A stretch of 64,000 bases of DNA from Patescibacteria group bacterium (GTDB lineage Bacteria; Patescibacteriota; Microgenomatia; UBA8517): NCBI GenBank assembly GCA_035291665.1, contig DATDRP010000006.1:74961-138960 (forward strand), read 5' to 3'. Positions 1 to 64,000 of the stretch are shown here, piece after piece. Position numbers and translations under genes: made by a program. The notes under the pieces were generated by a model, which had not been told where the DNA came from, searched no databases, and worked only from the letters and a program-made list of their open reading frames with translations. Numbering within the stretch: the stretch's first letter is position 1; each line of letters begins with the position of its first letter.

Positions 1-879
1 TTGCCGGTTGGACTTTTCGGTACATCTATTGCTAAAGCCGCCCTTCCAACCCTATCTTCAGAATCAGACGATCATGAGAAGTTTAGTAAAACCCTCCTTT
101 CGGCTTTGAATCAGTTGATTTTTTTATCACTACCGATTTCAATTTTTTTAATAGTACTTCGGATTCCGATTATAAGACTTGTTTATGGGACAGATATTTT
201 TTCCTGGAGTGCAACAGTCCAAACGGGATATGTCTTGAGCGCTTTTGCGGTGGGTGTTGTTTTTCAAGCCTCAAATTCATTATTAGCCCGGGCATTTTAC
301 GCTATACATGATACGAGAACTCCGGTTACAATTTCTATCTTTTCGATTGTATTCATTATTGTTAGCGATTTTGTTTTAATTCGAATTTTAAATTATGACG
401 TCTGGGGTTTGGCATTAGCTTTCACTTTGGGCAGCGGAATCCAGTCGTCGATGCTTTTGTATATGATAAATAAAAGAATAATAAAAAGGAGTTTCTCAGG
501 AATTATGAATCCTTTCATAAAAGCATTAATTGCCTCGCTTGCGTCGGGAATAGTAATGTTTATATTTTTGAAAGTTTTTGACCGGAGTGTTTGGATAAAA
601 CGGCTTTCGCTTATCGGTCAAATTGAAGCAACCAAAACCCTTCCGTTTGAAAAATTTGTACTTGATACCCGTTATACGGGAAACCTGATGATTCTGACGA
701 GCATTGTTACGATTGTCGGAATTGCTGTTTATGTTTTGGTTTCTATAATGCTTCGCTCTGATGAATTGGGAGTATTTCTGAATATGGTCAAAAGGACTTT
801 CATCAAACGCGATATCGAGCCGATTCCGCAAAAGGAAAGCGAGCCCGTTTCTCCTACTCCATCAGAAACAACCAACTAG
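1..879 (+). CDS. murJ: Lipid II flippase MurJ/MviN, C-terminal part (5' end lies outside the window)
   Basis: Polytopic membrane protein ending in a charged tail. Conserved MurJ segments are visible (LLARAFYAIHDTRTPV, multiple TM helices). The ORF is open at the window edge. Confidence 0.7.
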   Translation: MPVGLFGTSIAKAALPTLSSESDDHEKFSKTLLSALNQLIFLSLPISIFLIVLRIPIIRLVYGTDIFSWSATVQTGYVLSAFAVGVVFQASNSLLARAFYAIHDTRTPVTISIFSIVFIIVSDFVLIRILNYDVWGLALAFTLGSGIQSSMLLYMINKRIIKRSFSGIMNPFIKALIASLASGIVMFIFLKVFDRSVWIKRLSLIGQIEATKTLPFEKFVLDTRYTGNLMILTSIVTIVGIAVYVLVSIMLRSDELGVFLNMVKRTFIKRDIEPIPQKESEPVSPTPSETTN

Positions 880-1027
880 TTGGATGCGTGATCGGCATGC
901 TAATGATAATTTTTAAGGTATTGACCTCGCACAACCTTACTTTTCGTTTTTTTAATACTATTCGTATACAACTCAAAGAGCGGTTTGCCGGGGTCATCAC
1001 CCCTCAAAAAACTGAGAAAGTCGGGGC

Positions 1028-1065
1028 TTGACATTCCTTTAGCACTCGTGGTACATTACTGCTAA
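1028..1065 (+). promoter_or_regulatory. Sigma70-like promoter with CIRCE-like HrcA operator
   Basis: -35 TTGACA at 1028-1033 and -10-like TACATT at 1052-1057. CIRCE is at 1039-1065: TTAGCACTC-N9-TACTGCTAA. The left half is 9/9 and the right half 6/9 against consensus TTAGCACTC-N9-GAGTGCTAA. Sits 90 nt upstream of hrcA. Confidence 0.55.
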
Positions 1066-1155
1066 TATCAGAGTAAAAGAGTGGAAAAGTAGAAGAATAT
1101 AAGATAAGTTTTTGCTTCTACTCTTATACTCTTACGCTCTTCAACTCTTAATCAT

Positions 1156-1890
1156 ATGTCCGACGCATTAACAGCAAGACAAATTCAGATTCTGAAGCAT
1201 ATTATTGATGAATACATCGAAACGGCGGAACCGGTTGGCTCTGAAGCTTTGGAGAAAAAATATAATCTTGGGATTTCCCCGGCTACTGTCAGAAACGAAA
1301 TGGCAGGCCTCATTCAAAAAGGTTTTCTGAAACAACCTCATACTTCATCAGGCCGTGTTCCTACACCAAAAGCTATGAAGTTGTATGTTGACCAATTGAT
1401 GGAAGAAAAATCAATGAGTATTGCGGAAGAGGTAAAAGCGAAAGAAGAAGTTTGGGATTCACGGGGGAATGTTGATCAGCTGTTGGAGGAGGCCACCCAT
1501 GCGTTAGCCGAACACACAAAAAGCTTGGCCGTTGCGACGCTTGATGCCTCAAACAAAGTTTGGCATGCAGGTTATAAGAATATATTTCACAGTCCAGAAT
1601 TTACAGACTCTTTGGTATGCGAATCTTTGTTTTCTTTGATTGAAGAAGTTGAAAGAATGAACGATCTTTTTTTTCATCGGGGGAATCCTTTATCACCGTT
1701 TGATTTGTTTTTTGGAGAAGAGTTGGGTTGGCAAAACCTTTCGCCGATGGGTGTAATTGCCACAAGGTTTAACCTTGGCACAAGAAGGGGTGCGCTCGGA
1801 GTGATCGGGTCAACCAGGCTTTCATATCCCCGGATTGTTCCGATACTGCGTTATTATGGAAATTTACTGGAGGAGGTAGCATCGGCATGA
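1156..1890 (+). CDS. hrcA: Heat-inducible transcription repressor HrcA
   Basis: N-terminal wHTH (LTARQIQILKHIIDEYIETAEPVGSEAL) and HrcA C-domain. First gene of an hrcA-grpE-dnaK arrangement. Its 4-nt overlap with grpE suggests coupling. Confidence 0.85.
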   Translation: MSDALTARQIQILKHIIDEYIETAEPVGSEALEKKYNLGISPATVRNEMAGLIQKGFLKQPHTSSGRVPTPKAMKLYVDQLMEEKSMSIAEEVKAKEEVWDSRGNVDQLLEEATHALAEHTKSLAVATLDASNKVWHAGYKNIFHSPEFTDSLVCESLFSLIEEVERMNDLFFHRGNPLSPFDLFFGEELGWQNLSPMGVIATRFNLGTRRGALGVIGSTRLSYPRIVPILRYYGNLLEEVASA

Positions 1891-2351
1891 AGAAAAAACC
1901 GAGTAAAGTGAATAAAGGAGAAAGAGTAAATGAAGAATTGGAACACCTGAAAAATCAATTAACTAGAGCGTTAGCCGATTATGACAATCTGAGAAAGAGG
2001 ATTGAGATAGAGAAAGAAATCTGGGTAAAATATTCAGGAGAGCGCATTATAAGCCAACTTTTACCGGTATTGGACATGTTTGAAGCAGCCCTTGCCCATA
2101 CCCAGGACCAAGGACTTGGAATAGCGGTTTCGGAATTCAAGAAAGTATTTTATGAAGAAGGGTTGAAAGAGATAAAGCCTGATAAAGGAACTGATTTTGA
2201 CGAAGCCATTCATGAAGCGGTAGAATCTGTTGAAGGCGGAGAGGACGGAAAAATTGCAGAATTGGTTTTGACGGGTTGGATGTATGAAGACGGAAGGGTT
2301 GTCAGATACGCAAAAGTAAAGGTGTTTGGAAAAGTACAAAGTGGAAAGTAA
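1887..2351 (+). CDS. grpE: Nucleotide exchange factor GrpE
   Basis: GrpE coiled-coil signature (LKNQLTRALADYDNLRKRIEIEKE) and C-terminal beta domain. Lies between hrcA and dnaK. Confidence 0.85.
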   Translation: MKKKPSKVNKGERVNEELEHLKNQLTRALADYDNLRKRIEIEKEIWVKYSGERIISQLLPVLDMFEAALAHTQDQGLGIAVSEFKKVFYEEGLKEIKPDKGTDFDEAIHEAVESVEGGEDGKIAELVLTGWMYEDGRVVRYAKVKVFGKVQSGK

Positions 2352-2378
2352 AAAGAGAAAAGTATAATTTAATGAAAT

Positions 2379-4346
2379 ATGGGAAAAATAGTTGGAATTG
2401 ATCTAGGAACAACTAATTCGGTGGTTGCTGTAATGGAAGGGGGTCACCCCAAAGTGATTCCTGCAGCTGATACCGGGCGAAACATCACGCCGTCGGTAGT
2501 GGAACCTGTTAAAAATCTTGTCGGAGATGTCGCCAAGCGCCAGGTTGTTCTTAATCCGAAAAACACAATTTATTCTATAAAGCGTCTTATGGGACGCCGG
2601 GTTGATGACGCTGAAGTTGAAAGAACCAAAAAGATGGTTCCGTATGAGATTGTTTCTTCAAAAGATAAAAACGCGGCGGTTGAAGTTGATGGTAAGACTT
2701 ATACTCCTCAGGAAGTTTCGGCAAGGATTTTGATGAAGCTCAAGAAGGATGCGGAAAGTTATCTTGGGGAGAGTGTTGACGCTGCGGTAATCACAGTACC
2801 TGCATATTTTGACGACTCTCAAAGACAAGCGACGAAGCAAGCGGGTGAAATTGCCGGATTTAAGGTTGAGCGAATTATCAATGAACCGACAGCTGCAGCC
2901 TTAGCATACGGGTTGGATAAAAAGAAAGCAGAAAAAATTGCCGTTTACGATCTTGGAGGAGGGACTTTTGATATTTCAATTCTTGAACTTGGTGATGGAG
3001 TGTTTGAGGTTAAAGCCACAAATGGAGATACCCATCTTGGAGGAGATGATTTTGATGAAAAAATCGTTGAATGGATCGTTTCTGAATTTAAAAAAGACAA
3101 TGCGGTTGACCTGACGGCTGACAAGCAGGCACTTCAGCGTGTTCGCGATGCTGCTGAAAAAGCGAAAATAGAACTTTCTGCAGCCGCCGAAACGGAGATC
3201 AACCAGCCGTATATAACACAAAAAGACGGAAACCCAATGCATTTGACTTTGAAAATGACCCGGGCGAAATTGGAGGATCTTGTTGGGGATCTCATTGAAA
3301 AAACAATGAAACCGGTTGAGGCATGTCTGAAAGATGCGAAACTGGATCCGCACGATATTGATGAGGTGATCATGGTTGGGGGAATGACGAGAATGCCCAA
3401 AGTTGTTGAGGAAGTAAAGTCATATTTTGGTAAAACTCCGAACCAGTCGGTTAATCCGGATGAAGTTGTTGCAGTTGGAGCCGCTATCCAAGCCGGAGTC
3501 TTGGGGGGCGAGGTTAAAGACATACTTCTTTTGGATGTAACTCCTTTGACATTGGGAATAGAGACACTTGGAGGTGTTGCGACCCCGATGATAACCAGAA
3601 ATACAACTATTCCTGCATCAAAGACAGAAACATTCTCAACGGCTGCTGACAACCAGACTCAGGTAGAAATTCATGTATCCCAAGGTGAGCGTCCGATGAG
3701 CGCTGATAATAAGGATTTGGGCAGGTTCATTCTCGATGGAATTCCGCCGGCACCAAGGGGCGTTCCTCAGATCGAAGTAACTTTCGATATTGACGCATCG
3801 GGAATTTTGAAAGTTACCGCCCATGACAAAGCAACCGGCAAGAGCCAAAACATTACTATCTCGGGCGCTGTGGGACTTTCTGATGATGAGGTCAAAAGGA
3901 TGCAGGATGAAGCGGAGCATCACAAAGCTGAAGACCAAAAGAAAGCTGAGAAAATTACTGCCAGAAATTCAGCTGATGCAATGGTATCTGCAGCTGAAAA
4001 AGCTCTCAAAGACGCCGGTGACAAAGCACCAAAAGATATCAAAGAAAAAGTTGAGGAAAAGATTAAAGGCGTCAAAGATGTTTTGGCAAAGGAAGATTCT
4101 TCAAAAGACGATTTGGAGAAAGCAACGAAAGATCTGTCGGACACCCTAAGTCAGGTCGGGCAGGCGATGTATGGGCAGCAACAAGCTGCAGGGCAAAGTG
4201 AAAAGAGCGAAGAGAAAAGCACGGAAGAAAAAAAGAGTGAAGGAGATGGTGAAAACAAAAAATCTTCAAAAGACAAAGATGAGAAAGCCAAAAGCCCTGA
4301 GCCTGCCGAACGGGTTGAAGAAGGAGAAGTTGTAGAAGAAGACTAA
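2379..4346 (+). CDS. dnaK: Chaperone DnaK (Hsp70)
   Basis: Canonical Hsp70 motifs: [26 protein letters not shown]. 655 aa with a K/E-rich C-terminal tail. Confidence 0.97.
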
Positions 4347-4349
4347 AAA

Positions 4350-4637
4350 ATGACAGATGACCTCGAAAACCAGGATTACTCCAGAATTTATATCCAACTG
4401 GGTTTATCAGAACAAGCTATAGAGAAATTAAAGCCTGAAGAAAAAGCCGCAATCAGTAAATTTGATAAAGCTGTGGATAAAAAAGAACGAAGTTTGGGAA
4501 GGGAGTTAACCCCCGAAGAGGAGAATGAGTTGGCAGGAACGATTGAAGGGGCATCTGAGGCAAGAATAAACTATGAAAAGTTTTATTCGGAATTAGCCGA
4601 CCAAGTCGATAAAACGGAGGGGTACGATACAAAATAG
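4350..4637 (+). CDS. Hypothetical small acidic protein (95 aa) inside the dnaK operon
   Basis: Intact ORF that starts 4 nt after the dnaK stop. No recognisable domain. Confidence 0.4.
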   Translation: MTDDLENQDYSRIYIQLGLSEQAIEKLKPEEKAAISKFDKAVDKKERSLGRELTPEEENELAGTIEGASEARINYEKFYSELADQVDKTEGYDTK

Positions 4638-4641
4638 CTTT

Positions 4642-4887
4642 ATGTCTCCGGAAAATTTAACCCCACTTGAATCGTTCAATAGGAAAAGAGACTTGCTCCT
4701 TGAAGAATGGGAACAGGTTCATGGAGACAAATCTAACTGGAGTTATAATTTAACCGACCGTTTTGTTGATGCTGTATTAAGTTCGGTAACTTATGAGGAG
4801 GGTCTTGCCCACAAACGTGACACTGATCAGTGGTTGAGAACGAAAGCGCTCGCTGTAAATAAATATAATCAATACCATAGAAATTAA
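4642..4887 (+). CDS. Hypothetical small protein (81 aa) inside the dnaK operon
   Basis: Intact ORF 5 nt after the previous one. No recognisable domain. Confidence 0.4.
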   Translation: MSPENLTPLESFNRKRDLLLEEWEQVHGDKSNWSYNLTDRFVDAVLSSVTYEEGLAHKRDTDQWLRTKALAVNKYNQYHRN

Positions 4888-4890
4888 CTC

Positions 4891-4945
4891 TTAACAAACT
4901 CCCCATAGATTTATATAATTAGCACTTGAGATATTTGAATGCTAA
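4891..4945 (+). promoter_or_regulatory. Second promoter plus CIRCE operator upstream of dnaJ
   Basis: -35-like TTAACA at 4891-4896, then a 17-nt spacer, then -10 TATAAT at 4914-4919. This overlaps CIRCE at 4919-4945: TTAGCACTT-N9-GAATGCTAA, 16/18 to the CIRCE consensus. Confidence 0.6.
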
Positions 4946-5105
4946 TTGCCGTCCTCTTAAAATCCTAGTATCCTAATATCTTAATATCATTCTGAAATAT
5001 GGTTGGAAAATCCGATTACTACGACCCCGTACTGTTCTTACTTGCTCCCAAGTACTACGTGCTTGCGTCGCAAGAGCGAAAATACGGGGCAGGCATTTCT
5101 TGACT

Positions 5106-5996
5106 ATGACAACAAAAAGTGATTATTACGATATACTCGGAATTAATAAATCCGCTTCAGCGGATGAGATAAAAAAAGCTTACAGAAAGCAAGCTCTTGA
5201 ATGGCATCCGGACAGACATAAAGATGATAAAGAAGCCGCTGAGAAACGCTTCAAAGAAGTTAATGAGGCATATCAGGTACTTTCCGATCCGAAAAAGAGA
5301 TCGGCATATGATCAATTTGGCCATCAGGCATTTGCTCCCGGTGGAGGTTTTGGCGGACAGCCTGGTACCGGACCATTCGGACAGCAATCCGGTCAGTATG
5401 GTCCTTTTACATACACTTATACAACAAACGCAGGAGGTGGAGGAAATCCCTTCTCCGGATTTGACTTCGGAGACCCTTTTGATATTTTCGAAAGCTTTTT
5501 TGGTGGGGGAAGCGGGGGATTCAGGCGTGCCCAGCAGCTTCCCCGATACAGTATAAAAATAGATTTCATGGATTCGATAAACGGAGTCGAAAAGAATGTT
5601 GAAATCGGCGGCAAAAGAAGGAAAATTAAAATCCCTCCGGGAATTGATGAAGGTTCAAGGATAAAATTTGATGACTTTATTTTATCGGTCAATATTGCTC
5701 CGCATGAAGTTTTTGAGCGTGACGGAGCGGATATTTATATGCGCTACGAGATTCCGTTTTCACTGGCAACACTCGGCGGGGAAATAGAAATTCCAACTGT
5801 AGAGACGCTTGTGAAAGTCCGTATCCGCCCCGGAACCCAATCGGGTACGATGCTTCGCCTCAGGGGGAAAGGTGCACCCAATTTACATGGACATGGCAGA
5901 GGTGATCAATATGTGAGAGTGAATATTCTGATCCCCGACAAACTATCCCGAGAACAAAGATCTGCGGTTAATGACCTGAAGAGGGAGGGATTATGA
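5106..5996 (+). CDS. dnaJ: DnaJ-like J-protein lacking the zinc-finger domain (class B/CbpA-like)
   Basis: J-domain with HPD ([33 protein letters not shown]), a G/F-rich region and the C-terminal substrate-binding domains. No cysteine anywhere, so there is no CxxCxGxG repeat. The listed ORF starts at a TTG at 5100. The ATG at 5106 gives MTTKSDYY. Confidence 0.8.
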
Positions 5997-6027
5997 CATC
6001 CTCCCCGTCTTGAAAGGCGGGAGGATT
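5993..6027. repeat. REP-like miniature palindromic element, copy A (ATGACATCCTCC plus GC hairpin)
   Basis: ATGACATCCTCC at 5993-6004 overlaps the dnaJ stop. The stem atcctccc / gggaggat encloses cgtcttgaaaggc. The same 12-mer begins copies at 15809 and 49496. Confidence 0.5.
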
Positions 6028-6177
6028 ACTTGAAATATCGAACAACTCTGGCCTCACAAGAATGTAATTCAAGAAGTAAATAATTCCATCTGACGGAAAT
6101 TAAAACAATTCGTTGTGTACGGCTCCCGTTTTTATATTCATGTCGTTTTTAATATTTTCAGTATTTTATATTCACTG

Positions 6178-6198
6178 CATCACTACATAGTGATGTAG
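6178..6198. promoter_or_regulatory. Palindromic 21-mer CATCACTACATAGTGATGTAG, copy 1 (downstream of the TrpR-like gene)
   Basis: Core CACTACAT-AGTG-ATGTAGTG is an 8-bp inverted repeat. An identical 21-mer is at 6752-6772. Confidence 0.6.
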
Positions 6199-6200
6199 TG

Positions 6201-6737
6201 TTAACGTTTTTGGTAGCTTTTAAACTCTTCCGATAAGTCTTCCCTTATCTTTCTATTTACTGCCTCTTTTTCTTCGACACCTTTAAAAAATTTCTCCAAT
6301 TTCATATTTTGATTTTTAACAATGGAATGTTCCACCAGAGTCAGAAGTACTTGTGGGAGTTGAAATTCGATAGGGATGCGTGGAAGTTCCTTAGGAAAAT
6401 CGTATTTAGCAGGTAACTTTGCGATTATTTTTCTGAAACCGTTTCCACCTTTTAAAAGCCAATTACTAACCTTCGCAACCGTACCAAAGCTGGTATGAAG
6501 TGTTTTAACAATATCTATTTGTGTTTCCCCTTTTAATAAAAGCTTTGCAATACGGAGTCTTATAGCCAAGTTTTGTATTTCCTTTGCTGTCAGAAGATCT
6601 TGAAGAAAATCGGCGGTATCCATGGCATTTCTGACTGTTTTAAAAGAATTGATTAGATCAAACATTAATTCCAGTCTCTCTTCTTTTGAAAACTTTTCCT
6701 CTCTTTTTATTTTTGGGTAATATGTTCTTCTTCTCAT
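6201..6737 (-). CDS. TrpR-like DNA-binding protein (YerC/YecD family) with a ~70-aa C-terminal extension
   Basis: The segment FLQDLLTAKEIQNLAIRLRIAKLLLKGETQIDIVKTLHTSFGTVAKVSNWLLKGGNG matches the YerC/TrpR helix-turn-helix core. Confidence 0.6.
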   Translation of the reverse strand: MRRRTYYPKIKREEKFSKEERLELMFDLINSFKTVRNAMDTADFLQDLLTAKEIQNLAIRLRIAKLLLKGETQIDIVKTLHTSFGTVAKVSNWLLKGGNGFRKIIAKLPAKYDFPKELPRIPIEFQLPQVLLTLVEHSIVKNQNMKLEKFFKGVEEKEAVNRKIREDLSEEFKSYQKR

Positions 6738-6751
6738 TTATATTCTTACTA

Positions 6752-6772
6752 CATCACTACATAGTGATGTAG
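6752..6772. promoter_or_regulatory. Palindromic 21-mer CATCACTACATAGTGATGTAG, copy 2 (15 nt upstream of the TrpR-like start codon)
   Basis: Identical to 6178-6198. Its position fits an autoregulatory operator. Confidence 0.6.
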
Positions 6773-6908
6773 ATATTAATACTATTTATTAAGCAAGGCA
6801 GATACAATGTGTACTAATAAACCTCTCATAGGATTTCCTCAATTATATACGGATCTATACGGCTCTGAAAATTAAAAGTGATATAATCTCTGTACCTGTC
6901 CAATACCC

Positions 6909-7886
6909 ATGGACGATTTGTTTTTAGCAATATTTCTTCTTACTCCTATTGCATGGATAGTTGCCATGATTCGACCGGGTTTATTTTCCAAAATCCCCAT
7001 TAAAAATTTAAACCGGAAGAAATTAACAGGAATTTTATTGGCGCTTTTTATTGTCTCGTTTGTGGGTTTTGGAGTTACTTCCAAACCGGTTGAGGAAAAT
7101 GTAAAAGAAGAAGTGCAAAGTTCATCAACCGAAGAACAGGACACAAACGTCTCTTCGGTTGAAGTTGAGGGCGGTGTTGCGGTTGTCAAAAGGGTTGTTG
7201 ACGGGGACACGATTGAGTTGGATAGCGGTGCCAAAGTCAGATATATCGGGATTGATACTCCTGAGTCGGTTGATCCGAAAAAACCGGTTGAGTGCTACGC
7301 TGAAGCAGCTTCAAAGAAAAATAGAGAATTAGTTGAGGGTAAAGAGGTCCGTCTTGAAAAAGATGTTTCGGAAACCGATCGCTACGGAAGGCTTTTACGG
7401 TATATTTGGATCAACGACAGTTTAATAAATGAAATTCTTGTTCGGGAAGGGTATGCCCGCTCAAGCACATATCCGCCGGACGTGAAATATCAGGAGAGGT
7501 TTCAGATTGCCGAAAAAGTTGCCAGGGAAGAAAAATTGGGTTTATGGGGAGAGGAGTGCGTGATAAAGCCAACTCCGACTTTGGTTCCGTCAGCCAAACC
7601 GACAGTTTATATTGCTCCCACAAAAGCTCCAACTACTTATTATGTTGCTCCGACATCTGTTCCTTACGTTGCACCCACCAACCTTCCGGCAGCAGTAAAT
7701 CAGCAAACCGGTGGCCAACCGGGAGGAGGAGGGACATCGGGGTCTTGGTCTTGCGACTGTTCAAAGACTTGCCCGAATATGTCATCCTGCGCAGAAGCGT
7801 ATTTTCAGTTGAATAACTGCGGATGTTCAATCCGCGATGGAGACGATGATGGAGTCCCTTGCGAATCTATCTGTTCGGGAGGATAA
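6909..7886 (+). CDS. Secreted or membrane-anchored thermonuclease (SNase-like) with a C-terminal Excalibur calcium-binding domain
   Basis: N-terminal hydrophobic segment(s). SNase core (VVDGDTIELDSGAKVRYIGIDTPE ... RYGRLLRYIW ... EKLGLWG). A P/T/A-rich linker with YVAPT repeats. A Cys-rich tail with DGDDDGVPCE (Excalibur DxDxDGxxCE). The start codon is uncertain. Confidence 0.75.
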   Translation: MDDLFLAIFLLTPIAWIVAMIRPGLFSKIPIKNLNRKKLTGILLALFIVSFVGFGVTSKPVEENVKEEVQSSSTEEQDTNVSSVEVEGGVAVVKRVVDGDTIELDSGAKVRYIGIDTPESVDPKKPVECYAEAASKKNRELVEGKEVRLEKDVSETDRYGRLLRYIWINDSLINEILVREGYARSSTYPPDVKYQERFQIAEKVAREEKLGLWGEECVIKPTPTLVPSAKPTVYIAPTKAPTTYYVAPTSVPYVAPTNLPAAVNQQTGGQPGGGGTSGSWSCDCSKTCPNMSSCAEAYFQLNNCGCSIRDGDDDGVPCESICSGG

Positions 7887-8029
7887 ATATTAAATTCAAC
7901 CCCAATAACCACTCAGAAAAATTCGTTACCGATTTTTTGAAAATCCTTGCAAGATAATTATTTCTCGTTTGTTGTCGACGGCCTCTTAATGTTGAATAAA
8001 ATTATTATTTTGGAGTTTTTGTGCACGAC

Positions 8030-8278
8030 TTAATCTTCGTGTTTTATTTCTGGCTCATTACCGAGCAATCTTTTCAACACCTGATCCATTCGGTAGAGAC
8101 GTAATTTCATAGTTTGGGCTAACGTCCCGAATACGCTTTTTACAATTTCTTCCTCTTCGGGAGAAGTGGGTTTCTCACAGTCGATCCATTTTTGAAACTC
8201 ATTCATAAGCTGATATGACTTTAACTGATCGGCAGACATTACCGAAAAGTCGGGATCACTACTTTTATTTTTTTCCAT
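8030..8278 (-). CDS. Hypothetical protein (82 aa)
   Basis: Intact ORF on the minus strand with no recognisable domain. Confidence 0.3.
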   Translation of the reverse strand: MEKNKSSDPDFSVMSADQLKSYQLMNEFQKWIDCEKPTSPEEEEIVKSVFGTLAQTMKLRLYRMDQVLKRLLGNEPEIKHED

Positions 8279-8413
8279 AATGTAATTATACCTTATAGTT
8301 AAAAATTAATAAATCAATTTGTTTGGTAAAGCTTAATTTAATGTAACTCATCTTACGATTTATTGACTCGGAAACGCATTACTTGTACACTATCAGTGGT
8401 TAGAAATGGATGA

Positions 8414-8441
8414 GGTGGGAATTTTGCCCGCCTTTTTTGTT
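8414..8441 (+). terminator. Intrinsic-terminator-like hairpin in the nusA leader (candidate attenuator)
   Basis: Stem GGTGGG / CCCGCC (6 bp with one G-U pair), loop AATTTTG, then TTTTTTGTT. It lies after a TTGACT (8363-8368) ... TACACT (8386-8391) promoter and 90 nt upstream of nusA. Confidence 0.4.
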
Positions 8442-8529
8442 AGTTGGCGCAAAGAGAAAAGCGAAGAGTGAAAAGCAATAAACTTTGTACTTTGAACTTT
8501 TTTCTATGTACTAACGCAAAGCGTTTTAT

Positions 8530-9828
8530 ATGCAGACACCAAGAACAGAATTTGCACAAGCCCTTCGGGCAATCGCAGCTGAGCGGGATCTTGATCCCGA
8601 GGTTATTATTGACACCATTAAGCAGGCAATTGTTGCTGCTTATAAAAGGGATGCCAAAGATCAAGGTGTCGAAACTGAAGAGTTTGAGTATGAAGTTGAG
8701 TTGAACCCCTCAAACGGTGAAGCAAAAGTTTTTTCGTGGCCACTGGAGAAACCCGAAGAGAAAAAAGATGTAACACCCCCCGGTTTCGGAAGGATAGCAG
8801 CCCAAACAGCAAAACAGGTAATTCATCAAAAGATCCGTGAGGCTGAAAAAGGGGCCATTATCAGTGAGTACAGCGAAAAAGTCGGCAGTCTTGTGACGGG
8901 AATGATACTTCGTTTCGAAGGCTCGGACGTTCGTGTTGATCTTGGAAAAACAGAAGGGATAATGCCGGCGTCGGAAAGAGTCCCGAACGAAAGATTAAAC
9001 GCCAATCAAAGGCTGACGTTTTTGCTGAAAGAAATCACAGAAACTCCGAAGGGAAAACTATTAACCCTCTCAAGGTCTGATCCCCAATTCGTTCAAAAAC
9101 TTTTTGCGAGAGAGGTTCCTGAGATCGGTTCGGGAAGTGTTGAAGTGAAAGGGATTGTCAGAGAACCGGGAGTAAGGTCAAAAATTGCCGTGTTTTCGAA
9201 TCAATCAGGAGTTGATCCGGTTGGCTCATGTGTCGGTCAAAAAGGTGTCCGGGTACAATCCGTCACAAATGAACTTGGCGGAGAGAGGGTTGATATTGTT
9301 CCTTTTAATATCGATTTGGTTGAATTTGTCAAAGCAGCACTTTCTCCTGCGGAAGGATTAAGCGTTTCGATCAGCAAAGACAAGACAGGTGCAATTGTTA
9401 AAGCTCCGGAGGACCAGCTTTCCCTGGCTATCGGACGTGAAGGACAGAATGCGCGTTTGGCATCAAAATTGACCGGAGTAAAAATTGATATTGAAGGTAT
9501 TCCCGGAGAGAAAACCCCAAAGTCTGTAGAAAAAGAGGAAGTAAAAGTGAAAACTGAAGAGAAGGCGGATTTGGTACCCTCGGATGAAAAACCGGCTGAA
9601 GAGGCTCCTCTTGCTGGAGAGGCTGATTTACCAACCCAAACACAGCCTATACAAGCTAACGATTCCGCTTCGAACAATTCCGGAAGCGCTCCGTCGGATG
9701 ATCAGGCAGGTAGCGTTACAAGTAATGACAATACGGCAGTCCCACAGGCTGAAGAAACCGCAGACACTAAAGAAGTATCCGTTGACGATTTGAAAAAGCA
9801 GGGAGACGATAAAAAAGACGAAGCTTAA
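8530..9828 (+). CDS. nusA: Transcription termination/antitermination factor NusA
   Basis: N-terminal domain, S1 and two KH domains. Acidic, low-complexity C-terminal tail. No AR1/AR2. Confidence 0.9.
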   Translation: MQTPRTEFAQALRAIAAERDLDPEVIIDTIKQAIVAAYKRDAKDQGVETEEFEYEVELNPSNGEAKVFSWPLEKPEEKKDVTPPGFGRIAAQTAKQVIHQKIREAEKGAIISEYSEKVGSLVTGMILRFEGSDVRVDLGKTEGIMPASERVPNERLNANQRLTFLLKEITETPKGKLLTLSRSDPQFVQKLFAREVPEIGSGSVEVKGIVREPGVRSKIAVFSNQSGVDPVGSCVGQKGVRVQSVTNELGGERVDIVPFNIDLVEFVKAALSPAEGLSVSISKDKTGAIVKAPEDQLSLAIGREGQNARLASKLTGVKIDIEGIPGEKTPKSVEKEEVKVKTEEKADLVPSDEKPAEEAPLAGEADLPTQTQPIQANDSASNNSGSAPSDDQAGSVTSNDNTAVPQAEETADTKEVSVDDLKKQGDDKKDEA

Positions 9829-9864
9829 TGAAAAATTTATTCTTTTTTAGAAAGGAACAATTTT

Positions 9865-11274
9865 ATGATGGAAACAAGACCTCCGGTTGTAACAGTCTTA
9901 GGCCATGTTGATCACGGCAAGACGACGCTTCTTGATGCTCTAAGAAAAACTTCTGTTGCCGAAAAAGAAGCCGGCGGAATAACGCAAAGCATTGGTTCAT
10001 CTGTTGTTACAACGGCAGACGGTAAGAAAATAACTTTTATTGATACACCCGGGCACGCTGCTTTCACGAAAATGCGGAGCCGTGGAGCGAAAGCTGCCGA
10101 CATCGCAATACTGATAGTTGCTGCAGATGATGGCGTTAAACCACAAACAAAAGAAGCCCTAAAAATAATTTTGGGAGAGCATATCCCATATATAGTAGTT
10201 CTCACAAAGAAAGATTTACCTAATGCTGACACAGAGAAATGTCTTGGTGAACTTGAGAAAGAGGGCATTGCTTTCGAAGGAAGGGGTGGCGATGTACCGT
10301 ATCTGGCAGTTTCTGCAAAAAAAGGTGAGGGGTTGAAAGAACTTCTGGAATTGATAGTCTTGGTGGCCGATGTCACCGGAATTAATGCTGATAAACAGGG
10401 AGCACTTCAGGGATTTGTTGTTGAAACAAGAAAAGACAAACGCGGACCTTTGGCATCTTTGGTAATTACAAACGGAACAATGCGAATTGGAGACGATATA
10501 TTGTGCGACCAAAAAGTGAGTAGGGTGAGGGGGATATTTAATTTTCTTGAAAAGTCGGTAAAAGAAGTTTTTCCCGGAGAACCCGCACTCGTTATTGGTT
10601 TTACTGAACCTCCGGCAGTCGGGTCACAAATTCATTCCATATCGGATAGTTCGGTTGAGGTAAAAAAAGATATTCCGATCGATGTGAGAGGTGAAGAAAC
10701 AAAATTAGGTAGTATTCCCAAACTCAGGCTTGTAGTTAAAACCTTGACCACCGGGAGTTTGGAAGCAATTACCCAGGGTTTGCCGGACGGGGTTGAAGTG
10801 GTTTCAAAAGGTGTAGGAGACGTTATTGATGCTGATGTTTTTTCCTGCAAAGCCTCCAGAAACTGTCGGATATTTGTATTCGAAGCTAAAGTTCCGAATG
10901 ATGTTTCAAAACTAGCTGAAATGGAAGGAGTAGAAATTGAAAGCTTTAATATAATCTACAAACTGTTCGAAAGAGTCGATGAAATTATAAAATCCGGAGA
11001 AGACGAGGTGATGGGAAGTGCTGAAATTATTGCAATATTCCCCTACGAGAAGAAAAGAGTTGCAGGCTGTAAAGTAACCAAGGGTGTAATTGAGAAGAAA
11101 TATCCCTTAAAAATTATGAAAAAAGGAAAAAGTATTGGTAGAACGAAAATCGTTTCAATGAAAAAAGAGAAAAAAGATATTATCTCCTCTGTTGCCGGTG
11201 AAGAATTCGGGGCAATCTTTGAGCCTTATCTTGATTTTGAGAAAGGCGATGTGTTAATATCCATACGCAAATAG
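9865..11274 (+). CDS. infB: Translation initiation factor IF-2 (short form, 469 aa)
   Basis: G domain ([31 protein letters not shown]) followed by domain II and the C domains. It lacks the long N-terminal region. Confidence 0.9.
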   Translation: MMETRPPVVTVLGHVDHGKTTLLDALRKTSVAEKEAGGITQSIGSSVVTTADGKKITFIDTPGHAAFTKMRSRGAKAADIAILIVAADDGVKPQTKEALKIILGEHIPYIVVLTKKDLPNADTEKCLGELEKEGIAFEGRGGDVPYLAVSAKKGEGLKELLELIVLVADVTGINADKQGALQGFVVETRKDKRGPLASLVITNGTMRIGDDILCDQKVSRVRGIFNFLEKSVKEVFPGEPALVIGFTEPPAVGSQIHSISDSSVEVKKDIPIDVRGEETKLGSIPKLRLVVKTLTTGSLEAITQGLPDGVEVVSKGVGDVIDADVFSCKASRNCRIFVFEAKVPNDVSKLAEMEGVEIESFNIIYKLFERVDEIIKSGEDEVMGSAEIIAIFPYEKKRVAGCKVTKGVIEKKYPLKIMKKGKSIGRTKIVSMKKEKKDIISSVAGEEFGAIFEPYLDFEKGDVLISIRK

Positions 11275-11368
11275 TATTATTACTATAAGTTACGATATCT
11301 TTTGCTTTTGCGATAGTATTGTAAAATTATTAGGACAGATAGACAACTTGTCTAATAAATAAAAAGCT

Positions 11369-12439
11369 ATGGACAATTCTTTCAAATCCGTAATTGATTC
11401 AGCAAATTCAATATTGATCCTTCTGCCGACAAAACCTTACTTTGATCAGGTCGCAGCAGGGCTTTCTCTTTATTTATCGCTTCTGCATTCGGGAAAAAGT
11501 GTATCCGTATATTCCCCCGCTCCCGCAACAGTGGAATTTAACCGCCTGATCGGGGTTGATAAAATCACAAATGAGCTCGGAAACAAGAATCTCGTCATTT
11601 CATTTCCGAACTATAATTCCTCCGATATCGAAAGAGTCAGCTATGATGTCGAGGAAGGAATATCTGTTTTGACAATCATTCCAAAATCTGATGCCGTTGC
11701 ACCTAAAAAAGATGATGTTGAGTTTTCCTACACCGGGGTATCCTCCGACACGGTTATCTTGATCGGTGGGGCAAACGAGACGCATTTTCCGAAAATTGCG
11801 GATAAGGATTTGGCAAATGCTAAAATTTACCACATTGGCACCCGCCCCTTGAGTGCCGACCCTGCAAAAAATATAATTTCTTTTTCTCAAGCTACCCCGT
11901 CGGTTTCCGAGATTGTATTTATTTTGATTAATGAATCGGCTTTAACTCTTGAACCGGATATTGCGACCAATCTTTTGATGGGGATCGAAGATGCAACCGA
12001 TAATTATCAAAGTCCCAATGTCCTTCCCGAAACATTTGAAATTACGGCAGCTTTGATTCGAAGCGGTGGCAGAAGATATGCAGGAAAAGGCCTTGATACC
12101 GGAGGTTTCCCGGATGGTGCAATTCCCCGAACCAGCGTGACACCACCTCCAACCATGCCAAGCGGCTTTGATTTCAACGATAACCCCGTTGTTGATCAAA
12201 CAATGGATGAGACGGATTTCGGTCCAACTCCTCCCATATTTGATAAACCGGGTCCTTTGTCACAGGCAACTCCTTCTGCTCAGAAAAATATTCAAAAACA
12301 AGTTTCGGATAAAAACCCCGATGAAAAAGAGGAAGATTCTTTTATGGCTGAAGAAAAACCGGATGAAACCGAAGAAATAGAAAATCCCCCATCAGACTGG
12401 CTCCAGCCGAAAATCTACCGCGGAACTTCAATGAGTTGA
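11369..12439 (+). CDS. DHH/DHHA1-like (NrnA-like) protein with degenerate catalytic motifs and a P/E-rich tail
   Basis: The scaffold PYFDQVAAGLSLYLSL aligns with the DHH motif-I region HxxPDGDAIGSALAL, but only one Asp is retained. No DHH triad is recognisable. GGANETH stands where the DHHA1 GGGH motif would be. Confidence 0.35.
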   Translation: MDNSFKSVIDSANSILILLPTKPYFDQVAAGLSLYLSLLHSGKSVSVYSPAPATVEFNRLIGVDKITNELGNKNLVISFPNYNSSDIERVSYDVEEGISVLTIIPKSDAVAPKKDDVEFSYTGVSSDTVILIGGANETHFPKIADKDLANAKIYHIGTRPLSADPAKNIISFSQATPSVSEIVFILINESALTLEPDIATNLLMGIEDATDNYQSPNVLPETFEITAALIRSGGRRYAGKGLDTGGFPDGAIPRTSVTPPPTMPSGFDFNDNPVVDQTMDETDFGPTPPIFDKPGPLSQATPSAQKNIQKQVSDKNPDEKEEDSFMAEEKPDETEEIENPPSDWLQPKIYRGTSMS

Positions 12440-12440
12440 T

Positions 12441-12770
12441 CTACTCGCTTTCATTATCTTCGATAAATACATCACGCGATGCATAAACCACTTCATGTAC
12501 CTCACCATTATTAAGTTTTAATTGTCCATATCCGTGTCCCGACCCGGGAATATATTGGTGATCGACAATTTTACCTTTTTCTTTTTCACCAGTAATACGA
12601 TGGTGTTCTCTTATATCTTTTAACCATTTCGGGATCGGGATTTTTTGCACACCATGAAATGTTATTGGACACGTATTGGGAGATGGTGTTCCATCTACAT
12701 TCTCAGGCCAGTCGATATTTTCGATTCTGAACTCACAACCATAGACTGTGCATTTAATCTCACCTTTCAT
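12441..12770 (-). CDS. Hypothetical protein (109 aa) with Cys/His clusters
   Basis: Intact ORF. CTVYGC...TCP and HHRITGE...GSGHGYG suggest metal binding. No confident family assignment. Confidence 0.4.
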   Translation of the reverse strand: MKGEIKCTVYGCEFRIENIDWPENVDGTPSPNTCPITFHGVQKIPIPKWLKDIREHHRITGEKEKGKIVDHQYIPGSGHGYGQLKLNNGEVHEVVYASRDVFIEDNESE

Positions 12771-12932
12771 GGAAAGTATTGTAGGTTATAAATTATTAAA
12801 TTCAAACTAGAGTAGCGAGATAGATTGTATTTCTTTATAAAAGCTGTTATCATACAATCCGTTAAGTTAAATTAGTACAGCATGGTTATCCGACAGTCCG
12901 ACGCTAACTGTAGCTGATACAATAATAAACAC

Positions 12933-13202
12933 ATGGCATTATCAAAGGACAAGAAACAGGAAATTATAAAAAAGTTCGCCATTGAAAAAGGCGATACGGG
13001 TTCCCCGGAAGTACAAATTGCACTTCTTTCAGTACAAATTGATAAACTTGCGGAACATTTGAAGGAACATAAAAAAGACAACCATTCAAGAAGAGGTCTT
13101 CTATCGATGGTTGCGAAAAGAAGGAGACTTTTGAATTATTTGAAGAAAAGAAGTGAGGAAAGATACCTCAAGTTAACGAAAGAGTTAAAACTGGAGAAAT
13201 AA
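12933..13202 (+). CDS. rpsO: 30S ribosomal protein S15
   Basis: 89 aa. S15 signature: [38 protein letters not shown]. Confidence 0.9.
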
Positions 13203-13355
13203 ATATAAACATATTAATCTCATATATTATATACGGCAAATAAAACGGATATCTGCAAATGCAAGTAATTACCATTAATCAAACACCAAATTACAAATAA
13301 ATTCACATTTTAAATTATCAAAATTAACTTTTAGAATAAATCATTTAATAAATTT

Positions 13356-15638
13356 ATGAAAAAAATTGAAAAAACATTTGAGTTAGCGGGTAAGAAATTA
13401 ACCCTTACCACCGGTCATGTTGCCGCGCAGGCAACCGGAGCGGTTATGGCCCAATACGGCGAGACTGTTGTCTTGGCAACAGTTGTCTCGGCACCCTTAA
13501 AGCAACAGTTGGATTATTTTCCTCTCAGCGTTGAATATCAGGAAAAACTTTACGCCGGCGGAAGAATCAAAGGCAGCCGTTGGGTGAAAAGGGAGGGACG
13601 TCCTACCGATGAGGAAATATTATCCGGAAGACTTATTGACCGTTCGATAAGACCGCTTTTCCCCAAGGAGTATAAGAAGGATGTTCAGGTTATTTTGACA
13701 GTTTTATCCGTTGATATGGAAAATTCTCCGGCAATAACAGCCGCGATTGCAGTTTCGGCAGCTTTATCCCTGTCGTCAATTCCCTGGATGGGACCTGTCA
13801 GTATTTTACGGGTTGGTCTTGATGGAGATAAATACGTAATTAACCCAACAAACGGACAAATGGAAGCGTCTCCCTTGGATTTGATTGTTTCTTCAACAAA
13901 AGATGCTGTAGTAATGATCGAGGCGGGTGGAAACGAAGTCCCCGAGGAAAAAATCATTGCCGGTATAACAGAAGCTAAAAAGGAAGGCGATAAATTAATT
14001 AAGTTTATTTCCGACTTTGCCGATTCGGTCGGTACGAAAAAAGAAGTCCTTCCCAAAGAAGAAAAAAACGAGTCAGTTATTAAAAAAGTAAAAAAACTTG
14101 CTGACGATACCCTGAAAGATTTGGTTTCCAAAATGGCAACCAAAGAGGCTGATTATGCCACATTCGACGAAGCCAAAAAGGCTGTTATGGCTGAGTTTGA
14201 GGGTGATGAGGTTTTACTTGCAGGTGAGGTTTTTGAGAAGTTATATAAAGATGAAGTTCGGAAACTCATTCTTTCGGGTAAACGCGCTGACGGAAGGAAA
14301 CACGATGAACTAAGAGAACTCTCGGCTATGGTATCTGTTCTTCCCAGAACTCACGGTTCAGCTATTTTCAGCCGGGGACAAACACAAGCTTTATCGATTG
14401 CAACAATTGGTGCACCTTCACTGGGGCAAACGATTGAATCTGCAGAAGGTGAGGAAACAAAACGCTATATGCACCATTACTCAATGCCGCCGTTTTCAAC
14501 CGGAGAAACCGGAAGAATCGGATCTCCATCCAGAAGAGAGATCGGGCATGGCGCTCTTGCTGAAAGAGCTCTTCTTCCTGTTATTCCATCAGAGGATGAG
14601 TTTCCGTACGCCATAAGAGTTGCGACTGAAGTTCTATCATCGAACGGATCAACTTCAATGGCATCAGCTTGTGGATCGTCTCTTTCACTGATGGATGCAG
14701 GTGTTCCGATAAAGTCTCCGGTTGGTGGAATAGCAATGGGAGTTGTTATCGAAGACGAGAAAAATTATGCAATTTTGACAGACATTGTTGGTATAGAGGA
14801 CGGAAATGGTGATATGGATTTTAAGGTAGCCGGGACTAAGGATGGAATTACAGCACTTCAGCTTGATGTAAAAACATTAAAATTGTCAGTTGATATTTTG
14901 GAAAAAGCAATCGCTCAAGCTAAAACAGCAAGAGAGAAAATTTTAGCAGTCATGACAAAGGCGATTTCTGCTCCTCGGGAAAAAGTTTCAAAATATGCTC
15001 CAAAGATTAAGATTATAAAGATTGACGTAAGTAAAATTGGGGAATTAATCGGTCCGGGTGGAAAGATTATCAAAGGTTTGATCGCATCAACAGGCTCACA
15101 AATAGACGTTGATGACGATGGAAAGGTTTTCATTTCAGCAGTTGATGAGGCAAGCGTTGATAAGGCAGTTGAAGCTGTAAACAATCTTTTCAGAGAGCCG
15201 GTTGCAGGCGAGGTTTATGAGGGTGTTGTTCGGAGAATCCAGCCATTCGGTGCTTTTATTGAAATTTTTCCCGGAAAAGAAGGAATGGTCCACGTTTCCG
15301 ATATGAGTGAGGATTATGTTTCGAATCCTTCGGATATTGTTAAAATCGACGACGTTGTCAAAGTCCGCGTCAAAGAGATTGATGAACTGGGTAGGGTAAA
15401 CCTTTCGATGCTTTTGGATGGTGACAAACCAAAAGCACCAAGGCGTGAAAGTGGAGGTTTCGAAAGACGTTATGATGACCGTGGTTCCAGGGGTGGCGGA
15501 ATGTCAAGAGACCGGCGTCCCAGAAGAGATAATTACTCAAGAAATGACAGACGCGATAGATCCGGTGGCAGATCCGGTGGTCCCCACTTCCCTACCAGCA
15601 GGTTTATTGAAGAAAGCAGAAAGAAGTACGACAGATAA
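13356..15638 (+). CDS. pnp: Polynucleotide phosphorylase
   Basis: Two RNase PH domains, then KH and S1 domains, then an R/G/D-rich C-terminal tail. Follows rpsO as in the canonical operon. Confidence 0.95.
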   Translation: MKKIEKTFELAGKKLTLTTGHVAAQATGAVMAQYGETVVLATVVSAPLKQQLDYFPLSVEYQEKLYAGGRIKGSRWVKREGRPTDEEILSGRLIDRSIRPLFPKEYKKDVQVILTVLSVDMENSPAITAAIAVSAALSLSSIPWMGPVSILRVGLDGDKYVINPTNGQMEASPLDLIVSSTKDAVVMIEAGGNEVPEEKIIAGITEAKKEGDKLIKFISDFADSVGTKKEVLPKEEKNESVIKKVKKLADDTLKDLVSKMATKEADYATFDEAKKAVMAEFEGDEVLLAGEVFEKLYKDEVRKLILSGKRADGRKHDELRELSAMVSVLPRTHGSAIFSRGQTQALSIATIGAPSLGQTIESAEGEETKRYMHHYSMPPFSTGETGRIGSPSRREIGHGALAERALLPVIPSEDEFPYAIRVATEVLSSNGSTSMASACGSSLSLMDAGVPIKSPVGGIAMGVVIEDEKNYAILTDIVGIEDGNGDMDFKVAGTKDGITALQLDVKTLKLSVDILEKAIAQAKTAREKILAVMTKAISAPREKVSKYAPKIKIIKIDVSKIGELIGPGGKIIKGLIASTGSQIDVDDDGKVFISAVDEASVDKAVEAVNNLFREPVAGEVYEGVVRRIQPFGAFIEIFPGKEGMVHVSDMSEDYVSNPSDIVKIDDVVKVRVKEIDELGRVNLSMLLDGDKPKAPRRESGGFERRYDDRGSRGGGMSRDRRPRRDNYSRNDRRDRSGGRSGGPHFPTSRFIEESRKKYDR

Positions 15639-15808
15639 AGTCCCCCGACCTTACTTTCGCACCCATTCGCGATGGAGGATAAAATTCAGTTAAGTTTTTT
15701 TATCCTATTGGAAACCTTTTACTAATTCAACTAACCAAGATGGAGGATGTTACAACAGATTTCAAGAAAACCACCGAGTCTGACTCGGTGGATGAATTGA
15801 ATTCTGAT

Positions 15809-15861
15809 ATGTCATCCTCCTTTAGAGGAAACCCCGCTCGTAAGAGCGGGGAAGATGTCAT
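15809..15861. repeat. REP-like miniature palindromic element, copy B
   Basis: ATGTCATCCTCC at 15809-15820. A small hairpin tcctc/gagga. A perfect 8-bp hairpin CCCCGCTC-GTAA-GAGCGGGG at 15832-15851 with a GNRA-type loop. It ends with AAGATGTCAT, and a T8 run follows at 15871-15878. Confidence 0.5.
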
Positions 15862-15898
15862 AGTTGATGATTTTTTTTAATGGTAAAATAATATTTAT

Positions 15899-16951
15899 AT
15901 GGTAAGTGATGCTTCACAGGAACAACTTAAGATTATTGAGGACAAGGTCAGAAATTCAAAAATTCCGGACGATTTGAGAGCGCGGATAGATCTTCGTTTG
16001 CAGCAATTGGAGCGGCTCATATTATCACCTTCTTTTTTACCGGAACTGGACAGAATCTCCCGGTACGTTGATTGGATTACAACAATCCCCTGGTATGCAA
16101 GGACTGAAGACAATTTGGACTTGACTCACGCTCAAAAAATACTGGATAAAAATCATCATGGTCTGGGAGAAATTAAGGATAGAATCCTCGAATATATTTC
16201 AATAATGAAACTTAAGCAGGAAAAGGGTGAGGGTGAAGATATTATGCGGGCGCCGGCTCTTTGTTTTGTGGGATTAGTAGGAACCGGAAAAACTACAATT
16301 GCTCTTTCGATTGCTGAAGCGCTTGGGAGAAAGTTTGTCAGAATTCCATTTGGCGGTATGGAAAACCCCTTTGATTTGAGAGGTCAGTCAAAAGTTCAAC
16401 CTGAAGCAGAACCGGGAAAAATCGTCAAAGCACTACGTTTGTCTCGAGCAAAAAATCCTGTAATTCTACTCGATGAAATCGACCGTGTTACCGATATGGG
16501 ACGCGCATCGATCATGGGAGTTTTGGTTGAGCTTTTGGATCCGGGTCAAAATCACGCTTATACCGACTATTATATTGACTATCCGGTTGACCTGTCGGAA
16601 GTATTATTTGTGGCAACCGCCAATAATACACACCATATAGCAACCGCTGTTTTGGACAGACTTGAGCCAATTTCAATGCCTTCTTATTCAGATGCGGAAA
16701 AAATTACAATAGGTAAGGATTATATGTTACCCGTAATTTTGAAGGAATCAGGTCTTCGTGAGGGGGATCTGGTGATTAACGACGATGTCTGGCCGCAAAT
16801 TGTCAGACCGCTAGGTTTTGACGCCGGGACGCGTACACTTGAACGGACAATTAAAGGAGTTGCCAGAAAAGTTGCCCGTTTAATTGTTGAAGGAAAGGGA
16901 GATAAATTTATTTTAACCCCCCAGAACATAAAAGAATTCCTACCCAGGTAA
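15899..16951 (+). CDS. Lon-derived AAA+ ATPase lacking both the LON N-domain and the S16 peptidase domain
   Basis: Aligns with Lon residues ~240-585. It has Walker A GLVGTGKTT, Walker B ILLDEIDR, sensor-1 ATANN, and arginines in DRLEP and GTRTLERTI. The ORF stops where the Lon protease domain would begin, and no protease domain is found downstream in any frame. Confidence 0.7.
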   Translation: MVSDASQEQLKIIEDKVRNSKIPDDLRARIDLRLQQLERLILSPSFLPELDRISRYVDWITTIPWYARTEDNLDLTHAQKILDKNHHGLGEIKDRILEYISIMKLKQEKGEGEDIMRAPALCFVGLVGTGKTTIALSIAEALGRKFVRIPFGGMENPFDLRGQSKVQPEAEPGKIVKALRLSRAKNPVILLDEIDRVTDMGRASIMGVLVELLDPGQNHAYTDYYIDYPVDLSEVLFVATANNTHHIATAVLDRLEPISMPSYSDAEKITIGKDYMLPVILKESGLREGDLVINDDVWPQIVRPLGFDAGTRTLERTIKGVARKVARLIVEGKGDKFILTPQNIKEFLPR

Positions 16952-17087
16952 ACAAAAGGTGTTATCATACGAATTTTTACTAATGAAGCGAATATTTACT
17001 TATTACGATTGATTCGATGAAATTTCGGTTATTATAATCTTAATTCGTAATCGTTAGTATATTAGGGAAAATTATTAACAAGCTGAA

Positions 17088-17101
17088 ACCGCATATGCGT
17101 T
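17088..17101. promoter_or_regulatory. PaaX-box-like palindrome ACCGCATATGCGTT upstream of the UDG gene
   Basis: 13/14 match to AACGCATATGCGTT found at the PaaX-like gene promoter. Lies 72 nt upstream of the start at 17173. Confidence 0.4.
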
Positions 17102-17172
17102 GAAGTTGTGTAAAAAAGGGCATAAGAAGATTGCTATCATTTATGTCATTGGTGTTTGCAGCCTGAATTATT

Positions 17173-17811
17173 ATGGGAAAACAAGAACTTCTCAATCAAT
17201 TAAAGAAAAAAATGTCAGATGATGTTACGCTACCGCTTCGGAAAGGTTCAACCCAACTTGTATTCGGAGATGGAAATCCGGACGCAAAGATCTTGTTCAT
17301 CGGCGAGGGGCCGGGTTATTGGGAAGATGTTAAAGGAATTCCCTTTGTCGGGAATGCAGGCGCCCTTTTGAACCAGATGCTCATGATGGTAAAAGTACCA
17401 AGAAAGGATGTTTTCATCACAAACGTTATTCATCATCGGGCACCGCAAAACCGCGATCCGCTTCCGGAGGAAATAAAGGCATATCAACCGTATCTTGACG
17501 AAATAATAAAAGTTATAGACCCGAAAGTTATTGTCACCTTGGGAAGATTCTCGATGGCTAAGTTTTTACCGGGTGTATTCATATCCAGTGTTCATGGTAG
17601 GGAGAAAAAAGTTCAAATTGATGGTAAAAATCGAATTATACTCCCGATGTACCATCCGGCTGCGGCGCTTCGCAATGGTGATGTAAAGCTAAAATTCAAG
17701 ATGGATTTTGAAAAATTGCCTGATATATTAAAGGAAGCGGACAAAATTGAAGAGCAGGGGGTTGTTAAGGAAAAGGACGAGGCAAAAGCTGAACAAATGA
17801 ACTTAATATAA
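17173..17811 (+). CDS. Uracil-DNA glycosylase, family 4-like, lacking all Fe-S cysteine ligands
   Basis: GEGPGYWEDVKGIPFVGNAG matches family-4 motif A. MYHPAAALRN matches motif B. There is no cysteine in the protein. Confidence 0.75.
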   Translation: MGKQELLNQLKKKMSDDVTLPLRKGSTQLVFGDGNPDAKILFIGEGPGYWEDVKGIPFVGNAGALLNQMLMMVKVPRKDVFITNVIHHRAPQNRDPLPEEIKAYQPYLDEIIKVIDPKVIVTLGRFSMAKFLPGVFISSVHGREKKVQIDGKNRIILPMYHPAAALRNGDVKLKFKMDFEKLPDILKEADKIEEQGVVKEKDEAKAEQMNLI

Positions 17812-17839
17812 AATTTAATTTTTGATATTATAAGTAAGT

Positions 17840-19483
17840 ATGTCTTTACGATTTATTGCACTTTCAGGAACAATCAGTGTTACTGAAAATTTATACATTT
17901 ATGAAGCCGAAGGCAAAATGATGATTGTCGATTGCGGCGTGGGATTTCCCGATCTTGAGATGCACGGAGTTGATTTGGTCATACCGGATTTTTCGTATAT
18001 TTTGAAAAATAAAGATAAACTTTCGGGAATTTTGGTTTCCCAGGGCCACGAAGACCACATTGGGGCGCTTCCATTCCTGCTTCGCGAACTGTCAGCTCCG
18101 ATTTATGCAGCGCCATTAGTAACGGAGTTTTTAAAAGATAAGTTTGATGAATATGGAGTAAGAGGAGCCATCATTAACACTTTTAATCCGGATAACGACA
18201 AGTTCGCTATAGGTCCTTTTACAATATATCCTTTTAGGGTTACACATTCGGTACCGGATTCCTGTGGATTTGCAATTGACACACCCGAAGGGAGAATTTT
18301 TCATGTCCCTGAACATAAAATCGATCAAAACCCTGTCGGAGGGATGGGATTTGCTATAGAAAGGGCTAAGGAACTCTCGAATGGCAACAACCTTTTCCTG
18401 GCTTCCGACTGTCTCGGTTCAAATAAACCCGGGTTCACTCCGAACGAACGCCCTATCGAAGATAATATGTTTAAAGTGGCATCAAATGCCCCGCACGCTA
18501 TATTTGCCACTGCAATATCGTCAAACATCGGCCGTTTTCAGCAGATGGTGAATGTTGCACAAAAACTTGGCAGAAAAGTGGTTTTTATCGGAAGGTCGGT
18601 TCAGAAAAAGACTGAGATCGCATTCAATCTTGGACATCTGAAATATCCCAAAGGTTTGGTAGTTGAACTACGTGATGCGTACAATCTTCCCCGAAATAAG
18701 GTTTTCTATATCGTTTCCGGATGTTACGGACAAGTTGGCAGTTCTTTATATAGGATTGCGACTGGTGCTTATGAAAAGCTTGAAATTCAGGAAGGAGATA
18801 TGATGATCTTTTCAGCTGACCCGGCTCCGCCTTATTCCAAAGAAAGTGAGGATTTTGTTATTGACCAACTTATCGATTTAGGAGTGGATGTTCATTATTA
18901 CGATCTGAATGAAGGACTTTATGTATCCGGTCACGGGAGTCAGGAAGATATTACGGAGCTTTTTAGGATTGTAAATCCGAAGTATTTTATACCGATTGGA
19001 GGTTCAGTTCGCTTTATGCATGCGTATAAAAAACTGGTAGGAAAGTTCGGCAGGGACGAGCGCTTGGTTTTTACCCTCAAGCCCGGGGAAAATGTTTACT
19101 TTGAAAACGGTAATGCAAGGCGCGGGGAAAAGGTTGCCTCGAAAGAAATTCTGGTTCACGGTTTAGGTATCGGAGACATCGGAAAAGTAGTTCTTGGCGA
19201 TCGGGCAATATTAGGTAACGAGGGTTTCGTTGTTGTAATTCTAAAGTTTTCAAAGAACGGAAGACTTGTTGACTTACCTGAAATAATCTCAAGAGGTTTT
19301 GTATATGAAAAAATAGAAAAAGCACTTTTGAAAAAAGCTGTAATGGGCATCAAAAGACAAATTGATAAAAAGGCTGGCGATAAAAAACAGCTTCAGCAAA
19401 TTTCGAGGGAATATCTGGAGAGATTCTTCTACCAAAAAACCGGCCGGCGTCCCATGGTTCTTCCTGTCGCAGTTGAAATGTAA
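17840..19483 (+). CDS. rnj: Ribonuclease J (metallo-beta-lactamase / beta-CASP)
   Basis: MBL fold with the GHEDHIGALPFLL motif, a beta-CASP region and a C-terminal domain. 547 aa. The first His of HxHxDH reads Gln (SQGHEDH). Confidence 0.85.
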   Translation: MSLRFIALSGTISVTENLYIYEAEGKMMIVDCGVGFPDLEMHGVDLVIPDFSYILKNKDKLSGILVSQGHEDHIGALPFLLRELSAPIYAAPLVTEFLKDKFDEYGVRGAIINTFNPDNDKFAIGPFTIYPFRVTHSVPDSCGFAIDTPEGRIFHVPEHKIDQNPVGGMGFAIERAKELSNGNNLFLASDCLGSNKPGFTPNERPIEDNMFKVASNAPHAIFATAISSNIGRFQQMVNVAQKLGRKVVFIGRSVQKKTEIAFNLGHLKYPKGLVVELRDAYNLPRNKVFYIVSGCYGQVGSSLYRIATGAYEKLEIQEGDMMIFSADPAPPYSKESEDFVIDQLIDLGVDVHYYDLNEGLYVSGHGSQEDITELFRIVNPKYFIPIGGSVRFMHAYKKLVGKFGRDERLVFTLKPGENVYFENGNARRGEKVASKEILVHGLGIGDIGKVVLGDRAILGNEGFVVVILKFSKNGRLVDLPEIISRGFVYEKIEKALLKKAVMGIKRQIDKKAGDKKQLQQISREYLERFFYQKTGRRPMVLPVAVEM

Positions 19484-19601
19484 AAAACTGGTGAAGTCGG
19501 AACTGATCAATACTTTTTAGGCGGTTTAAGTGAGAACTTCTTTTAATATTTAACCTCCTTTGGGTATAATGAATGTATGAACTAGTTTTGAAATAAGTTC
19601 T

Positions 19602-21743
19602 ATGTCCAAAAAACACCGCCGTTCCAAAAAAACAAAATCCAAAAAAGCATTTCAGCTAAAACTAAAACCGGCAACACTTTATTCAATTGCACAGGTATTT
19701 TTTTATGTTTTAGCAGGACTTACTGTTTTATCATTTTGGCGAAGGGGGTTGGTCCTTATTTATATCAATGATTGGATTGTTAATCTTTTCTCCTGGACAG
19801 CAATATTTTTACCTTTTATTTTTATAACATTCGGCCTTTTGATTTCAAAACTTCGATTACCAATTACCCAACCCAACGTGATGGTTGGCGCACTTCTATT
19901 TTTTGTTTCTTTAATGTCATTTTCGAAAGCAGGAATAATAGGCCAGAGTTTTTTTGACGGGCTTTCCGAGCTAATTACCAATCCCGGAGCATATATTGTT
20001 TTTTTTGGAATGATGATCGTTGGCGGGGTGATTATGTTTAATACATCTCTCGATCAGTTATTTTTATTTCTGGCTGATGTTTATAAAAAATATGTTATAC
20101 GCGGGAGCACCAGGGTAGGCAAGGCTGGGAGTTTCAAAAGTCCTTTAAAAAAGGAACTTAAGGTTGTCGGTGATTCCCCGCTTTCAAATAAACCGCTTTC
20201 AATAAACGAAGCAAAACCGACAAGCTCAAAAGATAATAAGGAATTTTTCGAGAAATCTCCGGATGAGCAGCAATTGGTCAGCAACATCCCGGGTGAGGAA
20301 GCAGTCTGGAAATATCCTCCGATTTCGATTTTTCAGGATACTTCTGGCGGAAAAGCGGACCGCGGGGATATTAAAGGCAACGCGGCCACCATCGAGCAGA
20401 CTCTTGAGTCGTTTGGGATTGCCGCACGGGTAGTTGAAGTAAATCTGGGACCGGCAGTTACGCAGTATGCATTAGAGGTTGCTCTGGGAACAAAACTATC
20501 AAAAATAACAGCACTGGAGCGCGATTTGGCGCTGGCGCTGGCTGCTCCTACCGGAACCATTAGGATAGAAGCACCAATCCCCGGAAGGTCGCTTGTCGGA
20601 ATAGAGCTCCCCAATAAAGCACCTGAGTTTGTTCCGATCAGAAAGATGCTTGAGTCCGATGTGATGAAGGAACAGAAAAGTAAACTTGCAGTATCTTTGG
20701 GATTGGATGTTTCAGGTAAACCGGTTGTCGCAACACTCGCAAAGATGCCGCACGCTCTGGTTGCAGGACAAACGGGTTCAGGTAAAAGTATTTGTTTGAA
20801 TACTTTTTTGGCAACACTTTTATTTCGGGCTTCGCCATCGGAACTTAAGCTTATTTTGGTTGATCCGAAAAGAGTCGAAATGGTTAACTATAACGGCATT
20901 CCGCATCTTTTGTCTCCGGTAATTATTGAACCGGACAAGGTTTTATCGGCGCTTAAATGGTTAATGGGTGAAATGGACCGGAGATATAAGCTTTTTTCTC
21001 AGGCGGGAGTCAGGAATATTGATTCGTATAACGAAATGTCCGGATTTCAGGCTCTTCCGTATATTGTCTTGGTTATCGATGAGCTTGCCGATATTATGCT
21101 TTTTTCACCGGTTGAAGTCGAAGATGCAATAACAAGAATTGCGCAGATGAGCCGTGCGACGGGAATCCATATGATTTTGGCTACTCAGCGTCCGAGTGTT
21201 GATATCATTACGGGTCTTATCAAGGCTAATATCCCGTGTAGAATTGCATTTGCGGTTTCCTCACAGGTGGATTCAAGGGTAGTTCTTGATACTCAAGGGG
21301 CGGAGAAGCTTCTCGGAAAAGGCGATATGTTATATCTTCCTCCTGAACAGGCAAAACCGATTCGTATTCAAGGGGCCTACACAACCGATAAGGATTTGAA
21401 TTCACTTATTTCCTATATCAAAAATCAGGGAGTTCAACCTCAATACACCGAAGAGGTAACATCGATGACAAAAAGAGGAAGCTCAGTCGTCCCGGGATAC
21501 GATGGAGATTTAGATGAGCTTTTCAAGGAAGCGGTAGAAGCTGTATGTCAATACGATAGGGCTTCAGCGTCACTTCTTCAAAGAAGGCTTTCCGTAGGTT
21601 ATGCAAGAGCTGCGCGAATTGTTGATCAACTGGAAGCAGCAGGAGTGATCGGACCCGCTGACGGATCAAAACCACGTGAGGTATTAATTCGAAGCGCGGA
21701 GGAGTTTTTCGCCCAATCCGCCTCAGAACAATCTCAAGAGTAG
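19602..21743 (+). CDS. ftsK: DNA translocase FtsK/SpoIIIE
   Basis: N-terminal TM segments, then a linker, then the motor domain (AGQTGSGKS Walker A, VLVIDELADIM Walker B) and a C-terminal gamma wHTH. Confidence 0.85.
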   Translation: MSKKHRRSKKTKSKKAFQLKLKPATLYSIAQVFFYVLAGLTVLSFWRRGLVLIYINDWIVNLFSWTAIFLPFIFITFGLLISKLRLPITQPNVMVGALLFFVSLMSFSKAGIIGQSFFDGLSELITNPGAYIVFFGMMIVGGVIMFNTSLDQLFLFLADVYKKYVIRGSTRVGKAGSFKSPLKKELKVVGDSPLSNKPLSINEAKPTSSKDNKEFFEKSPDEQQLVSNIPGEEAVWKYPPISIFQDTSGGKADRGDIKGNAATIEQTLESFGIAARVVEVNLGPAVTQYALEVALGTKLSKITALERDLALALAAPTGTIRIEAPIPGRSLVGIELPNKAPEFVPIRKMLESDVMKEQKSKLAVSLGLDVSGKPVVATLAKMPHALVAGQTGSGKSICLNTFLATLLFRASPSELKLILVDPKRVEMVNYNGIPHLLSPVIIEPDKVLSALKWLMGEMDRRYKLFSQAGVRNIDSYNEMSGFQALPYIVLVIDELADIMLFSPVEVEDAITRIAQMSRATGIHMILATQRPSVDIITGLIKANIPCRIAFAVSSQVDSRVVLDTQGAEKLLGKGDMLYLPPEQAKPIRIQGAYTTDKDLNSLISYIKNQGVQPQYTEEVTSMTKRGSSVVPGYDGDLDELFKEAVEAVCQYDRASASLLQRRLSVGYARAARIVDQLEAAGVIGPADGSKPREVLIRSAEEFFAQSASEQSQE

Positions 21744-21758
21744 ACTAACCTACCAAAT

Positions 21759-22382
21759 ATGAAGACAATCGGATTATTTTTGAAAGATGCCCGTTTGAAG
21801 AAAGGTTTAACCCTTAAAAAATTTGAAGAAAAAACAAAGATAAAAAAAAGCTTTCTTCAATATATTGAAACAGAAAAGTGGAATGACCTGCCCGAGTATG
21901 GCGTAGTCAAAGGTTTCGTTAAAAGCATGTCTGATATTTTGGATATCAAAAACGATGTTGCATTTGCACTTTTGAGGAGGGATTATTCATCGAATAAGAA
22001 GGTGGCTGTTAATCCCAAACCGGATCTTAAAATGAAGTTTTCGTGGAGTCCGAAAATAACCGTTTTGGTAGTTGTGGTTTTAGCGATTGTTTCAGTATTG
22101 TCGTATATTGTTTATCAATATATAAATTTCAACCAACCGCCGAAACTCGAATTAGTCCTACCGGTTGAGGACCAGGTTGTTGAAAATTTGGAAGTTGTCG
22201 TAAGCGGCATAACTGATCCTGATGCGGTAGTCATTGCCAACAATCAGCCGATACTTGTTAACAGTGATGGGAATTTTTCGGATACGGTGGAGGTGAAAAA
22301 AGGGGACGAAGAACTTAAGGTTTCCGCCACGTCCCGATCGGGAAAATTTACGGAAATAAGAAGAAGAATAAAAACAAAATAG
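21759..22382 (+). CDS. RodZ-like protein (XRE-type HTH, single TM segment, extracytoplasmic domain)
   Basis: N-terminal HTH (LKDARLKKGLTLKKFEEKTKIKKSFLQYIE), TM segment VLVVVVLAIVSVLSYIVY, and a C-terminal beta-rich domain. Confidence 0.5.
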   Translation: MKTIGLFLKDARLKKGLTLKKFEEKTKIKKSFLQYIETEKWNDLPEYGVVKGFVKSMSDILDIKNDVAFALLRRDYSSNKKVAVNPKPDLKMKFSWSPKITVLVVVVLAIVSVLSYIVYQYINFNQPPKLELVLPVEDQVVENLEVVVSGITDPDAVVIANNQPILVNSDGNFSDTVEVKKGDEELKVSATSRSGKFTEIRRRIKTK

Positions 22383-22434
22383 TCTAAGAAAAAAGTCTAT
22401 GTTTAAGATTTTGTTGTGCAATTTTTTCTTAGAC
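22382..22434. repeat. 13-bp perfect inverted repeat GTCTAAGAAAAAA ... TTTTTTCTTAGAC with a 27-nt spacer
   Basis: Left arm 22382-22394 overlaps the rodZ-like stop codon. Right arm is 22422-22434. Confidence 0.5.
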
Positions 22435-22461
22435 TAACACTTAGGCTTAAACTGATAACTT

Positions 22462-22698
22462 ATGGATGGGGTACAAGTTTTATTAACAGTAGTGGTAGTA
22501 GTTTTGACAGGACTTTTAGTCATTGTCGGAATTCAGGTGGTTTTGGTGATCATCGATCTTCGTAGGGGGTTGAAGAAGCTTAACAGCCTCCTTGACGATT
22601 CTCTTCTTGGGGGAGGATTGATCCGTCCTGATAAAATTACCGGGATTTTGGAAATGTTCCGGAAGAAGAAAAATGTTGAGAAGAGGGGGGAGTATTAG
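22462..22698 (+). CDS. Hypothetical small membrane protein (78 aa)
   Basis: Single strongly hydrophobic N-terminal helix (VLLTVVVVVLTGLLVIVGIQVVLVII). Confidence 0.3.
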   Translation: MDGVQVLLTVVVVVLTGLLVIVGIQVVLVIIDLRRGLKKLNSLLDDSLLGGGLIRPDKITGILEMFRKKKNVEKRGEY

Positions 22699-22727
22699 AA
22701 ACTATTCCCGAAGATTTACATAACTTC

Positions 22728-22741
22728 AACGCATATGCTTT
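22728..22741. promoter_or_regulatory. PaaX-box-like palindrome AACGCATATGCTTT, 10 nt downstream of the PaaX-like stop
   Basis: 13/14 match to the perfect copy at 23568-23581. Confidence 0.4.
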
Positions 22742-22750
22742 GTAATCTTG

Positions 22751-23551
22751 TTAATTATTTTTCAAGATATTTTTGAACAAACGATAAGCTCTATCTCCTT
22801 TCCAATCATATGGAAGTATCTCAAATGGTAACTGTGGATCGTTTCGAAGTATTGCGAGGTATGAAAAAGCGATTTGGTCTTTGGATTTTATTTCCCTACT
22901 TTTAATTAAATTGATAAATCGTTCGTAACTATTATTAAGTTCTTCAAGTCCGTAGACTTTCTCCAGAAGCTCTGACAAATTCAATCCCCCGACGGTTTCA
23001 CCTTTTTCTAATGAAGAAATGAGTATCAGCTCGTTATCAATATTATTTCCTTTAACAAACGACTCAATTAACCCGGTTGGGTTATAAGGAGTAATCCAAA
23101 CGCTTTTTTGTAAGATTCCGCATCCAAGTTTTTTAATGTAATCCCGGAGATTGTCTCTTTCAACATTTTTATCAATAGGAAAATCATATGTAATTAAATA
23201 TATTTTCCCGTCCCAAGTTCTTTTTTTATGATACCTTGGCAGAATTATATTAAGCCTATCTTTTCCTTCCTTTGTAATTGAAGGTAGTGTTAATCCTTCA
23301 TTAATCTTTTGTTTTACGGTCTTGATTAAACCTTTTCGTTTCAAATAATAAACACTTCTTTTGATAGTTTTGTAATTTATTTGCGATATTTTGTCCAAAG
23401 CTTTCTCGCTGGCTCCAAAACCTCTTCCGCTATAGCCGGAAGAGGCAAATTCGATACCATAGAAGATTGAAACTAAAGCCAGATCAACACTTGTTGAAAT
23501 AACACCTTCTGTAATACTTTTCACCTTTTCAGAGATATCTTTCTGACCCAT
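22751..23551 (-). CDS. PaaX-family-like transcriptional regulator
   Basis: N-terminal wHTH region. The hallmark PaaX segment RTWDGKIYLITYDFPIDKNVERDNLRDYIKKLGCGILQKSVWITP compares with E. coli PaaX WDGRWHLVVYSIPE...LGFGQLQQSVWVSP. Confidence 0.55.
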   Translation of the reverse strand: MGQKDISEKVKSITEGVISTSVDLALVSIFYGIEFASSGYSGRGFGASEKALDKISQINYKTIKRSVYYLKRKGLIKTVKQKINEGLTLPSITKEGKDRLNIILPRYHKKRTWDGKIYLITYDFPIDKNVERDNLRDYIKKLGCGILQKSVWITPYNPTGLIESFVKGNNIDNELILISSLEKGETVGGLNLSELLEKVYGLEELNNSYERFINLIKSREIKSKDQIAFSYLAILRNDPQLPFEILPYDWKGDRAYRLFKNILKNN

Positions 23552-23567
23552 ACTATTACAAGTTATT

Positions 23568-23581
23568 AACGCATATGCGTT
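23568..23581. promoter_or_regulatory. Perfect 14-bp palindrome AACGCATATGCGTT, 17 nt upstream of the PaaX-like start codon
   Basis: Perfect dyad. Related copies at 22728 and 17088. Candidate PaaX-like operator. Confidence 0.5.
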
Positions 23582-23587
23582 GATGGG

Positions 23588-23767
23588 TTGTCAATTTTGT
23601 TATTAAGTAATGAATTGTCGATGATAATAAATTGACAAAAAATAGAAAATAATCGGAGAAAGATTTTAATATAAAAACTATATAGACATCACATCTCAAG
23701 ATTGGACTAGAAGTATGATGTCTATAGCATATGTCACATTTTTTTAAGTCCAATATTAAAATGTGAC
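23588..23767. promoter_or_regulatory. Cluster of nested inverted repeats in the alaS upstream region
   Basis: TTGTCAATTT (23588-23597) pairs with AAATTGACAA (23629-23638). TATAGACATCA (23681-23691) pairs with TGATGTCTATA (23716-23726), 11 bp perfect. TTGGACT (23703-09) pairs with AGTCCAA (23747-53). GTCACATTTT (23733-42) pairs with AAAATGTGAC (23758-67). Confidence 0.45.
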
Positions 23768-23808
23768 CTCTGTGGATATAGATAACTATTGAGGATATAA
23801 TTAGGCTC

Positions 23809-25629
23809 ATGAAAGCATCAGATGTCAGGAAAAAATATATTGAGTTTTTCAAAAATCGCGGACATATAGAAATTGAACCGGCTCCACTGGTTTTGGAGAA
23901 TGACCCGACAACGCTTTTTACATCCGCCGGCATGCAGCCTCTTGTACCGTATCTCACCGGTGATCCGTATCCGGGTGGCGCCAGAAGACTTGTAAATTCC
24001 CAACCCTCAATCCGCTTGGGAGATATTGAAGAGGTTGGCGACAACCGCCATACAACCTTTTTTGAAATGCTTGGGAACTGGAGTTTGGGGGATTATTTTA
24101 AAAAAGAACAGCTGCCCTGGATTTTTGAATTTTTTACGGCTGAATTGGGACTTCCCAAGGAAAAGCTTTGGGTTTCGGTTTTTGAAGGAGATGATAAAGT
24201 TCCAAAAGACACCGAGTCTTTTGAAATTTGGGAAAAACTTGGGATTCCTCAGGAAAAAATTATTTATTATCCGGCCAAGAAAAATTGGTGGTCGATGACG
24301 GGAACACCATCTGATATGCAGGTGGGTCATATCGGGGGACCCGATTCAGAGGTCTTTTATGATTTCGGGGAAGATCGTAAATTTCATGAGAATTCACAAT
24401 TTAAAAACGACACCTGCCACCCCAACTGCGACTGCGGAAGGTTTTTGGAAATCGGAAACTCAGTCTTTATTCAGTATAAAAAAGTATCTGATACGGATCT
24501 TGAAGAGCTGCCTCAAAAAAATGTTGATTTTGGAGGCGGGCTTGAAAGAATTACTGCTGCGGTAAATAACACGCCGGACATATTTAATATTGATGTGTTT
24601 AGACCAGCAATAGATAGATTGGAAAAATATTTTGGGAAGGAGTATGGAAAGGAAAAAGAAATTGATGAGATGTACAGAGTAGTTGTTGAACACATCAGAG
24701 CTTCAATTTTTATATTAAATGCAGGTGTTACACCTAGTAACAAACAACAGGGGTATGTTTTAAGAAGATTACTTCGACGCGCTGCTGCAAAGGTATTTAT
24801 TAAAGACAAAACCTTCGATAGTAAAGAATTCAAGTCATTAGCTGAAATAATAATTAGCCAAAATTCAGGAATTATTAAAATTACAAACAAGAAAACCATA
24901 GAAGATCAAATTGTTTATGAGATCGGAAAATTCAGATCAACTATAGAAAGGGGAATGAATGAGGTTAAAAAAGTTGAGAAAATTACGGGACAAACAATGT
25001 TTGATTTGTTCCAATCCTATGGTTTTCCGCCAGAAATTACATTGGAAATTGCTGTTAAAGATAACATAGCAATTGAAGATAATGTGGGAGTAAATTTTGA
25101 AAAGCAAATGGAAGAGCATAAAGAAAAATCCAGAACTTCTTCTGCAGGGGTTTTTAAGGGTGGACTTGCGGATCACTCTGATGAAGTAATAAGATACCAT
25201 ACAGCAACGCATCTTCTTTTGGCATCTCTTCGGAAGGTTCTTGGTGACACTGTTGTCCAAAAAGGCCAAAACATAACGAAAGTTCGCAGCCGTTTTGATT
25301 TTCCGGGGAATGAAAAGTTAGAAGGTGCTCAACTGAAAAATGTGGAAGATATGATTAATGACGTGGTTACAAAAGACCTTCCGGTAAAATCCGTTGTTAT
25401 GTCCAAAGATGAAGCTTTGAAAACCGGTGCAATTCATGCCTTCAATGAAAAGTACGCAGATACGGTCAAGATATACTATGTTGGAGATTCTTTGGACCAA
25501 GCATTCAGTAAGGAATTCTGCGGCGGACCGCATGTTTCCCACACAGGTGAGATCGGGCATGTTAAGATTAGTAAACAGGAAAAGATCGGTGCGGGACTCG
25601 TGAGAGTGTATTTAGTATTAAATAACTAA
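23809..25629 (+). CDS. alaS: Alanine--tRNA ligase, truncated (catalytic, tRNA-recognition and editing domains; no C-Ala domain)
   Basis: Class II core (FTSAGMQPLVPYL), editing-domain motifs HTATHLL and CGGPHV. The ORF ends at 606 aa. Confidence 0.9.
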   Translation: MKASDVRKKYIEFFKNRGHIEIEPAPLVLENDPTTLFTSAGMQPLVPYLTGDPYPGGARRLVNSQPSIRLGDIEEVGDNRHTTFFEMLGNWSLGDYFKKEQLPWIFEFFTAELGLPKEKLWVSVFEGDDKVPKDTESFEIWEKLGIPQEKIIYYPAKKNWWSMTGTPSDMQVGHIGGPDSEVFYDFGEDRKFHENSQFKNDTCHPNCDCGRFLEIGNSVFIQYKKVSDTDLEELPQKNVDFGGGLERITAAVNNTPDIFNIDVFRPAIDRLEKYFGKEYGKEKEIDEMYRVVVEHIRASIFILNAGVTPSNKQQGYVLRRLLRRAAAKVFIKDKTFDSKEFKSLAEIIISQNSGIIKITNKKTIEDQIVYEIGKFRSTIERGMNEVKKVEKITGQTMFDLFQSYGFPPEITLEIAVKDNIAIEDNVGVNFEKQMEEHKEKSRTSSAGVFKGGLADHSDEVIRYHTATHLLLASLRKVLGDTVVQKGQNITKVRSRFDFPGNEKLEGAQLKNVEDMINDVVTKDLPVKSVVMSKDEALKTGAIHAFNEKYADTVKIYYVGDSLDQAFSKEFCGGPHVSHTGEIGHVKISKQEKIGAGLVRVYLVLNN

Positions 25630-25630
25630 T

Positions 25631-25711
25631 GATTCACGCAGATAATTAGCAGATTCACGCAGATAAATTCATCCGTTTTAATCCGCTTTCTATCCGTGTA
25701 AATCGTATCCA
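25631..25711 (+). promoter_or_regulatory. Direct-repeat region: 2 x GATTCACGCAGATAA (21-bp period) followed by 4 x ATCCG/ATCCA (~10-11-bp period)
   Basis: Perfect 15-mers at 25631-25645 and 25652-25666. ATCCG at 25671, 25681 and 25692. ATCCA at 25707. This is directly upstream of the ORF at 25713. Confidence 0.45.
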
Positions 25712-25712
25712 T

Positions 25713-27956
25713 ATGGATTTGAAAAGTATCTTGCCCAAAAAGAAGGAGGACAACGAGTACTTCTGGTCTGTTGTGATAGAACCCGATTGGGTGCAGGCAG
25801 GAGTCTGGAAAATAGAAGAAAAGAAAGTTGTCGTAGTTGCTAAGAGTAATCCTATTGCCTGGAAACTTGATGATGAACTCATTTCCGCAAGCGATGCCGC
25901 TCTATCTTCCGTCATTCAGGAACTGCCTGAAGATTTCACTGAACCTCAAAAAACAGTTTTCGGAGTCAGTTCTTCATGGGTCGATGACAGTCAAATAAAA
26001 GAAGAATATTTGGTGAAAATCAAGAAGATTTGTCAGGAATTATCTCTCACGCCGGTTGGTTTTGTTGTTGTATCTGAAGCAGTCGCTCATTATTTTAAAA
26101 ACGAAGAAGGCGGACCTTTAAATACACTTATCATAGGTGTTTCGTCGGGTAATCTTGAACTTGCCCTATATCAGAACGGAAAATTAATCGGAACCGCCCA
26201 GGTTGCCAGAAGCGTAAGCATATCGGACGATGTTGCTGAAGGGTTGTCGCGGTTCTCTTCAAAAGATGCACTTCCATCCAGATTTATTTTATTCAACGGG
26301 AGGGAGGGTGATCTTGAAGATGCAAAACAGGAGCTGATTAAAGCCAATTGGGAGGATTATGAGAAAATCAAGTTTTTGCACACTCCAAAAATAGAATTTG
26401 TATCTTCCGATGAGAAAGTCATGGCGGTTTCGCTGGCTGGTGGCGCTGAGATGTCTGAGGTGGAAGGAGTAGTAGAAATTGAAGCACCGGAAAAAGCTAA
26501 AGTTGTCCAAACAATAGAGGAGCCTGTTGCATCTCTTCCGCCTGATGAAGAGATTGCAAATATTACGGAAGCCGACGACGACCTTCATCCGGAAGATTTT
26601 GGTTTTGAAGTAAATGAAATGGCGCAAAATAAGCCGAAACCCGATTTTTCCCAGAAGACTGAAGCGGCAGGTGAGCAAATAGAAGAAAAAATTCATGCAC
26701 AGCCGGAACCTCCAAAGCAAATGCCCATTCCGGTTAAGAAAAAATTTAACTTTTCAGGGTTAACAAAAATCTTCTCAATTTTTAATTTGAGAAATCTTAA
26801 ATTCCCGGGTATAAAGACTGAAGGTACAAAACCTCTTTTAATTGGTTTTATTGCGATTATTTTATTGATTATCGGGGGGGGTCTTTTTTGGTGGTTTTTT
26901 CCTAAAGCGGAAGTGACAATATATATTTCACCGAAAAGTACTGAAGAAAAGTTTGATATCACGATAGATCCGGCAGTAAATAGCGCTGATTTTGAAAAGG
27001 GTATCATCCCGGGAAAAGTTGTTGAAAGGACTCTGACTCTAAATAAATCAAAAGGAGCAACGGGGAGTAAAACCGTTGGCGATAAAGCAACAGGTGAGAT
27101 TACTATTTACCGTGTCGGTACCGAGTTAACCCTGAGTGCTTCGACGTTAGTGAAAGGACCACAGGGATTGAATTTTACTTTGAACGATGAAGTTAGTATT
27201 GCCAGTGGTAGCGCCATAAACCAAGGGACCACGAAAGCCAATGTTGCCGCCGAAAAAATCGGAGCTGACTATAATCTGGCATCCGGACAAACTTTCAGTA
27301 TTGGCAATTATTCAACCTCCGACATGGAAGCGACGAATGAAAATGCATTTTCCGGAGGATCCAGCCGTGAGGTAAGTGCCGTATCTGAAGCCGACAAAAC
27401 CAGCCTCCTGAAAGATTTGCAAAACGAATTGGAAGAGAGCCTTAAAGAAGAAGTTGGAAAATCGATTTCAGATGATGAGATTGTTATAGACGATTCTTAT
27501 GAATTTACAATTGAAGAGGAAGATTACAATCATAAGGTGGGTGACGAGGCGGACACATTGACGCTCGATTTGACGATTACCGCTAAAGCTGTGGCTGTTA
27601 AAAACGAGCAAATAATTTCAGCTGCAAGAAAAGCATTGGAAGGAAGCGTTTCCGAAGGATTTACCTTAAAGGATGACCAGATAGAACCGAGTTTTTCTTT
27701 CAAAGAAGGTGAGGGGGGTGTTTACAATGTTGAGGTTTTTGCAAAAGCCGGACTTCTGCCCAAGATTGACACGGATCTTATTTTGGAAAATATTACCGGA
27801 AGGTTTCCGGATGTAGCCAGGGAATATTTAACAAAAAATGTTCCGGGTTTTGTAAGGGCTGAAATAGTTTTTAAGAACTTCAAATTCCCCGGTAAGCTTG
27901 GCTCTCTGCCAAGGGTCTCAAAAAATATTACAATCGAGGTCAGCGCGGAAAAGTAG
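25713..27956 (+). CDS. Membrane protein: N-terminal actin-fold (PilM/FtsA-like) cytoplasmic domain, one TM helix, large extracytoplasmic domain
   Basis: The N-terminal ~240 aa show PilM/FtsA-like strand patterns (VVIEPDWVQAGVWKIEEKKVVVVAKS ... LTPVGFVVVSEAVAHYF ... TLIIGVSSGNLELALYQNGKLIG). TM helix LLIGFIAIILLIIGGGLFWWFF. The ~350-aa acidic, beta-rich C-terminal domain is unassigned. Confidence 0.4.
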   Translation: MDLKSILPKKKEDNEYFWSVVIEPDWVQAGVWKIEEKKVVVVAKSNPIAWKLDDELISASDAALSSVIQELPEDFTEPQKTVFGVSSSWVDDSQIKEEYLVKIKKICQELSLTPVGFVVVSEAVAHYFKNEEGGPLNTLIIGVSSGNLELALYQNGKLIGTAQVARSVSISDDVAEGLSRFSSKDALPSRFILFNGREGDLEDAKQELIKANWEDYEKIKFLHTPKIEFVSSDEKVMAVSLAGGAEMSEVEGVVEIEAPEKAKVVQTIEEPVASLPPDEEIANITEADDDLHPEDFGFEVNEMAQNKPKPDFSQKTEAAGEQIEEKIHAQPEPPKQMPIPVKKKFNFSGLTKIFSIFNLRNLKFPGIKTEGTKPLLIGFIAIILLIIGGGLFWWFFPKAEVTIYISPKSTEEKFDITIDPAVNSADFEKGIIPGKVVERTLTLNKSKGATGSKTVGDKATGEITIYRVGTELTLSASTLVKGPQGLNFTLNDEVSIASGSAINQGTTKANVAAEKIGADYNLASGQTFSIGNYSTSDMEATNENAFSGGSSREVSAVSEADKTSLLKDLQNELEESLKEEVGKSISDDEIVIDDSYEFTIEEEDYNHKVGDEADTLTLDLTITAKAVAVKNEQIISAARKALEGSVSEGFTLKDDQIEPSFSFKEGEGGVYNVEVFAKAGLLPKIDTDLILENITGRFPDVAREYLTKNVPGFVRAEIVFKNFKFPGKLGSLPRVSKNITIEVSAEK

Positions 27957-27972
27957 TACCGTAAAATATTAT

Positions 27973-28617
27973 ATGAGCTACCGGTTTAAAAAAATCCTGT
28001 CAATGATTTTGGCGGCCATGGGAACGATAGTAATAATCCTTAGTATTCTTCCGATAGTCAGCTATGAATTTACTTATCGCCGGAAATTTCAAAGAATGTT
28101 AAGTCCAGTTCCTGAAGGGGCAACACTAACAGGAGTAGCAAATGATTATAAAAATCCGGAGGAGTGGTTTGAAGGCGATACTGTACAAAACAAAGATACT
28201 GGATTTGAATACCGGTTGTTTGTTCCCAAACTCCGGATTGAAGATGCAATTGTGACGGTTGGAGGTGAAGACCTCTCCAAAAACTTGATCCAATATCCGG
28301 GAACAGCTGATCCTGGTGCCGGCGGAAATACTGTAATTTTCGGCCATTCAGTTTTGCCTTACTTTTTTAACCCCAAAGACTATATGACGATTTTTTCCAC
28401 ACTTCCGAAACTGGATAAAGGAGACATCATAAGAATTGTTGCAAATAATATTTCATACACGTATGAAGTTAATAGATTTTTTGAAGTGTCCCCTGATAAT
28501 TTGGAGGTTCTGAATCAGGATGTTGACGGATCATATGTATCTTTGGTGACATGCGTTCCTCCGGGGCACCCCCTAAAACCAAGAAGGTTAGTTGTTCAAG
28601 CGAAGTTGTTGTTGTAG
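27973..28617 (+). CDS. Sortase (transpeptidase)
   Basis: N-terminal TM anchor, His in VIFGHS, catalytic Cys in SLVTCVPPG (TLxTC motif), and Arg in PRRLVVQA. The listed ORF starts at 27898. The ATG at 27973 gives MSYRFKK. Confidence 0.75.
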   Translation: MSYRFKKILSMILAAMGTIVIILSILPIVSYEFTYRRKFQRMLSPVPEGATLTGVANDYKNPEEWFEGDTVQNKDTGFEYRLFVPKLRIEDAIVTVGGEDLSKNLIQYPGTADPGAGGNTVIFGHSVLPYFFNPKDYMTIFSTLPKLDKGDIIRIVANNISYTYEVNRFFEVSPDNLEVLNQDVDGSYVSLVTCVPPGHPLKPRRLVVQAKLLL

Positions 28618-28684
28618 TCAGCAAATTTGAGTCTCGCCAAGGGTGGACGGGAGGTATTGAGTATATAATTGCTACCAGGGAAAT

Positions 28685-29074
28685 ATGAATATTTTAGGAA
28701 TTGATTTTGGAAAAAAGAAAGTGGGCGTTGCCATCGGGGATACTGATTCAAAATTAGCAGAACCTTTCAGGGTATTACGATATGAGGATATCAGGATATT
28801 AAGTGACAAACTTAAAAGAATTACCAATGAGTTGGTAATAGAAAAAATAGTTATCGGAATATCGGAGGGAGAATCTGCCAGAAAAACAAAAGAATTTGCT
28901 GAAAGACTCGAAAGGGTTTTAAAAATACCATTTGTCTATCAGGATGAAACTCTCTCGACCTTTGAAGCGCAGGAAAAATCAAGAGAAGCAGGCATTGGGA
29001 GGAAAAAGAGAAAAGCTATGGAAGATGCTTATTCCGCCGCAATTATTCTCCAGGACTTCCTCGACACCCTTTAA
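28685..29074 (+). CDS. ruvX: Putative pre-16S rRNA nuclease / Holliday-junction resolvase-like YqgF (RuvX)
   Basis: MNILGIDFGKKKVGVAIGD N-terminal RNase H-like motif. 129 aa. Confidence 0.8.
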   Translation: MNILGIDFGKKKVGVAIGDTDSKLAEPFRVLRYEDIRILSDKLKRITNELVIEKIVIGISEGESARKTKEFAERLERVLKIPFVYQDETLSTFEAQEKSREAGIGRKKRKAMEDAYSAAIILQDFLDTL

Positions 29075-29191
29075 AGAAAGTATTAATCATGTGTTCAGTC
29101 TGTGACTAACAAGATGATTTTGGCTTTTTTTGTAATTTCTAGTGTCTTGACAGATTAACCTGATGGATATGGTATACTTGACTCTGTTGAT

Positions 29192-29392
29192 ATGTTAAAA
29201 AATGTCATTGCTCCGATACAAGCTTGGTTGATGTCGCAAGGCAGGTGTGTTGGCTGCGGAAAACCCCTATCACAGTGGAAAAAGGAGAAAAGAAAAGACG
29301 GAGCGGAGAAGGTAACCTGCGATTGCGGCCGCATCTTTATCCACGATCCAAAAACAAAAAAGTTCAGACGCGCTCTTCTTGAAGAAGTATAA
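29192..29392 (+). CDS. Hypothetical small zinc-ribbon protein (66 aa)
   Basis: CVGCGK ... CDCGRIF gives a C4 arrangement. A TTGACA ... TGGTATACT promoter-like sequence lies upstream. Confidence 0.35.
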   Translation: MLKNVIAPIQAWLMSQGRCVGCGKPLSQWKKEKRKDGAEKVTCDCGRIFIHDPKTKKFRRALLEEV

Positions 29393-29473
29393 TCGGAAAT
29401 TTCTAATTACCCTAATTAACCTAATTTCTAAGCAACTCCTATGTTTTTTGTTAAACTTATTTTTTAGGAAGAT

Positions 29474-30472
29474 ATGAAAAAGTTCTCAATATTAACAATA
29501 TCAACCGTCTTGCTTCTTTTGGGAGTTGTTTTGGGGGTGTTTTATTGGTGGAGGAATGTGAGTTCTCCGGTAGGTGACAATTCTGAATCTCAAAGATTTG
29601 TTATAGCAAAAGGCAGTTCTGCCTCAACTGTTAGCGTAAATCTTGAGAAAGAAGGACTTATTAAAAGCGCACTCGCTTTCAAGATATACGTGCAGGTTTT
29701 TGACAAAAGCAAAAATATAAATGCCGGAGAATTTAATTTATCCTCATCGATGACGCTTCAGGAAATTGCGGATGCTCTTGGGAAAGGTCCGTTAGAACTT
29801 TGGGTGACAATTCCTGAAGGACTGCGGAGGGAAGAAGTTGTTCAAAAGTTTGTAAAGGGTCTCGAAAAAAATGGTGATACGAGAGAAGTTTTTATACAAG
29901 AATTTTTGGACTTTTCAAAAGGACAGGAAGGGTATTTGTTTCCGGATACGTACCTTTTTCCCAGGGACGTATCAGGAAAGAAGGTGGTCGAGAAAATGCT
30001 TTCAAATTTTGAGATCAAATACGCAGAAGTTGGTAATAATCCAAAGTTTGATAAAAAAGATATTGTCATTATGGCGTCGTTAATTGAAAAGGAAACAAAA
30101 ACTGATGAGGAACGCCCCTTAGTTTCAGGGATTTTGTGGAAAAGAATCGATGCGGGTTGGTTTTTGCAGGTTGATGCCTGCAGTCAATATTTTCTTGGCG
30201 GAGAAAAATGTATTGTGGAAAATGAGAGTTGTGACTGGTGGCCTGAACTTACTCTTTCGGATTTAGAGAACAGTAACAAATATAATACTTATAAAAATTA
30301 TGGACTGCCTCCCACTCCGATTGCAAACCCCGGTCTTACTTCCCTTTCTGCGGCAGCAAATCCAACCGAGAGCACTTATTGGTATTATATTCATTCACCG
30401 GATGGTGTTATACACTTCGCAGTTGATCTTTCTGAGCACAATATGAACATCAGAAAATATTTGGGAAAATAA
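29474..30472 (+). CDS. mltG: Endolytic murein transglycosylase MltG (YceG-like)
   Basis: N-terminal TM anchor and YceG signature segments (YLFPDTYLFP, ASLIEKET, GLPPTPIANPG). Confidence 0.8.
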   Translation: MKKFSILTISTVLLLLGVVLGVFYWWRNVSSPVGDNSESQRFVIAKGSSASTVSVNLEKEGLIKSALAFKIYVQVFDKSKNINAGEFNLSSSMTLQEIADALGKGPLELWVTIPEGLRREEVVQKFVKGLEKNGDTREVFIQEFLDFSKGQEGYLFPDTYLFPRDVSGKKVVEKMLSNFEIKYAEVGNNPKFDKKDIVIMASLIEKETKTDEERPLVSGILWKRIDAGWFLQVDACSQYFLGGEKCIVENESCDWWPELTLSDLENSNKYNTYKNYGLPPTPIANPGLTSLSAAANPTESTYWYYIHSPDGVIHFAVDLSEHNMNIRKYLGK

Positions 30473-30631
30473 TGCGTAACGTACCTTAAATCCACAAAGA
30501 CCAAAAAAGCCTTGCCGGTATCAAATTATGAGCTTGAGAAAATGGTTGATTTTCTATTCCCTTATTGACAACTATAGTCAATTATGATAAAAACCGATGC
30601 TAGGCGTAGTGAATTACGCTTACTGTGTTTA

Positions 30632-30657
30632 TCCCGATAAATTCTGTCGGGGTTTTT
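30632..30657 (+). terminator. Intrinsic-terminator-like hairpin between mltG and rpoB
   Basis: TCCCGA-TAAATTCTG-TCGGGG followed by TTTTT. Confidence 0.4.
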
Positions 30658-30706
30658 GGGTTAAAAAGTTGAAAAATATAACCCTATATAAAATAAACTA
30701 ACACCA

Positions 30707-33700
30707 ATGGCTTACAAAACCAACCGCCTAAATTTCGGAAAAGAGGAAAAAGTACTTCCGGAACTAGACTTGATTTCTATCCAAAGAGATTCGTGGATTA
30801 ATTTTGTTAATGAGGGTATTGCACAGGAACTGGAAGATATTTCTCCTATCGACGACTTCACTGGTAAAAATTGGAGGGTTGTATTGGGAAGTCCTGTCAT
30901 GGGAGTTCCAAAAATTAGCCCTATAACATGTCAGGATAAAGGCCTTACTTATTCGGCTCCTTTGAAGATTACTGCAACCTTAATTAACAAAAGATCCGGA
31001 AAAGAAATTACCCAAGAGGTATTTTTAGGAGATCTCCCCCAAATGACAGCAAGGGGGACTTTTATTATTAATGGGATAGAACGCGCGGTTATTAATCAAA
31101 TTGTAAGAAGCCCTGGCGTATATTTCTCCGGGGAACTTGATGTTTCAACCGGAAGAATGCTTTATAAATGTGAAGTCAGGCCACTTCGCGGTTCATGGCT
31201 TGAATTTGAAGTCTCAAAAAATGATGTAGTTGCAGCAAGAATTGACCGCAGAAGAAAAGTTGTCGGAACAGCCTTTATTCGTGCTATGGGAATTCAAACT
31301 GATGACGAGCTTGTTGACACCTTCAAAGATGTTGATACTGATAAAAACCACCGATATATTGCCTCAACTTTGGCCAAGGACCCTTCAAATTCAAGAGATG
31401 AAGCAATGATTGAAATTTATAGAAAAATGAGACCGGGTGAGCCGGCACTTCTGGAGAACGCTGAAGGACTTTTCACCTCCCTATTTTTAGATCCAAAAAG
31501 ATATGATTTGGGTAGTGTTGGCCGCTACAAAATAAATAAACGTTTGGGCTTAAAGGTTCCCAATGACAAACAAAACTGGATCATAAACAGACAGGATATT
31601 ATTGGCGCAATAAAATATTTAGTAGCGCTCCAAAACGGGAAAGGAAAAGTAGACGATATTGACCATCTTTCAAATAGACGTTTGAGACGTGTCGGCGAAC
31701 TTGTGGCAACTAATGCTTTCAGAATAGGTCTTTTGAGACTTGAACGTTCAGTCAAGGAGAAAATGAGCCTGATTTCACCAGATGATAAACCGGTTCCTTC
31801 TAATTTGATCAATGCAAGACCACTCATCGCCTCATTAAATGAATTTTTCCGCTCCAATCAGCTTTCAACAATTTTGGATGACACCAATCCGCTATCTGAG
31901 CTTGATAACCTGCGAAGGGTATCTGTTTTGGGTCCGGGCGGAATAAATCGCGACCGTGCATCCTTTTCTATCCGGGATGTTAATTCTTCACAATACGGGC
32001 GTATTGATCCTGTCAGAACTCCGGAAGGACCAAACATCGGACTCGTTACATACCTCGCACTATACGCAAAAATAAACGAATACGGTTTTATTGAAACTCC
32101 GTATCGTAAAGTTGAGAAAATAAAAAAAGGCCGTGAAACGAAGGCTAAAGTGATGGACGAAGTGGTTTATTTAACCGCTGACGATGAAGAGCTTTATTAT
32201 ATTACTCATTCAGGGGTAAATATTGACGGATATGGTTATATCACCGACAGCCGGGTTGCACTTCGCCATAACGGTACAGTAACAGAAGGTCCGGTAAGCT
32301 TAGTCGATTTAATTGATTTAACTCCCAGACAAGTTGTTGGAGCATCATCGTGCCTTATACCATTCCTTGCACACGATGAAGGTAACCGTGCACTGATGGG
32401 AAGCAACATGCAATGCCAGGCAGTACCTTTGGTTAATCCCGAATCTCCGATCATCGGAACCGGAATGGAGCATGATATTGCCAAGGGAATGGAAAGAATG
32501 ACTTTAGCCAGAAACGCGGGAACTGTTGAATATGTTGATGCTGAAAAAGTTATTGTCAAACTAAATAAGAAAGTAGATGTCACGGAGTTAGGAGAAGATG
32601 TTGAGATTATAAACGGCGGTAAAAGTGAGGTTTATTATCTTTCCAAATTCAGAAGAACCAGCCATTCAACCTGCTATAACCAGGCTGCCGTAGTCAAAAA
32701 CGGTGATAAAGTCGTCAAGGGCAGCCTTATTGCTGACGGACCATCAATAAGCGGTGGTGAGTTGGCGCTCGGGAGAAACCTTGTAATCGGTTATATGTCA
32801 TATGAAGGCTTTGGTTTTGAAGATGCAATTTTGGTATCCGACAGACTGGTTAAAGAAGACCTCTTAACCTCTATCCATATTGAAGAATACGATTGTGATG
32901 TTGTCGATACAAAGTTGGGTCCGGAGGAGCTTACCCGCGATATACCCAATGTATCCGAAGGGGATTTGGCTAACCTTGCAGAAGACGGAATAATTGTTGT
33001 CGGAGCTGAAGTCGGACCGAACGATATTCTTGTCGGGAAAATTGCTCCAAAAGGTGAAACGGAATTGACCTCGGAAGAAAGGCTTTTACGGGCAATTTTT
33101 GGGGAGAAGGCAAGGGAAGTCAGAGACACCTCCTTAAGAGTTCCCCATGGAGAGAAGGGTATTGTCATCGGAGTCAATATATTAGATCGGGAAAAAGGGG
33201 ACGAACTCGGTCCTGGTGTCTTGAAACGGGTTTTAGTAAAGGTAGCCCAAATGAGAAAAATTACAGTTGGAGATAAGGTTGCCGGACGTCACGGAAATAA
33301 AGGTGTTATTTCAAGAATTATGCCATCGTCCGATATGCCCTATATGGAAGACGGGACGCCTATCGATATAATTATTTCACCTCTTTCTGTACTGGCGAGA
33401 ATGAATTTGGGACAACTTTTGGAAGCGCATCTTGGATGGGCTATGAGTGTTGAGGGTGAAAAAGCAGCACTTCCGGTTTTTGACAAAATTACCGAGGATA
33501 TGGTTGTCAACGAATTGAAAAAAGCAGGGCTGCCACTAAGTGGAAAAACCAGATTGCATGACGGGAAAACAGGCGAGCCGTTTAAGGAAGAGACAGTAGT
33601 GGGAATAGCTTATATTTTGAAGCTTACTCACATGGTTGAAGACAAGACCCATGCCCGCTCGACCGGTCCGTACTCTTTGGTTACACAGCAGCCGCTTGGA

Positions 33701-34078
33701 GGGAAAGCTCAAATGGGAGGCCAGAGGCTCGGGGAAATGGAAGTTTGGGGACTTGAATCCCATCGTGCAGCCCATGTACTTCAGGAAATGCTAACAATCA
33801 AATCGGACGATATTGTGGGAAGGGCAAGAGCATTCGAAGCGATAGTAAAGGGTACGGAGATACCGGATGCGACAGTACCTGAGTCTTTTAAGGTATTGGT
33901 AAGAGAGCTTAATTCATTGGGACTCGCAATTGACGCAGTTGGAGGAACTTTCATTAATGAAGACGAAGAGGTTGAAGGTGAAGGACTTGAGTTGGCGAAA
34001 GCATCAGGCGCTGAGGTGGTTGCAACAGCAGAGCTTACTGATCCCAAAGGGCCGATGGAAATTGAAGAAGTACTTTAA
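30707..34078 (+). CDS. rpoB: DNA-directed RNA polymerase subunit beta
   Basis: 1123 aa with conserved RpoB blocks. Followed by rpoC. Confidence 0.97.
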   Translation: MAYKTNRLNFGKEEKVLPELDLISIQRDSWINFVNEGIAQELEDISPIDDFTGKNWRVVLGSPVMGVPKISPITCQDKGLTYSAPLKITATLINKRSGKEITQEVFLGDLPQMTARGTFIINGIERAVINQIVRSPGVYFSGELDVSTGRMLYKCEVRPLRGSWLEFEVSKNDVVAARIDRRRKVVGTAFIRAMGIQTDDELVDTFKDVDTDKNHRYIASTLAKDPSNSRDEAMIEIYRKMRPGEPALLENAEGLFTSLFLDPKRYDLGSVGRYKINKRLGLKVPNDKQNWIINRQDIIGAIKYLVALQNGKGKVDDIDHLSNRRLRRVGELVATNAFRIGLLRLERSVKEKMSLISPDDKPVPSNLINARPLIASLNEFFRSNQLSTILDDTNPLSELDNLRRVSVLGPGGINRDRASFSIRDVNSSQYGRIDPVRTPEGPNIGLVTYLALYAKINEYGFIETPYRKVEKIKKGRETKAKVMDEVVYLTADDEELYYITHSGVNIDGYGYITDSRVALRHNGTVTEGPVSLVDLIDLTPRQVVGASSCLIPFLAHDEGNRALMGSNMQCQAVPLVNPESPIIGTGMEHDIAKGMERMTLARNAGTVEYVDAEKVIVKLNKKVDVTELGEDVEIINGGKSEVYYLSKFRRTSHSTCYNQAAVVKNGDKVVKGSLIADGPSISGGELALGRNLVIGYMSYEGFGFEDAILVSDRLVKEDLLTSIHIEEYDCDVVDTKLGPEELTRDIPNVSEGDLANLAEDGIIVVGAEVGPNDILVGKIAPKGETELTSEERLLRAIFGEKAREVRDTSLRVPHGEKGIVIGVNILDREKGDELGPGVLKRVLVKVAQMRKITVGDKVAGRHGNKGVISRIMPSSDMPYMEDGTPIDIIISPLSVLARMNLGQLLEAHLGWAMSVEGEKAALPVFDKITEDMVVNELKKAGLPLSGKTRLHDGKTGEPFKEETVVGIAYILKLTHMVEDKTHARSTGPYSLVTQQPLGGKAQMGGQRLGEMEVWGLESHRAAHVLQEMLTIKSDDIVGRARAFEAIVKGTEIPDATVPESFKVLVRELNSLGLAIDAVGGTFINEDEEVEGEGLELAKASGAEVVATAELTDPKGPMEIEEVL

Positions 34079-34149
34079 GTCTAAGTAGAAGTCTAAGTCT
34101 AAGAAAATTACAGCAACAAAATCTTAAACTTAGTCATAGAAGAAATAAT

Positions 34150-37100
34150 ATGGAACCATTAACAGGTTTAAAAAATTTAATCGATTTTAAGAAGTTGATA
34201 ATAAGTCTTGCATCACCGGAGGATATCCGGAAGTGGTCTCGTGGTGAAGTTACGAAGCCTGAAACGATTAATTACCGGACTTTGAAACCTGAAAAGGACG
34301 GACTTTTCGATGAACGGATCTTTGGTCCGACGAAAGATTGGGAATGTTACTGCGGAAAGTATAAAAGGATCAGATACAAAGGAGTTATTTGTGATAAATG
34401 CGGTGTCGAAGTTACGCAGTCGCGTGTCAGACGGGAAAGAATGGGTCATATCGGTCTTGCCTCTCCCGTTGTTCATGTTTGGTATTTCAAAGGCGCTCCT
34501 TCGAAATTGTCGCTCCTTTTGGATGTTCCTCCAAGAGCTATCGAACAAGTAATCTATTTTGCAAGATATTTGGTATTAAGCGTTGAGGATAAAAAGAAGA
34601 AAGAAGCGATTGTCAGGATTGAAAAAGCTTGGGCGGAAAAGGATAAAGAGCTCAAAGAAGGATATGAACAAAGACGGACTGTTTTGAAAGATAAAGCAAA
34701 AGAGGAGAAGCAAAAAGTCGAGAAGAAGATCAAAAATAAAGAACAAGTTTCCCTTGCACTATCGGAAGTTGAGCTTGATTTCAGAAAGAAAGAGGCGACG
34801 CTTACAAAAGAGGAAAAGCAAACACTCCAAAGAACTCAGGAACTATTTGAAAATTTAGGATTAACTGTTAAAGATCTTAAGGAGCTTTCCATTCTATCCG
34901 AAGAGGAATACGAACAGTTGTCTATTTATGATGCAGCGGACTTTTTTGAAGCAAAAATGGGTGCCGACGGAGTGTTAGCGGCAATCGGCAAAGTAAATCT
35001 TGAAGAATTGAACGTCCAATTAAGAAAAGACCTTTTGGAAACCAAAAACATATCATCGAAATATGTAAAATTGGCAAAGCGTTTGAAGCTGATTGACGGT
35101 ATGAGAAGGGCAAAAGTTAATCCTTCCTCTATGGTTTTGAGGGTTCTACCAGTGCTTCCACCCGATCTTCGGCCGATGGTCCAATTATCAGGCGGAAGGT
35201 TTGCCACCTCAGATTTAAACGATTTATACCGGAGAGTAATAAATCGAAACAACAGATTAAAGCATCTTATCAATTTGGGAGCACCGGAAATTATTTTGCG
35301 AAATGAAAAAAGAATGCTTCAGGAATCGGTTGATTCATTAATTGATGCATCTCAAAGAAAAGCAACCCGCAGGGGCAGGGGGAAGCAACCATTAAGATCT
35401 CTTTCGGATATGCTTAAAGGTAAACAAGGAAGATTCAGGCAAAACCTTCTTGGAAAAAGAGTCGATTACTCGGGAAGATCTGTTATTATAGTCGGACCCG
35501 ACCTTTCCCTTAATGAATGCGGCATTCCTAAAGAAATGGCACTTGAAATGTTCAAGCCGTTTGTCCTTAAGGAAATGATACTTCGCGGAATAGCCCCAAA
35601 TGTAAAAAGTGCCAAAAACATGCTGGATAAAAGACCTCCTGAAGTTTTTGATATTTTGGAAGAGATTACGAAAAATCATCCTGTAATTCTAAATCGTGCC
35701 CCGACACTTCATAAACTTTCAATTCAGGCATTTTACCCGGTTCTGATTGAGGGCGACGCAATCAGGTTGCATCCTGCTATTTGTTCAGGTTTTAATGCAG
35801 ACTTTGACGGGGATCAGATGGCAGTTCATGTACCACTTTCTGTCAAAGCCGTGGATGAAGCAAGAGAGTTGATGCTTCCGGAAAAAAATCTTCTCCGACC
35901 GTCAGACGGCTCGCCCGTATCGACGCCGGCAAGCAAGGAAATGGCGTTGGGAGTTTATTACATGACAAAAATTAATGTAAAAATCGAGCCTTATTGGTCA
36001 GTCTTTGCATCAAAGGAAGAAGCAATAAAAGCCTATCAATCCCAAGTCATAGATCTTAAGCAGCAAATCCCTTTGTACCTGAATGGCGAGATAATTGATA
36101 CGACTGCCGGAAGGATATTATTTAATGAAGCGCTTCCCGAGAATTTTGATTTTGTAAACGAAGCCGTAACTTCGACTCTGATAAAACAGCTGTTTGCTAA
36201 AGTGTATGCCGATAGCGAATCCTCGGTTGTTGCCAAGATGATCGATAAGGTTAAGGATCTTGGGTTTTTGGGAGGAACCTTATCAGGTTTTTCTTTCGGA
36301 ATATTTGATGCCAAAGTGTATCCGGGTAAGGCTCAAATACTAAAAAATGCCGATAAAAAGGTTGCTGAGCACGAAAAGAACTACGAAACAGGTCTTATTA
36401 CCGCTGAAGAAAAGAAAAGATTGGTTCAGGAAGTCTGGATTGAAACAACTGAAGAATTGACGGATAAAACTTGGGAGCTTCTTGACAGTGATAATCCGAT
36501 TAAAACAGTCATTGATGCGAAAGTCGGACGTACTTCAAGAGATCAGGTGAAGCAGCTTGCAGCTATTCGCGGACTTGTTGTTGACCCGCTCGGAAAAATC
36601 GTCGAAATGCCTATCAAATCTAATTTCAGAGAAGGATTGTCGGTTTTTGAATACCTTACTTCGTCCCGAGGTTCAAGAAAAGGTCTTACAGACACCGCGC
36701 TGAAAACCGCAGATGCAGGTTATCTAACCCGTCGGCTCGTTGATGTTGCCCACGATGTTTTGATACGTAAGGACGATTGCGGAACAACCAAGGGTATTGA
36801 GATCAGAAAAGGCGACAGACCGAAGTTTATTGAAAGGCTTGTCGGCCGGGTTTTGGCAGAACCGGTTAAAGATGCAAAAGGAAAGGTTCTTATTGCCAAC
36901 TCCACGCTTTTGAGTACGGCGGATCTTAAATTGATTGATGAAAGCAAAGTTGAGAAAGTGATCATCCGTTCGCCTTTGACTTGTGAAGAAAGATACGGAG
37001 TTTGCTCAATGTGTTACGGCAGAGATCTTTCCAAAAAGGGTTTTGTTGAAATTGGAACACCAGTTGGAGTAATCGCTGCACAGTCAATTGGTGAGCCGGG

Positions 37101-37878
37101 AACTCAGCTTACGCTTCGTACCAAGCATAGCGGTGGAGTTGTTGGAGTTGATGTTACACAGGGTCTTCCGAGAGTGGAAGAACTTTTTGAGGCAAGGACG
37201 CCGAAGGTGTTTTCGCCCCTGACGGAAATTTCAGGCAAGGTTACACTCGGTGAAGTTGAGGAAGGTTGGAAAGTAACAGTTACCTCTGTTACCGCAAAAC
37301 CGAAAGAAGAAAGAGAGTATATCGTTCCCAAGACCCTAAAGATTGGTGTTGAGGATAAACAATTAGTTGATTCCGGCGTACCTCTTGCAGAAGGGTATCT
37401 TGATATCAAAGAAATTCTTGCCATCCGCGGACTTCGATCAGCCCAGGAATATCTTGTGAATGAAATTCAATCGGTTTATGAAAATCAGGGAATTCCCATA
37501 AACGATAAGCATTTCGAGGTAATGGTTCGCAAAATGAGTGACGAAGTTAAAGTTATAACCGCCGGCGACACACCGCTCTTGCCCGGAGAGCTGGTTGATA
37601 AAGCATCATTTGAAGAAGAAAATGAGAAAGTTCTTGCTGCAGGCGGAGAACCAGCAACTGCGCAACAGGTTATTTTGGGAATCACCAGAAGGGCACTCTT
37701 TACGGAAAGCTGGCTGTCAGCTGCTTCGTTCGAACAGACGACCGATGTTCTTACCAACGCATCTCTTCTTGCAAAAGAAGATAAACTTTTGGGATTGAAG
37801 GAAAATGTTATAATCGGCAGGCTGATTCCGGTCTCTGTAGAGAAAGCATCGGAAATGAGTGTATCAAGAACGAGATAA
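34150..37878 (+). CDS. rpoC: DNA-directed RNA polymerase subunit beta'
   Basis: 1242 aa. Zn-binding [27 protein letters not shown] catalytic motif, and a C-terminal Cys cluster. Confidence 0.97.
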
Positions 37879-37882
37879 ATAT

Positions 37883-38347
37883 ATGCCTACATCACAACAA
37901 TTAATAAGAAAAGGCAGGAAAAAAGTTATCAAGAAGTCCAAAAAAGGGGCTTTGAGGCGTTGGTTTAACGCAAAAGACAGACGGTTTGGCGAGAACCCAT
38001 CACCTTTCAAAAGAGGTGTTGTGCTTCTGGTCAGGACAATGACACCCAAAAAACCAAATTCAGCCTTGAGAAAAATCTGCCGGGTAAGATTATCCAATAA
38101 ACAGGAAGTTACAGCCTATATTCCCGGAGAAGGTCATGAGTTGGCGGAACACTCAATGGTTTTGGTCAGATACGGTCGTGTTAAGGATTTACCCGGAGTG
38201 AAATACCAAGTTGTGAGGGGGAAACTTGATACAACCGGAGTTTCGGGAAGAAAGAGTTCACGAAGCAAATACGGTGCGAAAAAATCCGGAATGGTAACAG
38301 GACCCGTTGGAGCTGCAGCTCCGGCTGAACCTGCCGCACAAGGTTAA
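37883..38347 (+). CDS. rpsL: 30S ribosomal protein S12
   Basis: [13 protein letters not shown] ... [10 protein letters not shown]. Short Ala/Pro C-terminal extension. The ATG at 37883 lies inside a longer listed ORF. Confidence 0.9.
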
Positions 38348-38369
38348 TTAAATAAATTTATAGAAAAAT

Positions 38370-38846
38370 ATGGCAAGAAGGGGTAGTTCAAAACCAAAGA
38401 AAATTAATCCCGATCCCGTTTATAAAAATAGGCTGGTTGCTAAATTTATAAACCGGGTAATGCATGATGGCAAAAAAAGCGTAACCCAGAAACAGGTTTA
38501 TGACGCTTTTGAACTGTTGAAAAAAGACGGTGATGATCCGATTAAGGTTTTTACTCAGGCAGTCGAAAACATCAAACCGAATATGGAAGTTCGGGCACGA
38601 AGAATCGGAGGGGCAGCATATCAAATTCCAATACCCGTTCGCGGATCAAGAAAAGAATCTCTTGCCATCAGATGGCTGGTTGGTTCGACAAGGGCAAGAT
38701 CAAATTCCGAATTTAAGACTTTTGCCGAAAAACTGGCTGTAGAACTCAAGGATGCTATCAAAGGGGAAGGTCTTGCGATGAAAAAGAAAAACGATATGGA
38801 AAGAATGGCCGAAGCCAACAAAGCTTTCTCTCACTTCAAGTGGTAA
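38370..38846 (+). CDS. rpsG: 30S ribosomal protein S7
   Basis: 158 aa with S7 signature segments. Confidence 0.9.
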   Translation: MARRGSSKPKKINPDPVYKNRLVAKFINRVMHDGKKSVTQKQVYDAFELLKKDGDDPIKVFTQAVENIKPNMEVRARRIGGAAYQIPIPVRGSRKESLAIRWLVGSTRARSNSEFKTFAEKLAVELKDAIKGEGLAMKKKNDMERMAEANKAFSHFKW

Positions 38847-38884
38847 ATTAAAACATTTTCATAAACTTCTAAGGAGTTTTTTAT

Positions 38885-39223
38885 ATGGATAAGGAAAATA
38901 AAAACCAAGAACTTCTTCCGGAAGTTACACGAGCACTTCAAAAAATTTATTCTATTTACGGTAAAGAATCCGATTGGGGATGGCTGGTAAAAGCTGTCTT
39001 AAGATGTAGGTTAGCCAAATTATCGTCGTTTAAAGCGATGGAGTTGAGATCTGATATTTTATTAGGCAAAAAGAAATGCCCAATGAGTGGTATTACAACA
39101 GATCAATTTCTGGCTCCTCATCCTGCCGACAACATTGCGGGTGCAATCGCGGCAAGAAATTTTCCCGAGAAGTGTCCGCTTTGTGGACAAGAGCCCGGAG
39201 TATTTGATTTTGATATCGAATAG
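38885..39223 (+). CDS. Hypothetical Cys-containing protein (112 aa) inserted between rpsG and fusA
   Basis: Intact ORF with KKKCPMSG ... KCPLCGQ (possible C4). No family recognised. Confidence 0.4.
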   Translation: MDKENKNQELLPEVTRALQKIYSIYGKESDWGWLVKAVLRCRLAKLSSFKAMELRSDILLGKKKCPMSGITTDQFLAPHPADNIAGAIAARNFPEKCPLCGQEPGVFDFDIE

Positions 39224-39263
39224 GGAATTTGATACTGATGGGAATTGTTGTTACAATATCTTA

Positions 39264-39291
39264 CTGCTTCGGAATCGAAGCAGATTTTTTT
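39264..39291 (+). terminator. Rho-independent terminator
   Basis: Perfect 8-bp stem CTGCTTCG-GAAT-CGAAGCAG followed by A and TTTTTTT. Confidence 0.7.
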
Positions 39292-39305
39292 GTAAAAATT
39301 ATTTC

Positions 39306-39337
39306 TTAATATCTTAGTATCATAATATCGTAATATC
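39306..39337 (+). repeat. 4 x octamer tandem repeat (TTAATATC, TTAGTATC, ATAATATC, GTAATATC) immediately upstream of fusA
   Basis: Exact 8-nt period. It ends 10 nt before the fusA ORF. A related 3-unit array is at 4965-4988. Confidence 0.55.
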
Positions 39338-39347
39338 TTTTTAAAGT

Positions 39348-41510
39348 ATGCCTGTACAAGCAACAAAGAAAAAAGCAAGTCTTGTTATGACGGTTACCAA
39401 AGACCGGGAAGTTTCAATGGAAAAAATCAGAAACATTGGGATTATTGCCCATATTGACGCCGGAAAAACAACAACAACAGAAAGACTTCTTTTTGAAACG
39501 GGAAAAACATACAAGCAAGGATCGGTCGATGAAGGAACAACCGTAACCGATTGGATGGACCAGGAACGGGAGCGTGGAATTACAATTGTTTCTGCAGCAA
39601 TCACAACTTTTTGGGATCTTAAAGAACAAGGGTCAGTTGAAAACGGGCATTACAGAATCAATATTATTGACACGCCGGGGCATATTGACTTCACTGCGGA
39701 AGTTGAAAGATCACTGCGTGTTCTGGATGGTGCGATCATGGTTTTTGACGGCCGGACTGGTGTTGAATCTCAATCAGAAACGGTCTGGCGTCAGGCTGAC
39801 AAATATAATGTTCCGAGAATTTGTTCACTTAACAAATTGAATCTGATTGGTGCGGACTTTGAAGGTTCAATAAAATCTATTAAAGATAAACTTGGAGCAA
39901 ATGCATCCCCAATCCAGATTCCGATTGGCCTTGAACATGAACATAGGGGAATAGTTGATCTAATCAAGATGAAAGCTCTCACCTATAAGGGTATTGAAGA
40001 CAACGAATTGACGGTTGAGGAAATTCCAAGCGATCTTAAGGAAATGGCCGATAAATATCGGCAACAGCTGATTGAAGCTGTGTCCGAATTTGATGATGAA
40101 GCCTTGGCAAAATATCTTGAAGGAAGCGAACCCAATGAAACTGAGCTTAAAAGAGCGATTCGAAAAGGTGTTGTATCAGGGAAGTTTTTTCCAGTTCTTG
40201 GGGGCGACAACAGAATGGCAACAGCAAAGCTTTTATTGAATGCGGTTGTTGAATACTTGCCTTCTCCTTTGGATGTCCCGCCGGTTCATGGAATTAACCC
40301 AAGAACAGGAGAAAAAGCAGAAAGAAAACCTGAAAATACGGAACCCTTCAGTGCCCTTGCATTCAAAGTTGTAACAGATCCGCATGTCGGACGATTGGTA
40401 TACATAAGAATTTATTCAGGGAAAGTGAAACCGGGGGATTCGATTTATAACGTAGCAAAACAAAAAGGTGAACGTGTGGGAAAATTGGTACTTTTGCATG
40501 CAGATCAAAGAGAGTTGATTGAAGAAGCGTTTACGGGAGAAATCGTTGCCGTTGTAGGAATCAAAGATACTTCAACAGGAGATTCCCTGTGTGACCCGAA
40601 TAACCTGATTTCATTGGAGTCAATTTCTTTTCCCGAACCGGTTATTTCGCTTGCGATTGAACCGACAACAAAAGCTGATCAGGAAAAAATGGGACTTGCG
40701 CTACAGAAGCTTTCGGATGAAGATCCCACATTCAGGATAAAATCCAATCCGGAGACAGGCCAAACAATTATTTCCGGAATGGGAGAGCTTCAGCTTGAGA
40801 TCTTAGTTGACCGGATGAAGAGGGAATTCAACGTCAACGCCACAACCGGATCACCCCAGGTTGCTTATAAAGAAACAGTTAAGAAGAGTGCTGAAGGTGA
40901 AGGAAAGTATATTCGCCAAACAGGAGGCCGTGGTCAATATGGCCACTGTTTCATCAGGGTTGAACCGCTAGGCCGTGGCGAAGGAGTTGCATTTGAATCA
41001 GCAATTAAAGGCGGAGCGATTCCGGCTGAATTTGTTACATCTATTGAAAAAGGAGTCAAAGAGAAGTTTGAAAAAGGAATCATGGCAGGTTTTCCGGTAA
41101 CAGATATTAAAGCTGTAGTATATGACGGAACTTATCACGATGTTGATTCATCCGACATTGCCTTTAAGATTGCCGGTTCAATGGCAGTTGAAGCTGCGGT
41201 AAGAAGAGCTGATATGATTCTTCTGGAACCGATCATGAAGGTTGAGGTTTCCACCCCCGAAGAATTTATGGGAGACATTATTGGAGACCTTTCAAGTAAG
41301 CGCGCACAAATTCAGGGAACAGAAACCAGAGGGTTGGAAACCGTTGTAAATGCAGTTGCACCATTAGCCGAGCTTTCGGGTTATGCCACCAAACTACGGT
41401 CAATTTCTCAGGGACGAGCGCGTGCGTATGTTGAGCCTTCTCACTATGAAGAAGTTCCCAAAAATATTGCTGATGCGATTGTTGCCAAGAGTGGGAAGTC
41501 CGCAGAATAA
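39348..41510 (+). CDS. fusA: Elongation factor G
   Basis: G domain (IGIIAHIDAGKTTTTE, DTPGHIDF) and domains II-V. The true start may be an internal Met at 39387 (MTVTKDREVSMEKIRNIG). Confidence 0.95.
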   Translation: MPVQATKKKASLVMTVTKDREVSMEKIRNIGIIAHIDAGKTTTTERLLFETGKTYKQGSVDEGTTVTDWMDQERERGITIVSAAITTFWDLKEQGSVENGHYRINIIDTPGHIDFTAEVERSLRVLDGAIMVFDGRTGVESQSETVWRQADKYNVPRICSLNKLNLIGADFEGSIKSIKDKLGANASPIQIPIGLEHEHRGIVDLIKMKALTYKGIEDNELTVEEIPSDLKEMADKYRQQLIEAVSEFDDEALAKYLEGSEPNETELKRAIRKGVVSGKFFPVLGGDNRMATAKLLLNAVVEYLPSPLDVPPVHGINPRTGEKAERKPENTEPFSALAFKVVTDPHVGRLVYIRIYSGKVKPGDSIYNVAKQKGERVGKLVLLHADQRELIEEAFTGEIVAVVGIKDTSTGDSLCDPNNLISLESISFPEPVISLAIEPTTKADQEKMGLALQKLSDEDPTFRIKSNPETGQTIISGMGELQLEILVDRMKREFNVNATTGSPQVAYKETVKKSAEGEGKYIRQTGGRGQYGHCFIRVEPLGRGEGVAFESAIKGGAIPAEFVTSIEKGVKEKFEKGIMAGFPVTDIKAVVYDGTYHDVDSSDIAFKIAGSMAVEAAVRRADMILLEPIMKVEVSTPEEFMGDIIGDLSSKRAQIQGTETRGLETVVNAVAPLAELSGYATKLRSISQGRARAYVEPSHYEEVPKNIADAIVAKSGKSAE

Positions 41511-41514
41511 ATCT

Positions 41515-41853
41515 ATGATAAAGGAAATTCAAATTGAATTAGGTACTGTTTTTACGATTTCCGAACGGTATTTAAATGAATTCCGAACTAATGTTGTAAC
41601 CGATCCGGGGGAGGAAAAATGGTTCCAATCGGGGATCCTGTTTCAGGACGAAAAAGGATTGAATATGATTGCTCCCGGAGGTACAGGTGGAATTGAAGAC
41701 GTTAAAGAGATAGTTGGAAAAATGAAAAAAGAGGAAGTAATTGAGGCAATGAAGAGATTTTGGGTGTTCAAACATCATCGCGATTTTCCGAAGGAACTAT
41801 TAGATGATATTGAAAAGTGTGCAGAGAAAGGTTCCAGAATTCTGGGCAGTTGA
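41515..41853 (+). CDS. Hypothetical protein (112 aa) inserted between fusA and tuf
   Basis: An ATG 5 nt after the fusA stop opens an intact ORF (MIKEIQIELGTVFTISERY...). The listed longer ORF, 41383-41853, overlaps fusA in another frame and is trimmed here. Confidence 0.4.
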   Translation: MIKEIQIELGTVFTISERYLNEFRTNVVTDPGEEKWFQSGILFQDEKGLNMIAPGGTGGIEDVKEIVGKMKKEEVIEAMKRFWVFKHHRDFPKELLDDIEKCAEKGSRILGS

Positions 41854-41973
41854 TTGAGCTGATATCAACTTGTTTTACTTGGATATTGTTTAGGCAGCAA
41901 AGTCAGCGATTGCGGGTAAGACGAAAGTTGAGTATTGACAAGCCTAATTAGCCTTGATTATAATACCAACACT

Positions 41974-41999
41974 AGGACATCAAATGTCCTTGTTTTTTT
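41974..41999 (+). terminator. Rho-independent terminator
   Basis: AGGACAT-CAA-ATGTCCT (7-bp stem) followed by TG and TTTTTTT. It sits just downstream of a strong TTGACA (41935-40) ... TATAAT (41959-64) promoter-like pair. Confidence 0.7.
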
Positions 42000-42060
42000 G
42001 AAGAGAAGAATTTATACTTAAATTTGGTTAATCGTATTAACTAAATTAAAATTAATTAAA

Positions 42061-43260
42061 ATGGCCGGAGAAGCAAAACAAAAATTTGAAAGAAATAAAC
42101 CACATGTCAATGTCGGGACTATTGGCCATGTTGACCATGGAAAAACAACTTTAACTGCAGCCATTACAACTGTTCTTTCCAAGCAAGCCGGAAATAAAAC
42201 AAAAGCCTTCAAGTTTGACGAAATTGATAACGCCCCTGAAGAAAAAGAAAGAGGAGTCACAATTAATATTTCCCACATCGAATACGAAACAGAGAAACGT
42301 CATTACGCCCATATCGACGCTCCTGGACACGCAGACTACATTAAGAATATGATCACGGGCGCTGCTCAGATGGATGGCGCAATTTTGGTTATTTCTGCTC
42401 CTGACGGACCTATGCCCCAAACCCGAGAACACATTATCTTGGCCCGCCAGGTTAACGTTCCGGCACTTGTGGTTGCGCTTAACAAAATTGATGCCATGGA
42501 CGATCCGGAACTTATTGAACTAGTTGAAAGCGATATCCGTGAGCTTCTGAAAAAATATCAGTATCCGGGCGATGAGATTCCCATAGTCAGAGTCTCTGCA
42601 CTTAAAGCTCTCGAAGGCGATGCCGAAGCTGAGAAACAAATTTTGGAATTAATGAAGAAAGTAGATGAATATATTCCGGATCCCGTAAGAGATACCGACA
42701 AGCCGTTTTTAATGCCGGTCGAGGATGTTTTCTCAATCAAAGGCCGGGGAACAGTGGCCACCGGTAGGGTTGAAAGAGGAAAGCTTAACCTTAATGAAGA
42801 AGTTGAAGTTATCGGACTGAAAGCAACAACAAAATCGGTTGCAACCGGTCTTGAGATGTTCAGAAAAAGTCTTGATTTCACCCAGGCTGGGGATAACGTC
42901 GGAGTTTTGCTTCGGGGAATAGAAAAAGATGATATTGAAAGAGGTCAGGTCCTTGCAAAACCAGGATCAATTACTCCCCACACAGAATTTGAAGCTGAGG
43001 TTTATATACTATCCAAAGAGGAAGGCGGACGTCATACGCCGTTCTTCACAGGCTACAAACCTCAGTTCTTCATTAGAACAGCAGATGTTACGGGAGATGT
43101 AACTCTTCCTGAAGGAATTGAAATGGTTATGCCCGGCGACAGCGCCAAAATGAAAGTGAAACTTATTCAACCGGTAGCATGTGAAGAAGGGTTCCGTTTT
43201 GCAATTCGTGAAGGCGGATCCACAGTTGGTGCCGGTGTTATCACCAAGATATTGGTTTAG
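42061..43260 (+). CDS. tuf: Elongation factor Tu
   Basis: [27 protein letters not shown] and domains II/III. 399 aa. Confidence 0.97.
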
Positions 43261-43295
43261 TTTTAATTTTTATTAATTTTGCTCTTTGACGACTT

Positions 43296-43607
43296 ATGGC
43301 AACTGGCAGGCTCAGAGTTAAGCTGAAAGGATATGATCACCGCTTAGTAGATGAAGCGGCAGCTAAGATATTGGATGTAGCCATTGCAACAGGTGCCAAA
43401 ATAGTCGGTCCTATTCCTTTGCCCACAAGAAGAACTCTTTATCCCGTTGTTCCCGCAACCTCGCGCGGAATCAAAAATGCCCAGGAACACTTTGAAATGC
43501 TCGTCCATAAAAGATTAATTGATATACAAGACCCCTCCAATAGAACGATAGACTCACTCTCCAATCTCGATCTCCCGGCAGGCGTCAGCATAGAAGTGAA
43601 AATGTAA
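43296..43607 (+). CDS. rpsJ: 30S ribosomal protein S10
   Basis: 103 aa. RLRVKLKGYDHRLVDEAAAKI matches the S10 signature. Confidence 0.9.
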   Translation: MATGRLRVKLKGYDHRLVDEAAAKILDVAIATGAKIVGPIPLPTRRTLYPVVPATSRGIKNAQEHFEMLVHKRLIDIQDPSNRTIDSLSNLDLPAGVSIEVKM

Positions 43608-43681
43608 TTGTAATTTCTTCTGTATTTCTTATTTACATTTAATTTACCCGACTATTAAATTGTTATATTCTTAAACTATTA

Positions 43682-44042
43682 ATGAAGTACTTGAAACTGA
43701 AAGATATAGGTGCTTACCGCAGATCATATGCACTTTCAAATTACATTTGGGAATTAGTAATAAAGTGGAACACCTTCACCAAAAACACCATTGGATCACA
43801 GTTTGTCCGAGCAGTAGATTAATGTAGCGGAAGGATTTGGAAAATATTATGTTAAAGATATGATAAGACACTATCGGATTTCTAGGGGTTCAACATTAGA
43901 GTCATTGGATTGGAATGAAAAAGCCAAGAAGCGTAATTTGTTAAATAAGACGGAATACAGTTATATTCTTCAAGAATTACTAAGTCTCCCTCTGGAAATT
44001 AACCAGCTAATTAAATTTACAAAGAAAAACCTAAATCAGTAA
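43682..44042 (+). pseudogene. Disrupted four-helix-bundle protein gene (PF05635-like '23S rRNA intervening-sequence protein' family)
   Basis: The N-terminal part (MKYLKLKDIGAYRRSYALSNYIWELV ... GSQFVRAVD) runs into an in-frame TAA at 43820-43822. The family-typical continuation INVAEGFGKYYVKDMIRHYRISRGSTLESL resumes in the +1 frame, which is the listed ORF 43860-44042. Confidence 0.5.
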
Positions 44043-44071
44043 TAATAGTTTAGTAATTAAATAATATAATA

Positions 44072-44623
44072 ATGAAATCATTTGTTTCCCGTGCTGGAGA
44101 AAAATTACAATTTGCCTTGGATCAATTTAAAATTTCCGTGATGGATCTTACGGTTGCCGATTTTGGATCTTCAACCGGTGGTTTTGTGGATTGTTTACTC
44201 CAAAACGGAGCCAAAAAAGTTTATTCTGTTGATACTGCATATGGCGAGCTAGCCTGGACGCTTCGAAAAGACCCAAGGGTGGTTGTCATGGAACGCACGA
44301 ATGCTATGCATGTGAGGCTCCCTGAAAAGGTTGATCTGGTTACAATTGACACTTCCTGGACAAAACAGAGTAAGGTGCTTCCTAATGCGTTTGAGAGTCT
44401 TGTAGCGGGTGGATTTGTTATATCTTTGATAAAACCTCATTATGAGGCCGGGAAGGGAAAACTGAAGGCGGAAGAGGTGGATAAAGTGTTGAAAGTAGTA
44501 AAGGTAGATATTGAGTCAGCTGGAGGAAAAGTAAAAAATTTGGTTGAATCTCCGATTTTGGGTGAAAAAGGCAAAAACCGTGAATTCCTGGCTTTTATAA
44601 AACCGGCTCTCCCAATAGTGTGA
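44072..44623 (+). CDS. tlyA: TlyA-family rRNA 2'-O-methyltransferase (FtsJ-like domain only, no S4 domain)
   Basis: SRAGEKLQFALDQFKISVMDLTVADFGSSTGGFVDCLLQNGAKKVYSVDTAYGELAWTLRKDPRVVVMERTN matches the TlyA/FtsJ SAM-binding core. Confidence 0.7.
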   Translation: MKSFVSRAGEKLQFALDQFKISVMDLTVADFGSSTGGFVDCLLQNGAKKVYSVDTAYGELAWTLRKDPRVVVMERTNAMHVRLPEKVDLVTIDTSWTKQSKVLPNAFESLVAGGFVISLIKPHYEAGKGKLKAEEVDKVLKVVKVDIESAGGKVKNLVESPILGEKGKNREFLAFIKPALPIV

Positions 44624-44833
44624 AGTTATTTTAGCTCTAAGATATATGTATCAAAACTAACCCGATTGGCTTATCGATATTTGAATTTATGATTCGATTA
44701 TTATGTTTGTAATTTAACCTTGCTTTGATCTTGCCTAATCAGAACTTGTTTGATATACTTACCCTCGTCGTGGAGAAAGTTCGTCGTTTGACCACGTAGA
44801 TAAAAGTTAGCTGGCTGGAATGCTTGAAGTTAA

Positions 44834-44857
44834 GGCGCCTCCCGGCGCTTTTTTATT
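44834..44857 (+). terminator. Rho-independent terminator
   Basis: GGCGCC-TCCC-GGCGC followed by TTTTTTATT. Lies 210 nt after tlyA and 135 nt before rplC. Confidence 0.6.
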
Positions 44858-44991
44858 GACTTCTTTTTGAATTTTCAAATTGTAGTTAATAAACCCTGCT
44901 GCAAACACCCCTTGAGGCGTATATGAATAATATTGGAAAGCCGAAAGGTAAGTTGCGTAGGGTTTGATGAGGTCTTAAGAAAATTATTTAT

Positions 44992-45816
44992 ATGTTGAAT
45001 AGTTTACTTGGAATCAAACAAAAGATGGGGGCAACGTATGTTACCGATACCCGCGTTCCTGTGACATGGGTAAAAGTTGGTCCCTGTATCGTAACCCAGG
45101 TCAAGAATGAAGATAAAGACGGCTACTTTGCCATTCAACTCGGATTTGAAAGTAAAAAACTCAAAAACACTTCAAAGTCTCTGCAAGGACACCTCAAAAA
45201 AGCTCTTAAAAACGATAACTTCCCCCTCCATCAAGATTCAGAAGGACAAGCTAAACACAAAGCTCAAAAATTCCCCAGATACATAAAAGAAATAAGGTTG
45301 GATTCGGAATCCGATCTTAAAGTTGGAGACGTTGTAAAACTTTCCGATGTTTTCAAAAAAGGAGATGAAGTCGTGGTTACGGGAGTATCGAAAGGAAAGG
45401 GTTTTGCCGGAGTGGTGAAACGACATCATTTTGCAGGAGGTCCGAAAACCCATGGACAATCGGACAGAGAGAGAGCACCCGGATCGATCGGGCAAAGAAC
45501 TACTCCGGGTCGGGTTTGGAAGGGTAAAAGAATGGCGGGACGTATGGGGCAAGATACTGTATCGATAAAAAATTTAATTGTTGCCGAAGTTGACGATAAA
45601 GAAGGCTTAATTGCAATTTCAGGGGGACTTCCGGGATCAACCGGGGGTTTACTCATAGTCAGAAAAACCGGTTCCGGGAAGTTGGAAGAGCTGGTTGAAG
45701 AAACGCCCGTTGCACAGGTAGTTCAGGGAGAAGAAGAGGCATCAGGCGAAGAGAAGAAAAGCGCTGATGTGCCTGAAGGTACCCAAGCGGAAGCTAAGGT
45801 CGAGGATAAAAAATAA
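44992..45816 (+). CDS. rplC: 50S ribosomal protein L3 (with acidic C-terminal extension)
   Basis: L3 core (GKGFAGVVKRHHFAGGPKTHGQSDRERAPGSIG) and a ~50-aa E/K-rich tail. Confidence 0.9.
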   Translation: MLNSLLGIKQKMGATYVTDTRVPVTWVKVGPCIVTQVKNEDKDGYFAIQLGFESKKLKNTSKSLQGHLKKALKNDNFPLHQDSEGQAKHKAQKFPRYIKEIRLDSESDLKVGDVVKLSDVFKKGDEVVVTGVSKGKGFAGVVKRHHFAGGPKTHGQSDRERAPGSIGQRTTPGRVWKGKRMAGRMGQDTVSIKNLIVAEVDDKEGLIAISGGLPGSTGGLLIVRKTGSGKLEELVEETPVAQVVQGEEEASGEEKKSADVPEGTQAEAKVEDKK

Positions 45817-45824
45817 TATAAACC

Positions 45825-46517
45825 ATGTTAAAAATTGATACATATTCTCAAGTAGGTAAAAAAACAGGTTCAATCACCGCCCCGAAGGAGCTCTCGGGCA
45901 GGATTAACATGCCGCTTTTAGCCCAAGCTGTACGTGTATACAAAGATAGACAGCACAAGGGTCTTGCAAAAGTTCAAACCAGAGGTGAGATTACCTCCAT
46001 ATCAACAAGGAAAATTTATAGGCAAAAAGGAACCGGAGGCGCCAGACATGGTGCAAAATCAGCTCCTATTTTCGTTGGGGGAGGTATTGCCCATGGACCG
46101 ACAGGTGTAAAAAGAGAGCTTCAACTACCCCGCCGGATTAGAAGAAATGCGTTGGAAGCCGCACTTTCCTTGAAATTAAAACAAACACGAGCAGTATTGG
46201 TTGCCGGAATAGATAAGCTTGATAAGACAAAAGGAGCATCAACTCTGCTTGCCGGTATCAAAAAAGACCTTGGATTGAAAAAAGATGCGTCAGCAAGTCT
46301 GGTTATGGGGGATGTGTCAGAAAAAGTAAGCAAAGCATTCAGGAATATAAAAAATCTGAATGTTTACAGATTCCCGGACCTGAACGCATACAAGGTGTAT
46401 CTTGGAGGCCTGCTTTTACTCGATGAAAATATTTTTTCGAAGAAAACCGTCAAGAAATCAAATGCCGTTGTTAAAAAAACAGTCAAAAAAACAGTTAAAA
46501 AAATAAAAAATAAATAA
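45825..46517 (+). CDS. rplD: 50S ribosomal protein L4
   Basis: L4 signature (GTGGARHGAKSAPIFVGGGIAHGP) and a K-rich tail. Confidence 0.9.
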   Translation: MLKIDTYSQVGKKTGSITAPKELSGRINMPLLAQAVRVYKDRQHKGLAKVQTRGEITSISTRKIYRQKGTGGARHGAKSAPIFVGGGIAHGPTGVKRELQLPRRIRRNALEAALSLKLKQTRAVLVAGIDKLDKTKGASTLLAGIKKDLGLKKDASASLVMGDVSEKVSKAFRNIKNLNVYRFPDLNAYKVYLGGLLLLDENIFSKKTVKKSNAVVKKTVKKTVKKIKNK

Positions 46518-46525
46518 ATAAGATT

Positions 46526-46801
46526 ATGAAAATTAAACCGGTCTTAACCGAAAAAAGTCTGAATGAGGCAAAAAGGGGTAAATATACTTTTTACGTTTCG
46601 AAAAACTTGAATAAATACCAAATAAAAAATTTGATCAGTGGTGCTTTCGGAGTGACTGTAACGAGTGTAAAAACAATGATCAAAAGAGGTTTAATCAGGA
46701 AAAACTATTTGGGGAGAAAGATTTCAAAAACAGCTATTAAGAAAGCGGTCGTAACTTTAAAAGATAAAGAGAAAATTGATTTATTCGAAAGCAAAAAGTA
46801 A
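46526..46801 (+). CDS. rplW: 50S ribosomal protein L23
   Basis: 91 aa. L23-like (KPVLTEKSLNEAKRGKYTFYVSKNLNKYQIKNLI). Confidence 0.9.
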   Translation: MKIKPVLTEKSLNEAKRGKYTFYVSKNLNKYQIKNLISGAFGVTVTSVKTMIKRGLIRKNYLGRKISKTAIKKAVVTLKDKEKIDLFESKK

Positions 46802-46803
46802 TT

Positions 46804-47553
46804 ATGAAAAAACTTAAGAGAATATTAGCAAAACAATCGGGCAGGGATTTCAGCGGAAGAGTTCGGGTGCGGCACCAAGGAGGACGGCAAAAGAGATTCT
46901 ATAGGGTCGTTGATTGGAAACGCGACAAAAAAGACGTTTGGGCGCAAGTTGTAGCTATAGAATTCGATCCGAATCGAAATGCCTATTTGGCAGCCGTTAA
47001 GTACGAAGACGGAGAATTAAGATACGTTTTGGCGCCCTTGGGAATAGAAGTTGGGTCAAAACTAATTTCTTCCGAAGTAGCGCCTATTGAATCGGGAAAC
47101 CACCTACCCTTATCCAAAATTCCGGTTGGCACGCAGGTTCACAATATTGAAATCCGACCGGGAAAGGGTGGTCAGATAGTCAAAGGTGCAGGTTCAGTTG
47201 CAGTTATTCAAGGCAAGGAGACTGACTATGTACTTTTAAAATTACCATCAGGCGAGGTCAGGCGGTTTGTTAACAATTGTTGGGCAACGGTTGGACAAGT
47301 TGGAAACATAGAGGCAAGAAGTGTTAGAATCCCTAATGCCGGAACCAAAAGAAGAATGGGTATCAGGCCTACAGTAAGAGGTACAGCCCAACATCCGAAT
47401 TCACACCCTCATGGAGGAGGAGAAGGAAGAAGCGGCATAGGACTTAAGCATCCAAAAACACCTTGGGGAAAAAGTGCCGTCGGAAAAACCAGAAACAAAA
47501 GAAAGTATTCGAATAATTTGATTATTGAGCACAGAAAACCTGCAAGAGGATAA
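46804..47553 (+). CDS. rplB: 50S ribosomal protein L2
   Basis: L2 signature ([45 protein letters not shown]). Confidence 0.95.
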
Positions 47554-47557
47554 AAAT

Positions 47558-47839
47558 ATGTCCAGAAGTTCAAAAAAAGGTCCGTATGTAGACGCAAATC
47601 TTATAAAAAAGGTTGAGTCTGGTATGGGCGATAAATCAAAACCCGTAAAAACTTGGGCGCGGGCGAGTATGATTCCGCCGCAGTTTGTGGGGAAATACTT
47701 CAAGGTTCATAACGGTAAGAATTTTCTAGATGTTTTCGTCACCGAAGATATGGTTGGTCACAGACTTGGCGAATTCTCACCGACCAGGACTTTCCGGGGA
47801 CACGGACAGGTTGTTAAACGTATTTTGGATAAAACTTAA
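47558..47839 (+). CDS. rpsS: 30S ribosomal protein S19
   Basis: [20 protein letters not shown] ... [32 protein letters not shown]. The ATG at 47558 lies inside a longer listed ORF. Confidence 0.9.
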
Positions 47840-47840
47840 T

Positions 47841-48317
47841 ATGGATTTTTTTGCAATACAAAAATTTGTTAAGGTATCACCGAAAAAATTGAGGCTTGTT
47901 GCCAACGTCGCAAAAAAAATGACGCCTCTTGAAGCGGTTGACAGACTCCCGTTTCTAAGAAAAAGCGGAACAGAACCAATGATAAAAGCAATTAAGACGG
48001 CAATTGCCAACGCCAAAGATAAAGAAATTAGCGATAATCTTTTACGATTCAAAGAAATCCAAATCAATGAAGGACCGAGATTGAAAAGAGGCAGACCTGT
48101 TTCCAGGGGCCGTTGGCACCCGTTTGTCAAAAGAATGAGCCATATCAGGGTGGTTATAACAAGTGTAAGTCAAGAACCTGTAAAAAAGCAGCAATCAGAG
48201 AACAAAGATGAAAAACCCAAAGCAGACAGTTCAAAAGTTAAAAATGAAAAATCAAAAATACAGTTAAAAAGCAAAAAAGACGTAAAAGAAAAAAATCTGA
48301 AAAAGAAAAAGAAGTAG
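47841..48317 (+). CDS. rplV: 50S ribosomal protein L22 (K-rich C-terminal extension)
   Basis: MDFFAIQKFVKVSPKKLRLVANVAKKMTPLEAVDRLPF. The ATG at 47841 lies inside a longer listed ORF. Confidence 0.9.
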   Translation: MDFFAIQKFVKVSPKKLRLVANVAKKMTPLEAVDRLPFLRKSGTEPMIKAIKTAIANAKDKEISDNLLRFKEIQINEGPRLKRGRPVSRGRWHPFVKRMSHIRVVITSVSQEPVKKQQSENKDEKPKADSSKVKNEKSKIQLKSKKDVKEKNLKKKKK

Positions 48318-48337
48318 ACATTTTATTTTTTTAAAAC

Positions 48338-48994
48338 ATGGGACAAAAAGTTAATCCGACAGGTTTCAGAATAGGAAGCTATTATCAGTGGCGGTCAAGG
48401 TGGTTTACTGACCCGAAAACATATAGGCAATACCTTATAGAGGATATTGAGATTCGAAGTGCCTTGATGAAAAAGTTGAAGCTGGCGGGTGTAACGATGA
48501 TTGAAATCGAGAGGCTTCCCAAGTCAATGAGCATTACTCTTACGGTATCGCGCCCCGGAGTTGTCATCGGAAGAGGCGGATCGGGAATTGAAGAGGTTAA
48601 AAAAGAAATAGTTGCGGTAATGGAGCGCTTGAGAAATAAAAAACTTAAGGATATAAAAATCGATCTTCGGGTAAATGAAGTCAGAAATCCCGAAATATCT
48701 GCAGCGTTGGTGGCGCAAAGATTGGTGTCCGATCTTGAACGTAGAATGCCCTATAGAAGAGTTATAGCAAGGACATTGGATCGGATAATGCAGTCGGGAG
48801 CTTTGGGAGCAAAGATTGTTCTTTCAGGCCGGATTGCAGGTGCTGAAATTTCAAGAAGGGAAAAATTCCATAAAGGATCAGTACCAACTCAGACTCTCAG
48901 AGAGAATATCGATTATTGCGAAATCCCCGCACTTTTGAAAAGAGGGTATGTCGGGGTAAAAGTCTATATACATAAAAAGGAAGAGGGAGAATAG
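48338..48994 (+). CDS. rpsC: 30S ribosomal protein S3
   Basis: MGQKVNPTGFRIG, KH and S3-C domains. Confidence 0.95.
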   Translation: MGQKVNPTGFRIGSYYQWRSRWFTDPKTYRQYLIEDIEIRSALMKKLKLAGVTMIEIERLPKSMSITLTVSRPGVVIGRGGSGIEEVKKEIVAVMERLRNKKLKDIKIDLRVNEVRNPEISAALVAQRLVSDLERRMPYRRVIARTLDRIMQSGALGAKIVLSGRIAGAEISRREKFHKGSVPTQTLRENIDYCEIPALLKRGYVGVKVYIHKKEEGE

Positions 48995-48996
48995 TT

Positions 48997-49067
48997 AAAA
49001 ATTAACCTAATTGACCTAATCTGGGAATTAAGTTTTTAGAAATTAGGAATTAGAAATTAGAAATTGG
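48997..49067. repeat. CTAATT / AATTAG repeat array in the rpsC-rplP spacer
   Basis: AATTAACCTAATTGACCTAATCT (+ orientation) followed by TAGAAATTAGGAATTAGAAATTAGAAATTGG (the same motif inverted, ~7-nt period). It shares the 13-mer AATTAACCTAATT with 29414-29426. Confidence 0.5.
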
Positions 49068-49080
49068 AGAGAAACGACTT

Positions 49081-49491
49081 ATGTTGGAACCAAAAAGAAG
49101 AAAATACAGAAAAGATTTCCGAGGTAGACGCAGGGGAAAAGCCCAAAGGGGAAGTGATCTTTCATTTGGAGATTTTGGTTTAAAATCGCTTGAAGTAGCC
49201 TGGGTAACAAGTAAGCAGATTGAAGCAGGCAGAAGGACAATTACTCATTCTCTGAAAAGAGGCGGGCGTGTTTGGATTAGAGTTTTTCCCGATAAACCGG
49301 TTACAGCCAGACCGGCAGGACAAAGAATGGGTAGCGGGAAAGGCGACATAGACAGATATGTGGCAGTTGTTAAACCGGGTAGGATTCTTTACGAAGTTAC
49401 GGGAGCATCGGAAGAAATAGTTGTTGCAGCGCTCAAAAAAGCTGCCGATAAGATGCCTGTTAAGACAAGAATTGTTAAAAAGGAAGGATAA
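49081..49491 (+). CDS. rplP: 50S ribosomal protein L16
   Basis: [19 protein letters not shown] ... L16 signature. Confidence 0.95.
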
Positions 49492-49495
49492 AATT

Positions 49496-49548
49496 ATGAC
49501 ATCCTCCACGGACTAAAGTCCGTGGTTTCCTATGAGGGAGGATGACAT
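49496..49548. repeat. REP-like miniature palindromic element, copy C, inside the rplP-rpmC spacer
   Basis: ATGACATCCTCC (49496-49507) + hairpin ACGGAC-TAAA-GTCCGT + GGAGGATGACAT (49537-49548). The outer arms form an 8-bp stem CATCCTCC / GGAGGATG. Confidence 0.55.
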
Positions 49549-49569
49549 ATCAATTTCTTTAAAATTGCT

Positions 49570-49779
49570 ATGAAACAAAAAAAATACGAAGAGATGAAAG
49601 GTAAGAAAGTGCTGGATCTGGAAAAAATGGTTGAAGAGAAAAAGCTTGAACTTTTCAAAACACAAGCTATCATAAGATCCGGGCAGGAAAAGAACTTGAA
49701 AAAAATGAAGAATCTTAGAGTTGATATCGCCCAACTCTTAACTTTGATAAATATTTTAAAATTAACCAAAGAAAGCTAA
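49570..49779 (+). CDS. rpmC: 50S ribosomal protein L29
   Basis: 69 aa, helical, L29-like (KVLDLEKMVEEKKLELFKTQAIIRSGQ). Confidence 0.85.
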   Translation: MKQKKYEEMKGKKVLDLEKMVEEKKLELFKTQAIIRSGQEKNLKKMKNLRVDIAQLLTLINILKLTKES

Positions 49780-49795
49780 AGTACAAATTAATAAT

Positions 49796-50101
49796 ATGAA
49801 AGTTTTTACAGGAAAAGTAATTTCAAAGAAGATGCTGAAAACCGCAACCGTTTCGGTTGAAAGAACGGTTAAGCATCCAATGTACCAGAAAACGTTTACC
49901 AGACAGAAAAAATATCATGTTCATGATGATTTTGATGTGGCAATCGGTGAAAGCGTAAGGTTTATTGCATCAAAACCATATTCGAAATTAGTGAGATGGA
50001 AGATAGTTAAAGATTTGAAGTTAAAGAAAGTTGAGTCGAATGCAAAAAAACCAAGAGATGTTGCAGTAAAAGCAGTTAAAAAAGGAAGGAAGTCGTCATG
50101 A
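49796..50101 (+). CDS. rpsQ: 30S ribosomal protein S17
   Basis: GKVISKKMLKTATVSVERTVKHPMYQK matches the S17 OB fold. Confidence 0.9.
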   Translation: MKVFTGKVISKKMLKTATVSVERTVKHPMYQKTFTRQKKYHVHDDFDVAIGESVRFIASKPYSKLVRWKIVKDLKLKKVESNAKKPRDVAVKAVKKGRKSS

Positions 50102-50463
50102 TACAACTAAGAACAATGCTTGTTCCGGCTGATAATTCCGGAGCCAAAAGATTTATGGTCTTCGGAATTTCAGTAAAAATTGGGAAATATGCGACTATTG
50201 GCGATGTTGTTAACTGCGTCGTTAAAGGAGCAGACCCTAACGGGGCAGTTGCAAATAAGGAGAAAGTTAAAGTACTGATAGTCAGAACAAAAAAAGAAAT
50301 TAAGCGTAAGGATGGAACTTATTTGAGATTCGACGATAATGCTGGAGTTGCAATTGATAAGCAGGGTCTTCCAAGAGGAACCCGGATTCTTGGACCCATT
50401 GCCAGGGAAATAAAAGAGATTGGTTATACAAAAATTGCATCTTTAGCAAGAGAGGTAGTATAA
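50098..50463 (+). CDS. rplN: 50S ribosomal protein L14
   Basis: MIQLRTMLVPADNSGAKRFMV matches the L14 signature. Confidence 0.95.
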   Translation: MIQLRTMLVPADNSGAKRFMVFGISVKIGKYATIGDVVNCVVKGADPNGAVANKEKVKVLIVRTKKEIKRKDGTYLRFDDNAGVAIDKQGLPRGTRILGPIAREIKEIGYTKIASLAREVV

Positions 50464-50498
50464 AAATTAAAAATTTAAAATTAAAAATTTAAAATTAA
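50462..50498. repeat. AT-only tandem repeat (AAAATTAAAAATTT x ~2.5) in the rplN-rplX spacer
   Basis: TAAAAATTAAAAATTTAAAATTAAAAATTTAAAATTAATA. Confidence 0.5.
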
Positions 50499-50504
50499 TA
50501 CAAT

Positions 50505-50816
50505 ATGTTGAAATATAAAATAACCGATAAAGTAAAAGTTACAGCCGGAAAAGATAAAGGTCGCGACGGGGTAGTTGAAAAAATAGTAAAAGGTTCGTCA
50601 GTTTTAATACCGGGAATAAATGAATATAAAAAACATGTCAAAGCGCAAGGAAATCAAAAAGGCGGAATATTTTCTATTCCGAAACCATTACCTTTTTCAA
50701 AAATTGCATTGATTTGTCCGAAATGCGGCAAACCCACCCGGGTTGGCTTTCGTATTGCAGGGAAAGAAAAAGTAAGATTTTGTAAAAAATGCGACAGGCA
50801 AATTGATAAAAATTAA
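50505..50816 (+). CDS. rplX: 50S ribosomal protein L24 with a C-terminal CxxC...CxxC motif
   Basis: KOW motif (VKVTAGKDKGRDGVV). The C-terminus reads ICPKCGKPTRVGFRIAGKEKVRFCKKCDRQID, where E. coli has [31 protein letters not shown]. Confidence 0.85.
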   Translation: MLKYKITDKVKVTAGKDKGRDGVVEKIVKGSSVLIPGINEYKKHVKAQGNQKGGIFSIPKPLPFSKIALICPKCGKPTRVGFRIAGKEKVRFCKKCDRQIDKN

Positions 50817-50822
50817 AAAGCT

Positions 50823-51374
50823 ATGGCAAATTCACGTTTAAAAGAAAAATATCAAAAAGAAGTAGTTCCGGTATTGATGAAGGAGCTGGAGTTAAAAAAT
50901 AATTTTGAAGTTCCCAGGGTTTCAAAAGTTGTGGTAAATATGGGAGTGGGAGAAGCGATAAAAAATAAGGAAATTATGGAAAAAGCAAAAAAAGATTTGG
51001 CCGCAATTACAGGTCAGGCACCGAGCGTAAGAAGAGCTCGGGTATCTGTTGCAACTTTTTCTTTACGAAAAGGAATGGCCGTTGGGCTTAAGGTGACCCT
51101 TCGGGGTGAAAAAATGTACAGTTTTTTGGATAAGTTGTTTTCTATAGTTCTACCCCGGTTTAGGGATTTTCGGGGAGTTTCCCGTAAATGTTTTGATAAG
51201 GCGGGAAACTACACTTTGGGATTAGCAGAACAAACAGTGTTTACGGAAGTTGATATTCAAAAATCGGGTTCACGCGGAATGGAAATTACAATTGTTACAA
51301 AATCAGACGGCAGGAAGCAATCTGAAAGATTATTGGAGCTAATGGGTATGCCGTTTGAGAAGATAAAAGATTAA
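50823..51374 (+). CDS. rplE: 50S ribosomal protein L5
   Basis: L5 signature segments. Confidence 0.95.
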   Translation: MANSRLKEKYQKEVVPVLMKELELKNNFEVPRVSKVVVNMGVGEAIKNKEIMEKAKKDLAAITGQAPSVRRARVSVATFSLRKGMAVGLKVTLRGEKMYSFLDKLFSIVLPRFRDFRGVSRKCFDKAGNYTLGLAEQTVFTEVDIQKSGSRGMEITIVTKSDGRKQSERLLELMGMPFEKIKD

Positions 51375-51417
51375 CACGGATTTGAGACGGATTTTCACTG
51401 ATGATCAGTGTTAATCT
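51368..51417 (+). promoter_or_regulatory. Inverted repeat AGATTAACAC ... GTGTTAATCT (10 bp perfect) enclosing palindrome CACTGAT-G-ATCAGTG, between rplE and rpsN
   Basis: The left arm overlaps the rplE stop. The right arm ends 33 nt before the rpsN start. Confidence 0.45.
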
Positions 51418-51449
51418 GTAAGTTAAATCAGCGGAAATCTTATAAAGAT

Positions 51450-51635
51450 ATGTCAACAACAGCAAAAGAAGTAAGAGAATTAAAAAAACTGAAGTATAAA
51501 ACAAGGTATACAAACCGTTGCAGTTTGTGTGGAAGATCGCGCGGTTATATGAGAAAATTCGCTCTCTGCAGGTTGTGTTTCAGAAAATACGCACATAAGG
51601 GAGAAATTCCAGGTGTAAGAAAGGCAAGTTGGTAA
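51450..51635 (+). CDS. rpsN: 30S ribosomal protein S14, zinc-binding type Z (61 aa)
   Basis: [61 protein letters not shown] contains the C4 motif. The ATG at 51450 lies inside a longer listed ORF. Confidence 0.9.
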
Positions 51636-52039
51636 TAAACATTATGAAAATGAAAAATTATTCCATAAATTATCCGGAAGGCGACTTTTTGATAAGAGTC
51701 AAAAATACAGCTATGGCTGGAGGAAGTAAGGTTGAGGTTAAAAAGAATAAATTTATCTTAAATATCGCAAAACTATTAGTAAAAGAGAAGATTTTGTCGG
51801 AAGTAAAAGAAGAAGAAGGTACGTTGACGGTAAGTCTTTTATATCACAAAAAACAACCTATGCTTGCCGATATCAAACTCGTGTCCCGTCCGGGGTTGAG
51901 AGTTTATTGGGGAAGTGCTGAAATTGCGATAAAAAAAGGACCTTTTTTTTATATTGTTTCCACCCCCCAGGGAGTCATAAGCTCACGGGAGGCGATGAAG
52001 AAAAACATTGGCGGTGAAATAATTGCCCAAGTATATTAA
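51629..52039 (+). CDS. rpsH: 30S ribosomal protein S8
   Basis: [11 protein letters not shown] ... [10 protein letters not shown]-terminal S8 signature. Confidence 0.9.
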
Positions 52040-52043
52040 GACT

Positions 52044-52592
52044 ATGAGTAAAATTGGAAAAAAACCGATAATCTTGCCCGAAGGTGTGAAAGTTACCCTT
52101 TCAGACGGTGAGGTAACCGTAACCGGACCGAATGGTGAACTAAAAAGAAAATACCCGGAGAGACTTTTAGATATTCAAGTAGCTGACGGGCAAGTTTTGG
52201 TTACTTCGAAAAAATCGTCCGAAATAACATTTGCCAGGTGGGGTACAACAAGATCCCATATCAACAATATGGTAGTGGGTGTGACTCAGGGCTGGAGCAA
52301 ATCACTTGAACTTGTAGGTGTTGGGTACAGAGCGGAAACAACGGGGACAGATCTTTCTTTTACGGTTGGTTTTTCACATCCGGTAAAGGTTAAAGCACCG
52401 ACTGGAATAAAGTTTTCAGTCGAAAAAAGTATTATAAAGATTGAAGGCATTGATAAAGAATTGGTGGGTTCAACAGCTGATAAGATCCGATCCATAAGAC
52501 CTCCCGAACCGTATAAAGGTAAAGGTATAAAATATGTTGATGAAGTGATCAGAAGAAAAGCAGGTAAAGCAGCAAAGACACAAGCAGCTTAA
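52044..52592 (+). CDS. rplF: 50S ribosomal protein L6
   Basis: [33 protein letters not shown]. The ATG at 52044 is in frame inside the listed ORF. Confidence 0.9.
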
Positions 52593-52602
52593 TTTTAAAA
52601 AT

Positions 52603-52953
52603 ATGAATAATAAAAAAAGATTTTTAAGACGGCAAACAAAAGTAAGGGGTAAAATCTTAGATTCCAAAAATCGAAACAGACTATCTGTCTACAGATCAAA
52701 TTTGCATATTTATGCTCAAGTTATCGATGATACGATCGGTAAAACACTGGTTCATTCTTCTGACAAGGAAGTAGTGAAAGAAACGGATAAATTAACGAAG
52801 AAAGAGGCAGCTTTTAAGGTTGGAGTAGACATCGCAAAAAAAGCTCTCAAAAAGAAGATTAAAACCGTTGTTTTTGACCGAAGCGGGTATAGGTATCATG
52901 GCAGAGTACAAATGGTTGCTGATGGAGCCCGTGAAGGGGGATTAATATTCTAA
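52603..52953 (+). CDS. rplR: 50S ribosomal protein L18
   Basis: 116 aa, L18 family. Confidence 0.9.
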
Positions 52954-52955
52954 TT

Positions 52956-53438
52956 ATGGATAATAGATATTCAAGAGAAAAAGAATTTAGTGAAACTGTA
53001 ATAGAAATCAAACGGATTTCTAAAAAAACAAAAGGCGGAAATACAATCAGGTTTTCGGCTTTGGTTGTTGTCGGAGATTTGAAAGGAAAAGTCGGTCTTG
53101 GGCTTGCGAAAGCACAGGATGTGTCGTCAGCTATTCAGAAGGCAATAGCTTCTGCAAAACGAAAGATGATTAGAGTTCCATTGAAGGGTCATACAGTTCC
53201 TTTCTCCGTAAGGCAGAAATTTTCAGCGGCAAAGATTCTATTGAAACCGGCTCCTCCCGGATCTGGTATTATAGCTGGAGGGGCAATCAGAGTTGTTCTT
53301 GAAGCTTCAGGCATAACTGACGCAGTTGGCAAAATCATGGGAACAAAAAACAAAGCTTCAAATGTTTACGCAACGTTTGATGCTTTGAAAACCATCTCAG
53401 AAACTGAGGAAAGGCTGAAGATTAGAAATGCAAAATAA
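52956..53438 (+). CDS. rpsE: 30S ribosomal protein S5
   Basis: dsRBD and S5-C domains (KRISKKTKGGNTIRFSALVVVGDLKGKVGLGLAKA). Confidence 0.9.
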   Translation: MDNRYSREKEFSETVIEIKRISKKTKGGNTIRFSALVVVGDLKGKVGLGLAKAQDVSSAIQKAIASAKRKMIRVPLKGHTVPFSVRQKFSAAKILLKPAPPGSGIIAGGAIRVVLEASGITDAVGKIMGTKNKASNVYATFDALKTISETEERLKIRNAK

Positions 53439-53931
53439 TATGGATTTACCTAAAGTAGTTTCAAAATCTAAGAAAAGAAGAGGCCAGGGTTATGGCAGCG
53501 GAAAAGGCGGACACACTTCCGGAAGGGGTCAAAAAGGTCAGAAGTCAAGGACGAAAATCGGAATTCTTTTTGAGGGAATGAAGGTCAAGAAGTCGATGAT
53601 TAAAAGACTTCCGTTAAGACGCGGAAAAGGTAAGCTTAAGTCACATCAAAAACCGATTATTGTACCTATCGAACTATTGAATTTTTTCCCTGCCGGGGCA
53701 ATGGTTGATCTTAAAGCATTGATCGATAAAAAACTCGTAAATGCGCAAGATGCATTGAAGTTTGGCGTCAAAGTTTTGGGGAATGGCAAACTGACAGTCG
53801 AAAAATTAAGAGTAGTTCTTCCAATGTCAAATAACGTTCGTGAAACATTAACGAAGTTGGGTGGTAAGGTCGGCACCGAAGCTCCCGAAGAAAAAAATAA
53901 AAAAAGCTCCAAACAAAATAAGAAAAAGTAA
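53428..53931 (+). CDS. rplO: 50S ribosomal protein L15
   Basis: RRGQGYGSGKGGHTSGRGQKGQKSR matches the L15 signature. It overlaps the rpsE stop, so no L30 gene can fit between them. Confidence 0.9.
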   Translation: MQNNMDLPKVVSKSKKRRGQGYGSGKGGHTSGRGQKGQKSRTKIGILFEGMKVKKSMIKRLPLRRGKGKLKSHQKPIIVPIELLNFFPAGAMVDLKALIDKKLVNAQDALKFGVKVLGNGKLTVEKLRVVLPMSNNVRETLTKLGGKVGTEAPEEKNKKSSKQNKKK

Positions 53932-53982
53932 ATCTGAATTTATTCAGATTATAATGAGTTTGGATGTTAGCGGTTTGATATT

Positions 53983-55269
53983 TTGAATATGTTGGCTTCA
54001 ATAATTGATTTTTTTGTAAAGTTAATTAAATCCAAAGATATCCGCAAAAAAGTTGTGATAACAGCTTTGGTTTTGGTTGTTTATAGAATGGTTGCCCATA
54101 TTCCGGCGAGTGGAATCAACCGGGAATCTTTATCACTTTTGTTTTCATCATCTCCCCTTCTGTCACTCTTAGATGTATTTTCCGGAGGGACTTTAGCAAA
54201 TTTTTCCATCCTGGCATTAGGTCTTACTCCGTACATCAACGCTTCGATCATCATGCAGCTTTTGACTTACGTTATACCTAAATTTGAAGAGCTTTCAAAA
54301 GAAGGCGAGTACGGCCAGGAAAAAATTAACCAATATACGAGATTTTTAACAGTACCTCTTTCTCTTATGCAGGCATTCGGAATGTATTCAATTCTAAAAA
54401 GCCAAGGGGTAATTCCCGGGCTGGAACCGATCGGGCTTGTTTCTCTGATATTAACCATGTCGGCAGGATCTATGCTTTCCATATGGCTAGGTGAATTGAT
54501 AACAGAGTATGGTGTAGGAAACGGTGTTTCTTTCCTTATCTTTGCAGGCATAGTATCACGACTTCCGGTTACATTTGGCCAATCCGTAGCTTTAGTTCAA
54601 GCAACAGACATACTGAAAATAGGGGTCTTTTTGGTTTTGGCGGTTGTTATAGTCGGACTGATAGTCTTTATGAATGAAGCAACACGCCAGATACCGATTA
54701 ATTATGCCAGACGTGCAGGCAGAATGGGTTTGGCTTCATCTTATCTGCCGCTTCGTCTGAATCAGGCCGGTGTAATCCCGATCATCTTTGCGGTTTCTTT
54801 AGTTCTTTTACCGTCTCTGATAGGACAATTTTTGTCGGCATCGGGTAATCCCAGGATAGTCCAGTTTGCGTCTGAAATAACGAATGCTTTTAATCCCCGA
54901 TCAGTAACGTATAACCTTGTATACTTTTTTTTGGTTTTCGGATTTACTTACTTCTATACGTCGGTAGTTTTTAACCCGGAAAAGATTGCTGAAAATTTAC
55001 AAAAGAATGGTGGTTTTATTCCCGGAATTCGGCCGGGTAAGCAAACGGTGGATTATCTTAACAGTGTCCTTAACAGAATTACACTGATCGGCGCCGCCTT
55101 CCTGGGTTTGGTTGCAATTTTACCGTCATTTTTTCAAAACTTTATCGGTATAGCTAATCTGGCAGTTGGTGGAACGGGAATATTAATCGTAGTATCGGTA
55201 GTTTTGGAAATAACACGTGATCTTGAATCCCAGCTTGTTATGAAGCGTTATGACGCATTCCTAAGGTAA
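53983..55269 (+). CDS. secY: Protein translocase subunit SecY
   Basis: 428 aa, 10 TM helices, SecY signatures. Confidence 0.95.
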   Translation: MNMLASIIDFFVKLIKSKDIRKKVVITALVLVVYRMVAHIPASGINRESLSLLFSSSPLLSLLDVFSGGTLANFSILALGLTPYINASIIMQLLTYVIPKFEELSKEGEYGQEKINQYTRFLTVPLSLMQAFGMYSILKSQGVIPGLEPIGLVSLILTMSAGSMLSIWLGELITEYGVGNGVSFLIFAGIVSRLPVTFGQSVALVQATDILKIGVFLVLAVVIVGLIVFMNEATRQIPINYARRAGRMGLASSYLPLRLNQAGVIPIIFAVSLVLLPSLIGQFLSASGNPRIVQFASEITNAFNPRSVTYNLVYFFLVFGFTYFYTSVVFNPEKIAENLQKNGGFIPGIRPGKQTVDYLNSVLNRITLIGAAFLGLVAILPSFFQNFIGIANLAVGGTGILIVVSVVLEITRDLESQLVMKRYDAFLR

Positions 55270-55286
55270 ATAGTCCGAATCGTAAA

Positions 55287-55949
55287 ATGAATATTGTAAT
55301 TCTGGGAGCTCCGGCATCAGGTAAAGGCACTCAAGCTGAGCTCGTAGCAAAAGCGTTTAATTTGTATCATCTGCAAACAGGGGCTATAGCCCGAAAATTA
55401 GCAGAACACGATGCAAGAATTTCCGAAATAATTAATTCCGGGAAGCTGATGCCCGAGGAAGAAATGTCATTGTATGTAATTGATAACTTGAAAGATGCGA
55501 AACCTGAGCTGACGAATATACTTTTTGAAGGGTTTCCGCGCTTCATATCACAATATGAAGCTTTAGAAAAATACCTGACAAATAAAGGTGACGATATCGA
55601 TGCCGTATTTTCTCTCGATATCGGAAAAAGTCTTGCGATAAAGCGAATATCGGCTCGAAGAATCTGCGAAAAATGTGAGGAAGTGTTTAATCTTTACACT
55701 AATCCCCCGAAGCAAACGGGAATTTGCGATAAATGCGGCGGTAAATTGGTTCAAAGGGAGGATGATAAGCCTGCGGCTATTGAAACAAGGTTTGACCAGT
55801 ATGAAGAAAATACTAAGGAATTAATTGACTACTTGGATAAAAAGGGTAAATTGATACGGATTGACGGATCAAAACCAATCGATCAGGTTTTTTCCGATAT
55901 TCAGGATAAATTGAAAGAATTGAAAAATGAAAATACCTCTAAAAAATAA
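55287..55949 (+). CDS. adk: Adenylate kinase (zinc-finger LID type)
   Basis: P-loop GAPASGKGTQA and a LID with CEKCEE ... CDKCGG. Confidence 0.9.
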   Translation: MNIVILGAPASGKGTQAELVAKAFNLYHLQTGAIARKLAEHDARISEIINSGKLMPEEEMSLYVIDNLKDAKPELTNILFEGFPRFISQYEALEKYLTNKGDDIDAVFSLDIGKSLAIKRISARRICEKCEEVFNLYTNPPKQTGICDKCGGKLVQREDDKPAAIETRFDQYEENTKELIDYLDKKGKLIRIDGSKPIDQVFSDIQDKLKELKNENTSKK

Positions 55950-56682
55950 AGACGAGCAAAAAGCCATAATCGAAGGCGGAAAACATTTAAGTTATATTAA
56001 AAAATCCCTTGAAAGAGCGGTATCGGTGGGAGTTAGTTCCTGGGATCTTGAAGTACTCGCAAACAGGCTGATAGATGAAAGCGGCGGTAGGGCATCATTC
56101 AAGCTGGTACCCGGCTACAGTTGGGCAACATGCGTGAACGTCAATGAGGGAATAGTCCACGGAATTCCGAAAGAAGATGTGATTTTTGCCAAAGGTGACG
56201 TAGTGAGCGTCGATGTCGGACTTTTTTACAAAGGATTTAATACCGACACTTCAACGACTGTTGGTTTGGATGTTAACGTCCAAACAAAGAAATTTTTGGA
56301 ATCAGGCAAGGTGGCGCTTTCTAAAGCAATTTCTGAGGCGAAGAGCGGAAATAGAATTTACGACATCTCGAAAGCGATAGAAAAAACAATAATGGGAGAT
56401 GGATATAAACCGGTAATAAAATTAGTCGGGCATGGGGTTGGACGCGACCTTCATGAAGATCCCCAAATCCCCGGTGTAGTTATAGGCAGGTATGAAGATA
56501 GCCCTCTGATTGTGCCTGGAATGGTATTGGCAATTGAGGTTATTTACGCCTTGGGAGATTCTGAAATCAAATACAATAAGGATCGGTGGACAATTGAGAC
56601 TGCTGATGGTAAAATATCAGCGCTTTACGAAGAGACTGTTGTAGTAACTAATAACGGTACAATTGTAGTTACAGATCAGTAA
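55927..56682 (+). CDS. map: Methionine aminopeptidase type I
   Basis: Pita-bread fold with metal ligands (D, D, H, E, E) in the expected blocks. Confidence 0.9.
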   Translation: MKIPLKNKDEQKAIIEGGKHLSYIKKSLERAVSVGVSSWDLEVLANRLIDESGGRASFKLVPGYSWATCVNVNEGIVHGIPKEDVIFAKGDVVSVDVGLFYKGFNTDTSTTVGLDVNVQTKKFLESGKVALSKAISEAKSGNRIYDISKAIEKTIMGDGYKPVIKLVGHGVGRDLHEDPQIPGVVIGRYEDSPLIVPGMVLAIEVIYALGDSEIKYNKDRWTIETADGKISALYEETVVVTNNGTIVVTDQ

Positions 56683-56741
56683 AAAAGCTTGGGTTTGGTA
56701 AAAAAACCAGATGATTTGAAGCTGGTTTTTGTTTTGTAATA

Positions 56742-56960
56742 ATGGCTAAAGATAATAATTTGGATAAGTTTGTTGGAGTTGTGACAGAGGCACTTCCGAA
56801 CACCATGTTTCGTGTTGAACTTGAAGACGGAAGAGTAATTTTGGCAACTCTGACCGGGAAAATGCGAAAAAATTACGTACGGATTTTTCCGGGTGATAGG
56901 GTTCGTGTAGAAATGACTAAGTACGATACTGTACGGGGAAGAATCTTTTACAAAATATAA
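56742..56960 (+). CDS. infA: Translation initiation factor IF-1
   Basis: 72 aa S1-like OB fold (GVVTEALPNTMFRVELEDGRVILATLTGKMRKNYVRIFPGDRVRVEMTKYD). Confidence 0.9.
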   Translation: MAKDNNLDKFVGVVTEALPNTMFRVELEDGRVILATLTGKMRKNYVRIFPGDRVRVEMTKYDTVRGRIFYKI

Positions 56961-57037
56961 CGCTTTTTTGATGTCGGCCTACCCAATAAACAACCGATAT
57001 TGCGATTTGAATACCAGGCAAGTTGATAGAAACTTAT

Positions 57038-57151
57038 ATGAAAGTGAATTCATCAATCAGAAAAAGATGTAAAGACTGCAAGATTGTGAGACGCAAAGGC
57101 GTATTGTATGTGATTTGCAAGAATCCCAGGCACAAACAAAGGCAGGGATAA
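57038..57151 (+). CDS. rpmJ: 50S ribosomal protein L36 (37 aa; below the 60-aa ORF-track cutoff)
   Basis: Hand translation gives [37 protein letters not shown]. This is the C-x2-C-x12-C-x4-H zinc-ribbon pattern of L36. Confidence 0.85.
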
Positions 57152-57154
57152 AAT

Positions 57155-57220
57155 AGAGTCGAAGAGCAGGAGAGTGAAAGAGTAATAAATACTCACGCTC
57201 TTATACTCTTCTACTCTTTT
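57155..57220 (+). promoter_or_regulatory. rpsM leader: purine-rich motif GGAGAGTGAAAGAGTAATAAAT followed by pyrimidine octamer repeats ACGCTCTT-ATACTCTT-CTACTCTT (imperfect long hairpin)
   Basis: The arms are complementary over ~20 nt. The element ends 12 nt before the rpsM ATG. Related elements are at 1070-1149 and 8449-8510. Confidence 0.45.
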
Positions 57221-57232
57221 ACTTTAATTTTT

Positions 57233-57637
57233 ATGGCAAGATTAGCAGGAATTGAATTACAGGATAAAGATCGAGTTTTATATGCATTAACTCAAATAAA
57301 GGGTATCGGCATGCCGTTGGCAAATAAAATAATGAAATCAGTGAAAATGAATCAAGCAAAAAGAGTCAAGGACTTGTCGGGGGACGAACTCAATCAAATA
57401 GCAGGGGAGCTTGAAAATTATAAGATCGAAGGCGATTTGATACGCTCGGTTAGATCCGATATCACTAGACTTCAGCAAACGGGGACTTTTCGGGGAATGA
57501 GACATTCAAGGAATTTACCGGCAAGAGGCCAAAGAACAAGACACAATGCAAGAAGCAAGAGGGGAAAACGAAAGACTGTGGGAGCTTTCAAGAAAGAAAT
57601 GCTGGCCAAAACACAAAAAGATACTAGTTCAGAATAA
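57233..57637 (+). CDS. rpsM: 30S ribosomal protein S13
   Basis: [26 protein letters not shown]. Confidence 0.9.
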
Positions 57638-57639
57638 AT

Positions 57640-58023
57640 ATGAAAAAACCAGTTAAAAAAACGAAAAAAGCTGAGGTGGAAAAAGGGAGAGTATATGTTT
57701 CAGCCTCGTTTAATAATACTATAGTTACGATTACGGATCTTGGCGGCAACGTTATTTGCTGGGGTTCTTCAGGAAACTCAGGTTTCAAGGGTACAAGAAG
57801 ATCTACCCCCTTTGCGGCAACCAGCGCTGTTGAGAAAGTTATCGGAATCGCAAAAGCTGAAAATGGTCTTCGCGAGGTTGAAATTTATGTAAAAGGTCCG
57901 GGTGCTGGAAGAGATGCTGCTTTACGGGCAATCCGAGCAGCGGGTATAAAAATTTCGCAAATAGCAGATGTTACGCCAATTCCGCACAACGGTCCGAGAC
58001 CGAAAAAGAAAAGAAGGAACTAA
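57640..58023 (+). CDS. rpsK: 30S ribosomal protein S11
   Basis: S11 signature segments. Confidence 0.9.
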
Positions 58024-58029
58024 ATTAAT

Positions 58030-58629
58030 ATGGCAAAATATAACGGACCTAAAGACAGATTATCAAGAAGAGAGGGCTATGATATTTTCGGTAAAGGTGC
58101 AAAACTGACGCGTCTTAATGTTCTTCCGGGGATGCATGGCGCCCAAGGATCAAGAACAAAATCAGAATACTCAAAACAGCTTCGGGAAAAACAAAAAGTT
58201 AAACGGATATATGGTGTGTTGGAGAGGCAGTTTAAAAATTATGCTGATTCTGCAATGAGCTATAAAGGAAATACAGGTGAAAGACTTTTATCTATCTTGG
58301 AAAGACGACTTGATAATGTGATCTACAGGCTTGGTTTTGCACCCAGCCGACCGGCAGCCAGACAATTGGTGTCCCACAGACATGTGCTTATAGATGGAAA
58401 GAAAGTTAATATCCCGTCCTATATAGTTAAAAAAGGAGAGACAATTACACTTTCAGCAATAGCAGTTGAGATACCGGTTATCAAAAAACTTCTTGGAGTG
58501 AAAGATTTTAAGACCCCTTCCTGGCTTCAAAGGAAAGCAGCAGCCGGGAAAATTTTGAAAGATCCTGTAAGAGATGATATCATCGAACCTGTTTCTGAAC
58601 AGGATGTTGTGGAATATTATTCCCGTTAA
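58030..58629 (+). CDS. rpsD: 30S ribosomal protein S4
   Basis: 199 aa with an S4 domain (RLDNVIYRLGFAPSRPAARQLVSHRHVLIDGKKVNIPSY). Confidence 0.9.
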   Translation: MAKYNGPKDRLSRREGYDIFGKGAKLTRLNVLPGMHGAQGSRTKSEYSKQLREKQKVKRIYGVLERQFKNYADSAMSYKGNTGERLLSILERRLDNVIYRLGFAPSRPAARQLVSHRHVLIDGKKVNIPSYIVKKGETITLSAIAVEIPVIKKLLGVKDFKTPSWLQRKAAAGKILKDPVRDDIIEPVSEQDVVEYYSR

Positions 58630-58654
58630 TTAAATTTTTAAAGGAGGTGAGATA

Positions 58655-59566
58655 GTGAACGATACATTATTTGAAACTAAAGAAGAAAGCCATAAAGATA
58701 ATTATTCAAAGTTTATAATCAGCCCTTTGACCCAGGGATATGGAATTACGCTTGGAAATTCATTACGAAGAGTTCTTTTAACCAGTTTGTCGGGAGCCGC
58801 TTTTACGCAGGTTAAAATCTCTTCCGTAAAACATCAGTTTTCGACCCTAAAAGGAATGAAAGAGGATGTCGTTGAGTTTGTACTCAATCTTAAGAAAGTC
58901 CGAATGTATTATGATGGCGATAAAACCATCAAAGCATCTCTCGAGGTTAAAGGACCGGGCGATATTAAAGCAAAGAGTATAAAAGTTGATTCTTCGGTAA
59001 AGATTGCAAATCCGGAATTGGTCATTGCCCATTTAAGTAAATCCGGAACCTTAAGTGCTAAACTCGAAATTCAATCGGGTGTCGGATATTCTCCGGCGGA
59101 AGATCGAAAAACCGATGAAATCGGGGTTATTCCTTTAGATGCATCATTCTCTCCCGTTGTCAGAGTCAACTATAAAGTTGAGGAAACACGCGTCGGAAGA
59201 TTAACCAACTATGACAAGCTTATCCTTGAGATTTGGACAGACGGAACAATTACACCCAAAGATGCGGTCATGAAAGCTTCTAATATTTTGGTGTCATACC
59301 TGATGCAAATTGTTTCACCCAAAAAGGTAGCCAAGAAAGAAGAGGAAAATGTAAGTGATGATTTGGGACCGGTGGGGAAGCTTTCGGTTGAGGAAATCAA
59401 TCTTCCTACAAGAGTTGCAAATGCATTAATAAAGGCCGGTTATGATACGGTTGAAGACTTGGTCCAGGCAAAAAGAGACGACCTGGTGAAGGTTAGAAAT
59501 CTGGGAGAAAAGTCTGTCAAAATTATTGATGCCGCTCTTGGAGAAAAAGGCTTGAGCTTTAGTTGA
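58655..59566 (+). CDS. rpoA: DNA-directed RNA polymerase subunit alpha (GTG start, SD AAGGAGG at 58641-58647)
   Basis: N-terminal dimerisation/assembly domain and C-terminal alpha-CTD (INLPTRVANALIKAGYDTVEDL). Confidence 0.9.
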   Translation: MNDTLFETKEESHKDNYSKFIISPLTQGYGITLGNSLRRVLLTSLSGAAFTQVKISSVKHQFSTLKGMKEDVVEFVLNLKKVRMYYDGDKTIKASLEVKGPGDIKAKSIKVDSSVKIANPELVIAHLSKSGTLSAKLEIQSGVGYSPAEDRKTDEIGVIPLDASFSPVVRVNYKVEETRVGRLTNYDKLILEIWTDGTITPKDAVMKASNILVSYLMQIVSPKKVAKKEEENVSDDLGPVGKLSVEEINLPTRVANALIKAGYDTVEDLVQAKRDDLVKVRNLGEKSVKIIDAALGEKGLSFS

Positions 59567-59675
59567 ATTAATTTTTTATAAATTAATATCGTTTACTGTT
59601 TCCAATGAGAAGCTTTCAAAGCCGTGGAGGTTTTGAGTCAGTAATTGACTGAGTTGAGCATTTTATACGCATTTC

Positions 59676-59835
59676 AAGAATACCCCATCTGGAGGCGATA
59701 GCCGGATGATGGGGATGAATTGAATTAAGAATGTAACCTCGTTTAGACGGATCCGAAAGGATACCCCGCCTGAAAGTGATAGCGAGAGGGCGGGGAGGTT
59801 TCATTCAACCCGGGATTTTGATAGAGCTTTTTTGT
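59676..59835 (+). promoter_or_regulatory. Tandem ~80-nt units, each with a GC-clamped hairpin carrying a conserved 18-nt loop (candidate structured RNA or cis-regulatory element)
   Basis: Hairpin 1 (59684-59714): CCCCATC-[TGGAGGCGATAGCCGGAT]-GATGGGG. Hairpin 2 (59764-59795): CCCCGCC-[TGAAAGTGATAGCGAGAG]-GGCGGGG. The loops are identical at 12/18 positions, including GATAGC. Each hairpin is preceded by (A/G)GATACC. A T-run lies at 59832-59837, just before rplQ. Confidence 0.3.
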
Positions 59836-59843
59836 AGCAAATT

Positions 59844-60326
59844 ATGAAAAAGAAAGTATTCGGCAGACATTTTTCAAGATCGTCATCGTCAAGAAGGGGT
59901 CTTTTCAGATCTCTGGTTAGGGCTGTTGTTATAAACGGTGCGATAAAAACCACACCGGCAAAGGCAAAAGCAGTAATGCCTTTTTTTGATAAATTGATGA
60001 CGGAAGCCAAAAAGGCAACGGTCGCATCAAGAAGAAATGTGCTTGCAAAATTGGGAAATGACAAACTTATTACAGGGAAAATATTTGATTTAGCCTTAAT
60101 TTTTAAAGAGCAAAGAGGCGGATATTTGAAAATAACCCCCCTACCGGCAAGAGTTGGCGACAACGCTTTGATGATGAGGTTGGAGTTAACCAAGAAGATT
60201 GAACCGGTTGTTGTCAAAAAGCCGGAAAAAAAAGCCGGGAATAAGGCAGCAGAGTCAAAAGCGGAGAGTAAAAAATCATTAGGTGAGAAAGTAAAAAGTG
60301 TTATTTCACGAAGGAAAAATAATTAA
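59844..60326 (+). CDS. rplQ: 50S ribosomal protein L17 (K/A-rich C-terminal extension)
   Basis: L17 core (GRHFSRSSSSRRGLFRSLVRAVVINGAIKTTPAKAKAV). Confidence 0.9.
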   Translation: MKKKVFGRHFSRSSSSRRGLFRSLVRAVVINGAIKTTPAKAKAVMPFFDKLMTEAKKATVASRRNVLAKLGNDKLITGKIFDLALIFKEQRGGYLKITPLPARVGDNALMMRLELTKKIEPVVVKKPEKKAGNKAAESKAESKKSLGEKVKSVISRRKNN

Positions 60327-60329
60327 ATT

Positions 60330-60752
60330 ATGATAAAAACTTATCAACCAAAAAGGTCAGAGGTTTTGCGGAAATGGGTATTGATTGATGCGAAAGGCCA
60401 GATCTTGGGTAGATGCGCAAGCAGAATCGCAACAATCCTTATTGGCAAACACAAGGTAGGTTACTCACAGCATATGGATAGCGGTGATTATGTAGTTGTT
60501 GTTAATTCTGAAAAAATTAAGGTAACAGGCAAAAAAGAAAAGCAGAAGATTTACAGAAGCCATTCCGGTTACCCCGGGGGACTGAAAGAAGTAAGTTTTG
60601 CAAGAATGGTTGAAAAAGATCCCCGCAAGATATTAAAAATAGCCGTTTCGGGTATGCTTCCCGGAAATAGGTTAAAAGATAAAAGAATGAATAGGTTGAA
60701 ATTATTTGTCGGTGACAAACACCCTTATGCATCAAAAACAATAACTTTGTAA
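60330..60752 (+). CDS. rplM: 50S ribosomal protein L13
   Basis: MIKTYQPKRSEVLRKWVLIDAKGQILGRCASRIATIL. Confidence 0.9.
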   Translation: MIKTYQPKRSEVLRKWVLIDAKGQILGRCASRIATILIGKHKVGYSQHMDSGDYVVVVNSEKIKVTGKKEKQKIYRSHSGYPGGLKEVSFARMVEKDPRKILKIAVSGMLPGNRLKDKRMNRLKLFVGDKHPYASKTITL

Positions 60753-60755
60753 AAT

Positions 60756-61166
60756 ATGGCAAAACTAAAAAAGAAAAATTTTATTTATGCAGTCGGACGG
60801 AGAAAGACCGCCTCGGCTCGAATCAGATTGTTCAAAGGCAAAGGCGAAACAACAGTTAACGGAATGCCGATCGAAAAGTATTTTGTCGGACGTGAATTAA
60901 AACACATTTGGGAAAGACCGTTTTTGGTTACTGAAACTTCTGAAAAATATTATGCAACAATAAAAGTTTATGGTGGGGGAAAGATTGGTCAAGCCGAAGC
61001 GTCAGCTCATGGAGTTTCAAGAGCTTTAAGCGAGGCAAATAAAGACATCTTCAAACCTCTTTTGAGAAAAGCGGGACTTTTAACTAGAGATGATCGTATC
61101 AGGGAAAGAAGAAAAGTCGGAATGGGCGGTAAAGCAAGACGCAAAAAACAAAGCCCGAAGCGATGA
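60756..61166 (+). CDS. rpsI: 30S ribosomal protein S9
   Basis: Ends in the R/K-rich S9 tail (GGKARRKKQSPKR). Confidence 0.9.
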   Translation: MAKLKKKNFIYAVGRRKTASARIRLFKGKGETTVNGMPIEKYFVGRELKHIWERPFLVTETSEKYYATIKVYGGGKIGQAEASAHGVSRALSEANKDIFKPLLRKAGLLTRDDRIRERRKVGMGGKARRKKQSPKR

Positions 61167-61202
61167 TATTTACAACTTATCCCCAATATCACTACCAGTT
61201 TT

Positions 61203-62276
61203 TTACCTGTCCCTTTCGAGTATAAAATTCATTAATGTTTCAAGATTGTTTCTGTAGGGTTGAACATTAAGAAAATCCAAATCTTTTTTCAAAATTTGTT
61301 CGGCCTTGATTTTATAGACAATTGCCTTTTTCCTGGCGTAATCAATACTTTTATACTCGTTCATTTTTTGCAGGACGAACTTGACTTCCCGGGAAGTTTT
61401 TTCACTTCTTGGTTTATTGATAATTTTTTCTATCTTTTTTCTGTCAGAAGTACTGGCGTTTCGCATGAGATGTCCGAGAATTAATGTTCGTTTGCTTTCA
61501 TAAATATCATTTCCGATTTGCTTCTTTAGTCCTGCAAAATCGCTGGTAACATCCAAAATATCATCAACCAGTTGGAAGCACCTTCCCAGATTCTTTCCGA
61601 ATTTAGTGAGAAGTTTAAGTTGACTATTTTTTCCCCCCGCAAGGATTGCACCGAGCCGTATCGGACCGGCTACCGTATAATAAGATGTTTTTCCGTCGGC
61701 AATAAAATACCAATCTTCATCGCTTAAACGAGTTTTGTTTTCTTCGATAAATGACAGTTCAACCGATTGCCCCAGTGTTGTTCTTGCCAAAATATCATCA
61801 AATTCCTGCATTATTTTAATGGCTTTATCTTTCGACAATAATTCAAAATTATCTAAAAGTGCTGCCCACATGGAGTTAATAACCGAATCTCCTGCATTGA
61901 CTGCAAGCGGAGGCGAGTATTTTATGTGCAGCGCCTTATCTCCCCTTCTTTCGGGGGAATTATCCTCAAAATCATCGTGTACCAATATCCAATCTTCAGA
62001 TAGCTGCATTGCAGCGGCGGTTGATATACCCAAGTTTATTTTTCCGCCCATAGCCTGGTATGTTAATAAAAGAACTGTTGCGCGTAAATATTTTCCCATT
62101 CGTTTTGAATAATCATTTGTGATTTCCAAATGATGATCTAAATATTTTTTATATTTTGGCGGCACTGAAAATTCTTTTGGTAATTTGGGGAAAGTAAGAT
62201 ATGTCAGCACTTTTGGGTATACCAGATTTTTGTAATAGTTCAGAATCTGGAAGGCTTTTTCATATTTATCATCCAT
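61203..62276 (-). CDS. trans-Isoprenyl diphosphate synthase (short-chain, FPP/GGPP synthase-like)
   Basis: First Asp-rich motif LVHDDFED with a bulky Trp five residues upstream. Second motif FQLVDDILD. Confidence 0.8.
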   Translation of the reverse strand: MDDKYEKAFQILNYYKNLVYPKVLTYLTFPKLPKEFSVPPKYKKYLDHHLEITNDYSKRMGKYLRATVLLLTYQAMGGKINLGISTAAAMQLSEDWILVHDDFEDNSPERRGDKALHIKYSPPLAVNAGDSVINSMWAALLDNFELLSKDKAIKIMQEFDDILARTTLGQSVELSFIEENKTRLSDEDWYFIADGKTSYYTVAGPIRLGAILAGGKNSQLKLLTKFGKNLGRCFQLVDDILDVTSDFAGLKKQIGNDIYESKRTLILGHLMRNASTSDRKKIEKIINKPRSEKTSREVKFVLQKMNEYKSIDYARKKAIVYKIKAEQILKKDLDFLNVQPYRNNLETLMNFILERDR

Positions 62277-62466
62277 AAAGCATATTATAACAGTAAAGCT
62301 GAGGATAAGAGTTACTATAAGTCTAAAAAATCTATTTCTAGCGACTTTTTTAAAACCACTTTGTTAAAACTAGATGGGGGGTGTTATCTAGAATATAAAC
62401 TCTAATAATTTTGAGTGTGTTTGAAATTAGGTTTGGAGGTTTCTATGGTATAATTTCATCACGTCT

Positions 62467-63747
62467 ATGGTTAAAAACACACCCCTTCCCAAAGGTACGA
62501 TTATTCCCGACCACATTGCTGTTGTTCTTGATGGAAACGGCCGTTGGGCAAGATCCAGAAATCTTCCGGTTACGAAAGGACATGAATATGGAGCAAAAGC
62601 TTTGAAAAGTGTCATGGATGCAGCCCGGAATTGGGGAGTTCACACATTGACAATCTGGGGTTGGTCGACGGAAAACTGGAAAAGACCACCCGCTGAAAAG
62701 CGAAAGATTTTTTCCCTTATCAAACACACTCTTTTGAATGAACTAAAAACTGCCAAGCGGGAAGGCATCAGATTTCACCATATAGGAAGACGCGACCGAC
62801 TTCCTAATGATCTTTTGGAATGCATTAAAAAAGTTGAGAACGAGACTTCGAAGAATACGAAATATATTCTTAATGTTGCACTCGACTACGGAGGAAGGGA
62901 TGAAATCTTACGGGCAGTCAAAAAAATTGTAACAGATGAAATTCCTGTTGAAAAAATTGACGAGGAACTTTTTTCAACATATCTGGATACTGCAGATCAG
63001 CCATATCCTTATCCTGATTTATTTATCAGAACTTCAGGTGAACAAAGAACCAGCGGATTTCTGCCGTGGCAATCTGTATATGCTGAGTTTTACTTTGAAC
63101 CCGACCATCTTCCGGATATGACTCCGGAAAAACTCAAGACGGCAATACTGGATTACTCAAGAAGAAGACGCCGTTTCGGTGCGAAAGACAAAGTAAAGCA
63201 TTTCAAATTTAAGCCAGCCGTAACTGCAAATCTGGAAGTAAATTGGTGGAGGCTCAGGAAAATTCCTTACGGAACAAGATTTCGTGATTACGTTATAGCC
63301 CATCTTCAGGAACAGTATGGTTTGTCAAAGAAACTGGCAGTGAAAGCAGCAAGTATGATGATCGAAGCAGTTTTGAACGGGGACAAGTCAAAGTGGCAAA
63401 AATCTCTTCAAAATCTGAAAAAGTTTTACAGATTGATCAAAGACGAGCTTAAAATGGCATTTGAACCTTCACTGGCCGCATCACTGGAGTTGAAGCTTTG
63501 GCAGGGAGGAGACAAAGCTGATGATATTCAAAGTGCCGGTGAAATTGAAGATTTAGCCAAAAACTACTACTCTGAGGTTTACCGAATTTCGAAATTTCAG
63601 GCAACAAAAATTGCCCACCTGCGGATGCTCGCAACAATCGAACGGAATAGAGCAGAAGCAGAAGCGGGAGGAGGAGACCTCCATTGGGTGAAGGCTTATG
63701 AATATCTCAACAAATACTACTCAGCTTTAAAAGACAGGATCGCCTAA
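62467..63747 (+). CDS. uppS: Undecaprenyl-diphosphate synthase (cis-prenyltransferase) fused to an unassigned ~180-aa alpha-helical C-terminal domain
   Basis: The N-terminal ~245 aa carry the UppS motifs (HIAVVLDGNGRWA, IRFHHIGRRDRLP, FIRTSGEQRTSGFLPWQS). Typical UppS proteins end there, but this one continues to 426 aa. Confidence 0.75.
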   Translation: MVKNTPLPKGTIIPDHIAVVLDGNGRWARSRNLPVTKGHEYGAKALKSVMDAARNWGVHTLTIWGWSTENWKRPPAEKRKIFSLIKHTLLNELKTAKREGIRFHHIGRRDRLPNDLLECIKKVENETSKNTKYILNVALDYGGRDEILRAVKKIVTDEIPVEKIDEELFSTYLDTADQPYPYPDLFIRTSGEQRTSGFLPWQSVYAEFYFEPDHLPDMTPEKLKTAILDYSRRRRRFGAKDKVKHFKFKPAVTANLEVNWWRLRKIPYGTRFRDYVIAHLQEQYGLSKKLAVKAASMMIEAVLNGDKSKWQKSLQNLKKFYRLIKDELKMAFEPSLAASLELKLWQGGDKADDIQSAGEIEDLAKNYYSEVYRISKFQATKIAHLRMLATIERNRAEAEAGGGDLHWVKAYEYLNKYYSALKDRIA

Positions 63748-63954
63748 TTGGATAAAAGTGCAGAAAATCCGATTAGGAAGATTAGTAAGGCAATATTAAC
63801 GATTGAAATTTTCTTATATGAGTCTTTTTTTGTTTTGAAGAAAAACCATAACGTTAAATTCAGAGATATGAAAGGCATAAGAAGAAGGATCAAAAGATAT
63901 ATTTGGGGAGGGAGTTTTGAAAACCAGATGGCTGAGACAGTTTGCCAAAAATAG
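63748..63954 (+). CDS. Questionable small ORF (68 aa)
   Basis: Starts immediately after the uppS stop. No features; may be non-coding. Confidence 0.15.
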   Translation: MDKSAENPIRKISKAILTIEIFLYESFFVLKKNHNVKFRDMKGIRRRIKRYIWGGSFENQMAETVCQK

Positions 63955-64000
63955 GTAACTACCGATAATACCCAAATAAGTAAAGCCGGTAAAGTAAGAA

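Follow-up and report, generated by a model that had tools for sequence, protein, structure and literature searches.

The window analysed here, a 64-kb stretch of DNA, comes from an ultra-small groundwater Patescibacteria bacterium, which is Woesebacteria-like and has its relatives among the Microgenomates. Gene order was taken from the ORF list of this window. The genes rpoB-rpoC-rpsL-rpsG are followed by a short reading frame (ORF1), fusA, a second short reading frame (ORF2), tuf and rpsJ (Table 1). Compared with the relatives, rpsG shows 50-75% identity (tblastn) and tuf 72-91%, and fusA carries an N-terminal extension (MPVQATKKKASLVMTVTKDR..) which is conserved in the clade. Both reading frames, the two hairpins, the octamer array and the TTGACA-N18-TATAAT site had been listed in a preliminary description of this DNA, and all of them were confirmed in position. 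Its view that the str cluster is split into separately terminated units is supported by the sequence, and the units appear to be separately promoted as well. It had started from an operon that is normally contiguous, a premise which fails in this clade, where the gap between rpsG and fusA measures 75-2761 nt and that between fusA and tuf 72 to about 2650 nt. In the Microgenomates relatives both gaps hold unrelated cargo, like a signal peptidase/RDD fusion, a Trp-repressor-like gene, DUF559, KsgA, a 23S-IVS-type protein, a dockerin-like protein of 806 aa and several orphans. Breaks in the "universal" str operon are routine here, a point of importance for annotation that relies on synteny.

Table 1. 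Genes and putative signals of the str region, with positions in the window
Feature	Position	Strand	Details
rpoC	34150-37878		ORF list
rpsL	37883-38347		start 4 nt past the rpoC stop
rpsG (S7)	38370-38846	+	ORF list; final canonical gene of the rpoB-rpoC-rpsL-rpsG unit
ORF1	38885-39223	+	112 aa, 4 Cys
Promoter-like site for fusA	39229-39257	+	TTGATA-17-(TGt)TACAAT; 10/12; extended -10 type with TG
Hairpin 1, fusA leader	39264-39291	+	CTGCTTCG-GAAT-CGAAGCAG, then A+T7; stem-loop 39264-39283
Octamer tandem array, fusA 5' leader	39304-39339	+	TCTTAATA x4.5; TRF
fusA (EF-G)	39348-41510	+	ORF list
ORF2	41515-41853	+	112 aa
tuf promoter P1 (predicted)	41935-41964	+	TTGACA-18-TATAAT; 12/12 match
Hairpin 2, tuf leader	41974-41999	+	AGGACAT-CAA-ATGTCCT, then TG+T7; stem-loop 41974-41990
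Candidate second promoter P2	41990-42018	+	TTGTTT-17-TATACT; -35 overlaps the T-run; weak
tuf (EF-Tu)	42061-43260	+	ORF list
rpsJ	43296-43607		ORF list

Putative promoter and hairpin modules ahead of fusA and tuf

Hairpin 1 begins 41 nt past the ORF1 stop and consists of 8 bp, five of them G-C pairs, with a GAAU loop (-12.4 kcal/mol, z = -4.3). Its U-tract, one A followed by seven T, occupies positions 39284-39291. The promoter-like site ahead of this hairpin is not mentioned in the preliminary description. Its TGnTAnAAT element recurs in at least 11 lineages, and in the form TGnTA(A/C)AAT it lies 5-6 nt ahead of the hairpin in L008, L009, L010, L011, L013, L014, L016, L019, L045, L048 and L054. 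Downstream of the hairpin, the octamer array falls in a region that is predicted to be unstructured, and no Shine-Dalgarno sequence was found ahead of the fusA ATG. Significant repeats with a period of 7 or 8 occur no more than 70 nt from the fusA ATG in 12 of 23 lineages (tuf: 2 of 20). The fusA repeat arrays point to Shine-Dalgarno-independent initiation or regulation as their possible function.

Promoter P1 of tuf is the sole 12/12 site in the 64 kb, where 0.08 would be expected. The same perfect match occurs in seven lineages (the window, L001, L008, L009, L010, L052 and L054), two more (L013 and L014) show 11/12, and the distance to the hairpin is always 6-10 nt. Hairpin 2 begins 121 nt past the ORF2 stop. 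Both hairpins had been called strong terminators, which is adequate for hairpin 1 but not for hairpin 2, a weak structure of 7 bp with only three G-C pairs (-8.4 kcal/mol, z = -2.2). The G at the second position of its U-tract (41991-41999) is conserved in relatives. The candidate promoter P2 scores 8-9/12 and holds a fixed position relative to the stem end in the window, L001, L008, L009, L010, L014 and L054. Matches of this grade arise often in AT-rich sequence; the -10-like element past the T-run could be the true mRNA promoter.

The number of terminator-like sites in the region (15) equals the shuffle expectation (15.4), and therefore the significance of the hairpins comes from their conservation in relatives and not from the scan. 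A hairpin with a T-run was detected upstream of fusA in 15 of 23 lineages and upstream of tuf in 13 of 20, against a background of 0.63 per kb or about 0.10 expected per 160-nt region; the enrichment rests on this comparison of per-lineage detection with the background rate. The leader stems differ in sequence between lineages yet stay paired, and G-U wobbles occur on the + strand only (for the fusA hairpin in L048, L009 and L013). Among the tuf stems at least eight different sequences were found, for example AGGACAT, GAGGG, GAGGC, GGCTT, ACCACGC and AGCCTCA. RNAalifold predicted no pairs on a MAFFT alignment of the tuf leaders because stems of differing length fall out of register. A search with Rfam 15 gave no match at gathering score in the whole window and only noise (E > 0.5) in 38800-42100. 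A third such layout, a promoter-like site followed by a hairpin and a T-run, lies ahead of nusA (8363-8434). Since the upstream neighbour of nusA is divergent, the hairpin cannot terminate an upstream gene there. Nothing specific was found in the literature on promoter-proximal terminators or on operon structure in the Candidate Phyla Radiation.

The leader modules are independent of ORF1 and ORF2. In L001, which is without ORF2, the block of tuf promoter, hairpin and T-run is nevertheless kept almost base for base, and L008, L009, L010, L013 and L014 possess both modules while homologs of ORF1 and ORF2 are absent. The hairpins had been regarded as part of the ORF insertions, which does not agree with their presence ahead of fusA and tuf in these relatives.

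Two reading frames of different standing

ORF1 is preceded by a Shine-Dalgarno sequence (AAGGAG, 8 nt ahead of the ATG), and neither a promoter nor a terminator was found between rpsG and ORF1. Its codon log-likelihood ratio is +0.19 per codon in frame. A profile search among 1.84 billion representative proteins revealed a family of 23 representatives with a length of about 80-110 aa; for the metagenome scan a 7-sequence alignment served as the query. The four cysteines (C41, C65, C97 and C100) follow the family pattern C-x23-C-x31-CxxC. In alignment A2, C65, P66, P80, C97 and C100 are invariant, and C41 is conserved in members which extend that far. ORF1 is a genuine gene under selection, and its family is undescribed. 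The homolog was located between rpsG and fusA in 8 of the 11 lineages of known context, in one of them in inverted orientation; this slot is held by it in the window, L001-6/L051, L045, L048, L050, L052, L053 and L054-56. Three family members are located elsewhere, the inverted copy is restricted to one lineage, and one lineage shows an in-frame TAA. In L007 to L010 the slot is occupied by ORFs unrelated to ORF1. The small ORFs after rpsG in L007, L008 and L009 were considered as divergent homologs and rejected (hhalign probability <1%). ORF1 keeps its position across lineages and therefore a link to the gene-expression machinery is plausible, although the synteny may reflect shared ancestry alone.

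The AF2 model of ORF1 is very confident (pLDDT 93.9, pTM 0.83), and searches of PDB and BFVD gave no structural neighbour. Neither ORF1 nor ORF2 gave an above-threshold match in Pfam, NCBIfam, PHROGs, PADLOC or the PDB sequences; matches in PHROGs had E >= 0.1 only, and PADLOC returned none. The top Pfam match of ORF1 is RUBY_RBDX with 17.8 bits (cut-off 26.5), and sub-threshold matches to rubredoxin knuckles were seen in 7 of the 23 family members. The preliminary description had named zinc ribbons and ribosome-associated folds as examples to look for; ORF1 is not typical of a zinc ribbon or of a ribosomal protein. As a zinc ribbon or rubredoxin-like domain ORF1 was rejected on its single CxxC (C97, C100) where two would be needed, the isolated C41 and C65 and a score below the Pfam gathering threshold. 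As a bacterial ribosomal protein it was rejected on its near-neutral charge (pI 7.6; family range 4.1-9.2; S10, S7 and S12 in this window 9.7-11.2), on the slot without a homolog in the relatives L007-L010 and on the PDB ribosome chains, none of which matches ORF1 by sequence or fold. ORF1 is thus probably not a core ribosomal protein. Most likely the four conserved cysteines serve as ligands of a single metal ion, either Zn or, as in rubredoxin knuckles, Fe. ORF1 may function as a small metal-stabilised protein with a binding partner among the components of transcription or translation.

ORF2 starts 4 nt past the fusA stop without a Shine-Dalgarno sequence and is probably co-transcribed with fusA. 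Among 5.8 billion proteins it matched only itself, and it was not found in the relatives L001 and L052. Its single-sequence AF2 model reaches a pLDDT of 46, too poor for a structure search. The preliminary description had suggested that both reading frames may encode lineage-specific translation-associated factors; for ORF2, with no homolog at all, nothing speaks for a translation role. With no homologs, no Shine-Dalgarno sequence, a poor model and its absence from relatives, ORF2 might have arisen by chance as an open frame, or be what is left of a decaying gene, in a long spacer between fusA and tuf. We consider this quite unlikely, as its codon log-likelihood ratio of +0.23 in frame (-0.72 and -0.50 off frame) falls in the range of real genes and off-frame windows give -0.46 +/- 0.15. 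In addition, by an estimate from base composition, DNA of 38% GC would run on for 112 codons without a stop with a probability of about 5e-4 for each start position, the ATG 4 nt after the fusA stop is compatible with termination-reinitiation, and ORF2 is also present in other samples of the same strain. Mobile-element, defence or phage cargo was considered for both ORFs and rejected because no family in PHROGs or PADLOC matched. Around ORF2 no flanking repeats, target-site duplications or inverted repeats were found.

A str cluster of three putative units

The explanation that we favour, with a probability of about 0.6, is a str cluster of three units in which fusA and tuf would have leader modules of their own, ORF1 would be fixed cargo and ORF2 an orphan. 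In place of one str operon there would be the units rpoB-rpoC-rpsL-rpsG-ORF1, fusA-ORF2 and tuf-rpsJ with the genes that follow. A predicted sigma-70-type promoter, a distance of 5-10 nt, a short hairpin and a T-run form a conserved module of fusA and of tuf, which is presumably older than ORF1 and ORF2. The gaps ahead of the modules appear to tolerate insertions, the cargo of which differs by lineage; ORF1 may be one such cargo that became fixed, and ORF2 a strain-specific orphan gene carried on the fusA transcript. The hairpin with its U-tract would terminate RNA polymerase coming from upstream, insulating the next unit. The stem follows the end of the -10 element by 5-6 nt at fusA and by 6-10 nt at tuf. 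With a predicted start 7 nt past the -10, transcripts of the adjacent promoter would start either inside the 5' arm or 0-3 nt ahead of it, and therefore the hairpin would sit at the extreme 5' end, where it could shield the very abundant fusA and tuf mRNAs from 5'-end-dependent decay. Against such a stabilising role, a 5' stabiliser needs no conserved U-tract, and the U-tract would stop transcripts from the adjacent promoter too, given that the predicted P1 transcript contains the whole tuf hairpin.

This location inside the P1 transcript would suit promoter-proximal attenuators which set the output of fusA and tuf, with upstream insulation as a secondary effect. As weak terminators, they would work with an efficiency governed by NusA/NusG, NTP levels or some binding protein. 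The conserved U-tract fits this idea, as does the tuf hairpin, which is weak and has a G-interrupted U-tract; in Bacillus subtilis, a weak hairpin with such a U-tract is of the NusA-dependent type. The same layout recurs ahead of nusA, and B. subtilis nusA autoregulates via leader terminators. However, there is no room for an alternative antiterminator structure ahead of the hairpin, no loop or flank sequence is conserved for a binding protein, and most initiations would be wasted at the strong fusA hairpin (-12.4 kcal/mol). Overall, we regard attenuation as unlikely, though with a chance worth keeping in mind. It is hardly credible that the inverted repeats act as DNA and not as RNA hairpins, as operators which bind a dimeric repressor just past the start site in the manner of lacO. 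The palindromes are centred at about +10 from the predicted start, and the P1 spacer and some stems share AG(G/C)CT pentamers. The operator reading was rejected because the stems are wholly different between lineages with pairing kept, the G-T (G-U) pairs occur on the + strand only, and a conserved T-run has no role in an operator.

The preliminary description had proposed two insertions, each with its own terminator, which split a str operon that is otherwise contiguous, and had suggested that both may code for lineage-specific factors associated with translation. A hairpin with a T-run does follow both ORFs, and ORF1 stays beside rpsG. Yet hairpins exist in relatives without the ORFs (the tuf hairpin of L001, which has no ORF2, and the fusA hairpin of L008-L014, which have no ORF1), a conserved promoter of the downstream gene precedes each hairpin, ORF2 has no homologs and the cluster is broken clade-wide. 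L001 and L008-L014 already largely refute this reading, which we now consider very improbable. A more far-reaching idea is that ORF1 is the founder of a Microgenomates-specific, metal-stapled family of new fold which binds the ribosome, EF-G or RNA polymerase, and that the modules, together with the species-specific period-7/8 arrays in the fusA leader, which is without a Shine-Dalgarno sequence, constitute a control system for the elongation-factor genes of Patescibacteria that has not been described. This combination is speculative and rather doubtful. If true, the terminator would stop incoming polymerases yet spare those started a few bases upstream, and the repeat array would serve to attract ribosomes or an oligomeric regulator that binds RNA.

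The findings overturn no known principles. In Patescibacteria the ribosomes are reduced, and hardly any molecular biology has been done by experiment. Among candidates for a partner of the gene-expression machinery that is specific to the lineage, ORF1 is a concrete one, being a conserved four-cysteine protein which is confidently folded in the model, lacks any structural neighbour and is fixed beside rpsG. The order of promoter, hairpin and U-tract at both elongation-factor genes offers a natural test case for whether an intrinsic terminator can discriminate polymerases by their start point.

Comparison with known systems

With rubredoxin-like and zinc-ribbon knuckles, ORF1 shares the C-terminal CPxCG knuckle and the sub-threshold matches to the rubredoxin-like domain of rubrerythrin. 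The small Cys4 ribosomal proteins (bL31, bL32, bL33, bL36 and uS14) resemble it in their four conserved cysteines, their small size and the ribosomal-protein neighbourhood. In contrast to all of these, ORF1 has one CxxC, and the other ligands would be isolated cysteines, 23 and 31 residues apart. In B. subtilis, ybxF (rplGB, L7Ae-like) is encoded between rpoC and rpsL and is likewise a small, lineage-restricted gene for a non-universal protein in the rpoBC-str region. In neither sequence nor fold is it related to ORF1, a Cys4 protein for which no structural neighbour was detected.

Internal tuf promoters of the str operon lie within fusA in E. coli and in the fusA-tuf spacer in Bacillus. These systems and the window have in common that tuf has a strong promoter of its own after fusA, in the window a predicted one, besides being transcribed from upstream. 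The promoter described here differs by its perfect consensus, the hairpin with U-tract within 6-10 nt and the equivalent module at fusA, and the upstream unit appears to be terminated and not read through. Stem-loops at the 5' end stabilise mRNA in the E. coli ompA and the B. subtilis aprE and ermC leaders. The likeness would lie in a hairpin which is predicted 0-3 nt from the 5' end of a highly expressed mRNA. We know of no such stabiliser with a conserved U-tract after the hairpin or placed to terminate an upstream unit, whereas here the U-tract is conserved and the hairpin stands behind the upstream unit. In the rplKAJL-rpoBC cluster of E. coli, the attenuator between rplL and rpoB is not directly preceded by a promoter. 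It is similar in that a hairpin resembling an intrinsic terminator lies within a gene cluster for transcription and translation and partitions expression levels; the modules described here are distinguished by the order of promoter and hairpin, which is conserved in at least nine lineages.

The str region and the leaders of fusA and tuf

All features named in the preliminary description (the two ORFs, the hairpins, the octamer array and the TTGACA-N18-TATAAT sequence) were located in the window, together with a promoter-like site before hairpin 1 that had been overlooked. ORF1 and ORF2 are the additional genes between rpsG and fusA and between fusA and tuf, respectively; hairpins 1 and 2 are the stem-loops upstream of fusA and tuf, and P1 is the promoter preceding the hairpin.

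Features of the str region in the window
Feature	Position	Description
rpoC	34150-37878	
rpsL	37883-38347	
rpsG	38370-38846	
ORF1	38885-39223	112 aa
Promoter-like site before hairpin 1	39229-39257	TTGATA-17-TACAAT with TG extension
Hairpin 1	39264-39283	8-bp stem, then A+T7
Octamer array	39304-39339	TCTTAATA, 4.5 copies
fusA	39348-41510	
ORF2	41515-41853	112 aa
tuf promoter P1	41935-41964	TTGACA-N18-TATAAT
Hairpin 2	41974-41990	7-bp stem, then TG+T7
tuf	42061-43260	
rpsJ	43296-43607	

A strong terminator had been proposed after each ORF. This holds for hairpin 1 (-12.4 kcal/mol, z -4.3), but hairpin 2 folds with modest stability (-8.4 kcal/mol, z -2.2). The 12/12 promoter consensus of tuf P1 occurs a single time in the 64 kb, with 0.08 instances expected. 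The raw count of terminator-like sites equals the expectation from shuffled sequence, and the case therefore rests on the comparison with relatives. Rfam, applied with gathering thresholds to the 64 kb including the ribosomal-protein clusters, returned no RNA genes or known leaders.

An S7-based scan with one genome per species revealed 30 loci. Woesebacteria, Microgenomates, Blackburn-, Levy-, Beckwith-, Shapiro- and Collierbacteria are frequent labels among them, and many others are generic or evidently unreliable. A 'Patescibacteria group bacterium' MAG encodes a hypothetical protein with the same sequence as ORF1, and the closest relative of ORF1 is found in Candidatus Woesebacteria GW2011_GWA1_39_21. 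The strain of the window recurs in several groundwater metagenomes, among them JGI 3300002407 and 3300002120, where contig names begin with C687J, and several ENA assemblies with ERZ accessions.

Locus L001 of the GW2011_GWA1_39_21 lineage lacks ORF2, yet its fusA-tuf spacer still contains TTGACA-18-TATAAT, a hairpin (AGGACA/TGTCCT) and then TGTTTTTTTGAAGAG, a block almost identical to that of the window. An equivalent module lies upstream of tuf in L008, L009, L010, L013, L014, L052 and L054, and a variant form in L024, L026 and L027. The stems are divergent yet complementary (GAGGG/CCCTT, GAGGC/GCCTC, GGCTT/AAGCC, ACCACGC/GCGTGGT, AGCCTCA/TGAGGCT), P1 matches the consensus at 12/12 positions in seven lineages and 11/12 in two, and the distance from the end of P1 to the stem is always 6-10 nt. 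The stem is followed at a constant spacing by a second -10-like element (TTG-17/18-TATACT, TATAAT or TAAAAT; 8-9/12), which may be a promoter P2; matches of this kind are frequent in AT-rich DNA. The P1 spacer of the window (41939-41956) and of relatives carries two AG(G/C)CT pentamers 4-5 nt apart. In the window they form a near-palindrome, and in L009, L010, L013 and L024-27 this pentamer also makes up the hairpin arms.

The fusA module consists of an extended -10 (TGnTA(A/C)AAT), 5-6 nt, a CTGCTTC-type hairpin and a T-run. It is present in the window, L008-L011, L013, L014, L019, L045, L048 and L052, and weakly in L054. Several of its stems include G-U pairs, which are possible in plus-strand RNA only (L048 CTGCTTCC/GGAGGCGG, L009, L013). 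In the 160 nt before the gene, a hairpin with T-run was found for fusA in 15 of 23 lineages and for tuf in 13 of 20; the background rate is 0.63 per kb, equal to about 0.10 for each such region. Many module-bearing genomes have neither ORF1 nor ORF2. Together with the tuf hairpin of L001, this contradicts the view that each ORF ends with its own terminator: judged from these comparisons, the hairpins are part of fusA and tuf and not of the ORFs.

Since no promoters or terminators were found between rpsG and ORF1 or between fusA and ORF2, the predicted units are rpoB to rpsG-ORF1, fusA-ORF2 and tuf-rpsJ onwards. For a polymerase arriving from upstream, hairpin and U-tract have the anatomy of an intrinsic terminator. 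A P1 transcript starting 7 nt past the -10 would begin 0-3 nt before the 5' arm or just inside it, which would make the hairpin 5'-terminal; with this inferred start the geometry would be that of known mRNA stabilisers. Hairpin and U-tract probably have a dual use as insulator and stabiliser, which is the reading that we prefer. A rival reading is attenuation, in which part of the promoter-initiated transcripts would also stop at the U-tract, and the conservation of this tract speaks in its favour. A reading of the palindromes as DNA operators was rejected: pairing persists although the stems differ in sequence, some of the pairs are wobbles, and the T-run is conserved.

A similar arrangement was observed at 8363-8434 of the window, where 20 nt separate TTGACT-17-TACACT from a downstream 8-bp hairpin with T-run, 96 nt upstream of nusA (8530-9828). 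It looks like a leader attenuator of nusA. The upstream neighbour lies divergently on the other strand, which excludes termination of an upstream gene here, and the shared layout indicates that promoter, hairpin and T-run form a leader feature in this genome.

The two additional genes

ORF1 is a real, conserved gene. AAGGAG precedes its ATG and its codon usage is gene-like, with an in-frame score of +0.19 per codon (in-frame gene windows +0.33 +/- 0.09, off-frame -0.46 +/- 0.15). A word-indexed search retrieved one relative only; a full HMMER profile search of 1.84 billion representatives gave a family of 23 clusters with 52-143 aa. In the family alignment C65, P66, P80, C97 and C100 are invariant, and G61, N83, D108 and F109 nearly so. 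The fourth cysteine, C41 in an (F/R)CR motif, is kept in members that extend far enough, resulting in the pattern C-x23-C-x31-CxxC. Because H79 is not fully conserved, the predicted ligand set is likely Cys4. The AlphaFold2 model obtained with the family alignment (pLDDT 93.9, pTM 0.83) has the order helix, beta-hairpin, helix, strand, helix, strand. Against Pfam, NCBIfam, PHROGs, PADLOC and PDB sequences, the only matches were sub-threshold ones of the CPxCG knuckle to a rubredoxin-like domain, seen in 7 of the 23 members. With a pI of 7.6 (family 4.1-9.2) ORF1 is near neutral, in contrast to S7, S12 and S10 of the window (9.7-11.2).

The genomic context of ORF1 homologs was recoverable in 11 lineages, and in eight of them, including the window, the gene lies between rpsG and fusA. 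Identities in this slot are 52% (L001-6/L051), 50% (L045), 48% (L052), 44% (L054-56), 42% (L053), 37% (L050) and 32% (L048). Three members are located elsewhere, one of them after proS. On the three independent contigs L054, L055 and L056 the homolog (3495-3755) occupies the slot on the opposite strand, where it converges with rpsG and diverges from fusA; a hairpin, GTCAACCC-GGC-GGGTTGAC, separates it from rpsG. In the GW2011_GWA1_39_21 lineage (L001 5860-6186; L002-L006) the homolog is colinear from its ATG onwards, but codon 10 is an in-frame TAA, which recurs unchanged in six assemblies that derive from different samples. The first conserved cysteine is missing from the annotated product of 61 aa, and the gene could be a recent pseudogene, be read through or use an unusual start. 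In the equally close relatives L007, L008 and L009 the slot is taken by small ORFs of no relation to ORF1. The association with rpsG is real. Given the inverted, TAA-bearing, relocated or missing homologs, it may reflect shared ancestry as much as function; the protein is no universal component.

ORF2 matched only itself among 5.8 billion proteins, had no match in family and structure libraries, and was not found by tblastn across about 50 related loci. Relative to L001, ORF2 corresponds to an indel of about 370 nt that lies past the fusA stop and ahead of the conserved promoter block, and no flanking repeats were found. Its codon score of +0.23 in frame, compared with -0.72 and -0.50 in the other frames, is gene-like; the ATG follows the fusA stop by 4 nt, and the single-sequence model is poor (pLDDT 46). 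ORF2 is probably a strain-specific gene co-transcribed with fusA.

Repeats in the fusA leader and variable junctions

The leader containing the octamer array is predicted to be unstructured and has no Shine-Dalgarno sequence. Significant tandem repeats of period 7/8 within 70 nt upstream of the ATG were detected for fusA in 12 of 23 Microgenomates lineages (the window, L008, L009, L014, L027, L029, L050, L052 and L054 among them) and for tuf in 2 of 20. These fusA leaders usually lack a Shine-Dalgarno sequence as well. The units are species-specific (TAGTATC/TAATATC, TAGGATT, TTATCCC, TTTTTAC, CTCTTTCA, CTAGTNN), and many contain a UAA or UAG triplet. What is conserved is the type of feature and not its sequence. 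The repeats might serve ribosomes as a standby or S1 site, bind an oligomeric RNA-binding protein or, in some species, supply one arm of a longer leader hairpin. At 39348-39425, ahead of the G1 region, EF-G carries an N-terminal extension (MPVQATKKKASLVMTVTKDREVSMEK...) that is conserved in relatives; compared with E. coli EF-G it adds about 16 residues.

The preliminary description started from a normally contiguous rpsL-rpsG-fusA-tuf order. This premise was not borne out, as the gaps in relatives span 75-2761 nt (rpsG-fusA) and 72 to about 2650 nt (fusA-tuf) with differing, lineage-specific cargo: a signal peptidase/RDD fusion, an opposite-strand Trp-repressor-like gene, a DUF559 nuclease-like protein, KsgA, 23S-IVS-type four-helix-bundle genes (intact between fusA and tuf in L024 and L027), a 265-aa membrane protein, a secreted 806-aa dockerin-like protein (fusA-tuf gap of L045, 9323-11743) and orphans. 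Judging by these gene orders, contiguity of the str operon should not be taken as ancestral here. In L045 (GCA_040961665.1) rpoB and rpoC are called as a single 2355-aa product (1-5065). The rpsJ-rplC junction of the window is also broken (43682-44623), by two short ORFs followed by an FtsJ-type methyltransferase. The short ORFs look like a decayed four-helix-bundle gene, one of them matching the 23S rRNA intervening-sequence protein family weakly (E 0.001).

The observation of interrupted gene order is confirmed, and its interpretation as separately terminated units with possible translation-associated factors is partly supported. Internal tuf promoters, attenuators within gene clusters and stabilising 5' hairpins are known kinds of element, as are lineage-specific small genes in the rpoBC-str region, like ybxF of B. 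subtilis. We count as new the conserved order of consensus promoter, hairpin and U-tract before the two elongation-factor genes, the fusA leader's repeat arrays, and the ORF1 family of undescribed Cys4 proteins, which has no structural neighbour in PDB or BFVD.
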